64,000 nucleotides of DNA from Amphiscolops sp. MND2022. Taxonomy: Eukaryota. This document shows positions 1 to 64,000 of this stretch, piece after piece. The stretch lies in NCBI GenBank assembly GCA_964187785.1, contig OZ076413.1:54250001-54314000 (forward strand), read 5' to 3'. Made by a program: the position numbers and the translations under genes. Positions within the stretch are counted from its first letter, which is position 1. Each line of letters starts with the position of its first letter. The notes beneath the pieces are model-generated. The model made no database searches. It was not told the DNA's origin and saw only the letters and a program-made list of their open reading frames with translations.

Positions 1-959
1 AGTAGGGATCGAGTAATTCAAAATTTCCACAACTAGATTGAAACTAGCATTTCCGCAACTGAATCTTCAATCAGATATCATACCAATCATGATGTGCACA
101 TAATTTTTCAAAGAATTGATTGTGTTGTTAGTCGGCAATTTGTGTAATGAAAGGCGACCATTATAGTGTATTTCCGTCGTGTTTCCTTTTCAATCCGGTC
201 GAAGTGACCACCGAAACTCTACAAACTTTTACAAATTGTCAAATTGATCAAAAGGACACTCTCTTTTTTTGACATCTTTGTTCAGATTGAAACCAATGAC
301 GATTATCCTTGTCACCATGCAACTTTTTTCAAAAAGTTGCAGTTTTCCACAAAAAGTCTCTCTCTCTGATAATTCAATATTTTTTTTGGAAAAAAGCTCG
401 AGAATTTTTCAAAAACGATTCTTTGAAATGATGAAGTACTTTTGCGCTTTTTGAGTTTCAAGTAGAGTTACTCTACCGACTCACGCTGTTACAGTCTTGT
501 TGTTTCCGCCATTTCCAGGCTGAGTTTTGACGAATATGGCCAATCGCTTATTGAGTCAATACAGTAAAGCTGTAAATAAGATTTCACAACTGTGCTGGGT
601 GCGTTTTTTGAAACGATTCAGATAAAGCACAGTCCCGGGAATCACTTTCACATGTTGGAATAGAAAACGCTTGAATTTTTTTCTCCAAATCAACGAGTTC
701 ACACTGAATTGTCTATTTTTGAACAGACTTAGTTCACGCCGCTTGCTTGGCCTAGTGGTTAGTGTGCAGGGGCAGCGCTGATCCCTTAAGCGGGGCGAAA
801 AGTTCAGACGGTCCACGTCGTTTAAGTCGGCGCTTTCCTATGAAAAGAGTTGACTATTTTCTTGACTTTTTGTCAGTTTCTTTCGATACACCTGACATGA
901 TCGAAAGGGTTCTACCAAAAGTTCTTCAAGTTTGGCAATGCCCTTTTGCCAATATTCGT

Positions 960-1080
960 ACTACATTTGAGCTGTAAAAAGTCCTGAGGAGTGCCCTTCG
1001 ACAATAACACAACCCATACCGGATTTAAGGCAAACCGGATACAACGAATACCGGATATAACGTTTCTTGGAGATTTTTTC
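960..1080. repeat. Interspersed repeat, degenerate copy shared with ~5750-5830
   Basis: ctacat...gagctgtaaa...cccttc(g/a)acaataacacaaccca t(a/g)ccgg...gcaaaccggata occurs at both loci. Confidence 0.6.
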
Positions 1081-2485
1081 AATTATACAAAAAGGCCTTT
1101 TTTTGATTTTTAGGATATTTAGAAATGATACGAAATCTTTTGAAGCCAAAGGGTCCCCCTCTGGATTTTGTTTCGGTATTGTGAGACCATAATATTTTTC
1201 AATTTAATCGAACAGCTGTTTTTTTCTCAAAACGTTATCATACTTTTTTAAAGCTTGTTTTAGCTGTGCGTTTTTCTCGAACTTTTCATTTGGTGAAACC
1301 CTCTCGCTTTCATAGCGGATTTTGGCTTGAGAAAATGTAGTTTTTTGAGCTGGAAGTTCCTTTTTTGGCACTATGAAGCTTTTCCGAAAAAAATCGAGTT
1401 TTTCGTAAAATTGATATTTTGTTTCCAGTTGTGGGAAATGTAATTTCCGAGTCTTATACGTATCCTTTGAAGTATTTTTCGGCACTGAGAAAGGGAGAAA
1501 AGTTTGAAAACAGTGTCCTTTGCATATTCAAAAAACTTGAGCGAGGCGCCGACTTGGGGCGGTCCCGGCTTGTTAATTCATAACTGAGACCCCACTGTGA
1601 AAACTACACTTTGTCTTGAAAATTCACCGAAAATTTTTTGAATACCTAATCACTGACAGAAACGAATCTCACTGTTGAAGAAATTTTTCAGATCAAAACT
1701 TTTATGGGAGAAAAAAACTAAATTCTCAAAATCCGATGATTGTCAGTGACTTGTCACTTCAATGAACGAATACTAGGTAAACCTAAAAAACGGAACGCAC
1801 AAAGTATTCACTCTTCAAAATTGTAAAATTGGAAAACAAGACGCTGGAAATCTTTCACTTTCTCTGTCAATCATCTTCTCATTACGTAATGAAGTAATGA
1901 AATCTTCAATAAAGAAATCAAAACCACCAGAAAAAGTCTAGCGTCTTTACCAGTCATTTTGTCCACACAAAGAAAAGATTTGAAATTGAACGACTGACAA
2001 GCTGAACTGCGATGTTCTGAGTTGTTTTGAAATACAGTACTTGTTGACAAATATTTAAAACTGTGAGAGCTCAAAAGTTTTCATGCGTTCTGTTGTTCTG
2101 GTTCACCTAGTACTATTGCTACCGCAAAATTCGAAATAACGTGACGTCTCATCCAGGCGCACCAGAAGTAAATTGCGCCGACTCACACCGATGCTGAACG
2201 TACATATGTCGCTGAAATAAGACTGTGCGATTAAGAAAAGCATCGTCAAGTTTACCGCAACTTTCAATTAGGACTGACATTTAGCGATGAAATCACGTCC
2301 AGAGAATTTCAGTATGTCAGTATGAAAATGGCTCTAAAACAGAATAAGTGCGCAATATATTCGGATTGAAGTCACAATGAAGTACGAGGATCCTTGACAA
2401 GTTTCAAGAGCGTCATAGTTAATCGAACTGTCTTCTTCCTTCTAAATTGAAAATACATGTATTTCCCATGTTGAGCACTCCCTGC

Positions 2486-2695
2486 GAATCTGTACAGATC
2501 CTGACAGATCTTGACAGATATTCCAGGATTTGTCGAAATTTAACTAGTCGTAAATACAGTTTGAAATTTAAATATTTGTTGATTAAAAACTGCTCTTCGA
2601 GATAAACACGTCTCTCAATTGAAGTTTAAAAAAAGTTTCTGTGTGAATCTGTACAGATCCTGACAGATATTCCAGGATTTGACGAAAATTAACCA
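2486..2695. repeat. Imperfect direct repeat (~50-55 bp, two copies)
   Basis: gaatctgtacagatcctgacagat...attccaggatttg(t/a)cgaaa(t/a)ttaac at 2486 and 2645. Confidence 0.75.
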
Positions 2696-4109
2696 TGACC
2701 AAAAATTTACTATAACGTATTCCAAGTTTCCAGCAATTACTAAAACTAAGCCAGCGAACCATTTACTCAAAATATTACAACCACATCACTTTATCAACAC
2801 CTCTACCAACCCAGACGGTGGTCACAGATCTGCAGTTGTCCTTACGTAGCAGTGGCACGATCTTTACAGATTCTCAAGGAAAAAAGGCTCACAGATCTGT
2901 ACAGATTCTCAAGGAAAGCTCAACATGGGTTGAGAAAATCACATGGTGGAACTCCCTCGTGGAACTCCCAGGAATATATTCGAGCTTCATGCAGTATAAC
3001 TACAACCAGTATAAAATAGCCTCAACAATCCAACTTAACAACATTGTATCTTTGATGTAACCTATTCCAGCTAACCAATAGATAATTAGCAATTAATGTG
3101 ATGTAATTTTGAAATTTTGCTAAAATAATGGATAAAATAATAAGATTAAAAAATTGTAGTAATTCATGCGGATATTTTCGAATTTCCTGTAGGACAAAAA
3201 GTCGACACGGATCAGACCTGAAGATGAAGTTTTGAAGCTGATATTCTTTTCTTCTGGGTTCCTATACTTGGTTATAAGGTTAATTTTATAACAACTAATA
3301 GCGATGCTGTGCATGCGCTTTTGCTTTTACGTTTGATCTATGTTGCCAAGGTCTATGTTGCATCTGAAACTAATTACCGAAAATATGACGTCATGTTTTT
3401 TTTCAAGTAGTTGGTTGCCTTTGCAAAAAAACAGCTCGTAACAACAGTAAGCATGTTTGAAGCCTTCATTTAAAAGAATTTGCAATATACGTGGAAACGT
3501 ACACTTGTTAGTTTTCGCCGCTTTTTCTGCAAAGATTAAAAAAACGTTCCCAGGATGATTAAAATCCAAATTCCGGTGACAACTTCCGAATTTGATTTTT
3601 CGCTGACACGGGTTCAGAGAGTTATCTTGATTAACGTTTGTAATGACTAATCTTGTTTTTAGTCGTGAGCTAAAAGTGTTTTGAAGATGCTGCTGGCTAT
3701 AGTTATCTGTACGTTAGATGTTCACACCTAAATCCTTCAAATTTCAACTCAGTTTTAACATTCACCAGAAGCTACAAAGTATTTTCCGCGAGAATTCAGT
3801 AAAGACAGGCGACTTAGAAACTGAGCGTAAGTTTGTTTGATAATAAAAGTGCGATGAGTTGAACAGAAAAAAGTGGGAAAAATTCCGCAGCATTTGTCCT
3901 TCTAATTAACTAAGGAAAACACAAACTAATTAGCTGAAATGACTAATTGGTTGTCAAAGAAACTTCCCGATAGCGTTTAAAAGGATACAGTAAGTCCCGA
4001 AAGTATCTAGGGCAAATAGTAACTCTTGAAAAATCAACAAACTAAAAAAACTTAGAATTTTAAACCTTTGAAAAAGTAGTATACCGCTTAAAAATTAAAA
4101 GAAGCACTG

Positions 4110-4600
4110 TTCAAGTTGGAAGAATTATTTTCCTAACAGAAAGCAAGCCAGGGACGGCTCAAGTGCGTGGTAGCTCCAGGCTGGCTCAAATTGAGGTGTT
4201 ATTTGAATGTGGTCATGAACAAATACTGAACAAGACGGGAACGTCCCAAGTCGGCGCCATATCTTAGGCTCAAAAATATTCAAGGAACAACTATTGGAAA
4301 AATTTGGAAAAAAATTTTTTGATTTTTTTTCCGAAAAAAAGTATTTTTTAGGTCGCACAATGCCGAAAAACTCAAAAAGAGGCCATTCAGGCTCATTCAA
4401 CGTTTTCTACAAACCGAAAACTTTAAGGGGGTACCCTTTGATAAATTTCGAAAATTTTCGAAAAAAGTCGCATAGTGCCGAAAAAAACCCAAAGGGGGGA
4501 CCCTTTGGTCTCACCTGTACTTTTGGAAGCATTAAAAAATTTATGGTTTAGTGCGAGAATCGAACCCACGCTCTCCGGCTGGGTCGAAGATGGAAGATGA
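4110..4600 (-). mobile_element. SINE-like interspersed repeat with tRNA B-box remnant
   Basis: Minus strand reads gggttcgattctcgcac (B-box-like) at ~4550-4570; ggcgccgacttgggacgttcccgtcttgtt (4227-4258) is shared in inverted form with ~1545-1573. Confidence 0.45.
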
Positions 4601-6301
4601 ACAAATATGAAAGATGAACAAAAATTGTAAGAAAAGTGGACCACTCAGAGTGAGATTGTCAACTGAAAAAAACAAAAAAAAACTACTCACTGTAAGAGTC
4701 GGGCTTTTTTCCTTAAGGGAAAAGGCGCCGACTAAAAAACACTATTCATCATTCTGACACTAGAGACAATTAATTTCAGTGATCACCAGAGATTCGGAAA
4801 ACGGTTTTCCGCAACTGAAGACATCAAAAAGTCAATCTTTTGCACTGTGTCGAAAAAACCTATAGATGTCCTCTAAGCTCACAAGTCGTTTTGTGTGTGC
4901 TAAAATCAGAAGTTTCAAAGGGGGATTCTTCTGTAAATTGATTGTTTGTTCGAACAAAAAGTCACACAGTGCCAGAAAACACCTGCGGTTGTCTGTCTAC
5001 CCTTGCAAGCTTTTAAAAATTTTAGTCCGGCGCGTGACTTGAACTCGTGAACTATTGCTTCCCAGAGTTAATCTCCAGACAGAGAAACTCCCGTTAACTT
5101 TTAGACCAACTGGAATATACTTTCTGGCTTTCCATCCTGCCTCAATTAGCTACTGGGAGAACTTGTTCGAAAAAAATTCCCTTCAAAAAAAGAAATAAAG
5201 GTAAAATGGCAACACATGTTGAAAGAGTCAGCTATTGATGATGGAGTTTGTTTCATAGGGCCAAAGAGATCGAATGTAAAAACCTCAGGCTTTCAGTCCA
5301 TCGTCAAACGAAACGTTGAGAATTAGAAACTTGTGGCAATGATAAGACCTTTGTTTTCACAAAGTCTGAAAATTTCGAATGGGTGAGTTTTGATTCAAAA
5401 TTTGAATTCCGACGTAGAGAAGACACCGAAAAGCTGGGGAGCTGAAAATTTTCCAGTTGGCTCCATCAGTTAGAAATAAAACTGCCAGACTAATACAGCC
5501 AGTTTTAAAAAGACAGGCACAAATGCAACGCAAAAGGCAAAATATGCAATGCAATTATGTCGACCCATGTAGGTTATAAAAGTCGATTTAGTGATACGGC
5601 GGAGTCGTCTAAAGCTGCATGCTTTAAAAAAACAGAAACTTTGGTGTGGTACTCGAAAACACGATCTCATGGATGTACTTGGCCGTACATTTTTTGGGTC
5701 GGCGCTTTTCTTTAGAAGTTCTTCAATTTTGACAAAGCCCTTTTTGGCCATCTACATACTGCATTCGAGCTGTAAAGGAGTCCCCTTCAACAATAACACA
5801 ACCCATGCCGGTTTTAACGCAAACCGGATAAAACGGATTCCAGATGGGCCGGTCCCGCTTTTTACTGTTGGCCCGTTGAACTGGCCAACGTTGGAATGTC
5901 TTAGTTCTGGTGGACATTGTTAAAAATAGAAAGGGGAGACGCGAATAAGAAACGAAGAATAACAAGTTATAATGACCGCTCAGTGAAACCTTTTGGTTTC
6001 AAGTTCAATATAAAGAGCGTCTCAAAAATACTCATAAGTATCATATTTGTTTGCAGTAACTCATCATATTCTGTCTGATTTGGCTGTTACAATTAAGCCA
6101 ATTATAATTAATCTTTAAGGATATTTGGTTCATTCAATGAACAGTTTTGATCAGGGATTTGAGAAAGGACTGCTCAAGTTTTATATCTTCCAGATAACTT
6201 TCCATTAACGAATGGAAATATTTTCATTGCAACAAAAAAGACTAGCACCACGGAAGTTTTCGGCCGTTTAACGCCACTGCTCCTCCAACCAATAAGGAAT
6301 A

Positions 6302-7939
6302 TGTCGCAGGCTGCCGCCTGTGACGGGTCAATGATTACAACAACAGCAAGAGGGCAAGAAATTGCGCCAGGAACGCTCCCGACCAATTAGAAGTAAAAAC
6401 TTTCTTACGATTGATATGAGAACTATCTACCCTAATAATCCTTAGTTAGTGCTATTTACAAGTTGCTATTTCGAAATGTTAAAGCATTAGTCTGTTAACG
6501 TTGCTAAATTGTTCAAGTTGCTGTAAACGTATTTGAATTGATACAGAACAATGTGAGAGTTGACTGCAAAGCAATAAGGAAACGAGTTCGAATGTGTTTC
6601 CGTACCTTTACGGTGTCAACGCTCAACAATTCATGTCAGCCAATCACAGCTCTGTATCGGTGCTAAAATGCATTACCATCACTTGCCTGTTAAGGACACT
6701 TGATCAATCTCAGCTTGAGCTTTATTCACTATTAGGCAAATGGCCGATTTCGGCCGCGTGCAGTATTTAAACGCCTGAGACGCTGTTGACTTATTAATGA
6801 TGCCACTTATATGCGTAGTAATTGTACAGTAGTTACCTTTTTGAATAAAGGACATTATTGTTTTTGTTTGATGCAATTACTAATATTTTGAAGTTATGTA
6901 TGAAAATGCCAGTCTCTGGTCCCAGTCCGGTCTATGATGATAAGTTAATATTACGTCCGGTAGCCGTACTCGGCGTATACAAACATGTAAACTGGAAACT
7001 TGTAGTAACCAGATGACTAGTCAAATAACGCGTGCCACCACGTGTCTGACTTATTGTTTACATATTTGGCATATTTTAACTGATGATGATGCCTTTATAA
7101 ATGCCATGTCTAAAACTGTTTTAACGTTCACCGGTGGCATTGTGGTATTACCTTAAAACCATTGAATATGAGGCGGAATTATTGATCACGTGCCGTTTAT
7201 GGAATTTATGCATATGAAATAGGCATTGTTAGATGTTCAATGAATGGAAAGAATGCAACTGTCATGCCTCAGAGAGTACTCATACCTGTCACTCTCTTAA
7301 GACAGACGCAATTTTGTAAACCTTCGTTTGAAACCAGATTTGTTCTAAACTTACCCACAATAATTTTCCGATCAGATAAAAAGCAAAAGAAAGCTAGAAA
7401 GTCAAGAAAGCAAGACATGCTACCTGATATAGAAAACAGTGACATAACAAGAGGAGGGAATAGCTTAGACAGAGATGAAAGTTTATATGGCAACTTAGGC
7501 AGGAGGCCTGAAAGCTCAAGTTATGGAAATTTACTGAACCAAAATGGTCAGTCACATTCTAAATCTCCAGAAGCAGAGATTAGAAGTTATGCCCAAAATG
7601 GCCACAGCGCTAGAAGAATTGATTCAAGTAGCGAGTATAACATAATATCAGGAGAGTTGAACCAAAGGTTTTCCCAGGCGATGGAAGATTTCATGAGCAC
7701 TGTCAGTTCCCAAATCCAGAGAGCCATTGATGAGGCAATTAGTGACCAAATCCTGATTCAGATTCAAGCAGCTCTGAGATATGGGCATCGACAAATGCCG
7801 GAAAGAAGATGGGTAATTCCGGCAAGAAAAAAGGGATTTAGTTCTGAAGAAGCCTTGAACCGCAGGTTCAGGAGAATCTCCAGAGACGAGTGTAACAGAG
7901 ACTCCAATGTAAATGAAATATTAGACAACACTTGTGACA
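6302..7939 (+). repeat. 5' LTR of element A
   Basis: Starts TGTCGCAG, ends TGTGACA; colinear with 20563-22280; similarity stops at both ends. Confidence 0.85.
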
Positions 7940-8091
7940 TGGTGACAGGAATTTTTTCGAATTTCTCACCGGACGAATCCCATCACGATCAGCTCCAAAT
8001 CAAACCTCTCGTGATCACAACGATCCCCTCGACACCACCCTGCCTGCAACAGAACCAACTACCGCAGTGGCCGTACAAGACCCAATCCTGA
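7240..8091 (+). pseudogene. gag: Gag N-terminus (LTR-encoded) of element A, truncated by internal deletion
   Basis: ORF KKQKKARKSRKQDMLPDIEN... crosses the LTR end and PBS (CDMVTG); no capsid or zinc-knuckle region follows and sequence jumps to the protease C-half at ~8150. Confidence 0.65.
7940..7950 (+). promoter_or_regulatory. Primer-binding site, tRNA-Leu-like
   Basis: TGGTGACAGGA directly after the LTR end; identical in element C; one mismatch to the canonical tRNA-Leu PBS TGGTGTCAGGA. Confidence 0.75.
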
Positions 8092-8099
8092 AATGGACC

Positions 8100-11000
8100 T
8101 CCGGAAACTCAGTTTATTTTCTCCACAATCAGTTACCCGGGAGGGTCCGCCACCAAAATGTCAAATAATTGTCGCTAATGATCAATTAGAAACTCCTAAA
8201 AGTACAATTGAATTGAAATTTGAGGTTGGTGATTTTGAGTTCCATGAAAACTTCATAGAGATGGAGAACCTGACGCGACCCACAATTGGACTACTGTTCC
8301 TCCAGAGAAATCATACAGTCCTGGACGTGGCAAAGCAATCTGAATTTCCCATTCTTTTCGATGCAACTCAAAACAGCGGATCTTCGATACTCTAATGTTC
8401 TTGAACCAATCCCGAATCCGACGGAAATAACCATTCCGCCGAACGATAGTCCTAATTAGGTCAAATTCCCTTCTCTATCCTGAGAACACAGTCACTAGCA
8501 TACTTCAACCAAGTGACTTTCTACACGAAGAGGGAAACATTACATCTTTTCCAGCACTGTTCACATTGACTGACGCAATACTCAAATACTTTTGAATAAT
8601 TTCACCGATCATCCCTATAAACACAAGAAAGGACTACATTTTGCTAATTTTCAGTCTTGACGCCAGAACTGATGAAATATGTCAAACCGGTCGTCCCAGT
8701 GTCAACCTGGCATCTATTACAAAATGACCAGGAGCAGGCAGCCCACTATGTTAGCAGTCTTATCAAGACAAATAAAATTCCACAAAACTCTGAAAATTAT
8801 TGGTGTTCTACTCCATAGAATCCCGGAAACCCCATTGAGCACACGCCTATCCAGAAAAGAATCCTACGTGAATTACAGGCCTTACAAGACCTGGAGACCC
8901 TTGGTCCCACAAAATATGAGGAAGTGAAAGCAGAGTCCCTAGAAAACATTGACTGGAAAGATTCCAAACTTGCGCTTGATGAAAAAGCGAAGATTGAAGA
9001 AATACTAGTTGAATTACATGATGTTTTTGCAAGACACCAATTTGATATCGGCACGAATGAGGAGTTTAACATGAAAATGACACCTGAAGACGATTCCGCG
9101 GCATCCCGTCAAAGTCCGCCGGCATCGATCAACTTGAAATAAGACATTCTCGTCGAACTAGCCATGCACGACACTTCCGGTTTCGAAATATGCCAGCCCA
9201 ACACTTCCGTTTTCCAAATATGCCAGCCCAATATTTGCTAAGAAAGTGGGAAACTCCGACTCCGACTGTTAGATGACTTGAGAAAAATCAACAACTTAAT
9301 ATCGGACGATTAAATAAATGATAATCATCCCGTTAGCACTCCAACAGATGCTGCCTAGCACATGATAGGAAGAATCTCTTTTGCAAAGTGGACTGTTCAC
9401 AGGAATATCATTGGTTACAGATGGCGGACCAGCGTTCAATAGAGATGTTGGCCTTTAACTTGGCTATTCGCACATTCGCATACAGACGTTTGGCACAGGG
9501 CCTTAGCCCGGCGCTGTCCGGAATCTCAAGCTTCATGAGAGAATACCTTGGCAAAGTCATCAAAGCGGACCAATGTGCTCAATTTGTGGACGACATTCGT
9601 TTTGCGGCCAATGACGCTGACCACCTCATTGCAAACCTGAGAGCAACCGTTAAATGCATTCAGGAGGCAGGCTTTAAATTGACGATGCACAAATTTCATT
9701 TTGGTGCAACAGAAATCGACTTCCCTGGACGAACCATCACCCCTCAATGCGTCAAACCCTAAAAACAAAATGTCCAAAACTTCCTTGGGAAGACCAAATT
9801 TCCGAAGTCGAAAAAAGCTTTACAACGCTGTTCGGGATTCTTGAACTACTACAGAAACTATGTCCCAAGACTGTCTGAACACCTAGCCCCATTCTACAAC
9901 ATGCTCAAAAGCGACGAAAAAGTCCTAGTGTCTAAAGAATTGGTTCAACAATTCAAGGAAGCTAACAAAGCACTCGATAAATGTTGCGAACTAGCCCTCC
10001 AACTACCTCTTGCCAACAAGCAGATCGCTCTAATGACAGACGCGAGTTTTCAGCCGCTGGTTATGCAGTCCTCATAGAAGATGACCCAAATCTGAACTTT
10101 ACATCACTCCGGTAATCATACGCACCGGTAGTCTATGGTTCAAAAACCTCCCTAGCCCAAAGAAAGATGTCCACTTACGCAAAAGAATTCCTTGCAATTT
10201 ACTCCTCATTCAAAGGATTTGGGCATATTTTCTGGGGAGCGCCTAAACCGGTCGTAATCCCAACTGACAACAAAGCCGTAGCTTGATTTTTTGAATCAAA
10301 AATTGTACCCCCATCCCAGTGGAACGCTTGCGACTACGTCATTCAGTTCAACTTTGTCGTAGCTCACATCCCAGGGGCACGATACACGGCAGCGGTTTAC
10401 TTATCCCGCCTGAAATTGGATCCGAAAGGCAAATTAGTCATGAAGATCCGTGAAGATGTGCAAACCCTACCAATCGAAATCAATGTCCAATCAGCAGGAG
10501 TGTCACAGAAAGACCAAATTTTTTTCTATACAAACGACCATGATGAAACTGAAGAACAATACTGGGCGAGGAAAAAAGCAATTGGACGATATCCCGCTAC
10601 AGCAGAAACAGCCATAACAATACAGTCAGTTCCTACAAATTTAAGAAAACAGCAACCCGAAAAACAAGTCCGATTACGGAAAACCAACCAAATCATTATC
10701 GAGCAATCTAAAGATGCAGTTTAACAACAATTGAAGTCGAAACTACTTCATAAGGAAAACTCAGAGAACGTATTGCAACAAGATGCCCTATATCGACACT
10801 ACGCTAACAACTTAGAGCGAATTGTAGTCAAGGAAGATATCCTGACTAGGCAATACTTCGATGGAACCGGGAATAAAAATACCATCAAAACCGCCCGCAA
10901 CACTCACTCCAGGAATTGTTTTAATCGTTTCATGGGACGGCTCGTTAGCACCCCGATACATCGAAATTGTTACAGGAGATCAGACAAAAGTATTACTACC

Positions 11001-12408
11001 CTAGCATGGCGAAACACGTCAAAAGGTGGGTAGAAGGGTGCGAACAATGCGCGAAGGACAAACGAGTCCCCAATGCAACAATCACGCCTGAACTACTCAA
11101 CTTGCCGGAATGGGATCTTGGATCGGAAGCCGCTATGCAAATCGACCTATTGCCAAATTTTCCCCCAAGTGGAGGATACGAAAATGTATTCACGGCAATT
11201 GATGTCTTTTTGCGATACCTACTCGCCTATCCTCTTACGAATGAATCAGCAACCAATGTAGCCAAAGTCATCATTGTCATCATGACCGAACATGCATATC
11301 AACCGACAACGTTGACTACAGATGAAGGAACTGCCTTCACTTCCACGATTATTGCGGAATTTGCTCAAATTTGGGGAATTACACTCAACTGTGCAACGAC
11401 CAAGCATCCACAGAGTATCGGAAACTGGAGCGAACTCATGCATCTCTCAAGACGAATCTCAAGATTGCATGTGGGGAATATCGCCGACAATGGTATACAT
11501 ATTTGCCGGTTGCAGTCCCGAATCAAAATACCAGTCATCACGGAAGCACTGGCTAAGAGCCAACTCGGGTATTCCATGGACGAATTCTCTTTAATATCTT
11601 AAATCACAAGTTTGGAAGAAATCCAAACGAGTAGATCACACCTACTTTTGAATTCGCCGGAGAAATCCAAAATCGGGCAAATCTCTTGGTAGACAGAAGA
11701 AAGCAGAATATTATGAACTCCTATCTCAAATATAAGGAGTATTATGATCGCCAACTGCGAGCAGCTCCACTCAAGGAGAAAGACAAAGAAAGATATTGTT
11801 TTGTATTACAACTCAAAGCTGACCACCAAGGGTCGAAATCCCCATTTAGGGATTACCGTTGGGTCGGACCATTTATAGTACAAAAGGTGTTATCTAAAGA
11901 AAACTACTTAGTTCGCCGGCTTAACACAAATAGAACCCATTTACTGTACCTCATACGTCTCAAAAAGCTTGTTCCCAATCAATCGCTTGAAGATAGTTAC
12001 CGCGAGGAGAGATTACAGCCGGATGAAGATATTATTTTTCCGCAAGATGATTTATATACAATAACGTGGAAAACGAACTCCGGAGAACAGCTAGCTACCC
12101 GATGCTGTCATTTTATTCCCTCTAGCTTGCTGAACAGCGAAGAGTCGATTACGTCAAACGACGATGCAAATGACGCACACGAGAATGGAGCTGATTACAT
12201 AATAACGAGAGACAGTCCGAATGACAATCCCGATACAGCGCAACAGCGAAATGAAAGATTCACTATGACGTCAGCAAAAGAAATGAAGCTATTGAAGCGG
12301 AAAAAAATGAGAACTCTGATTGGCCGGATCCGACCGTTTAACCCAAAAATCAAGAAAAATCTTTGCCGGATCTGTCTGAAAGACAGAAAAACGATGCCAA
12401 GTTTTTAG
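8100..12408 (+). pseudogene. pol: pol of element A (protease C-half, RT, RNase H, integrase), many stops and frameshifts
   Basis: IVANDQLETPKSTIELKFEVGD; RTFAYRRLAQGLS; AQFVDDI; ALMTDASF; KYYYPSMAKHVKRWVEGCEQC; QIDLLP; TDEGTAFTS. Confidence 0.92.
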
Positions 12409-12840
12409 AAGGAAATTCTTTTAATGAAAACTATGCACAAGATTCTCCAAAAAGGGGGATGAAATTAACGTGCCCGAAATATCCCAAAAGCACGATAAGA
12501 AAGAAACTCTGAGCCCCAGAGGAGGGAAGTATATTCTCAGACCTAAACCTGATCAAAACAATTCAGAAGACTTCAGTTAGGAGGAAAAACTGAATTACGC
12601 CCAGAAGCGAGCGTTTTTCTTTCCTTTTATTTTTCACAGTTTCTTTTTGGTCCCATGACAAAATTTTTTGAATAAATAATGGGACACTGTGCTAAAACCC
12701 TTTTCAGGAATAATACGGGGACTGGTAAATTAGGAACAGAATGAATAGTACAAAATACAAACAACTTCAAAGAAAATTTATATACGATAGAAGAATCAAC
12801 AAGTTTACAGTCTGAATTGTACATAAGTACATATGTATAG

Positions 12841-15800
12841 TTATTCTTTAGAGGATCCAAGGTGAGAATCACTCGCGATTGATGAGGCGTTGGACCGCGA
12901 CCCTGTCCTCCTCCTTTTGGACTTACTAGGATATCTGACCTCGGCATCGTCTTCAACAGAAGAAACCTCAGAGCCCTCCATCCGAACCGTAGCCCCTTTT
13001 GAACTCGACTGTAGAGAACGATAAGAGATCAGCTGCAACTTGTAAATGCTGGAACGTCCAAAGTTGTCCCCACAAGTCCAGGGATCATAACTTGGACAAA
13101 TGCAGATTGTCCGAAGGAGGCCGATAGCAAAGCAAATTTGTCTAGATTGGAGTCAGTACATCAAGAAGATATGGAATTTAACACACTCGACATGTAGCTT
13201 TGGCTGCGTAAGATTACGTCAGTGAGCTGACTGTGGTGCCCAGTGGTTTTAATTTTCCCGATGGTCACGGCTAGGTACTGGGGACTGGTACTCGTTACGC
13301 ACAAGCAACACAACTTCAATAAATAGAGCAGGTGAATTTGGGTTTGCATGAATTCCAGTGTCGTCAGAAACTCAATCAATTCCGCGAGGAAACTCAGATA
13401 TGTCAAAATTGAATGGAAAAGTGGATCGGAGGAAATCAATTAATGACAGATACTCGTCTCTACAAGCAAGTTCAATTTCGGAAGTGACCAATGAACGCAA
13501 CATGAAGGTGGAATGAGAATGTCGAAGTGGCGGAGCGCTAACTCAGTCGGCCGTTTGAACAAGACGAGAGGATCAAAGGCAGCCAACCGTTTCACGATCT
13601 CAGTGTTGAGCCCAGATTGACGGAGGATCTCATCCAGAACGTACTGAACAAAGTAAAGCCCCTCAGTGACAAATGTAGTCTTAGTTTTACTTGCTGTCTT
13701 CAAAATTGCGGCCCGTTCGGGCTTCTTGCCCGAGTGGAGCCCCTCTGTTTTCTGTTTACTGGCGGTAGTTACCTTGTCAGTCAGGTTGAGAAGAACAAGG
13801 AGCTCATCTTCTGACAAGAAAGTTCCTTCACTTCTTCTGAATCCCAGTACCAGGAACCAGGAGTTTTCGAGTGGCACGGTATCCGGGAAGTGGCAGCGAG
13901 AGCAGAGTTTGTGGATGAATATACAGACTTCACCACACAGGAAGAAAAACCCATCTCGTCTGTTTTGCAAATTGACCACGAAACTAGACACGTCTACAAA
14001 CACAAAGAGGAAGCGTCCAGACTCAGGTACTTGAAGGATGCCCATGCATAACAAGTGATACTTACAATCACTCACGAAACGTTGGAAATTTTCTAGTTTC
14101 ACAACAAAGAACTCGTTGCAGATGAGGGACCATTCGATTCTCTGCACCTGAAACATCACAGAACCAAATCGACATCTGTGAGACAATGAGATTAAGGGGA
14201 ATAGTCCACAAAATGGCCCAATACTTAACCCTGGTGATTGAGGATGGGGAACAAGCTACTTACCAAAGGTCGTGCTCCTTGTCCCGCCTGCCTCTGAGCA
14301 TGACCAGACAAGTAGATCCGAGCGCTCTTCAAACGGCTGATGAGTTCTCGGCAGAGCATAAGCAGGGTTTTAACATCCAACTTGCTTGATGAAATTGCAT
14401 GAACCAAAAAATGGGAATGAGCCTAGTGTACTGGTAAAGACCAGAAGAAAATTTGTCCTGCGAGAGTTCAGGGGAGTCCAAAATCCAATTCTCAGTGAGG
14501 AAACCACCCAAGGACACCATCAGACCTTCGACGACTGAGCTGAAGTCGATCCTCGCAAAGACGCTGTAGCTGGGCTTATAGAGCATCCCGGCCAATGACA
14601 CTTGCTCGAAGCGGAAACAGCATTGAACGCCCTCAATTGTCCGCACCAAGTCCGCGGAACATCCGGAGACGGCAACGCTTCGGCATTGGAGAACACGGCT
14701 GGTATCAAGCGGGATAGAGACTCTATTTCGCCAGTCAGCTCCGAGGCGGGTAGACCACTGAGACTTTGCACAAGTCTGTCCCTTTCCAAAAACGGACAGA
14801 CATGAACCGGTTCCGGCCTTAGAACTCGAATTCGACAGAGAAGCATTGTTCTGCACTCACTTATTCTACTATGTCGTCGACGGCGCAGATGAAGAAATGT
14901 TGGAATATGGCCTGAAAAAATAACACTTGAACTTTCAGACTTACAAAATCAGAATAGTTGAGAAGGCCAATGGAAATTTGACCTAACAGGTTATCACGGA
15001 GTGTCGCTAGAATCCAATATAATGTTAAGAAAAAGAGGTATTTACCTTTAGCCGATCTTCACCTCAGTCAAAGTCACAGATGGTTGCCTGGAGATTGTTT
15101 TAGGAACCAATTGGTGACCACAAGTTTCGCAACAGAAGGAGGTTACCATGACTCTGGACGTAATCGCGCTACTAGACATAACTGAGTCTTGGCTCTGGAT
15201 GTTGGCGTCACCAAAGCTGTGGTACTGCCCTTGATAATCTTGTCAAAAAACGTAAACCTTCCCTCAATGTAGATTAGGGTTATGTAGAGGATCTGCTGGC
15301 CCAGAAATGAACGATCTGGTCCAACCGATCTTGGAGAAGCTTTCTTCTGGCAAGCTCGCTTCTGTTTTTTTCCATCTCACTGTACCTGTGTGACTCTTGC
15401 CCGCGTTCAGCAAGAAGCTGGCTCCTAAGCTCCAGGAGTATGCGTTCTTAACTGCTTGTCACAGCGAACTCTTATCCTCCTATCGTATCCTCGGGATCAG
15501 TTCCAGATGCGGCCATGAGGCCAGTGGCAGCAGCAGTTGTTCGTTTAAAGGACTCCCAAATCAATGCCATTTCTTCGGCACTGTCACAATCACCAAAGCT
15601 AGATGAGTCATTAGTCGGGTCTCCATGTCCGGTCACATCCACAATCTCCGATTCAGCATTCGCTTCGGTCCTGGTCTCATCGCCGCCTGAATCGCTATCA
15701 CTAGGTGGTCCAGGAGTCTGGGCCCTAGTTCGGCTTCTGAAATGTTCTGTCCGAGATGGAGCTGTTGTTGGCTTTCCACGTACTGCATCCAAAACCATCC

Positions 15801-18800
15801 GTTCCATCATGGCAGTAGTGGAACCACCATTATGGTAGTGAAGGAGTGGCTGACTGTCTTATATGTCAGAACGCGTAGCAGGTAAAACAGTTGTGGTTCC
15901 GTGAATGCAACGGTAGGATGTCCAAAGGGGAACCGGAAATGCGGAGCCTTGTCGAGGTAGTGTTTGAGGATGGCTCTACTACGGCCCGAAAGTTCCTGCC
16001 CTCTACTCGGTCCTGCGAAGGAACTTGAGCCAGGGTTTCCAGTCGGGTCGGCTAACTACACTCCAAAATCAGATTCGTTTCCCCCCTCTGTTACGGGACT
16101 CAGACCCCGTAACTATACTCAGTGTTAAGGGACCCTGCAGATAATATAGCCTGATATAGCCCGTCACTCGTCTTATCTCCTCCACTTTGAAGATGTTGGG
16201 GGTTTCGGTTTTTCGCACAAGGCACGAAGGGATATCGTACACACAGGAAGCAGCGTAATCTTCTGGTTGAAGAAAAGAGGCAACAGAGAGATCATGCCCT
16301 GTTTCAGGAGCGGTCAACAGTTCAGGGAGCTGAGTCCTCTCGACGGCTGTCAGACTTGCACTTGACGGGACTTCTTCGTCCTGGGAAGAGAAGTGCTAGA
16401 GCGTTGATCCCCTGGCAATCTGAAAGATACAGTGGGGTTGTCCAAATGGGTCGATTCTCCCTGACTCCGAACAAGATTTTCCCAATCCTTTTTATGCACA
16501 AAGGACGGATCCGACTCCATTCGTTGAACGACTTCTTCAACAAATGCAGTAACGTCTGTCACTGTTAGCACTAATCGGAGAACGAACTAGGGGTATTGGG
16601 GCGGTTCAGCAGATTTCTGAACAGAAGGTAGGATTTCTGCTCGAAGCGGAAACAGCATTGAACGCCCTCAATTGTCCGCACCAAGTCCGCGGAACATCCG
16701 GAGACGGCAACGCTTCGGCATTGGAGAACACGGCTGGTATCAAGCGGGATAGAGATTCAGTTTCGCCAGTCAGCTCCGAGGCGGGTAGACCACTAAGACT
16801 TTGCACAAGTCTGTCCCTTTCCAAAAACGGACAGACATGAACCGGTTCCGGCCTTAGAACTCGAATTCGACAGAGAAGCATTGTTCTGCACTCACTTATT
16901 CTACTATGTCGTCGAGGGCGCAGATGAAGAAATGTTGGAATATGGCCTGAAAAAATAACACTTGAACTTTCAGACTTACAAAATCAGAATAGTTGAGAAG
17001 GCCAATGGAAATTAGACCTAACAGGTTATCACGGAGTGTCGCTAGAATCCAATATAATGTTAAGAAAAAGAGGTATTTACCTTTAGCCGATCTTCACCCC
17101 AGTCAAAGTCACAGATGGTTGCCTGGAGATTGTTTTAGGAACCAATTGGTGACCACAAATTTCGCAACAGAAGGAGGTTACCATGACTCTGGACGTAATC
17201 GCGCTACTAGACATAGCTGAGTCTTGGCTCTGGATGTTGGCGTCACCAAAACTGTGGTACTGCCCTTGATAAATTTTCAAAAAACGTAAACCTTCCCTCA
17301 ATGTCGATTAGGGTTATGTAGAGGATCTGCTGGCCCAGAAATGAACGATCTGGTCCAACCGATCTTGGAGAAGAGTTCTTCTGGGAAGCTCGCTTCTGTT
17401 TTTTTCCATCTCACTGTACCTGTGTGACTCTTGCCCGCGTTCAGCAAGAAGCTGGCTCCTAAGCTCCAGGAGTGTGCCTTCTTAACTGCTTGTCACAGCG
17501 AACTCTTATCCTCCTATCGTATCCTCGGGATCAGTTCCAGATGCGGCCATGAGGCCAGTGGCAGCAGCAGTTGTTCGTTTAAAGGACTCCCAAATCAATG
17601 CCATTTCTTCGGCACTGTCACAATCACCAAAGCTAGATGAGTCATTAGTCGGGTCTCCATGTCCGGTCACATCCACAATCTCCGATTCAGCATTCGCTTC
17701 GGTCCTGGTCTCATCGCCGCCTGAATCGCTATCACTAGGTGGTCCAGGAGTCTGGGCCTAGTTCGGCTTCTGAAATGTTCTGTCCGAGATGGAGCTGTTG
17801 TTGGCTTTCCACGTACTGCATCCAAAACCATCCGTTCCATCATGGCAGTAGTGGAACCACCATTATGGTAGTGAAGGAGTGGCTGACTGTCTTATATGTC
17901 AGAACGCGTAGCAGGTAAAACAGTTGTGGTTCCGTGAATGCAACGGTAGGATGTCCAAAGTGTAACCGGAAATGCGGAGCCTTGTCGAGGTAGTGTTTGA
18001 GAATGGCTCTACTACGGCCCGAAAGTTCCTGCCCTCTACTCGGTCCTGCGAAGGAACTTGAGCCAGGGTTTCCAGTCGGGTCGGCTAACTACACTCCAAA
18101 ATCAGATTCATTTTCCCCCCTCTGTTACGGGAATCAGACCCCGTAACTATACTCAGTGTTAAGGGACCCTGCAGTTAAAATAGCCTGATATAGCCCGTCA
18201 CTCGTCTTATCTCCTTCACTTTGAAGATGTTGGGGGTTTCGGTTTTTCGCACAAGGCACGAAGGGATATCGTACACACAGGAAGCAGCGTAATCTTCTGG
18301 TTGAAGAAAAGAGGCAACAGACAGATCATGCCCTGTTTGAGGAGCGGTCAACAATTCAGGGAGCTGAGTCCCCTCGACGGCTGTCAGACTTGCACTTGAC
18401 GGGACTTCTTCGTCTCCCGGGAAGAGGAGTGCTAGAGCGTTGATCCCCTGGCAATCTGAAAGATACAGTGGGGTTGTCCAAATGGGTCGATTCTCCCTGA
18501 CTCCGAACAAGATTTTCCCAATCCTCTTTATGCACAAAGGACGGATCCGACTCCATTCGTTGAACGACTTCTTCAACAAATGCAGTAACGTCTGTCACTG
18601 TTAGCACTAATCGGAGAACGAACTAGGGGTATTGGGGTCGGTTCAGCAGATTTCTGAACAGAAGGTACGGCAGAAGTAGTGTTAATTGGGGAAAAAGGAG
18701 GTGGTGCACAGACTTTGCTTGAGTTAAGACTCATACTTGAGCCTGGTTCTGGTGTTTGCTCATTCGTTGTACTCTGTTTATCTAAACCGAAAGGAATGAA

Positions 18801-18833
18801 AATTGGCGGTATGCTTTCTTGAAAAAAATCCAT
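12841..18833 (-). pseudogene. Antisense cargo cassette of element A (degraded, hAT-transposase-like protein plus upstream low-complexity ORF)
   Basis: Chain of minus-strand ORF pieces; DYVQSHGNLLLLRNLW / CDFDWGEDRLK|AIFQHFF...FSVEFE / VILRSQSYM...SYDPW align by eye with the antisense protein of element C. Confidence 0.65.
14603..18667. repeat. Tandem duplication, ~2035-bp unit x2 (14603-16630; 16638-18667)
   Basis: Near-identical blocks with scattered substitutions; 7-nt junction ggatttc. Confidence 0.95.
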
Positions 18834-19873
18834 TTCACCGCGTTAAAAATCTTCCGGAAGTATCTCTTAAACTTGAACAAAAAACGTGAGAGCACGTGTC
18901 AATGGCAGAAACAGGAAGCGCGTAAGAACAATTTAATCTTGATAAAGTTAAACTAGTTCAAAATATGAAAATCCAGACCAACCTGAGCTTGATGACATTC
19001 TGCTACAATGTGGTCTGCTAGGAGACAGGCCTCGTAAGGACAATCGCAGTTTTGGAAAATGACCGGATTCGGCAGAAGAGAAGCAAAGCACTGGGTCAGT
19101 CCGAAAGGGGAGAAGAAGCAAGCAACAGGAGTTGTAGGCCAAGATGGTCTGGGTTAAATAGAATTGCAAATGTAATGAATAAGAGTGGAATTGGAATGTA
19201 ATAATCAATAAAGAAGGAGTTGGAGATCGTGACTGAGGAAAGTATCCAGGTTAATATTTCGTGGTTATTTACATATTTAGAAATGTGAATGGAGTCTGCC
19301 AGCGATATTTACATGATTATCTTCATTATTTACAGATTAGTTAGTTGAAGTTGATTACGGTCGTTTTACCCTTTTCTGTTTACCGTTTTGTTACGTTTGT
19401 CTGGTTAATTTTTAGTTAGAACTTTCACCATTTTAGATTATTTCAAGTTATCATTATCGCCAGTTTATAATTCATTTTTCCTTTTACCGATGAACAATTT
19501 TGGTTGACTGAAGCCATTTTGGGAGGAATAAGCGACGCTTGCCTTTAATTGCCTTCAAGCGACCCGTTAATTACCCACTTGAGACGAGTGTATTTGATAT
19601 CAACAACTCAAGTGCTGTTCACACCTCCTTAGATGATGGTGTTGATGAGGGGTGAACACCGAATTTCGAAGGACGACGACTGGTGGTGGAATCCCCTTGA
19701 AAAAGGTTATGCTGACTTAGGATAATTATCCGAAAGTTGTAACGCCAAATCGAGATTCTCGGGAAAAGTCCTAACTCGGCCTAAAAGGAGTCTACTGACA
19801 AATTCATTTTAATTTTGATTCTGCTGAAGACAAGTCGATACTCAATCCATCAAATTTGCTCTAAAAAATTTTC

Positions 19874-20651
19874 ATGCAGAAACTCAACCTCTCAAGGAAA
19901 CGGTTTGAAGTGGATGATGTCAGCTCTGACGCTTCCGAGGAATCAGTTTTATACATTTCTAGTGGGGAAGAAGATTTGTCTAATGAATGGGAGTCTGATT
20001 GCTCAACAGACACTGAAGAGATGGTAGCCCGTAACGAGAAAGAAGTAAGTTCGAGCCGATGATGATTGGCGGAAGAGTAATGATGACTAGTAGCATTGAG
20101 GAGGAAATGGTCGCGGGCCCAAGCTCGTCACTGCGTGGTCCGTCAATTACACCCAAATTCAACGCTACCTACTTTGACGAGAAACTTCGTTACGCCCCCC
20201 CCCCCCTGAAGGGTAATCTAAAGAGGAAAATAGAATTATGCAAACCCTTGCTCCTTGTCATAGATTCACCAATGTCTCCTCCGCCTAAAGAAAGAGGGCC
20301 CTCTCAAAAGACCCCCCTAATGCAACCAACTGAATCCGGATTTAGAGCTTCATATGACATTCAGAATACAAAGACGTAGGAGAACGTTCGCGAAGTGCGC
20401 TATGCGGAATGTACGGTTTGTGGTCGGTCTGTAGAAGCGATCAAAAAAGAAAGAGTGGCTTGGTTTACCCCAGGAATGAGCCGGAAAATACAACACGACT
20501 GAGACGAGAAGCCTTTGAGAATGGTCTAAACGCCAACTCCTTTCTTTTTCTTGCACCCGCAGTGGCGCAGGCTGCCGCCTGTGACGGGTCAATGATTACA
20601 GCAACAGCAAGAGGGCAAGACATTGCCCCAGGAACCCTCCCCACCTATTAG
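19874..20651 (+). pseudogene. 3' sense ORF of element A reading into the 3' LTR (frameshifted)
   Basis: Acidic/Ser-rich pieces 19874-20062, 20059-20379, 20409-20651 ending AVAQAAACDG...PGTLPTY* inside the LTR. Confidence 0.55.
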
Positions 20652-22280
20652 AAGTTAAAACTTCTTACCATTGATATCAGAAATATCTATCCTAATAATC
20701 CTTGATTAGTGCTATTTACAAGTTGCTATTATGAAATGTTAAAGTATCAGTCTATTAACGTTGCTAATTTGTTCAAAATGCTGTAAGTGTATTTGAATTG
20801 ATACCGAGCTGACTGATATGTAAAAGCTGACTGCAATGTAATACGGAAACGAGTTCAAATGTGTTTCCAGACTTTTACGGCGTCAACGCTCAACAATTCA
20901 TGTCAGCCAATCACATCTCTCTATCGGTGCTAAAATGTATTACCATCACTTGCCGGTTAAGGACGCTTGACCAATCTCAGCTTGTGCTTCATTCACTATT
21001 AGGCAAATGGCCGATTTCGGCCACGTGCAGTATTTAAATGCCTGAGAAGTTGTTGACTTATTAATGATGCCACTTATATGCGTAGTAATAGTACAGTAGT
21101 TACCTTTTTGAACAAAGGACATTATTGTTGTTGTTTGATGCAATTACGATTAGCTTGAAGTTATGAATGGAAATGCCAGTCTCTGGTCCCAGTCCAGCCT
21201 ATGATGAAAAGTTAATTTTACGTCCGGTGGACGTACTCGGCGTATTAAAATTAACTCACAAACAAGTAAATTGGAAACTTGTGGTAACCAGATGACTAGT
21301 CAAATTACGCGAGCTACCACGTGTCTGAAATATTGTTTACATAATTGGCATACTTTAATTGATGATGATGCTTTTATAAATGACATGCAAGGAATGATAC
21401 TTTCTCTAAAAATGTGTTTGAAGTTTACCAGTGACATTGTGACCTTGAAACCATTGATTATGAGGAAGAATTTTTGATCACGTGCCGTTTATGGAGCTTA
21501 TGCACATGAAATATGCATTGTTATATGAGTATAATGAATGTAAAGCGTGCAACTGTAATGCCTCAGAGAGGATAAATACCTGTCACGCTCTTAATGCAGA
21601 CACTTTTCTGTAAACCTTTGTTTGATACCAAACTTGTTCTGAACTTACCCAGAATAATTTTTCGATCAGAAGCAATTCAAATAATATTACTTGGACTTTT
21701 TTCATGCCTACTACTAGAAAGCGAAAGAAAGCGAGAAAGTCAAGAGAGCAAGATATGCTATCTGATATAGAAAACCTTGACATAATAATAGGAGGGAATA
21801 GCTTAGACAGAGATGAAAATATATCTAGCAGCTTAGGCAGGAGGCCTCCTGAAAGCCCGAGTTATGGAAATTTTTTGAACCAAAATGGTCAGTCACAATC
21901 TAGTTCTGGAGAAGCAGAGATTAGAAGGTATGCCCAAAATGGCAACAGCGCTAGAGAAGTTGATTCGAGTCGCGAGTATAACAGGTTATCAGGAGAGTAA
22001 AATGAAAAGTTTTCCCGGGAGATGGGAGATTTCATGAGCACTTTCAGTTCCCAAATCCAGAGAGCCATTAGTGAAGCAATTACTTACCAAATGCTGTCTC
22101 AGACTCAAGCAATTCTGAGATCTGGGTAAGGACAAATGCCGGAAAGGAGATGAGAAATTCCGGCAAGAGGAAAGGGACTTAGTTCTGAAGAAGCCTTGAA
22201 CCGCAGATTCTGGAGTAGCTCTAGAGACGAGTGTAACAGAGACTCCAATATAAATGAAATATTAGACAACACTTGTGACA
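20563..22280 (+). repeat. 3' LTR of element A
   Basis: Colinear with 6302-7939, ends ACTTGTGACA with no PBS; carries the MPTTRKRKKARKSRE ORF. Confidence 0.85.
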
Positions 22281-22618
22281 GAAGAAAGAAAGTTTGTTTC
22301 TCCAAATACGCGAGGTTGACGCCGAATAAGAGTTCTACTTTTCTAAGCCGGTTCCCTTTCGGCAGCCAAATGGTCAAGCAATGGTCAAGCAAAGCTCAAG
22401 CAAGTGTCTTTCTCAAGATCTTATATGTCTGTCTGCTCACCGATGATCTTCTCATTTTTCTTTTATCCGCCATATGTATTACTTTTTTGATGACCATACT
22501 ACAAAATTGGGGAATGAATGATTTGCTCAAGGCCCAACAATGACGATTTGAGAGATGTTCGAACCTGATACGACCCAAGTACAGGCTGAATGTTCTAACC
22601 AAGACACGATAATGCCCC
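22281..22618 (-). mobile_element. tRNA-derived SINE (degenerate copy)
   Basis: Minus strand: ttggttagaacattcagcctgtac...caggttcgaacatc head; body colinear with 31165-31544. Confidence 0.75.
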
Positions 22619-22844
22619 CTTAATCCTCCCCCAATGAGTACATGACAAGATAAACTGTGGCTAACATGAACGGGTGCGAACTTTAATTTGGTAGTTTTTA
22701 ACAATACCCGGCCCAATAGTATTAGAAATGTAGTTTTAAAAACAATTTCAAGCGATCAAAAAATAACCCACTCATCAAAATTTCTAAGCTATGGTACATT
22801 ATTCATGGTACACTGCAACGATTTGGCCGTGGGCACAAACTGTG

Positions 22845-23285
22845 ATCTAAGGAATAAGATCGAAACGCACTTCTGTAACTAAGATCTAAAGAACTAATAT
22901 CTAAATGTCATTTTTCGTAACTAAGATCTAGAGAATGCCAGCTCCCGAATAGTAACTAAGGTTTAAAGTTTAGACGTTATTCCCGTTTTTTAGATGTTAT
23001 TCTCGACTTGGAAATGATATAAAGTCTAAAACGTGCCTCGCAGATGTCGCCATTTCCTCTAGTTCCCATCTTGCTCAGCGAGGTCGAACAGGAGATCGCG
23101 GGAACAGAGATCGCGAAGCAATCGTAGTGGGAGCTGGTCTTTGTGACGGTGAGGGCGAGCGTTATTCCTTAGACGTTATTCTTGTTCATTTTAGACCTTA
23201 GTTACGGTGCATGATTTTTAGATCTTAGTTCTTTAGATCTTAGTTACGAAATTTTTGTAGATCTTATTCATTAGACCTTAGTTAT
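22845..23285. repeat. Foldback/MITE-like element with inverted arms built of (g)taactaagatcta repeats
   Basis: gtaactaagatctaaagaactaa (~22877-22899) is the reverse complement of ttagttctttagatcttagttac (~23226-23248); several further sub-repeats. Confidence 0.65.
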
Positions 23286-23347
23286 GGTCCCCGATTTGGC
23301 CCATGTTTTGAATGGCTCGTCTGTTTTCGGCATTGCACGACTGCTGC

Positions 23348-23515
23348 CTACATTTGGTAATCACGGCCATTGCTGCTGTAGTTATTGGGTGGAGGGGGGC
23401 GGACGTCTAGTTCTGTCAGTTTGTAAGAGTTACTACCAGAACTGTGGTTCATGCCGCCCATACTCGGAGGAGAGAGGCTTCGCAGTAAATTACCTGCAAG
23501 CAGGGTTGTTCGGCT
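23348..23515 (-). CDS. Putative exon 4 of claudin-like gene 2 (Pro/Tyr-rich cytoplasmic tail); acceptor uncertain
   Basis: ELDVRPPPPNNYSSNGRDYQM* resembles the gene 1 tail EMRPQPPKNYVPSNDYPA*. Confidence 0.4.
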   Translation of the reverse strand, partial: SRTTLLAGNLLRSLSPPSMGGMNHSSGSNSYKLTELDVRPPPPNNYSSNGRDYQM

Positions 23516-24119
23516 TGCATATTTTGAACTTTCAGCGCATTTTTTAAATTTTGTTTCAGAATTATAGTGCTGAAACATTTCTCTAGAAACAAAAAACTAG
23601 TGAAAATGACTCGCCTAAAATTTATGATTCAATTCTGGATTGGGCTAAAAATGGGTTTTGTAAACGACAACGAAGTCTAGTAGATCTTTTCATTTTTCGA
23701 CCCAATCAACTGAATTTTTCGCGAAAGCGATTAAATATTTGATTCCGTTGATTTTCCTTTTTATGATGTTATGTCACGATTTAGTCTGTTATTGTGAGAT
23801 TTTCCGGTCAATCGTACGGTCCGCTCAGTGAACAAAGCAACAAAAACCTGAAGTCCAGAACTTCTTGAAAGTAGGTCACAGAAATTTCAAATTTCGAACA
23901 AACATTTTTGTAAACTAGGAAATTTATGAGAAGTAACTTTATAGTAGATGAATGTTTGTATTTGTGACCGCTTTTGAAAAAATTAAATTTGATTTTTGCT
24001 ATTTCAAGCAACGGAGTTACGATGCTTTGGAACGTTCTATCAGTCTATCGTAGTACTTTTTGACGACTAAAATGTTCGAGTTTAAACTTTGGAAAAGGTT
24101 AAATTCAAGTTTTTTCCAA

Positions 24120-24349
24120 CTAAGAAGCCCTGCCTGCGTCTCTGTACTCCAATGGGGACCCTGCAGATGCTGTTTCACTGGCCCTATTAGCATGGGCCGA
24201 GTAGAGCTTGAAGAGAGTGAGAAGGACATTGAGAGTAGAAAAGGAGAAAGCGATCCAACAGAAGTGGTGACTATGACCCAAGTTCTCGTAGGTGAATGTC
24301 TTCTGGAAGTAGTACACAACCACAGAGTTACCGACTATCACCATTGCCG
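24120..24349 (-). CDS. Claudin/PMP22-like gene 2, exon 3 (TM3 end, TM4)
   Basis: Acceptor atttcag|; VVVYYFQKTFTYENLGHSHHFCWIAFSF, paralogous to 38699-38897; reads to a stop at 24120 unless spliced at a GT near 24147/24159. Confidence 0.8.
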
Positions 24350-24869
24350 CTGAAATTGATTAAATTCTTTTAAAGCTTACTGGTATGGCAATGACAAAAA
24401 ATCTCATTAGGAAGTAATAAGCAAACAGAGAAAAAAAACAATTATGAGCAGTCAAACCGCTAATTGTTAACCACTTCACTGCAACCATAGCTTGCTCAGG
24501 AAAACAAAGCTGCTTATTCGGCGTCCAGTTAGCGGAATTGGGGAAACAACCAGTGCAAAACATCGTGAACGCCTTGCCAAGATCTTGTTTATTCTTACAT
24601 AGACGGGTTTACTCTTGAAATTGGTAACATTTTCATCAAGAGTGTCAAGGAAATAATCACTTTGTATACGAAACAATCTTTTTCTTACAATTACTTTGTT
24701 ATTGTTAGCACTACTAACTAACCGATCTTTCTGTGAAGTGCTGGTTATAGAATAACACAAAGTACTCAAATTCCGGACGGAATAGTGTGGTTGGTAGAGT
24801 AAACAGCTATCGGATAATAGGTACCCGGGTCGACCTTCTTACTAGCATCCTTGCTGTCTTGGCAAGATC

Positions 24870-27800
24870 TTACCAAACTTTTACTACAATTGTAGGAGCC
24901 AAGCACGAATCAAAATTTAGTCGTTGGAAGTAGCATAGTCGGTAGACTCATCCATGACGAAAAGATACCCGATGATCCCACTATTCATGCGATTCGAGGG
25001 TCAACGACGAAAGAAAAATCACAACGCTGGCTGCAAAGATACGCCGACAAAAATCTCAAAACAGTCATAATTCAAGATGGCACAAATTCAATACTGAAGA
25101 AAAAACATACAGAAACGGAAGCGTAATTTGAAAACTTTAACCAGCTCGTGGATGTTGTGCGAACTTAATTCAAGCCTGAAAGTATAGTAATATGTGAGGT
25201 GCCGCCTGACCAAAACAACCCTTACGACAAAAAACGATATGATGAGTTCAAAAAAATACTCGGCGACAATTATAACAGCATGGAAAGCATTCATATACTG
25301 GAGATTATTAAGATGGTCGAATCATTCCAAAAACCTCAGCAACTGTACTTTGATAATTTCCATTTCAACAACTCAAATGGTCTTCCATTCCTTCGAAAAT
25401 GTTTACTATCCCAACTACTGAAAACTTCAACTGCAGTTTGTAACAATCGCTACTATCCAAAGTCAATGACAGTCAACAGCTATCTGAAAAACTGAAACCT
25501 GTCATCTCTACCCTTTGGATACAATTGAGAACCTAATGTCACTGGTCTTTTATGCAAAAGTCCAAATGTGTACGAGCACTTCTATTTTTCAACATAATGA
25601 AAACATTTGCTAAGTTCATCATTTTAAAAAACCTACTGATTTATTTATTATCACAAAAAGAAGTACTTATGCTGGTAAACGAAGACTAACGCAAAAGTGA
25701 TTCCTGACAATGTTTTTTAAATTTTTTTTTCAATACGATACTCTCTCCTAATTGCCTATATCAGTTTTCGCGAATTCTGATAAAAAATGATGAAACCTTT
25801 TCCAATTTATATCCCGATTGCAAGCTTAAATGAAGTGATGATATTGAAACAGACCATTGGCCTCAAGTTAATTTCAAGGCCTTAACAAATTTATTCAGGA
25901 CTAACAGTAAATACCTGAAACGGATCCTCTTGAATGCTCAAACCCTGATTTAAAAAAGGTTGGCGCTTGAAGATATAACGAAAAAGATTGGTACAAAGAC
26001 TAAATTTGGTATTTCGGAAACATGGATTGAAGAACCCGATGATTTAAAACTTTTGCAAAACAATCCAGATAAGTACAAAATATTTCAGGCCGACAGAGCG
26101 AAACCGACCAAAGAATGTGGTGGAGTAGTTATCCTGGTAATTCCTTCCAGTATGAATCCTGAAGTGCGCAAGGATCTAAATTACATGAACAAGAAAAGTT
26201 TTGAAAGTCTCTCGCTCGAATGCAGTCTGAACAATAACTGTTCCAACAAACAGAAACAACTCATAAATGTTGCCTAAAATCCGAACAAATCTTATATCAT
26301 CAATTCCTAGAAAAGTTATCAATTAGCTTAGATCATGCAATTGTTGAAAATAAACCTTTGACAACTATGGGTGATCACAATAATAATTATCTCAACCCAA
26401 GGGAAAAACAAGACTTGGAGACAGTTACTGTTCCTCATGTTCTGATAGTTAGCAATACTGATGAACCTACGAGGATAAAGGGTTCATTAAAATTATTAAT
26501 TGATTACATAACAACAGGTCACAGCACTTTTTTTCGTTTTTTGTTTCCGATACACCTCTTGTAAAATTGGCATTAAACCCATTCACCATCTAGCCACATC
26601 TGTGATTACCAATATTCAAATGATAAAACCAACCAAAGTTTTCAAAAAAACGATACTTGATAAGCAGACGTGTAACAAAGAACTGTTCCAGACTTATGTT
26701 CAAACTTGCGACTGGGAATTATTCTACAGACAGGAATTGTGCAGAAGGCTTGTTCTCAATACTATCAGATTTCATTGCAAAATCTCTAAACAAATCAATT
26801 TTGAAGAAACAGGTCTTCATCCGGAACGATAAAAAAGTAAGTTCACAATACATCAGAACTGAGTTTCAAAAAAGACTAAAGAACTATACAAACAAATACA
26901 CCAAAACATGCACCCTTCCGACGCGAAGTAAAAGGTAACTCAAACCAATGTAATGTATTTGTAACTTTGAATTCAAATCGTAAGAAATATAGAACAAAAC
27001 CTTTTGCTGATTTATCCAAAGACATAGAAAATGGAATTTCACAAACGAAGCCAGAAGTTCATCAAAAACCGAAACAATTTCCTCCCTGAAAAATGTTTTT
27101 GGAGAAACTTTATCAGATCAAACAAAAGTAGCAATTTTTCTAAAGTACAGACTCTCGGAATTGGGTCACTAATTTAGTCGAACAAGAACATCCAGGAAAG
27201 AACCGAATGACCTATTATGCATAAAACCAAGTTCAAGTTTAATTCCGTAACACTTTTTGGGACTAAAGAAATAGCAAAACAATTGAATTCAAACAAACCG
27301 CTCGGACCGTCTAACATTCCTACTTGGGCGCTAGAAGATTGTTTCGATGTCATAGCTGAACCTATTTTCAGCTTACTTATTCAATAAACTCTTTTTTACA
27401 AGAAGGAAGGTTCCCGAATCATCTTAAGAGTCCACATGTTGTACCAAAATACAAAAACGGTGACACCGAAAAATCAAATAGCTATAGACCAATCTCAATC
27501 ACATCTGCGATATCAAAACTTTTTGAAGAGGTAATTCAAAATCAAAATAATGATTATCATTATAAACATCATCAACTAAGTCTCATCCAGTTTGCATTTG
27601 GTGCAAATTTCTCAAAAACTGATGCCCTTTTGTATAAGCCACTGAAACTATCAGATCAGACATCAACAACAATAAAATGGTAGCGGCTGCCTTCCGCGAT
27701 CTATCAAACGCTTTCGATTAAATTTCCCATGAACTGTTTTTGTAAAAACTGAAAAATTATCATTCTGATTGTACTGCAAATGCCCTAATCAAAAGCTATT

Positions 27801-28872
27801 TACCCAACTGAACACAAAAAGTAATTAAAACCAAATTCATTGTCTTCTGCAAACATTCCCGGAACAACTTAACGAAAAATGTCCAATTACAAGTGAAAAA
27901 TCACTCTACAAATCATAGACCTTCTGTGAAATATCTTGGACCAAATATCTTGGAGTTTACTTGGACCAAAATCTAACCTACAAACCGGAAATAAAACACG
28001 TTTTAAGGAAAATGGCCTATGGTATTAAATCAATCTATGCAGTGAATTCATTCCCGCGGGAAAAACGTGTATATTACTTCTGAATGCTCTAGTTTTTAGT
28101 CATTTTCATTATCCAGCAATATTGCTGCAAGACCGTTCGGAAAATTTCTTAACAGCACTTGAGAAACAATTGAGTTGTGGTGTAAAAGCATGTTTCAATC
28201 GTCAGAAATTGGACACATCTAGTGATTTGAAAATTAAACACATTCAAAAATTCCAATGCGGCTTTTTCTCAAATTGTAAGGCTTTTTTTTAAAATGTCAT
28301 AAATCATGTCTTTATTTCTGCGAATTTCAAAATAACCTTCAGTGGTACTAACACAATACCAACAGCTAAGATGAAGTATCACACTCGAACCAAGAAACTT
28401 GTATGCAATACAAGAACTTCTACTGATGTCATGAGAAAAAGCTTCTTTATAAGGATTCTACCCCTGTGGAACAGCTTATCATCATGTTTGGTCAAAAAAA
28501 GTTTTCCTCTGAAACAACTAAAAGCAAATATAAAGCTTTTTTCCTAAATAAAATAGCGAACGAAATGAAACAACCGGAACATAGGAAAAATGCTGGAGAG
28601 ATTACCGCTTTAATTAATTTTGTAATTGATGCATGAAGTTTGTTTATTATTAATCAAATTGCCTTTTTTAAGAAACAAAGTAATGTGACTTTTAATTACG
28701 GAATTCAATGTTTTTTCAAAAAGCACTAGAATAAGATCCAAAACTGTCAGACTATAGTTTTATTTGAGAAATTTAGAAATTTAGCCATATTCATTGTGAC
28801 CAATCATGCTTGAGAATGTGTTTTAGAAATTCATCAGTTTTCTTGAACCACTCGATTGAAAAGAAAAGAAAA
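24870..28872 (+). mobile_element. CR1-type non-LTR retrotransposon (degraded) in intron 2 of gene 2
   Basis: SGNH ORF1; APE motifs LLNAQTL, FGISETW, MGDHN; RT motifs KPLGPSNIP, YRPISITSAISKLFE, DLSNAFD; A-rich tail aaaagaaaagaaaa at ~28859-28872. Confidence 0.88.
24910..25495 (+). pseudogene. LINE ORF1 with SGNH/GDSL esterase domain
   Basis: LVVGSSIVGRL (block I), IIQDGTNS (block III), LYFDNFHF (DxxH block V); frameshifted. Confidence 0.7.
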
Positions 28873-29108
28873 TCCGAATCATCGGTGTCTTCAAAGCGAT
28901 CTCCGGCTAGGACAGTTTGCATTCAAAAATTATAAGATGCCTCATAAATTACGAAGTAGAAATTTATGAAAATGAGAGGTTGATGCAATATGCTTCCAAT
29001 TAAGATTCAATATGCTTCCTGATATAAAATATTATTCGTAAAAAATTCCAGAGCGCCAGTGATTCAATGTGTCAACAAGACCCACTGAGGAGGAAGCGAT
29101 GGACTAAC

Positions 29109-29258
29109 TCTGATAGAGGGCAGCCCAGAAGACAGCCAGAGACAGGGCTACACAGTCTGTCTTTACGCCGAGCAGCTGAAACGAGACGAGGAAGATGGCC
29201 AGACAGCCGAACACCATGGACCCAATGTACGCTGCACTGCCTGATATCAACTCGGGGT
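29109..29258 (-). CDS. Claudin/PMP22-like gene 2, exon 2 (150 bp)
   Basis: atttcag| ... |gttagt; DPELISGSAAYIGSMVFGCLAIFLVSFQLLG; same length and phase as 41072-41221. Confidence 0.85.
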
Positions 29259-29539
29259 CTGAAATCAAATGATTCAAAACAATAAAAATATCAAATTTAT
29301 CTGTCGAAACAGTCAAATATATGAAAACGGTCAAATATATTAAAAGCTATCCTCATGGTTTCTTCAAATATTGAAAAGACCACATTCGTTGTGACGTTTT
29401 TAGAAACTCATTTTTAGAGTTTTTTTTCCGAAACTAGAAATTGACCGCGTGGGTATGATGTGTGTATGAGAAAACTCAAAATTTGCATCAAAATTTACCA
29501 AGATGCTATTCAAGGCTGGAAGGTCATTTGAACTTTAAC

Positions 29540-29786
29540 CTCTGAAGGGCAAAGGCGCTGACACTCCGGGTTCAGTGAAGTACCTCCACATGCCCATGCT
29601 TAAGAGTCTGCCGTCACTCACGAGTGCAATGTCTTTGTAGGTGTACGAGGCACGAGTGAAGAAGTCACCCTCGTTGTCAATACCCTCGATCCAGGTACCT
29701 CCCCCCAAAGCCAGACACGCGAAGATCAGGGCCGATAGAGTGCATAGCACTACCCCGAGAGATGTAAATGTGGAAACCGCGGACAT
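29540..29786 (-). CDS. Claudin/PMP22-like gene 2, exon 1 (247 bp)
   Basis: TM1 then TW...SMGMWRYF; phase-1 GT donor; same length as 42115-42361. Confidence 0.85.
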
Positions 29787-31164
29787 TTTATATAAAATTT
29801 TCTATTTTAGAGTTTAACTTGTTGTAAATGTAAATTGTATTTATTACATTATAGTTCAAATAGCATTTGTGAACTGTAAAGTATAGATCAAGTTTTTTGA
29901 ATTGCATATACTTGGAACAGTTTCAAATTTGGTGTGAGTTTGAGCTGACATGAGGTCGCATGAAAAACCGCATGCCAGAAAAGCAAATAGTGCTGTTTGT
30001 CCTGGAACAAGCCGTTGCCAGAAATCTTTTCAACTGTTACACTTCCTCCAGTAAGGATTCGAAATGATTATTGCACCATGCTATGACAATGCGAGGATAG
30101 CTACTAGCTATGTGGTGAGGCTGGTATTTTAAAAATAAGACGCCCACTGAGCACTGAGATGTTTTCCGCCCTGAATTACTTTAGCAAAGACATATTTTGC
30201 AAAAAAAACCTTCGAGCGTAACCAATACATGTATGCTAACGTTAACCCTCAACTTTCGCAAAAACTCAAACTCAAAAATTGAAAAATTATTTTTTGCATA
30301 ACAGGTTTTTGTTTGTCTCTTGAATCTTGTGTTTCACAGTTCTGTTGCAACTCATTATCACAAAAAATTAAAATGTGCAAATACTGCGAATAAACAATCA
30401 AAAATTGAAAACTTTTAGTTCCTCTTAGACATATTTTCCAGAAAAAACTATGTTTCTACACAAAAGTACGCTATGCAACTAAATGTTCCATTTTACAACT
30501 TTTTGAATCTTAGTACCCACGGAAACAACCAAAAATTGAACAAAAATTGCAAGAAACGTCCGAAAATGTTAATTTCATCTCATTTATAACGATAGCTACA
30601 CTGCATGTAGAATATGCTAAGTAGCCACTTGCTTTGTTGTCGAATTAAATTGTTAAATTATGAAGCAAGACGTTTTTGGCCTTCCTGAGGCCTTAGGTTA
30701 ATAGCGGAGCTCCGAAAAACTTCTTTGGTAATTTCGATAAGATGAAAAAAGCCCATGTAACTTCACTACAGTGGTTGATCAAAAAGGAAATCACAGCAGC
30801 AGTTTTCATGATGAACTCGAACTCAACAATTCAATATAAAACGTATGTTGAACACACATAGTAACTATACACCAAAATTTATGGTTTTTGTAAGTAGTCA
30901 GGAGTTATTTTCGACAAAACATCAGGAGAAATGTCTTGTAAAACTAAAGAGATAATTCTTTACGTGCTTCTACGAGTTTTGTTTCATTTCTCAATATCGT
31001 AAAAGGGTAAAATTTTTATTCAGCGTTTTATGAAGTAAAATGCAACTTATATAGTGGCTTTTCGTCGTATTTTTCCAATCCGGCAACGTGACCATAAAAT
31101 TCTACAAAATTTCCACCAACGCTCAAATTGATTCGAACGGGCTACAATTAGTACTTTTACATAG

Positions 31165-31544
31165 AAGAAGAAAGTTTATTTCCCCAATTCCGCGGGGTGG
31201 ACGCCGAATAAGCAGTTCTGTTTTTCTAAGTCGGCGCCCCTTCGGATACGATCTCCCCATAGCAAGCTATGGTACCATATTTGCAGCCAAGTGGTCAAGC
31301 AATGGTGGACTTGAAGCTGTGGTTTCAGAGTGATTTGCTCAAGGTCACAAAGGTCTGACTGCTCACCGTTGCTCTTTTTATTTTGCTTTTCTCCGCCAAA
31401 TGCGTTATTTTTTGTCACTGACCATACCACTAAGCTAGGGATGAAAGACTTGCTCAAGGCCCAACAATGGTGAGCTGGGAGAGATTCGAACCTGATACCG
31501 CCCCAGTACAGGCCGAATGCTCTAACCACTACGCCATGCTCCCC
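31165..31544 (-). mobile_element. tRNA-derived SINE (best-preserved copy)
   Basis: A box TGGCGTAGTGG, B box GGTTCGAATCT, non-tRNA body and (TTC)-like tail; 3' fragments also at ~24508-24550 and ~45336-45392. Confidence 0.85.
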
Positions 31545-34476
31545 TTACTTAGGGAAATACTACATACCTAGAGAAAAAGTCATAGAAGGGTGGCTTTCTC
31601 AAATTTTTATGCGAATAAAAGCAAAAAAGGCCTTTTGAGCCCCAAGGGTCCTGTGAGCCCTTTCAAACCCATGGGCTTCTTTGGTTTTGTGAGAAAAAAA
31701 GTTTTCAAAACTGAATCCTTGAGGCTTTGAAGTATTTTACTCCTTTTGAGCGTTAACTTCTTTTGAGTTCCCGACTTGTCTCTCTCGCGTTCTCTGAGCA
31801 ACCAAAATAGCATGAAATATCTTCTTGCTAGGTTGTTGTCCTTCCTAGACTTTTTTGCTCTTCACTTGATGAAAGTAACTGTTGTAATTTGTGAATTGAA
31901 AAGCGGTTTCATATTCACAGCAAAATGCGTTAATTTTTTATTCATCGAGCAACTTTTCAACTCACACCAGTTCAGCCAATTTAGTCTTTTTTTGACTTCT
32001 ATTAGTGATATTTAGCATGCATTATCTCGCAAACTGCTGATCATAAGAGAAAGTGTCGCAAAAAAAACTTGAGCGTCAACTTGTGATGTTCCTGTCTTGA
32101 TCATTCAAACTGCTACCCGAGTGCTCTATGATAAACTAGGGTACCAAATAACCTAAGACACTCAATTTCGCTGACAAAAACGTTCAAACCAGGAGCTAAA
32201 TTTTTTAAAGTTTCAGGGATATTTTCTGTTCTGAAACGGAACCAAAGTTATAACACTTAGTTTCTGAAATTCATCAAATGTAAGATCTTGGAAACCGCTG
32301 TCCGTAACAAAAAAGGCTACATCAAGCTTTGTACCTAATTCAAATCTCTAACTTTTGATTTTAGAACGTTCTTCAGAAAACGCTTTCCTTGAGAATTTAT
32401 ACTGTAAGTTGATCACACAACGCGAACTCTTGTATTTTCACTCCGGAAGAAACTTGTTTCGACGAAATTACAATTCTTTTTGCCTTTTTCTTTTTCCAGA
32501 GTCCATATTCACAAAAATGTTAAATTTAAAAGTTAGGAATGGTGTAAGGACTACGAAATTGATATACCATTGACCTTGAAAAGTGATATAACATCCAAAG
32601 GAGCACATGCTAGAGATGAGTGTCACGACCCGCTCTCGGTCGTAATTTCACCTGTTGCAGTAGCATCCCAGGATTTGGTAGAGGCCGGGACAAGGCCGAG
32701 GTAACTATCATTGAACTTAGAAACTTTGATAAACTAACCTAAGCTCTCTTTGCAGTACAACTGAATTAATTGCAAGTAATTCCACAAATGCGAAAATCCA
32801 ACGTAAGCGTTACGGAATATTTTTCAGAAATGATTCTAGACTAGCTAAAACTTCCGGTCAAATATTTTCACGCGTAATGCTACTCTCATTTCCGGTATTG
32901 TCTTCTGAATTTAGCCATACTAATCTAAACATTAAGACAGAAACATTCTCTAATCGGGATCATTTTTCTTCTGTTCCACACTAAAATGAAAACATCAAAG
33001 ATAATATTCAACTCCGAGATCCCAACGGAGTACATACGATCTAAAATGAAAGAACACACAGACAGAATAGTGGAAGTGTTGTCCGCCGGTTAAATGGTTG
33101 TCAATATTCACTTAAGAATGCAATAAAACAACTTAAGAGAATGTTTACAACTCCTTGACTGCGTCACTCAACTAAGCTGGTAATAGGTGTTTCTATTTTT
33201 ACGGACCAATAGCGTCGCTCCTTTAGTTGGATTATTTGAGCTCGAGCTAGTAGAAACCATGCTTGGTTGCCCCTAGCAACGCCAATTAGCTGAAAGAAAC
33301 AATGAATTCGCCTACGCTCTTCGCTTTAACTCCGTCAGCCACCGCTGCTTGGCTATAGCTAATCTTAATACGTACGGAACAGCTACAGAACGGATTGTAA
33401 AATTGTATTCCGCCTGTCAGCTATAGTTAATCTCAATACGTACGGAGCAGCTACGGAGCAATTCGTAAAATAGTAGCGATGAAGCATTAGTTTACACGGA
33501 AATCAAATAAGGTTTTTTCTGAATCGACGCACTTAAAGGATTCTGGAAATCCGTCCTTATGTAAAAGGTTGTACCGTAAAGAGAAGTTAAAACTATGATT
33601 GAAGGGTAACGATGCATTGCTATTACAATAATCTCCTAAATCACGTTTATCTTACGTTACCTTGAGAGTTTTTATGTATTCAGTAATTAGTGGCTTATCG
33701 CTAAAATATTTTACAGAACGTAACGTAAGGTTAACGTCAAATCCAAACCAAGCGCTATTCTTGCAGGATAACTGTTTTATTTATCTATATACGATGTTCA
33801 TTCGGGTGCAAAGTAATTGTTTTCTGCAGGTGTATTTTTCCTACCTAATTGTACTTTCTAGTTTGTACTTGTTACGTTGTGGCCATGTATAGGTCAAGTT
33901 TGAGTTTACTGGAGATGCAGTTGTTCAGTTTACACAAATTGAATGTTGGTCATCATTATATTTTTCTTAGCATTGCTTGTTCCTTAATAATATCCAAATA
34001 TCCGCGTTCTCAATTTCCCTTTGCTCCGTTTCAGTTCCGCTACAATTTTTGCGAGTCATTCTTTTGCTTCGAATCTCAACTTTCTTGAGTTAGGAATTGA
34101 CTAATCGATCACGCAGGCGTGCCTACGCCGTTGAAAATTTAGGTTAGACTTTCATTTTGCCGCAATTTTAAGGCTTAAACAGGAAATGGATCGCCTGAAC
34201 ATAAAAGATTTCAACGGAGTTTTACGGAATACTGACGCAACTAGGAATTTTGATACCTGATTTCATGATGCGGGAGTGAAATAATTTGAATCATTAGCGC
34301 TTTTTTATGAACAAACCCGATTTTTGCAATACCTAGGAATTTTTAGGTGAGGAACAAATGATGCTAAGAAGGAATAAATACTTAGACAAGACATGTAAAT
34401 TTAGTTAGTTAACTTTGTAAGTTGTAATAAACTCGTAAATAAACTTGAGATAAAAACGTCTCTAAGGAAAGAAATC

Positions 34477-34866
34477 ATGTCTGATGATCTAACTAAAATA
34501 CTTCCTGAAAATCAAAAGGAAATGCCTAAACTGATAGCACCTTTAAACAAGAAACAAACTGTCCACGTGAATGTTCAAGACTCTGACTCTGAACCTGAGA
34601 AAGTCTCCGTAACAAGGACGTCTACCCCCGTAAAAACCAACACTGCGACTGTTCCTAAAACAACTCCGGCAAATAGTCGTAACAATGAGACAATGCTCAG
34701 GTTGCCTGGAAATGAGACCACCCTAGTTTTTCTCTCAAAAACGGTCGCCTGGGGACTTTTCTTGCGTCAAGGGGTGTCACAGACTACCGCCTGCGACGGT
34801 ATTTTCTATCAAATACCAGCAGGAGATAACGCTCTTATTCCTGCACCTGGTGTACTGCCTATATGA
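34477..34866 (+). CDS. 3' ORF of LTR family B (129 aa) reading into the LTR
   Basis: Open frame ending LRQGVSQTTACDG...APGVLPI*, paralleling AVAQAAACDG...APGTLPTY* in element A. Confidence 0.55.
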   Translation: MSDDLTKILPENQKEMPKLIAPLNKKQTVHVNVQDSDSEPEKVSVTRTSTPVKTNTATVPKTTPANSRNNETMLRLPGNETTLVFLSKTVAWGLFLRQGVSQTTACDGIFYQIPAGDNALIPAPGVLPI

Positions 34867-36536
34867 TGCATTGAGACTTTGAGGACAGCTGGCTAGAGAT
34901 TATACAACCTACCAGTGAGCTACTACGAAGTTCGAGCACAGGAGACCTTAAGTCAACTTGCCTACATAAAACTTTCACGCTTAGTTTATTAGTTACATGT
35001 ACTATAGATTATTTTTAATACGATTTAAATCAGTTGCTATTAGTGTTTGTAATAACTGTTTGCAATTAGAAGGTTACTGTGATAATGTAATGTTAATCAA
35101 TATGATGCAATTGGAATGTGTTAATGCAGTTTCAAATTGTTTGATTTAAAATGTACAAGTAAGCACAATACAGGAAACGGATTCAAATGATCGTTTCCTG
35201 TAGCTAGCTGTACACGCAATCCAACATAATAACGACCAATCATAGTGCAGTGTTGACATACATTTACTGTAGCCGCGCGGACCGTGAGTTCGTCATGGTG
35301 CTATTTACTTCCAATCCAATAAATACATATACTGTACTGTAGACGAGTGGACTGATGGTCCGCCGTGGAGATATTAGCTCAAATAAGAGCCTGTTCACGA
35401 AATGATGTAGATATTTAGACTTAGAATCCGTTGCAGTGTTACTAGCATATAATATAGTATTATACTTGAATGACATGAATATTTGAAAAAGCATGTATTT
35501 ACATGGATATTCATATCCATATTCATTTTTCAACTCAATTCAAACCTCAAGGCTATGCCGCCTTGCCCCCCCTCCCCAAAGTTGCTTTGAGGCTATTTTA
35601 GTCCACAACAATTCAGTGACGTAATTTTGATGTCATTTGTCAGATCTATTTTAAGCTCAAGAACACTCATTTATAGTAACATGACACCCTATATTTGACC
35701 AGTCATGCAACGCAAAGTATTTATGCTAGGGACGTCAGGGCTCGGGGATCATTCTTTTGATAACCTGAATACCAGCAAACATTCCACATACTGCGAATTC
35801 ACACGAATTGTTCATTCTTTCGCTCATTTAAAAGTTTGTAGGAACACCTGTTAGATATCACAATTCACTGTTGAAACAATTGATTCTTCAATGCCTTCAA
35901 CTAAAAAGCAAAGGGCAAAGGAACGCCGATCTAGACAAATGGACTTGATGTCTGATGTGGAGAATGTAGATATTATGTTAGGAAGTTACTCTAGAGTTGA
36001 CGAAGAAAACAATGGTAGTGAAAATGAAGCGAATTTAGACTCAGGGTCAAGTCGACCACAGCAAAATTCAAATGTGATAGGAGAAGACTTCAGATCATTA
36101 CTCAATACTAACAGTAGAGAAAATAGTGAAATTACTATTGAGACTACTAGGATAATTAGCGAAGAAATTTCCAATCAAATGTCAAGAAAACTGAACGAAA
36201 TCAATCAAATCTAGTTTGAATTTCCAAATACAAGACGCAATCAGCAATGCGATTACCGAAAAATACTTCCTTCTATCCAAAATACGTTAGAGGCACAGGG
36301 GAGAGGAAATTACACCATGGTGGACCAAGGGTCCAACGGGCTACAAGATAGCACGAGAGCAGCTAATTTCACCATGGGGGACCGAAGGTCCAGTGGCCTA
36401 CAACGGAACCCCGAAGTAGAAAATGCCCAGAAAACTTGGGGAAATCGTTCTAGAAAATGTTTTATGCAGGAAAACAATAGACAAGTTTGTCGCCAGAGTT
36501 CAGTAGACTCTGTTGGTAGCGAACAAAATCGCGACA
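34775..36536 (+). mobile_element. LTR of Gypsy family B (3'-type, no PBS)
   Basis: Starts TGTCACAG after aagggg, ends CGCGACA; contains MPSTKKQRAKERRSRQMDLMSDVEN ORF (35891-36214 plus frameshifted continuation) homologous to the LTR-A ORF. Confidence 0.7.
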
Positions 36537-38137
36537 AGGAGACTCCTCATTTAAGAGCTCCATGGCGACATGCTGGCACACTCAAAGTCCAGACACGTCC
36601 CACAAGCACGTAAAAACCTCTTCCCAGGTACCCAGACTTTCTCCATACGATAGAGATCCAAAAGTGGCAATTGGTTGAAGTCCATTTTATTGGCTAAATA
36701 TGCTCTAAAAAGCAGGATCTGCCAGATTATACATTTCCAAACTTCTGAAAAATAGCACAAATATACAGAGTTCTATCGGCAAAACGTTAAATCAAGGCCT
36801 CAACGAGCCCTTGATTTTCAGAACAGTCCATTAAGGCTATGGAGTATGCCAAAGTTCGTATCCAGTTGTGTCCGCCTTTTTAGGGTCAGATCTCTGGTTT
36901 GGGGTTGCCAAATATGTTTTTAGAAAGTTTTTGTTGTTCACGAGTATATCTCTCTGTTCTCTTGTCTGGTGGGAGGGTTGTTGGTGTTCTTTTTTCGTCT
37001 TCTTGGCTGGTTTGGCGAACCTGCCAAATCGGCTATTCTTATGTGTCCTACTCTTCGAATTTTTGTCAACTTTGGCAGATGTTCTGTCATGAAACTGCGA
37101 TTATTTGTACAACCCTTTCAAAAACTATTCCAAAAATTGCAAAAAATCATCTAATTTTAAAAGTTCTGCTTGAAAAAGCGTGCTTGGTTGCTAATTGCGT
37201 CGTCGCTAGCTCCTTTTCCAACCCTCATTGGAAACATGAAGTTTTTCTCAATGAGAATTCTACATTCAGAGTCAGATAGTAACACAAAACTAAGTTAATA
37301 TCAAAGTTTAATTTTCATTTTCACAGCCACTGTTCTGCTTTCCCTGGCTGAAAATGAATGCATTCCTCGGTAAGATCTTGAAAATTCTTCTGTAAAGATC
37401 TTGCAAAGAAAAGATCTCTCAAAAGTTTCACACACTCCTTGAAAAACATCACAAGGATGTTAGATTCATGATATTCGTTTTCAACTAATGTTGATTCAAC
37501 GGAGATGAACCGAACAAAAACTTGAGCACGTGAGTTTCAAAAGCCGAACTTGGAATAGAATTTTTCAACTGTTTCGAGATACATCCCATAGTTTCTCATA
37601 TAATGATGTAAAGAACAGTTTCGGATCACTGAGCAAAAGACCTCTATTTCTCTCACTTTACCCGCAATAATAGCATCTTGACATAACAATTTGACAGACA
37701 CTGAATGTTTGAATTGCGCAACAACATCACTATCAAATATATCATTTATAAATTTCAAATCAAAACATTGACAATTAAATTTATTTTAAATTACATCTAC
37801 AGGTGGCAGAATATAAAAAGGTCTCATAACAACAAAATTCTATGAGAAGGGAAGTGAAGGATTTTGTAAAACAGACAAAGCAAGTTGGAAAATTTTTACA
37901 AAAACATGCATCTTATCAAAGAGCGAAAAAAGTAAATCGATTTTTTCATTATGCTGACTGATATGAATCTCTATAGTTTGTAGACTATAGCGCAAAGGGA
38001 AAATAAATCTTGGGTCTGAAATTCAACATAGTTCGTAGAAACACTTAAAATGAAATTTCGGGATGAAATCGGAACAAAAACTGACGTTTTTGCCGTCTTT
38101 CCATTTTTTACCCATAATTGCGACATTTTTAGAAGAG

Positions 38138-38372
38138 TTAAGCAGGGTAATCATTGGAGGGAACGTAGTTTTTAGGTGGCTGGGGTCTCATTTCGCGCAT
38201 CTCTCTCAGGTCGTAGTCGCTGTAGCGGCTGAACTCCTGTTTGTGCTGGGGAGGGGGGTAGTACCCGCCAGTGCCCCCACCTTGATGGTGCAACGTGGAG
38301 GGGCCCGAGGGTGGGGGTGCAATTCCGGACAGACTTCGGGGTGAGTAGGGTCTCCCATTCTGGTACCTGCCA
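38138..38372 (-). CDS. Claudin/PMP22-like gene 1, exon 4 (cytoplasmic tail)
   Basis: ccatttcag| acceptor; with a phase-2 join reads SGRYQNGRPYSPRS...YYPPPQ...NDYPA*; total CDS 831 nt = 276 aa. Confidence 0.7.
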
Positions 38373-38470
38373 CTGAAATGGGCAATTTTTCAGACGTCTG
38401 GTTTTCACCATTTTCATCAATTTTTGGAACAGTTTTGAAATAGAAGGAATATATAATTCTTATTGTTTTC

Positions 38471-38524
38471 TTTGATCATGGATCTTCATTTGATCATGGA
38501 TCTTCATTTAATCATGGATCTTGT
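38471..38524. repeat. 18-bp tandem repeat x3
   Basis: tttgatcatggatcttca x2 plus a variant copy. Confidence 0.85.
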
Positions 38525-38698
38525 TCACGTCTTTGACAGTTAAAAAATAGCCAATCTAATGTAACTGGTCTCGTTTCGAGTGGTTACCGTGCTAGACATC
38601 TACCAATGAACATAATTGAATAATTGAAATTTTATTGTTTAATACTACTTGATCATTTTCAGTTTCGGGGGGGGGGGGTTCTTAGTACCCTGGCATAC

Positions 38699-38897
38699 CT
38701 GCCGGCGTTGGTGCCGTCTGCCTCGTCACTGGCGCTGCTGGAGGTGAGGTACACCTTGAGAATGGCCACGATGGCGGTCAGACTGGCGAACGAGAAGGAG
38801 ATCCAGCACACGTGGTGCGAGTGACCCAGTCTGTCGTACTCAAACGTGTTCTTGAAGTAGTGCAGGACCACCGTGTTCGCAATCAGCAGAAACGCGA
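38699..38897 (-). CDS. Claudin/PMP22-like gene 1, exon 3
   Basis: tttgcag| ... ag|gtatgc; VVLHYFKNTFEYDRLGHSHHVCWISFSF. Confidence 0.85.
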
Positions 38898-41071
38898 CTG
38901 CAAACAATCACAAATTATGTAATATTTGCTGACTAATAAATTGTGTAGATTCTTATATGTTTGATCATTTCGAGCCCAAGGTCTTTGATTGAATTGAAAA
39001 AAAGACAAGAAGAAGTTGATTATGTTTTTCATCATCCCCGGTAGTCCTACCAACCAATAGATCAGAGATTCAGAGGTGATCTGTAATTACTGTAGAAAGA
39101 AGTTTGAGTCATTTTGAACAGAAAAAGTTCCCAAGTTGTTTATTCTTTGAAGCTATGAGGTGATGACTTTTTTTCTACAAAACTCATAATCAGTTGTCTT
39201 TCCTAAAAAGGCACTATTTAGATGAGTTTTCTGTTCATTTTGCAAAACATTTTCGTCGTTACAACAACGAGTATAATCATTCCCAAAAAAACTGCTAGAG
39301 CTACGGAAACATTCCTCTGTGTATAAATTTTCCGCTAAATTTTCTTCGTTATCTTAGGAAAAAAAATTAGTTTCAGTGGGTTGCATTTTCCTGCCAAATG
39401 GTTTCATTTGTTGGTAAGTTTTCTCACAGTGCAATTGACAATCAGTTGGTCAAGAAGTTATAATTTTAACTTGGAAAACCAGAGTACGCGAGTTTTTGCT
39501 TTCAAAATGAAATATACAGATTGCACTTACTGAGATGACGTACAAAAAAGTTAAAAGTTTAAAAGTTCTCAATCTTTTTTATGTTTGTGCTTGTTTTCAT
39601 GGCTAGCAAGAATTGAAAAATGTTTAAGCATATTAACGAAGACCGGAAGAAATCAAAGTTTCAAAGTTATGATTTTCTGTTTCTACTGAATCACAATTTT
39701 TTTGTTTGTTTTTTCATCGAAAAATAAAATTTCTGAAAATTTCAGAAACTTTTTTCGCTTTTTTTTTTACTTCCGGAGGCTCTAGTGGAATTGATTTATC
39801 AACAATTTTGTGCGCTTTGAGACAAATTAGAATGGTTCGGCCATTCATTTTTTTCGATCGAGTTATTTTTTCACGTGATTATGTTTCAAGGTTTCTCCTT
39901 GCTTGTTAAAGACTACTGATGAGTTTTGAGATGCAATGTGACATTTGTGACGTCACTTGGCTTGAGATGATAATGTTTTCAACAAAGTCCTATTTCGTTT
40001 TTTGGTAACATTTTTTCAGTGGATCTGATTTTTTGATCAGAATATTACACTTTTTTACCAATGCTTAAAATTTTTCTCAATTCAAGCTTCATATCTCAGA
40101 ATTTTTTCTCTCTCAGCAATCTTGGGAAAACGTGGCGATCTGCCCAAGTGTGCAAGTTAGACGCCTAGGGATGTTCCATTGTCTCAAAATTGTCGTAAAA
40201 CAACAGCTTAGATTGCGTTTTATCACCAATTAGATGCAAAATTGACAAGATTTGCGTTGTAATAATAACATCTGGCTGCTCGAGCCCAAAATGTTTCTTT
40301 TTAGGGTGATGAATTGATGCGATTTGTTTGCGGTTAACATTCGAGTTACATTTTAGCGGCATTTGTTTTTGTGTTGAGATTGTTCCAATTATCTGTTATC
40401 TAGTCCTAAAGGTTTTTTGTCCCAGGACAGGAGAGATATTAATGAAACTTTTCCTCAGAATCAAAATTCGTTTTTGTCAGTGTTAACGTTTTTTTTCTAA
40501 AACCTAGTTTCAAAAAGATTCCTCAGCGTAGTTTGAGTTCTTTGATTAGAGACATTTGATACTGAGATCATGTATGACTCCTTTGTTTTCCTCAACAATC
40601 GGGACCAGAGCTTTCACTCCAAGATTCTGTCTAGATTACGAAATGCCTGCAATGGTCATTCTGCGATTTAAATGTTGTTGCATATATTATTTTGCCAGAC
40701 TTATAACTTTCATGGAAAATCAATTGGAAAAACAATTGGATCTAAAACATTGTTTTTTTTTTACAAGAAACCGCAACGCTACCCCCACATCGTTTCACAA
40801 TTATATCACGGGCATCTACGTTGATTACAAAAAACTGCAGTGGGTGCCCTGATATCGGCTTAGAGACTAGATTGCCAATTTAGACATTCCATGCGCAAAT
40901 CAATTTTGCCTCTACGCATTCAACAAAAACCAGTCCTGTTAGAACTCTGATTCATTTAAAAAAGTACTTTTTTGCAAAACCAACGTTTGTCAGCTTAAAC
41001 TGAATTACAACCTCTGATCAAAGATTAGATGCCAAAGGTTTCGATTTGTAGACTATGAATGGGCTACTTAC

Positions 41072-41221
41072 ACTCAACGAAGCATGCCCAGAAGATGGCG
41101 AGAGAGACAGCGACGGAGCGACTCTTGATTCCCAAGATCTGGTACGACAGGATCACAATACTCACGCCCGCCATCGTCAGTGCGATTACATAACACACAG
41201 TGCCCGCTGTCAACTCAGGAT
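41072..41221 (-). CDS. Claudin/PMP22-like gene 1, exon 2
   Basis: catttcag| ... |gtaagt; hydrophobic TM2 and TM3 start. Confidence 0.88.
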
Positions 41222-41933
41222 CTGAAATGGGGAGAACAGTTCATGAACTAAATGAGGTAAAATGCATTTTTAATGATTTACACATAGTATTATGACGTCA
41301 TTCATTGTTAATTGATACCCGCCGTTTAGACAGATGAGCCCCAGATTAAAACGATCATTACACAAAATACGTTTCATGAATACAGTCTTAATAACCGTTG
41401 GCCTTATGTAACTTGAGAATTACAACATTTTTGATGAATTTTTGTGAATGGCATTGAGTTCAAAATCCTGAAAAACTTCTAGCTCTAAAGAATTTTTCAG
41501 AAGATTTGGTCCGAAGAATTTAAACTTTTCCCTTCACCCAGATCGTTTCTTTTGCAACGAAAAAAGTTTTTCTCATGACAATTTTCTTTAAGTACGAAGC
41601 CGGCATGTTCAACAACCACAGTGATTGTCGAAGAAAGTTTCAATGCAAAAACTTAGTGGAAGGTTAGAAAACATTTTTTAACCATCCACTAATGATTTTT
41701 GTCCAATTACTTTTAAAATTTTGCATCGGGCAAATTTTTCTTCTTTAGAGCCGCTCATTTTTTTGGAGCAATGTAAATTTTTTGACCGATGATTTTCCAT
41801 CGAAAATCAGTTGTTGAAGTATAACGAATAGTTTAATCATACGGTTGTTGTTGAAAAGTGCTTCGCCATTGGATTTTCAAACAATATAGGTAAAAACATG
41901 TTTGCTCAATTTGCTAAATAATAAAAAAAATAA

Positions 41934-42105
41934 CCGAACGAAATCCAATATAAACTGCGCAACTTCTAAAAATCAGTAATGTAAAAAATTTTTCTTTAGT
42001 TCAAAATCAACCAAGTGAATTCACTTGGTTAATTTTGAACTAAAGGGAGATTTTTATAATACTGATTTTTAGAAGTTGCGCAGTTTATATGGGGTTTCGT
42101 TTGGG
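41934..42105. repeat. ~170-bp imperfect palindrome centred on GAATTC (42017-42022)
   Basis: Perfect core aaccaagtgaattcacttggtt; outer arms tataaactgcgcaacttctaaaaatcagta / tactgatttttagaagttgcgcagtttata. Confidence 0.9.
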
Positions 42106-42114
42106 TTAACAAAC

Positions 42115-42361
42115 CTCGAATAGGGAGTGGGTTTGACTCCCCAGGTTTGGTGAAGTACCTCCACATTCCCATGCTGTGTAGATCCCCGTCACTCATGTAG
42201 GAATGGGAGTTGTCAGAGCTCTGAATCCTGGTGAAGTAGTCTCCCCTGTTCTCCACCCCCTCAATCCAGGTACCTCCCCCGAGTGCCAGAGCCCCCAGCA
42301 CTATCGCCACTACCTGGCTCACCATCATGAACAGACTCACCCCAATGTTAACGGCGTCCAT
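42115..42361 (-). CDS. Claudin/PMP22-like gene 1, exon 1
   Basis: ATG, TM1, GGGTWIEG...SMGMWRYFT, phase-1 GT donor. Confidence 0.88.
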
Positions 42362-45300
42362 TCTTAGTTAATCACGTGGTCTTCAATCCTGCCAACAAAT
42401 GTGATTGGTTGAGAGGCAGATTTTGATAGAAAAAGAGAAACCGAAAAACTTGTGGTTTGGTGGGGCCCTACTACGATTCGAGAAAAATTGCTGATAAACC
42501 ACAATACACAGGGTTACTTCAGTTTGATTTAGAACCATTTTGATGCTATTAAATTACAATCTTGAGTTGAAAGTCCTACTACGATGAAAAGAATAGTTTT
42601 GCATAAAAACTTGAATCCAGCAGAAATGGAAATATTCCAGTAGGCGTGAAAACAGACCAATTTAACGCTCAATTGGCATTAAATTGTTATGAAGTTTTTC
42701 AACGGGTTTTGAAAAAAATGCAGACACTCTTGTTTTTGAGGTTTAGTTCGTTTCGGCAATGTAAGACAATACACTTTTGAAAAAAAAATGATCCCAGTGT
42801 TTCAACCTCTGTGCAAGACAATCTTCTAATTAAATGACTACTTGAAATTCTGTTTGGACCAAGTTTTATGAGGTATTGCTTGAATCTGTTTTTGACTTGA
42901 ATGTAACTTTTAAGTCTATTCTTCCAGAAATGCTCGGCCTAAATATCCACATTGAGCGAAAAAGTAAATTTACTAATCTATTAAACTGGAATATCGTAAA
43001 AGCCTGCTCACATAGCCAAAAATGCATCCCAAAAATCTCAAATTCACCTTTTGACTTTTTCCAACAATAAGCAATGAGCTATTATAGTTTTTATAGTTTT
43101 TATAGTGGTAATTTTTAATTTTGTTGAGAGCTTTCGCTCTGCCACAAGGAAACCGATTTTTTCAAGAAATTTGGCCATTCTTTATCGCTAAAAACTGTTC
43201 ATTGGGATGTCATTTTGCTCTAATGAATTCTCCTTAATGGTTTGAAGACCGCAATAGTTTCTAATAAATGTCAAGAAAGTTTTGCCAAAATAATTGATAG
43301 TAGGCCTATCATAGCTTTTGAGTCTAGGATTATTCTTATTCACAGTGGATTGTTAAAAAACTATTGCAAATAAACATGTTCCGTTACTGTTCCGGGTCGT
43401 CCAGTTAACGTATATGCAAAAAATGCTCAGAAAAACCAATTCAATAGTTTTTAACCTGAAATTGCAAAAACCTTTTTTCACTAGGCGAAATACCAAAATA
43501 TTAATGTTTTTAAAGGGAATTCTGGAACATTTTTATATTCTTTTATATCATCAATCAAAATAAAACACTAACTTTTGCAGAATTGCTTTTAATATTGCTT
43601 CTTTGTGCTATAACATGGAAAAAATTGTGAAGCGGATTGAGAGAAATATAAAGTGCGAAAAATAACCCAACGATGAAGAAACGAAAAATACGTGACAGAA
43701 TAACCAGGAAGCAACGTAGTCGTATGCAAACGTTGAAAAATGGTCGATTTTCGAAGCAGAATGAAAATGCGCGTTTTTTACCGCTTTTAGCGCTTTTGTG
43801 TTTGAATTTTGCTGGTAAGTCTCAGGGAATTGAATACTTTTGTTTTTTTTTTCACTGTCTCTTGAATAATAAATGCATATATATTTTACGTACTTTTCCT
43901 GCGAGGAAAGATGCGTCGTTTCGTGTGTCGGTTCTGAATACAAGCAACGAATCGAAGATGGATGCGAAAAAAGCGAAGCTGCTGAAATGTTTCCGTTTTA
44001 GAAGAGAGCACACATCATTTTCTCCGTTTATCTGCGGAACCAGAACGCTTTTAAGCTGCAACGCCAATTAATCCATCTCCATGTTTAGTTATACAGCACC
44101 TTCGTTTTCGCTGTGTGTACAATTGCGCATAAAAATATGCAAATCCGAATGTTAAAAAAGCAAAGAAAATAATTGTACAGTTTTTCATTTTAAGGAGTAA
44201 TGAAAAATGGCGCGCTGTATGGCATGTGTGTTTAACCGGTTTGGAAACATACCACGAGATTTTACCAGGATATGTACACCATATTTGATTTTACTCGATG
44301 CTGCTTCGTTGAAGATAGAAACGAATAAAAAGCCGAGTTCGTATACTTGAAAGATGACGATGACTAATTGAAACCATTTTTAGACCATGGTGTAATCACG
44401 TGGTATTTTCGTGCGCAGCTGCGTACAGCTCCTATAGCCGTGGACTTTCTCGTTGTAACAAAAATACGGAAAAGCAATAAAATTTTGATGCTTGAAAAAA
44501 GGATGTTTTCATTCAACAAAACGAGTTTGAACAATCATTGAAGCGTTTATTGAAATATTGGTTTATATAATCGTCTCCAATAAAATAGACGTTCTCCAAG
44601 GAATGATATTTCTCATGTACAGATAAAAGATGCCTCGGAAGCATTAACATGTAGACAAATTCAAAATGGAGTGCAACATTTAGTGTCTGGAATTTCAGAT
44701 AGTCTTCGCATGCAAAATCTATACCATGATGCGTTTGAACTGAATTGTAATTTCATTTGAAAATGAAACGCAAATTCACAAACAAACGAGACCGGAACGG
44801 CCCGAGCGGTCACCACGCCCAAGGTTTAAGAACAACAAAGTTCTTCAAAGTGTTTCAGCAGCCGCCGCTATCGAGAATATTCGAAACAGTCGAACAGTGC
44901 TCAAGAAATCAAAAGAGACCTTTGAGCTCTTCGCTTTCACGTAGTGCCAAAAATATAAAACCTTTAAACGTTTAGGACAAAAGCTTGTTTCAAACAATCT
45001 CACCGTGCCAAAAAAAAACTTCTGTTTCATTGAAAAGAAAAACACTCCGATCACCAGAAAAGGACCATCTGAATGTGTTTTGGGTTTTCTATTTGTCCAT
45101 ACGTGACGTACAGAAAAGTTGACTGAGCGTACTTTCGTTGAGGTTAAAAAACTAGACGTTGTAATGGTAGGTTTTGCCCAAAAACTGTGGATATTTCAAC
45201 CATCTAGTCGGGTTGAATAATTCAGATCAAGTTTTGGTACTTTGAAAAATACAAACACCAGATTTCTTTATCGAACGACATACAATATCTAGCTACTTAT

Positions 45301-45949
45301 TCTGTTGTTAAAGTTTGTGAATAGTATCCAAAAAAGAGCACCGACTTAGAACTGCTTATTTGGCGACCCTCCCCCCGGCAATGGGGAAAAAACCTAATAA
45401 TTTTTATAACAACGAACACGTTCAACAAATTGACGACGATAATGTCAAAAGTGAAAGTATTTTCTTCGTTTGAGTGTTTCTTGAGAAATTTTGTTTTCGG
45501 GAAATATTATCGAAAAAAATCACAATTTTCCACAATTGCATATTCTTAGCTTTCGGAATTACATAAATTCTTGCTAACTTTGCTTTTTTGCTAAGCATTG
45601 CAAATTTTGCAAAATCGCTACAATGCCTTTTATTTCTTAAAACAATTTTTGTTGAGTCTGATCGTATGAAATTTTCACTCAAAAGCGATAGCCCCTTTCC
45701 ATTGACTAAATTCCAGAAATATTTTGACCGAACAATCATTCAACACTTATTTGAATCTTTTCGATTCACATTCATTCGAAAAGCCCAACAGTCATTATTG
45801 TTTCGTAAAACATGTTACTTTAAAGACCAGGGGTTGATCAAAAACTTTTTCGCCACCGCGTTTCCTGGATGTTTTAGTCAAATTGGGTGTTTTTAGCGGT
45901 TTCGTTGAATTTGTAAGGACCTATTTTGTTTCTTTGTTTGTATTTTTTG

Positions 45950-47930
45950 AAAGGTTCTCCCAGTACGTCCTGACTCAGGATCCGTGAGAAGAACCCCCAT
46001 CTACACCTCTGCCCAAGGGTTTGATGTCTCTACAAAAGAGGTGACCTAACTCGGACTGGGTCTATTAGGCGGTTTCTTGAATTGAATGATTTCTTATGCT
46101 GGCGTATCCGGGTTACAAGATTCACCTGGAAGCAGTTCAAGATAACAACCCAGTTCTGCTTTAAACAACTAGACTGCCGTTTTTCATACACTAATATTTA
46201 TGTGCGATCGTAAGCAAATGAACTATTTAGGACCACTGATAAAAAAGATTTTTTGGGACAACTGGAGGATTTTGACTAGGCACTTCGCTGTTCCGTCGAT
46301 TGTTGGAACAGTACAATGTCACCAGGTTTCCGGACTGCAGCGTGGTTCGCATGCAGTCTGTGGTAACTTTGGCAAAAAATTCACTGGACCGCTCCAGACA
46401 TGTGAAATGAGATATAATTACCGTTTTCTTCTCTGAGATTATAGTCTCAATTACGATTTTGTTGAACCCAATAGTCTCGTTCAGTTGTTCCAGCAACGCA
46501 GTGAGTGAAATTCTACTGAAGAATCCGCAGCTGTTGACCTCCTCTTCCGTCTTCGGATTGCATGATTGACAACAATGGTTCAAGTGTGGGAATGGTAGAA
46601 CTTTAGGAAATTGTATTATTACTTCAAAGGACTGGCTTTGAAGCACCAGCGGATGGATGGAGCAGTTCGTTAGATTTCAACGCTGCGAATGTGTGCTGTG
46701 AAGGTGGCATCTTGATTTGCGGATCATCAAAGATCACGAGTTTCGTGTTTTTTTTTTCAACGATGGTTCTGATTCTACTAAAGTAATGTGTGCTGGCTTC
46801 GACTTCATTCTTATCCCTGTAACGCAATAACGCAACCTTCAGAATACTGAAATCCATGTTGTTCATCTCAGATCTTTCGTTAGCTGGATCCTGGTCCGGT
46901 TTGGGTGCGTTTGAATTTTCAACGTCATGAATGTGTTTGTATCCCTATTATCATCAGCGAAACATTTTCAGTTTTGATAAGTTCAATGTTGCGTTGACAG
47001 CTCTCAGTAACAGAAGTAACAGAAGTAGTCGCAGCATAAGTACTTGTGGACCTTCGGAATTCCCATTAACCATTGAGGAGGTTTGATATTTCACAACAAC
47101 AGATTGGGGTCATTCTATGATGAACATTTTGATCCACTTGTGTAATTTATCTCTCAAGCCACTGTTGTCTTGTTTTAGTTGAAAATTGAAAAAACCTTTA
47201 ATGAACTCTTTAGCGGAGTCAAGGTAGATGACATCAGCGTTTATGCGAGTTTCAAGAACCTGTTATCCTTCATTATGGTAAGGGAGGAGCTTGCTGAGGC
47301 ACGACCAACCTTACTGGAAACCATGTTGAGAATAGTAGGACTAAGTTTTCCGAATAATCCATTCAAAGGCTTTGACTCCAAAAAAAGTCAAGGCTACTGG
47401 TCTGCAGTTTTTTTGCGTTAAACAAACATTATTAGAATTATCAGAGCGTGTTCGAGTGTATTTGGAGCGCCATGCAATTTGGCCAAATAATTGATGATGG
47501 TTATCAATATGGTTATCAGGTGATTTAATGCAATGCTTGGACAACGTCTTCATCATCAATCTAAATGCCTTCAACGGTTACGGAAACCACCGTGTTTCGA
47601 GAGCGTAGCTTTTCCGACGGTACTGTGTAGACGGAAGAATATTGCAAAGATTTTATTTCAGCGAACATATCTGAGTCTTGCCTTAGTTTCATTTTTACCG
47701 GTTTTCAGTGAACCCACCAATGTTTCGTTTGTCGGAAAGCAACTTTTGAAGCTTTGCAGTAATTCGGATTGGATTTGACTGCATTGACAGTTTCTTTTTC
47801 TCTATCTAAAGTTTTTTGACGGTGGATCATCATGAGCACCATGTCCAAACGAATATAATTTGTTCTGTAACGATTTGTGCTTGGCAGACGATTGCATTTT
47901 CGTCGACGTGTTAGTTCTTACCTTTTCCGC
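45950..47930 (-). mobile_element. CR1-type LINE ORF2 remnant (RT)
   Basis: AVKSNPNY, NCRPVALT...KAFE, QHGFQ*GWSCL, DVIYLDSAK, FADD (46950-46961), PHLNHCCQSCNP. Confidence 0.8.
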
Positions 47931-48359
47931 GCGTTCTGACTCCGTGGTTTTTTTGTTCAGTTTTCTCAGTGAAACATAGTCTCTTACAAACGTTTACAAA
48001 CGTGTTACATCGATCAGATGTTTTAGTCTGGCCCGTGTCACAACGCCACTGTTGTGTTGGAGCCATGGGGCAATTCGTAAGGAAACTAGAAACTGCCGAA
48101 CCCGATTTTTAGCAGATTATCAACTTTACTTGTTCAACAAGGACTATATACTAATCCCCCTAACATCATCTTTTAGTCATGTAATTTCATATATGTTGTT
48201 CTTATTTCAAACTGAGTTCTGTTTTACATTGCTATACACTTGAAGTATTAGAAGCGTAAATTTCATTCATCATTAGGTACTGATCTGACTCATAATTTTT
48301 GTTCACACAGTTCGTGAGAGCTAAATTTATGCTAATATGTGGAACTTGAACAAATTATA

Positions 48360-48630
48360 CGTCACTATGCGGATCGAGATGTGACGACTATACGTCACTA
48401 TGCGGATCGAGGTGTGACGACTATACGGCAGTATGCGGATCGAGTAAAGACGAGTATGCGGCAGTATGCGGATTACAGACGAAGAGTATGCGGCAGTATG
48501 CAGATTACAGTTGAAGAGTATGCGGCAGTCTGCGGATCGAGTAAAGACGAGTATGCGGCAGTATGCTGAATACAGATGAAGAGTATGAGGCATCCTGCGG
48601 TTCGAGCAGTGACGTATCTTCGTCATTATG
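48360..48630. repeat. Degenerate minisatellite of tatgcgg(atc/cag) units
   Basis: Recurrent tatgcggatcgag / gagtatgcggcagtatgc. Confidence 0.8.
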
Positions 48631-48783
48631 CGTTTTTACCTGGATTAGCTATATAAAGTAACTACGTGATTCTTTGGTATCGGATAACTTTTGAAATACA
48701 TTTCCTATGATATTTAGTGCTATTTCTAGGGTTCTACCATTCGCTTTTCCATTCGTGTTTGGGGTATCATGCATTGAAAATTA

Positions 48784-48785
<2 letters not shown>

Positions 48786-48828
<43 letters not shown>
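48786..48828. repeat. (TA)n microsatellite
   Basis: About 20 TA units. Confidence 0.95.
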
Positions 48829-48833
<5 letters not shown>

Positions 48834-48989
48834 TATGACGTTATTTGACGTAATTCTATTATTGTTTTTTCTGAGGAATGACTTCAGGAAAAAGGAGTGT
48901 CATGATATCATTTTTGGAGCTATTTTGCTGTAATTTAAAAACCCGGATCATAACAAAAACTACTTTCGACAAGTGCAGTCGTTCCACGA

Positions 48990-49352
48990 ATTGACTTCTT
49001 TCCATACCTACAAATCCTTCGTACCGTCAATTTCATACTCTCTAATTTGATTTCCTTGAATTTGCTAGACAATTCAAATTCTTCCCCAAAAGGCCAGAAC
49101 CTATTTTCTGTTGAGCAAAGGTGGGAAAAGAAGAAACAGGAGACAAGTGATATTGAAAAAGACCTTCGGGATCCAAAAATGAGAAGTCTATAGGAGTTCG
49201 CGCATCAGAAAACGAAAACTCAGATTCCGAAAACGACGATTATTCTCTTAGAGCTTCAAAAATGAAAAACCTAAAACATCCAGTCAAATCATTGTACCAA
49301 AACGAACTGAACTTAGAAGACGGAATAGTAGCTTCAGAAGAGGATTATCACA
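48990..49352 (+). mobile_element. Possible 3' end of a fourth LTR family
   Basis: Acidic frame RASENENSDSENDDYSLRASKMK...ASEEDYH ending ...TATCACA, like the LTR-terminal ORFs of A, B and C; no partner copy in the window. Confidence 0.3.
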
Positions 49353-49499
49353 GCCCGTTTGACTTTCTGCTGAAATAGGCAATCCAAAATTAGATCAAGA
49401 GGTCTTCATCCTGTCACTTCTTTCACAAGTTGGATCGAAGGATTTCAGAACTCGGAATCCACTTTATTGAAGAAGAAAATACTCTCTGATTTTTGTTGT

Positions 49500-49810
49500 G
49501 GTTGTTACTTTATGCATCCAGTGGCCAAATACCTTTTGCAGGCAATGGTAATGAACACGAGATCTAGTGTGTTTCAATCTTCATTAGTTGGCTCAGCAAA
49601 AATGCGGGAAGTAAAAATCAGCATGAAGAATTTCTTGTTTTCTACAATTTCGCAGATTTCCTCAATGTCCAACTTGCTCTAATACCAATCAAATTTTGAG
49701 GAGATGAAGTCTTCTCCAGAATAAAGGTCTGGAAGGAAACTATCCAAAAGTCCGTGAATGGCATTGCCTCGTTGTCTATACCCAAAATCAGGTTAACGGT
49801 TTTAATATAT
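49500..49810 (-). pseudogene. LINE endonuclease remnant
   Basis: LILGIDN-like and EPTNED*NTLDLVF motifs; same strand as the RT remnant at 46-48 kb. Confidence 0.45.
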
Positions 49811-49831
49811 GAAGTAAAGCTTTGACATTGG

Positions 49832-51764
49832 TGTCACAGCCCCAGCTAAGCTGTGAGAGTTGCCACGTAGTAAGCGCAGTCTACGAAGAAGGAAATTGGG
49901 ATTAGAATGAAAGAGAGAAAAGGCAAGTGAAATAACTGATATACGACTAATATGAATATATAGTTATTGGTTAAAATTATTTCGGGGCTAAAATTATATT
50001 TATATAAGTATATATATTAATACTTACATACAAGAACATATAAATACTCACCCAGCGTGCTAACAAGTGCAGTTACTAATATTAAAACAGTGCTATGTAA
50101 CTAATAATAATCAAATCACACCGCTTAGCAAGCGACCTGAGGTATTTATGGCGGAACTGCGGCCTGGCAGCCGGCCTGAGAATTGTGCTGTGAAGCGCCG
50201 GCCTGGCGATTGGCCTGAAATCAAATACGCTGTGCGCTGCTAACTAACAGCGTTGTGCATTATTATTGAACGAATAATAATTCACTAGAGCATTTCGCAT
50301 ACAAATTGAACGATGCTATGAATATAAATGTGCAAGCGATTGAATGAGAGCAACAATCGACTGAAAGTTGAAGACCACGGCCTGAGACACGGCCTGAAAA
50401 TAAAACGAACAGAAATCCATTTTACATGGAAAATGATGATGCTAACAATGATTTCCTATCTTTCCCAATGAAACCACGAACCAATACTCATGATCTGAGA
50501 CGGTAATCGTTAATTTGCATGTTTTATATAACTGTTCTGTTCATGTAGCCATATTTGAATTCCAAACGCACCAAGCCGCGGCCCAGGCCTCGGCCTGAGA
50601 CCAAAATCCCCGACCACCTAAATTTGGCAAATAACCGGTGATATGTATTATTTTTCGGACCAAATCTCCATCCTGTTGAATTTACCTGATGTAGACAGTG
50701 CATTAAAATCATCCATCTCATGTAAAACTTTATATGTTGTTATTTAACCTTTAATATTGAAACACGCATGTTCCCTAAAAATCTCAGGACGCAGCCTGGG
50801 ATTAAGGATTATTCATTTGGGATAATCAATGTCTCAACGCCTTTACCAGGCGACTTTACCAATTAATTTGCAGCTTTGTTGATATAATCGTTATGTTGAG
50901 CAGTATCTGAACTAATTAATCTAAGGTGGAGATTTTTCATTTCCCACTTAGAATATTGTTGAAGCTTTTCCCATCTTTTCGTCCTTTCGGCGTGAAGTAT
51001 TGAATCACCTGTGCTTTTTACCGCCGAATTCAGCTTCGGCGTCATGAAGAGGCGGGAATTGGAGGAGAAGAGAAGCGGAGTCGCAACTCAGACAGGAAGT
51101 GGACGCGTGCTTTCCTCGGAAAGCATGAACAAGCTGAGAGTCTGAGTTCGACAAAGCGGAACTGAACTTCCGGTTTCCCTGCCTCGGAAGGACGCCGGGC
51201 TGAAGGAAGCGTGAAAGCGTGATGGGTTTTTTCCCGCTCACGCAAGTGCGGAAAGTATATTTGTTGAAAATTTTTAAATAATTTCAATTGAAAATTGTTA
51301 ATCTCACTCGAAAACAACCTTGTTCTTTTAATCTTTGAAATCAATAAACCTTGAAACTTCCAACTTTCTCTACTTAACAGTTTAAGTCTGCAAGATTCAA
51401 AAGTCAAGAATGCCTGAAAGATCTTCGAAAAGGAAAGCAAGGAGAGATTCAGTATCTAGCTCCATCGGTGAACCAGAAACATCTAGCCTAAGGACAGAGA
51501 ACAACCCTAGTGTTTCCGACGAGAATTTTTCGGAACTGTCAGAGAAGATAGAAAAATCTGTCAACCGTCGAATCAAGGATGCTGAAGTAGGACAAAGAGA
51601 AATATTGAGGATGATCGAAAACTTATCATCTACAATCGATACCTTTTCAGACAAGTCCTCTTCGAACGCGAACCATAAAACGATCAATCTTGATCCGACC
51701 GAACCTGGTCCATCCGCACAAAGAGAAGATATTTACGAGTTGACCCAAAGTCAGGGTCAACACA
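49832..51764 (+). repeat. 5' LTR of element C (~1.93 kb)
   Basis: TG...CA ends; first ~430 bp match 63573-64000; followed by the PBS. Confidence 0.85.
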
Positions 51765-51777
51765 TGGTGACAGGAGT
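51765..51777 (+). promoter_or_regulatory. Primer-binding site, tRNA-Leu-like
   Basis: TGGTGACAGGAGT. Confidence 0.8.
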
Positions 51778-52864
51778 ATCGCCCCAGACGGAAATACCGC
51801 CCCGATCATCAAGCTTGCCGCCCCCAATCAGAAATACCCGGACCACATAGTCGACAAACTGCTCGAATCACTTCGGAACGTCACACAACAGAACATCGGA
51901 CTCCCCAGACTACCGAAAGTGTTGTAAACAACCATGCCCACGTTCAACGGGCGAAATGACAAATTCGAACAATTCGAAGACCTTTTCATGACCAGCCTCA
52001 TGGTAAATCCCAACATCTCCGAGGAGGAGCAAATCCATTACTTCCACTCCCTACTCAGGGACGAAGCCCTCCAATTATACCGCAACATGACTGACACAAA
52101 CCATGCCAGGTTGGAAGACATCTTCGCCACATTAAGGCGCAGATACGTACGCCCACAATCCATCGCAACAGCCCGATGCAAATGGGAGCAACTCTACTTC
52201 GACCCCGACAAACGTTCCAAGACTTTTTGGAACAGTACCAGAAATTGGCACAAGAGGCATACGGAGAAGACGCCCCAAAATTTATAGAAACATCCTTCTA
52301 TGCCAAAATGCCGACCCATTTGAAACGAGTCCTTAACCAAGCCAGATTAGAAACGGAAACCTACGACATGACGGATCAACACTTAGAGAGGGAAATCGAA
52401 CCAAATGGACTGTTAGCTCCCAACGAGACTAACATAACAGGAGTACACCAAATCGATGTACAAGAAATACAACAAGCCCCAAACCCTCCCAAACCATCAG
52501 GCCCATGCTATGGCTGCGGAAATCCCGGCCACATTATCAAAAACTGCCGAAAGACAGCCCGCGAAGCCCGCAATCGAGGCAACAGAGCACCCAACAAAAT
52601 GATTGACCCATGTGAGACATGTGGTAAGAAGAGTCACACAACGCAAGACTGCTATTCAGGCGCCAATTGGGCGAATAGACCACAGTGGTGGAAAACACCC
52701 AGGACTACGCCCCCAAACAGTATCCCGATAACACCACAACAAGGTCAGTACGTAGAAGAAAACCCATCAGTAACCCAACCCCAAATCCAAAACCAGACAA
52801 ATGGCCAAATGGGCTATCAACCGCCCCCTCCAGTGACAACGCAATCCCAGGAACCAAATCAGTC

Positions 52865-52871
52865 AAAAAAC
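52865..52871 (+). other. -1 ribosomal frameshift slippery site A AAA AAC
   Basis: In gag phase directly before the gag TAA; the -1 frame stays open for ~370 codons. Confidence 0.75.
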
Positions 52872-55800
52872 TAATTTCGCCACATCTTCAGTTTGGGAAG
52901 GAGGTCGACACCCGACACTTCACAACATCGGAACCCCCAAACTCTTACTACCATGAAGAAATCACCGTGCGCTGTGAACAACCATCTCTCGACTGGCAGC
53001 GAAGATGGCAAATCTACAGGCTCCATAAGTACAACCGTCAAAATACGACCAAAAAAGACTACCCACAATGGTACCTTAACAACCCGAATGACTACGACAC
53101 TCCAAAACGACCACTACCAGAAAGCACTACCCCCCCTGAAACCTATATCCACGACCCCGACTTCAATTGTGACCCATACCATAATCCCCAACTTTACGAC
53201 AGAGAATCACTAACCTTCAGACAGAAAGAGTGCACGCCATTTGAGGAATACATCAGAAAAACCGGGATGAATATCTCCACGGAACCACAGCATAGACCGA
53301 AAACCATCCAACCTGTACCAGATTACGACCAAGACGCAGAACGCGTCACAGAAATTTTAGTCGACGACACGACTAATAAACCAAAGTCCATACTCAAAAA
53401 ACAGGGACCTCAAATATCGACCCCTCAATCACCACCCAAAGACCAACCAGTCCATCCCATCAGAGCTGGAATCTTACGATCCCCAGCAATGGACGTGGCA
53501 CCTGACAGCCACCAACACAAAAACATTACCTGCAGGACCACGACTGAAGCCGTGGACCTGGCCCAATCTACAACCAACACAGAGATAACCCTCTCCAAAC
53601 CAAAAACGAGGAGAATCAAGCGGTCTCTACTCCTAGAGCCCCTCCCCTTCGGTGAGACATCGATCTCACCCTCCCCCCTCAACAGTCAGTCGGAAGATGA
53701 AGTTGAAGGCACTCAACTCATCATGGCTGACGAAACCAACATGCAGCCTGAATCCCAAGCAGGTGTTACAAACAACACACCTCAACAGAACAGAGCAAGG
53801 TCCTACCTCTCAGAACAGACTGCAGAATACCAGAGGACAAACCATACGAATGGGGAAACACCTACCCCCCCCCCCCTCCCAAAAGGACAGGCAGTCCGAG
53901 GAAGAGTTCGAGGACCCTCGACCCACAGAGACAGCCGCAACCAACATGCAATCTGGATCCCCCACAGGTGCTGTAAATGACACACCGACACAGGACGAAC
54001 CCCAGTCCTACCCCACGGCCCAGATTGCAGAATACCTCACAAAAGACCCCGTGACCAATGAGCAATGCATCCCAATCTTCTCAGTAGTAACGATAAAGAA
54101 GAAGAAGAAAATGCTATTTGCTCCAATGGACTTCCAGGACTTGAACCTCGACGCCCTCAAAGACTCCGGCGCCCTTGTAAACTGTACTTCAGAAACAGAT
54201 TACAAAAAAATCTCCCAAATGTCTCCCGAGGACATAGTCAAGGAATTAGACCCACCCCCCTTCAAACTCCAAGTCGCAAACGGCGACATTGAAACCCCTA
54301 CAAAGACAATCATCCTCCAATTCGAGATCGGTGATTGGAACTTTAAAGAAACCTTCATCGTCGCAAAACGTCTCACAGGCCCAATACTCGGCCTCACTTT
54401 CCTCAAGAACAATAGCGCCATCCTGGACGTGAGCCAAGGACTGCTCCACTTCCCCCATCTAACATATTCGATCGAAACTGACGAATATACCCGTAACAGA
54501 AGGCTATACAAAGTCCAAATCAAAAACTCACTCACCATCCCACCTGAGACAACCCAGACAATCACTGCCTACACGGACATATCATCTACCATCGACACAA
54601 CCGGTGTCATCAACCCAGCAACAAACCATTGCAGCAGTGACCCCTGGTCGTAGCCAGCTCAATATCAACTGCCACGAACCGAAAGATTGACGTCAGAGTA
54701 ACGAATACGACTCCCACACCCTACACCATTAAAAAGAACACAACGATCGCAGAATTCAAAATTATGTCGCCAGAGGAAGCCAAAGAACTCAGACCACTCA
54801 ACACAACAGCACTCAAAGTGCTCACTGGAGACGATTCGGAAGACGCAATAGTCTATTTAAATGAACTCCTAAAAACTTCCGATAAACCATCCAATAACCA
54901 AAACTTCTGGTTCTCCACGCCAGACAACCCCGGGGACCCAAAGACCCACACGCCGATCCAGAGCCGAATCGTGCGAGAAATTAAAGACCTCGAGGAGATC
55001 CAGAAACTAAACCCCAACAACAGCACCGAAGAACGAGAGGCATTCCTCAAGAATTTCCAATGGGATGACACACAACTATCAGAAGAAGAGAAAAAAGACA
55101 TCGAAGAAATACTCATAGAGTACAACGACATTTTCGCCAGGCACAGACTGGATATTCGAATCAACCACGATTTCAAAATCAAACTCACGCCGAAGACTGA
55201 CGAACCAATCTACTCACAGAGCCTGCCATGCCCCATTAACCTAAAAGAAGCTTTGACAGTTGAACTGGCATTGACGCACTACTTCGGGATCATAACAACC
55301 CTCCCATTCAGCAAACATGCCAGCCCAATTTTCGCCAGCGCAAACCAAACGGACGACTACGTCTACTAATGGACCTCAGAAAGATCAATAATTTGATCTC
55401 CGATGATTACATCAACAATAATCATCCAGTCAGCACGCTAACTGATGCTGCGCAACACCTCGCTGGCAAGAAGTTATTCTGTGAGCTTGATTGTTCACAA
55501 GCTTACCACGTACTGCAGATGGCAGACGAGAAGTTCGTCCAACTTCTAGCCTTCAACTTCGCCAGCAGAACATTTGCGTACCTCAGACTGGCCCAAGGAC
55601 TGAGTCGATCACTGTCGTCCTTCTCAAGTTTCATGAGAGAATATCTGGACAAGGCCATAAAGGCGGACAAATGCGCCCAATACGTGGATGACATTGGAAT
55701 CGCCACGAACACAACCGAACAGTTGAAGAACAACCTGAGAGAGGTCTTCCAATGCATCCGCGCAGCAGGACTCCGGCTTACTATGGCCAAATGCCAGTTC

Positions 55801-58300
55801 GGCGCCAAGAAAGTCGAATTCCTTGGGCGAACAAACTCTCCATCCGGCGTGGCACCCCAGAGTCACAAAATCCAGAAGTACTTGCAAACGCTCAAATTCC
55901 CCCGAACAAAGAGAGGCCTCCAAAGATACATCGGATTCGTAAACTACTACAGGAACTACATTCCCCGACTATCAGAGAAGATTGCTCCGTTCCATGAACT
56001 CATAAAATCCGACAAGCCAGCGAAAATTGACCAGGAACTCAGATCCAACTTCGAAGCTATCAACAAGTCATTAGACAACGCGTGTGGACTTTGGCTCAAA
56101 CAGCCTCTGCCAAACCGGCAGTACGTACTGATGACCGACGCCAATTTCAAAAGCGCCGGATACGCCCTAATGACTGAGGAGGACCCCAAACAGAAACTCA
56201 CCTCCACCAGGAAACCGTATGCTCCAGTAGCATTTGGATCCAAAACCTTCTCCCCATCACAATTGAAAATGTCAATTTATGCTAAGGAGTTTTTGGCCAT
56301 CTACTTTGCCTTCATGGAGTATAGCCATATCCTATGGGGGTCCACCAAACCAACAATTGTACTAACGGACAACAAGTCGGTCACGAGGTTTTTCCAAACC
56401 AAGATGATCCCGCCCTCCCTGTGGAATGCCTGTGATTTTGTACTCCAATTTCATTTCAAGATCGCCCATGTACCAGGACGGATGAACACGGCGGCCGACT
56501 TCCTCTCCCGACTGGATATCAGCCCCAAAGAGAAAGTCCTTCTCCAAATCAGAGAAGATATCCAAACCACACCCATCAGGTAACCATCCAATCCTCCGAC
56601 ATTCACGAGGAAGACCAGGTTTACTTCTTGCCGGAAGACGATTCCGAGACAGAAGAAGACATCTGGGAGCGAAAACAACCAGCACGAAAGAAAATATACA
56701 GCCCCCAGGACCATCAAACTGACCCCCCAATTGCTACAGATGAAACAAACTCTCAAACGGAGAACTTGCCATTAGTCTGCAACAATATCCAAGACCCAGA
56801 GCAAACACAGAGGCGCCAACTACACAACGAAACAAGCTTCCCACGCAGTTTGAGACTGCACCAGGACCAGGATCCCGTCCTCAGAAACCTTAAATTAAAA
56901 ATATTAAAAGAGTCATACGACACCCAGCTCCTCAACGACGACCCTAGAGCAACAAAGTACCTAACCCAAGAAGATAGAATCATCATAAAAGACGGGCTAC
57001 TGTACAGACAATACTTCGGAGACAACGGGAAAGTGAAATACTTACAGGTGTTACTTCCCCGACAGTTGGTCGATGAATTCATTCAGAACCACCATGGGAA
57101 GTACGGAAAACACCCCGGCATAGCTAAAACTATCCAACAATGCCGCGAAAAGTACTACTTCCCAGGACTCGCCGCCAGAATAGCCACCCACGTCTCACTA
57201 TGTCAACAATGTGCACAAACAAAGAGAACACCCAACAATAACATCACACCTCCCCTAATCGACATGTCAAAAGTAGCAATGGGACCTGAAGACGCACTCC
57301 AAATGGATATAGTCCCATTTGACGACCCATCAGGAGGATATACGGCAGTTATCACAGCGATGGACGTCTTTTCCGATATCTATTCGCCTACAGCGTCACT
57401 AGAATCGACACCAGAACCGTCACCCGAGTCCTTACAGACATCATCACCAGACACTGCTATTTACCCACAACAATCATTACAGATAAAGGGTCCCAATTCA
57501 TATCGGAAGCTATGCAGCAAACGACTGCAGCTTTGGGCATCCAATTGAAACACGCTACAACAAAGCACGCCCAATGATAGGCATCCTGGAACTGACTCAC
57601 GCCTCCCTGAAAGAAAGCCTGAAAATTATGAAAGGAGAAAGGCGTACAATGTGGCACCAATTCTTACCAATGGCGGTACTGAACTACAATACTTCATACC
57701 ATACGTCCCTAGGCTGCGAACCCAGCAGAGTGTTCCACGGGCGAGTCCCCTACAATGTACTCGACCTGAAATACGGGCTCAAACCACAACACCCCACCCC
57801 AGTCAACAGTGAAATTGTTGAAGGAGTACTCCGACAGACAAAAGAAATCGTCGAGCAGACACAACAATCACTGATGCAGGCTTACGTTTGTCATAAACAC
57901 TAATATGACAAGAAGGCCTCAGCTAACCCCTTGGTAGTAAACGACTACTGCTATGCATTGCATCCAAAGGCGCATAGCCAATCAACAAAACTGCCGTTTA
58001 GAGACTACCTTTGGACGGGACCATATATCGTGGTCAAAACATTACCAAACAACAATTATCTAGTTCGAGAACTTCAAACAAACTCCACACAAATCCTACA
58101 TAGAATCAGGCTCCGACCATTTACAAGTACTTATAAATTGCCTGATATCTCCACACCCCCCAAAGATTTCCAGCAGGACAACGAAGTTGCCATACAACAT
58201 GACGACCTATACGCCCTAGGCAAGATCTCTACCAAGCAAACCCTAACCACCCCGAAGATAGCCAATCACCCGAACCTAAATTGACACCACCAACCCCAGA
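52872..58300 (+). pseudogene. pol: Pol: spacer, protease, RT, RNase H, integrase (several indels)
   Basis: DSGA; LDCSQAYH; YVDDIG; TDANFKSAGY; HGKYGKH...CQQC; QMDIVPF. Confidence 0.95.
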
Positions 58301-58973
58301 AATGGCTGCAGAATCCACTCACCCCAACCCAATGCATGAACCAGAAGACATTAGCAGTCACCCGGAAGCCCAGGCAGACGACCCAACTCTGGACACTGCA
58401 GACAACCCTGAAGATTCCACCCCACTCCTAAGTCCCACGAAAATTGAAATACAATCTCCGCCAAAACCCGACCTCAAATTGGAAGCCAGATTTCGCTTAC
58501 TACAACGCTATAGAGGTCAATTCAAACAACTCGATAATCCTGAATCACGGGCCAGACGACAGCCCAGAAATACAAGTTTTAGCGGACCTCGGCCCTGACG
58601 GTGGCCTGAGATCAGGAAATTGAAAAGGCCCCAGGCGCTAACCTGGACAGCTATACTGTGACTCATATTCAATTCTCCTCAACTTATAATGGCTCTTTTT
58701 TCTCTCTTACACTCTACTACTCTACAACTTGGATGAAAACAACACAGAGGCTAAATACTAAATTGACTGGCCCAACGGACCATTGAGCTGCTTCAAATTT
58801 TTTCTTTGCTCCATAATACCAGAGCTTTCTTATCTCGATTTTCTATCTATTTTATTTTCTAAAACGGAACCGAATAGTGGAACCCTATAACATCAGAACA
58901 ATGGGCACACAATAAAGAGAAACAACAAAGAAAATAAATCAAAGCAGTCCATCAACGGGCAGTTTCAAATGAT

Positions 58974-61536
58974 TCAATAAGACTTCTCTTGACGAGATCC
59001 TTTCCTCGACACCGTTCTCTTCTTTTGCACCGACGAACTCGTACAGGCCTGCACTGGTTCGGATGCCTCAACTTCAGAAACAGTCTCAGCAGCAGACGTA
59101 GTACCAGACGGCACACCACGGGATGATCGCCCACCAGTCATCCGAGATCTCCACCCCTCAACCTGACCAGTGTAGTAGGCGGTGTAACAGCGAAACAAAC
59201 TCTCAAAAACCTCCGTCCAAGCATGACGACTGATATCCACGAACGGATCGAAGGAGGTGCGCGCCAAGAACTGATGCCCCACAGGCAAATTCACTTTTAA
59301 CTCCTCCAAACACTCCACGGTCAGTAAATCATTCGAGACAAACTTGGGATGGAGAACAAACGACTGCACCGCACTGATCCCTGAACGGATAACAGCTTTA
59401 GGAAGACCAACTCCACTACTTGAAATATCCACCGGAGGCATGGTGTTTGGCCCAGAACACACCATCACTCGCAACAGACGAACAACTTGTTTGACGTAGC
59501 CCCGGCACTGATAAACATCACTAGCTTCCAAAAATCCGAATACATCACAAATTTGTTCAGGATCAGAAGACCGTTGACGTAGGTCTACAACCAGAGACTT
59601 GAACTCATTTACAGAGGCCTCCCGGTCAACTCCACTCAGGAAGCTAGCACCATGTAAACAGCTCACCAGATCTTGAATCAAATCTACCACATACTCAGCA
59701 TCTCCACACAGCAGCATATCTACACTCAAACAGCTGAGCAAACGGGCCACACAGGAATTACAATAAGCTGAAGATCCAAGCCGTTTCAACAACTCAAGCA
59801 AAGACCCTTGACATTCACGCAGGAAGGTGCGACGAGGAGCGTCATCAAAACCCCGCAACGCCGTCATGATGCTGGGCTCAGACTGCAAACACTCCCCAGC
59901 GGTAACATTTGCCCAATTGGTCGGAGGCTGATCGATGTACTCAAACCAAATATCCACAGACGGTAACTGACTAACTTTCTTCACCTTGCCCAAAAGACTC
60001 CAGTAAAAAAAGCAAAAGTCAGTAAAATTGCGGCACCCGTAATCCCGAACCTTCGGATCCTGCTGCCTCCTGAAGTTCGAACTGTAGCACAGCAACACAA
60101 CGTGCAAAAAAGCAAAACGAGGCAAGACCAAACGATCACCACACAGAAGAGAATCGAGATCCACAACATTCCCTGACTTCTTCATCAATAGCACATTGTT
60201 CGATAAGCACAGCTTCACGTCAGCCCAATTATCCAGAAGTTCCTGCAGAACCCCACACAAAGACGCAAAGGGCACGACTCCGGTTTCCAAGCATAGACGC
60301 AATTGAGGCAGATTTAAAAAACCACGCCTGGTGACGCACCCGCTTGAAACGCTGAACCAAATACTCCAGAGCTGAGAACGGATCCACAGACCCCACACAC
60401 ACAATACTGGACTCATTGATTAGACGCCGCAACATATCGGGATCGAAAGCCATAGCAACAACAGGCACAGGACGACCAACAGTCTGACACCAGTCGATAT
60501 ACCCATTAAATAGAACAAGTGGGCAGTTCAAAATTGAAACAGGGCTACGAATCGTCGACACAAGGGACAGAACACGTGCTAGACACCGCATCTCAGCCTC
60601 ACAGGATGTCTCACCATGAGGTTCTTCAAAGAGGTGTACCTCGCGAAGACAGTCATCGGGGCAGCATCGGACGATACACTTCACACCGGAGTATGAAGAC
60701 CGCAGCGCCAAGCTAAACGGGCCATCCCCAAGCCATGACTTCACACGACGAAGAACACGCGGATAGAGAGTCAGCACAAGGACCACCAATGTCTCCGTCT
60801 TACTCCATGTAACTGAAGCGTATGGACTCTCGACTGGCAAAGTAGTCCGCAACTGGTTCCACAGCCGACGCAAGAATAACTGGGACCCTCGACTTTTCAA
60901 CAGTTCCAACAAACATCCCACAAGAGTCGTTGGGGGCACATTGGATGGGACGCCAACCAGTGCATCCACTTCGTCTTCCAGAAACTTGTTCATCCGCCCC
61001 AATAACACAGGAGGAGTTTCTTCAATCTCGGCACGTTGTTCAGCAGTCAGGTCAGCAACCCGGATGGGATCAAACTTCACCGTATAAATCACATCCTCGT
61101 GATCGTAACGGTACCGACGACCTTTGAGGTAGTGACCCTTGCACTTGAAATGCCGCCAGATGCCTCTTGCACCCCGAGACAGAAAGGAAACATCTTTCTT
61201 GCAAATCGAACAGTTGAACCCATTCTGACTCTTGTCATCACGTCGACTGACAAACAACCGGGGAATCGCATGGTCACTCATGGCTTTTGTCAACACATGA
61301 CGCTCCGTCTGCCGTTTTGCCCGTTCTTCATCCCGAGCCAACAGTTTCTCCTTCTTCGCCTCTAGAGGATCCAACACCCGTCCAGGGTTATCAGCGTCAA
61401 TGCCTTTCCCTTTCAGGAGCTGAGACAACTCCTCAAATTCAAAACACAACAACAAGTAGTCAAACAAATGACAGCATACGACAACACTCCATACAAATAC
61501 CCACGAGATAGAAGCAAACAAAACAAAACAACCCAA
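58974..61536 (-). CDS. Antisense zinc-finger, hAT-transposase-like protein (~850 aa; one apparent +1 T indel at ~60316)
   Basis: Two long overlapping ORFs (435 and 480 aa) that fuse if the T6 run is T5; CSIC-x16-H-x5-H finger at 61132-61212. Confidence 0.7.
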
Positions 61537-61594
61537 AAGAAACCATCGGAAAAGTCAAGAAAGCCCAGCAACAGAACAACAACAATACACTTAC

Positions 61595-62830
61595 GCTTAG
61601 CCAGGTTTTTAGTTTCTTTAAGAGACTCAGTTCGTTCAGCTCGGGCAGCGCTTCGGGCCAGCAACACACACTGCGCCGCGGACATCATCATTGGTGAACC
61701 AGGAGGAACTGCATCCAGACCAGCTGACAACAAACGAGCAAGTTTCACAACACTACAAACTGACGCTAAATCGCACCATGAGCAAAAGTACACAACACGA
61801 AGAGGGCATAAAGAGCGGAATGAAAATGACAACTCAATGTACCATTTTCCCAGTCATTGTACACAACTGAGGCCCCACCCCAACAGCAACTCGTCCGTGC
61901 TTAGTCCTGCCACGCTTGGACGACACACCGGGTAGCTCCGAGACAGCATCACTGACAGAGGCAGGAGTATCACCCGCCACCTCACACACAAATTTATCAC
62001 TGTCTTCGGAAGACTCAATTCCCGGCCCAGGCACTGCTCCAGCAACTATAATACAACCAAGATATGAACAACAGGAAATGCAGAATAAGTGTCCCTACAA
62101 GCAATACATGAACCCAATTCATTGTACATGACACCCCTAGAAAGAGAATGAGAAAGAATACCTACTTTCAAGAGTCCGAGAAGCAGAAATCATGAGGGGC
62201 ACATGGTCATCTCCCGAACTGTCATGAGCAGAGGGCGGCCTGGTAATCGAACCAGAAATGACATCCGCCAATCGAACCCGTTTCGCAGACTGCACACTGG
62301 TAGTTGACAACATTCGACCAGCCCTTGCCTTCTTCTTACTTTGGACCTCGTACTACGGATTGGGGCATAATCCTCATCAGATCCATCATCGGTAGCTACA
62401 GAAAGTAGATGAATAGAACGCGTTCAAAGAAACCTAGAAAAAGCTGGCCACCTATTAATTTCTAGAAAAGATTACCTTTCTTTCGTGCCAAGTAGTCAAT
62501 GTCATGCCGGTCATCACTTGTGCCAGAATGGAAAGACCCAGTTGCGATAACACTCTCATGCTCTCCGCTACTGTCATCACTGGAATTTGCTTTGTCACTA
62601 AAGCCTGGCACACGTCCCTCTGCTTGCTCAACCGACACACCAGCTTCCTCCTGAACGCCGCCACCACTCGCCTCTTCATTTTCAACATCACCCCCACATC
62701 CACTAGTTTTTTCCTCTCCCCGGACAACTGACTCAACCACAGACTCAACTTCCGCTCCACTCTCAACTAACTCTGCTTCTCGACTGCGGTGCAACAATGC
62801 ACTATCTTCTTCAGTGGAACACATAATCAA
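61595..62830 (-). CDS. Putative upstream exons or ORFs of the antisense cassette (acidic, low complexity)
   Basis: ORFs 62462-62950, 61834-62034 and 61413-61832 separated by GT...AG-bounded GT-rich tracts. Confidence 0.45.
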
Positions 62831-63049
62831 TTCTCTGGAAATAACAAACCATGAAACATAAAAAGAAGATGTGGCGTAAAACCAATGAAAAATCAATACT
62901 AGAAGTTTTCTATTATATAACGAGAGTTGTTCAGTCTGCCAGCTGAACAATTCAAAAGCTCAACACAAATGGTGTGAACAGATTTTCAGGACGCAGCTTA
63001 GTCAGTTATATTCCTAATCAACTGACAATCAGCTTGCCAATCAAATAAA

Positions 63050-63646
63050 ATGTACAATTCCAACTCTAGCGATCAAACGAATGAAGACGTCTTTATACTC
63101 GAACGAGATCAGCAAGCACATCCAAGACAAAGGCCCATTACACCGCCGCCTAATTATAATATTATCAATCCAATGCAGCTTACTATTACTTATGAAATAA
63201 TTAAAACGGAAGATCTACCCGTCGTCCTTGTCCATGAACAATCACTCGAGATTGCGATTAGCGCTGAAAACGAACAAGGAGTAATACGAAGGTTCACTAC
63301 AGATAATCCGGGTATCCCAGATGACGAGTTCGTGAGCCCAGTCCGACCGTTCAACCACGAAGGCCGACACAGCCCTGACTATATTTTTGACAGCCCTATC
63401 AGCTCATACAGCAGCTCGGAAGGCTACTGGTCAGGAAGCGACTGGGACACAGATTCCTCATGGAGATCCTACGACTCAATGCGCGACGATCTACCCACTT
63501 TGTTCGACACTCCAACCCGGTCGATATTCCAATTCCTCCTTCCAGATATGACAGCGCATCGAAGCCGAGGACTGTCACAGCCCCAGCTAAGCTGTGAGAG
63601 TTGCCACGTAGTAAGCGCAGTCTACGAAGAAGGAAATTGGGATTAG
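63050..63646 (+). CDS. 3' sense ORF of element C (198 aa), last ~24 codons inside the 3' LTR
   Basis: Intact ATG-to-stop ORF, acidic/Ser/Pro-rich, crosses the LTR start at GGA CTG TCA CAG. Confidence 0.65.
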   Translation: MYNSNSSDQTNEDVFILERDQQAHPRQRPITPPPNYNIINPMQLTITYEIIKTEDLPVVLVHEQSLEIAISAENEQGVIRRFTTDNPGIPDDEFVSPVRPFNHEGRHSPDYIFDSPISSYSSSEGYWSGSDWDTDSSWRSYDSMRDDLPTLFDTPTRSIFQFLLPDMTAHRSRGLSQPQLSCESCHVVSAVYEEGNWD

Positions 63647-64000
63647 AAGGAAAGAGAGAAAAGGCAAGTGAAATAACTGATATACGACTAATACGAATAT
63701 ATAATTATTGTTTAAAATTATTTCGGAGCTAAAATTATATTTATATAAGTATATATATATAATAATACTTACATACAAAAACATATAAATACTCACCCAG
63801 CGTGCTAACAAGTGCAGTTAATATTAATAATACAGTGCTATGTAACTAATAATAATCAAATCACACCGCTTAGCAAGCGACCTGAGGTATTTATGGCGGA
63901 ACTGCGGCCTGGCAGCCGGCATGAGAATTGTGCTGTGAAGCGCCGGCCTGGCGAGTGGCCTGAAATCAAATACGCTGTGCGCTGCTACCTAACAGCGTTG
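63573..64000 (+). repeat. 3' LTR of element C (partial)
   Basis: Matches 49832 onward. Confidence 0.92.

Follow-up and report, generated by a model that had tools for sequence, protein, structure and literature searches.

A five-exon gene lies antisense within a Ty3/gypsy retrotransposon of Amphiscolops sp. MND2022, and the account that fits it best, held here as reasonably probable, is that it likely derives from a hAT transposase, is probably catalytically dead and now likely regulates its own element as a DNA-binding protein of the nucleus. The window (the whole stretch of 64,000 nucleotides that was analysed) was drawn from a 1.07-Gb assembly. The carrier of the antisense gene is a full-length Ty3/gypsy LTR retrotransposon (Table 1): the LTRs are direct with TG...CA ends, a PBS-like TGG follows the 5' LTR, a 5-bp target duplication brackets the whole element, and Pfam recovers the order gag, zinc knuckle, protease, RT, RNase H and integrase in a gag-pol which is frameshifted in the window copy. 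The antisense cassette, on the minus strand, sits between pol and the 3' LTR. Beyond it lies a sense reading frame, ORF3, which points away from the antisense gene in a divergent arrangement and has no match in Pfam or in the ESM Atlas. The conserved block between the two (62865-62960) is a candidate promoter and would also form the left border of an exchanged cassette.

Table 1. Positions of the carrier element and of the predicted antisense gene in the window
Feature	Position	Strand	Remarks
5' LTR	49832..51764	+	about 1.93 kb; 96% identical to 3' LTR
gag-pol, Ty3/gypsy	51386..58598	+	from Pfam and ORFs
Coding exon 5	58974..61439	-	about 820 codons; presumed BED-type zinc finger and predicted hAT transposase fold; private frameshift near 60321
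Zinc finger C-x2-C ... H-x5-H	61132..61212	-	ligands retained in 22-23/23 aligned relatives
Intron 4	61440..61594	-	155 nt, phase 1; acceptor broken in window copy
Coding exon 4	61595..61723	-	129 nt
Intron 3	61724..61842	-	119 nt, phase 1
Coding exon 3	61843..62045	-	private frameshift near 61874 in window copy
Intron 2	62046..62165	-	120 nt, phase 1; donor 62165
Coding exon 2	62166..62395	-	private frameshift near 62344 in window copy
Intron 1	62396..62475	-	80 nt, phase 1
ACGCGT palindrome in intron 1	62423-62418	-	
Stem-loop in intron 1	62465-62434	-	loop 62450-62444
Coding exon 1	62476..62824	-	349 nt; ATG at 62824; acidic, serine-rich
Predicted 3' splice site, 5' UTR	62835..62836	-	T-rich YAG just upstream of ATG
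Non-coding block	62865..62960	.	86-96% identity between subfamilies; between antisense gene and ORF3
Sense ORF3	63047..63646	+	199 codons from ATG; extends into 3' LTR
3' LTR start	63573..64000	+	runs on 1511 bases past window

When the window copy is aligned with 29 others at 83-95% identity (the close set), the antisense gene resolves into five coding exons and four GT-AG introns, every intron in phase 1, with modal exon lengths of 349, 231, 204, 129 and 2465 nt (about 1,125 codons in total) and an intronic T content of 44-54%. Splicing of the gene at these four introns is very probable, as predicted from comparisons among copies. Exons 1-4 are open and in phase, with all four GT-AG pairs present, in 14 of the 30 close copies, and the entire gene is open in six. 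Three one-base frameshifts distinguish the window copy from all 29 others; together with the broken intron-4 acceptor, they explain why its frames do not resolve cleanly, as the preliminary description had remarked, and they make it a pseudogene of a working gene.

That description had quoted motifs which are all present in the window, and its proposal of a multi-exon antisense gene holds, as does its intron at 62475-62396 (80 nt), whereas the intron at 61842-61724 was missing from the proposed set. Its second intron, 62161-62046, kept the right acceptor and a displaced donor: positions 62165 and 62161 both read GT in 30/30 close copies, yet only the former makes the modal length of exon 2 divisible by three (231 nt), so that 62161 is ruled out on phase and the intron measures 120 nt. 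The GTAAGT donor at 61594 is likewise retained, whereas its proposed join to a CTGAAAG acceptor at about 61412 falls inside coding sequence that aligns across families and is thereby ruled out; the real site, 61441-61440, is canonical in 28/30 close copies and broken in the window copy, which accounts for the earlier choice of a downstream AAG. At intron 3, the donor reads GT in 29/30 close copies and the acceptor AG in 30/30. Conservation of splice sites among copies that are 83-95% identical is weak evidence, since descent preserves numerous other GT and AG dinucleotides as well, and the argument for splicing is carried by the divergent families rather than by the close copies.

The divergent set comprised 33 loci, namely 21 whose exon 5 is about 62-82% identical as protein and 12 from a clade in which the figure is 45-51%; the genome held at least 41 matches by DNA search and at least 113, 51, 104 and 100 scored matches by protein search with four query types. 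Conservation of splice sites across copies, named earlier as a check on the model, extends to 31-32 of these 33 divergent loci. Donors 1, 3 and 4 were located in 31, 31 and 32 of them, acceptor 3 is YAG in 32 (22 TAG, 10 CAG), every one of which has an open exon 4, and acceptor 4 is YAG in 32 (27 TAG, 5 CAG). An in-phase intron 2 was recovered in 24/31 divergent loci with anchors, and a donor equivalent to 62165 gives an open in-phase solution in 14/19 anchored near-clade loci of the divergent set. Furthermore, the intron-4 acceptor stands at the same place and in the same phase in all three clades, and cross-clade homology begins exactly there. Between ATG and stop, 12 of the 14 shared indel sites (a count that leaves out three sites private to the window copy) fall in introns, which make up 12% of the sequence (binomial p 9e-10). 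Among nine subfamily representatives, introns 2-4 are 37-51% identical and without codon periodicity, whereas exons keep it, with identities of 0.41-0.46 at third positions and 0.67-0.92 at first and second positions; in exon 4 the three positions stand at 0.79/0.92/0.46. It could be supposed that nothing upstream is spliced, that translation is confined to the long final ORF and that the GT and AG motifs are incidental, and in some copies intron 4 is indeed open in frame with exon 5, giving open frames of more than 900 codons. The codon periodicity of exons 1-4 and its absence from introns 2-4, the clustering of indels in introns and the exact start of cross-clade homology at the intron-4 acceptor make this supposition very improbable.

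The same codon patterns, with substitution rates, show purifying selection to have acted on all five exons: three pairs gave dN/dS values of 0.18-0.28 over exons 1-4, and two pairs gave 0.09-0.11 over exon 5, a third exon-5 pair (dN/dS 0.46) having been set aside as it involved a frameshifted copy. Splice sites, indels, dN/dS and the composition of exon 1 (24% D+E, 16% S) thus support the suggestion that the retroelement contains a spliced gene whose N-terminus is acidic. At the 5' end, an AG precedes the ATG in 29/30 close copies and the acceptor-plus-ATG pattern recurs in 31/33 divergent loci; a T-rich YAG in this place suggests an additional exon, and an extra non-coding 5' exon is therefore probable beside the five coding ones. 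No donor for this UTR acceptor is conserved in all families, a GTAAGT in the LTR near 63772 being found in 5/7 anchored near-clade representatives and 0/6 far ones. No AATAAA is conserved after the stop, the motif being present in the window copy and in 4 of the 32 others whose stop was located.

The predicted protein opens with the acidic region and continues, in exon 5, into a zinc finger (presumably of the BED type) in which a W near the first H is conserved along with the ligands. The finger aligns weakly with that of a host hAT and is without a Pfam BED match. An AlphaFold2 model of exon 5 built from 72 relatives (pLDDT 86, pTM 0.72) retrieved Hermes at ranks 1-9 in Foldseek (best E 3e-4), and in VIA it aligned with Hermes over 401 residues at Z 13.9, rmsd 5.3 and about 10% identity, Hermes being the sole chain at Z >= 8 among 48,161 (next ISCth4 at 6.5, with Tn5 and RAG lower). 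A Z of 13-14 is close to the range that the tool flags for helical proteins, and since a true hAT of the same genome, run as a control, scores Z 32.4 against Hermes, the link from exon 5 to hATs is a remote one. The named ESM Atlas neighbours are ZBED5/FAM200/GTF2IRD2 and hAT clusters (0.87-0.90), the three best hits being unnamed clusters, which points weakly towards a hAT origin. Sequence-based searches were silent: Pfam returned nothing meaningful for the antisense protein (including no Dimer_Tnp_hAT), PDB sequence searches gave no usable match, and HHalign against six host hATs reached a probability of 0.1% with only the finger aligned. Taken from the model, a hAT transposase fold in exon 5, with an RNase H-like sheet and a large helical insertion, is predicted with good confidence.

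The catalytic residues of that fold appear to be gone. The acids invariant in six host hATs (D175, D242 and E577) correspond, by secondary-structure order and not by residue-level superposition, to exon-5 positions 247, 305 and 685, at none of which do the aligned relatives hold a conserved acid; there is also no conserved acidic column beyond residue 632 of exon 5. Distant clades carry an acid at or beside the first site and a glycine at the second in 8/8 aligned, and the CxxH motif of hATs is not conserved in exon 5. Loss of the DDE triad is predicted on the basis of secondary-structure order, and the exon-5 product is likely a catalytically dead hAT derivative, hAT-like in its modelled build while falling outside hAT membership. 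Neither were transposon ends recovered, as none of the 25 longest inverted pairs, out of 106, is a terminal inverted repeat that joins the two ends of the cassette; old remnants could have been lost. These results bear on the notion that the cassette is a passenger, a hAT nested in one ancestral copy and either functionless or still self-mobile. In its favour, the host genome is rich in hAT elements (150 scored matches) and the cassette borders are sharp. Nevertheless, the lack of a conserved triad and of a repeat pair among those inspected stands against it, and purifying selection, seen as dN/dS of 0.09-0.28 and codon periodicity across families with saturated silent sites, largely refutes it already, so that it is scarcely credible.

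The association of the cassette with Ty3/gypsy elements is consistent throughout the loci with long flanks, 42 in number and a subset of several hundred genomic matches. The cassette is antisense to integrase in 30/30 of these, and antisense to RT and integrase in 12/12 more distant ones, where RT is 66-70% identical. This bears on the possibility that a host gene of the domesticated ZBED/ZNF862/FAM200 kind was taken up as DNA with its introns. Domesticated ZBED-type genes are often without catalysis, and the Atlas neighbours do include domesticated ZBED5/FAM200/GTF2IRD2 clusters; on the other hand, all 42 loci lie inside Ty3/gypsy elements and no named homologue occurs among the matches listed, which renders a captured host gene decidedly unlikely, although the several hundred matches of which these loci are a subset may include a single-copy host parent. 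The term "host-like", applied to the gene at the outset, was accordingly given up, the last exon modelling as a hAT fold and 42/42 loci being antisense to Ty3/gypsy integrase. The protein matches listed are ENA records without names, several of them 99-100% identical to this genome, and for one (P0024) the best match in this genome reaches only 47-53%; no relatives were confirmed in metagenome or viral contigs.

Descent and exchange of the cassette can be followed within this association. Three clades are each set apart by a single branch in the integrase tree (support 98/98, 94/92 and 100/99, from a bootstrap that had not settled) and again in the cassette tree (90, 74 and 100, from a quick tree), one of the 30 loci, without integrase, having been omitted. 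In 3 of 10 pairs, chosen after the trees had been seen, the flanks are mostly 93-100% identical on both sides and the cassettes 53-77%; the segment concerned has sharp borders, one in the conserved block near 62900 and the other at about 58750. The cassette thus appears to have been exchanged between near-identical backbones within clades. The most distant clade also differs in structure, its exon-5 region holding three additional introns, of which one follows the finger region (12 distant loci, donor located in 10) and the other two flank a small exon (six distant loci). The first extra junction is colinear with the uninterrupted exon 5 of the window lineage.

Integration targeting is the main rival to a regulatory role. 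It holds that the hAT-derived protein guides integration by anchoring the integrase complex on chromatin or at a DNA motif, and it draws on the same structural and selection evidence, on the suitability of finger and hAT body for DNA binding, and on the deep co-descent of cassette and integrase. Cassettes only 53-77% identical on near-identical pol backbones argue against a tight, co-evolved contact with integrase, and a guide of integration is consequently considered unlikely. A nuclear regulator is favoured because of the finger, the acidic N-terminus, a divergence faster than that of pol and the free exchange between backbones. As against other accessory roles, regulation of the kind that keeps the element transcribed or unsilenced is a tentative choice, put at slightly below an even chance.

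The proposed course of events would begin with the backwards insertion of an intron-containing hAT gene into an ancestral element. Since the genomic RNA is the opposite strand, the introns could survive retrotransposition: in a plus-strand genomic RNA, minus-strand introns would not be read by the spliceosome and would pass through reverse transcription, whereas an insertion in the sense direction would have lost them. Transposon ends and catalysis would then have decayed, the finger and body staying under selection, and the cassette would move between backbones by template switching at its conserved flanks. The protein would bind element DNA via its finger and hAT body, and its acidic N-terminus would recruit host factors that keep the element transcribed or unsilenced. 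In a more ambitious form, which is possible rather than probable, a retrotransposon clade would have domesticated the hAT transposase as a swappable antisense specificity module with introns that binds the element's own DNA, counters silencing and is traded in an arms race, its three 3'-most introns having been lost through the element's own reverse transcriptase.

The antisense position in itself is already known from plant and fungal Ty3/gypsy elements. The parts consulted of a survey of such frames describe aORF-3R, an antisense ORF between pol and the 3' LTR, in maize Grande (gene23), rice RIRE2, Silene Retand and Botrytis Boty; the product of gene23, expressed from its own promoter, is nuclear and of unknown function, and the aORFs have no clear similarity to other elements, spliced antisense transcripts being suggested there only as a search target (PMC7264820). 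The gene described here shares their position, orientation, presence in most copies and conservation, and differs from what is reported there in its four conserved introns and its traceable, predicted hAT fold (PMC7264820). The antisense, lineage-wide TRP28 of Retand (Transposase_28, PF04195) is predicted to bind DNA and has been proposed as a regulator; it is, unlike the present protein, a short domain of flowering plants whose role is unknown, and the word "intron" is absent from the main text of that paper (PMC11963269). Pfam gives no PF04195 match in the antisense protein.

Comparison with hAT transposases (Hermes and the host hATs) reveals a shared N-terminal C2H2 finger and a predicted RNase H-like sheet with a large helical insertion, while the antisense gene has no conserved DDE or CxxH, no TIRs that were found, and moves within a retroelement. 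SLEEPER/DAYSLEEPER, as far as the portions consulted describe them (PMC3499209), and ZBED/FAM200/GTF2IRD2 combine a BED finger, presumed in the antisense protein, with a hAT body, are nuclear, probably bind DNA and are without hAT flanking repeats, yet they serve the host at fixed loci, whereas the antisense gene is kept by a mobile element in hundreds of copies. For the role, a model is offered by VANC, the anti-silencing factor of VANDAL (Mutator-like) elements, which is likewise a transposon-borne accessory from a captured protein; belonging to a plant DNA transposon and having a MAIN-like fold in the sections seen, it is likened by role and not by homology (PMC13547354). Rotifer LTR elements that carry extra ORFs, in the part of the report consulted, constitute a partial parallel (PMC5408684). 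A literature search, mostly of titles and the starts of abstracts, met no description of an antisense gene of an LTR element that has introns and derives from a hAT, and it is the combination of conserved introns with a predicted hAT-derived fold that appears to be new. The origin and function of Ty3/gypsy antisense accessory ORFs are a standing puzzle (PMC7264820). The family offers an antisense ORF whose origin can be traced, namely to a Class II enzyme that would be kept by a Class I element and not by the host.

A further feature of the cassette is its first intron, which is more conserved than the exons (0.81-0.86) and contains a stem-loop and an ACGCGT palindrome. The loop is nearly fixed and the stem varies between clades, with two-sided changes at 2/10 stem pairs (18 near sequences) and at 2/16 (9 far sequences), all these sequences having been selected by the presence of these motifs. 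Folding energy is not significant (z from -0.9 to 1.1 over six sequences, both strands) and Rfam gives no match above threshold for the hairpin; in view of this and of the motif-based selection, the feature is described simply as a conserved cis-element that intron 1 appears to hold, to which neither kind nor strand is assigned. The ACGCGT is present also in 10/12 distant loci and, were the cassette a swappable specificity module, its candidate binding sites would be this motif with the hairpin, or the conserved intergenic block.

Across the cassette, conservation is higher in the segment of the first intron that carries a stem-loop and a palindrome than it is in the exons. Comparison across clades revealed a near-invariant loop on a stem that differs clade by clade, and retention of the palindrome (ACGCGT) in all three clades. 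These elements could serve as a signal on the genomic RNA, as a signal on the pre-mRNA or as a DNA site. Upstream of the cassette, the non-coding block separating it from ORF3 combines a TATA-like word with a short hairpin and one more fixed motif; the block is a possible bidirectional promoter and crossover point. ORF3 itself (the sense frame between cassette and 3' LTR) was found in 29 of the 30 loci, with identities of 35-77%, and its acidic product has no match in Pfam or Atlas.

Features of the carrier and of a second LTR element in the window
Feature	Position	Strand	Remarks
Second LTR element, decayed	6300-22150		repeats and integrase
Integrase of second element	10949-12408		within 6300-22150
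ORFs of second element	13440-14948	minus	within 6300-22150
gag ORF	51386-51850	plus	starts within the 1.93-kb 5' LTR, continues across the LTR end
Stem-loop and ACGCGT palindrome	62465-62418	minus	intron 1
Non-coding block	62960-62865		between two divergent genes; 86-96% identity between subfamilies
ORF3, 199 codons	63047-63646	plus	extends into 3' LTR
Strong donor-like words	63772 and 63796	minus	in LTR

Were the donor-like words in the LTR used, the antisense transcript would begin inside the repeat, and from the 5' LTR transcription would proceed into host DNA. A counterpart of the word at 63772 was found in five of the seven anchored near-clade representatives.

The repeats of the second element (6302-7806 and 20563-22147) share 82-92% identity, its interior includes a 2-kb tandem duplication (14603-18637), and its minus-strand ORFs gave no match to those cassette proteins with which they were compared. 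Elsewhere in the genome, several host hAT families (loci L113-L120) harbour long open transposase frames with complete DDE motifs, none with a detectable sequence relationship to the cassette. At another cassette locus, L072 (G000:C11:32274500-32283000), the last cassette exon is tandemly duplicated inside one element, and close pairs resembling this duplication are present in other families too.
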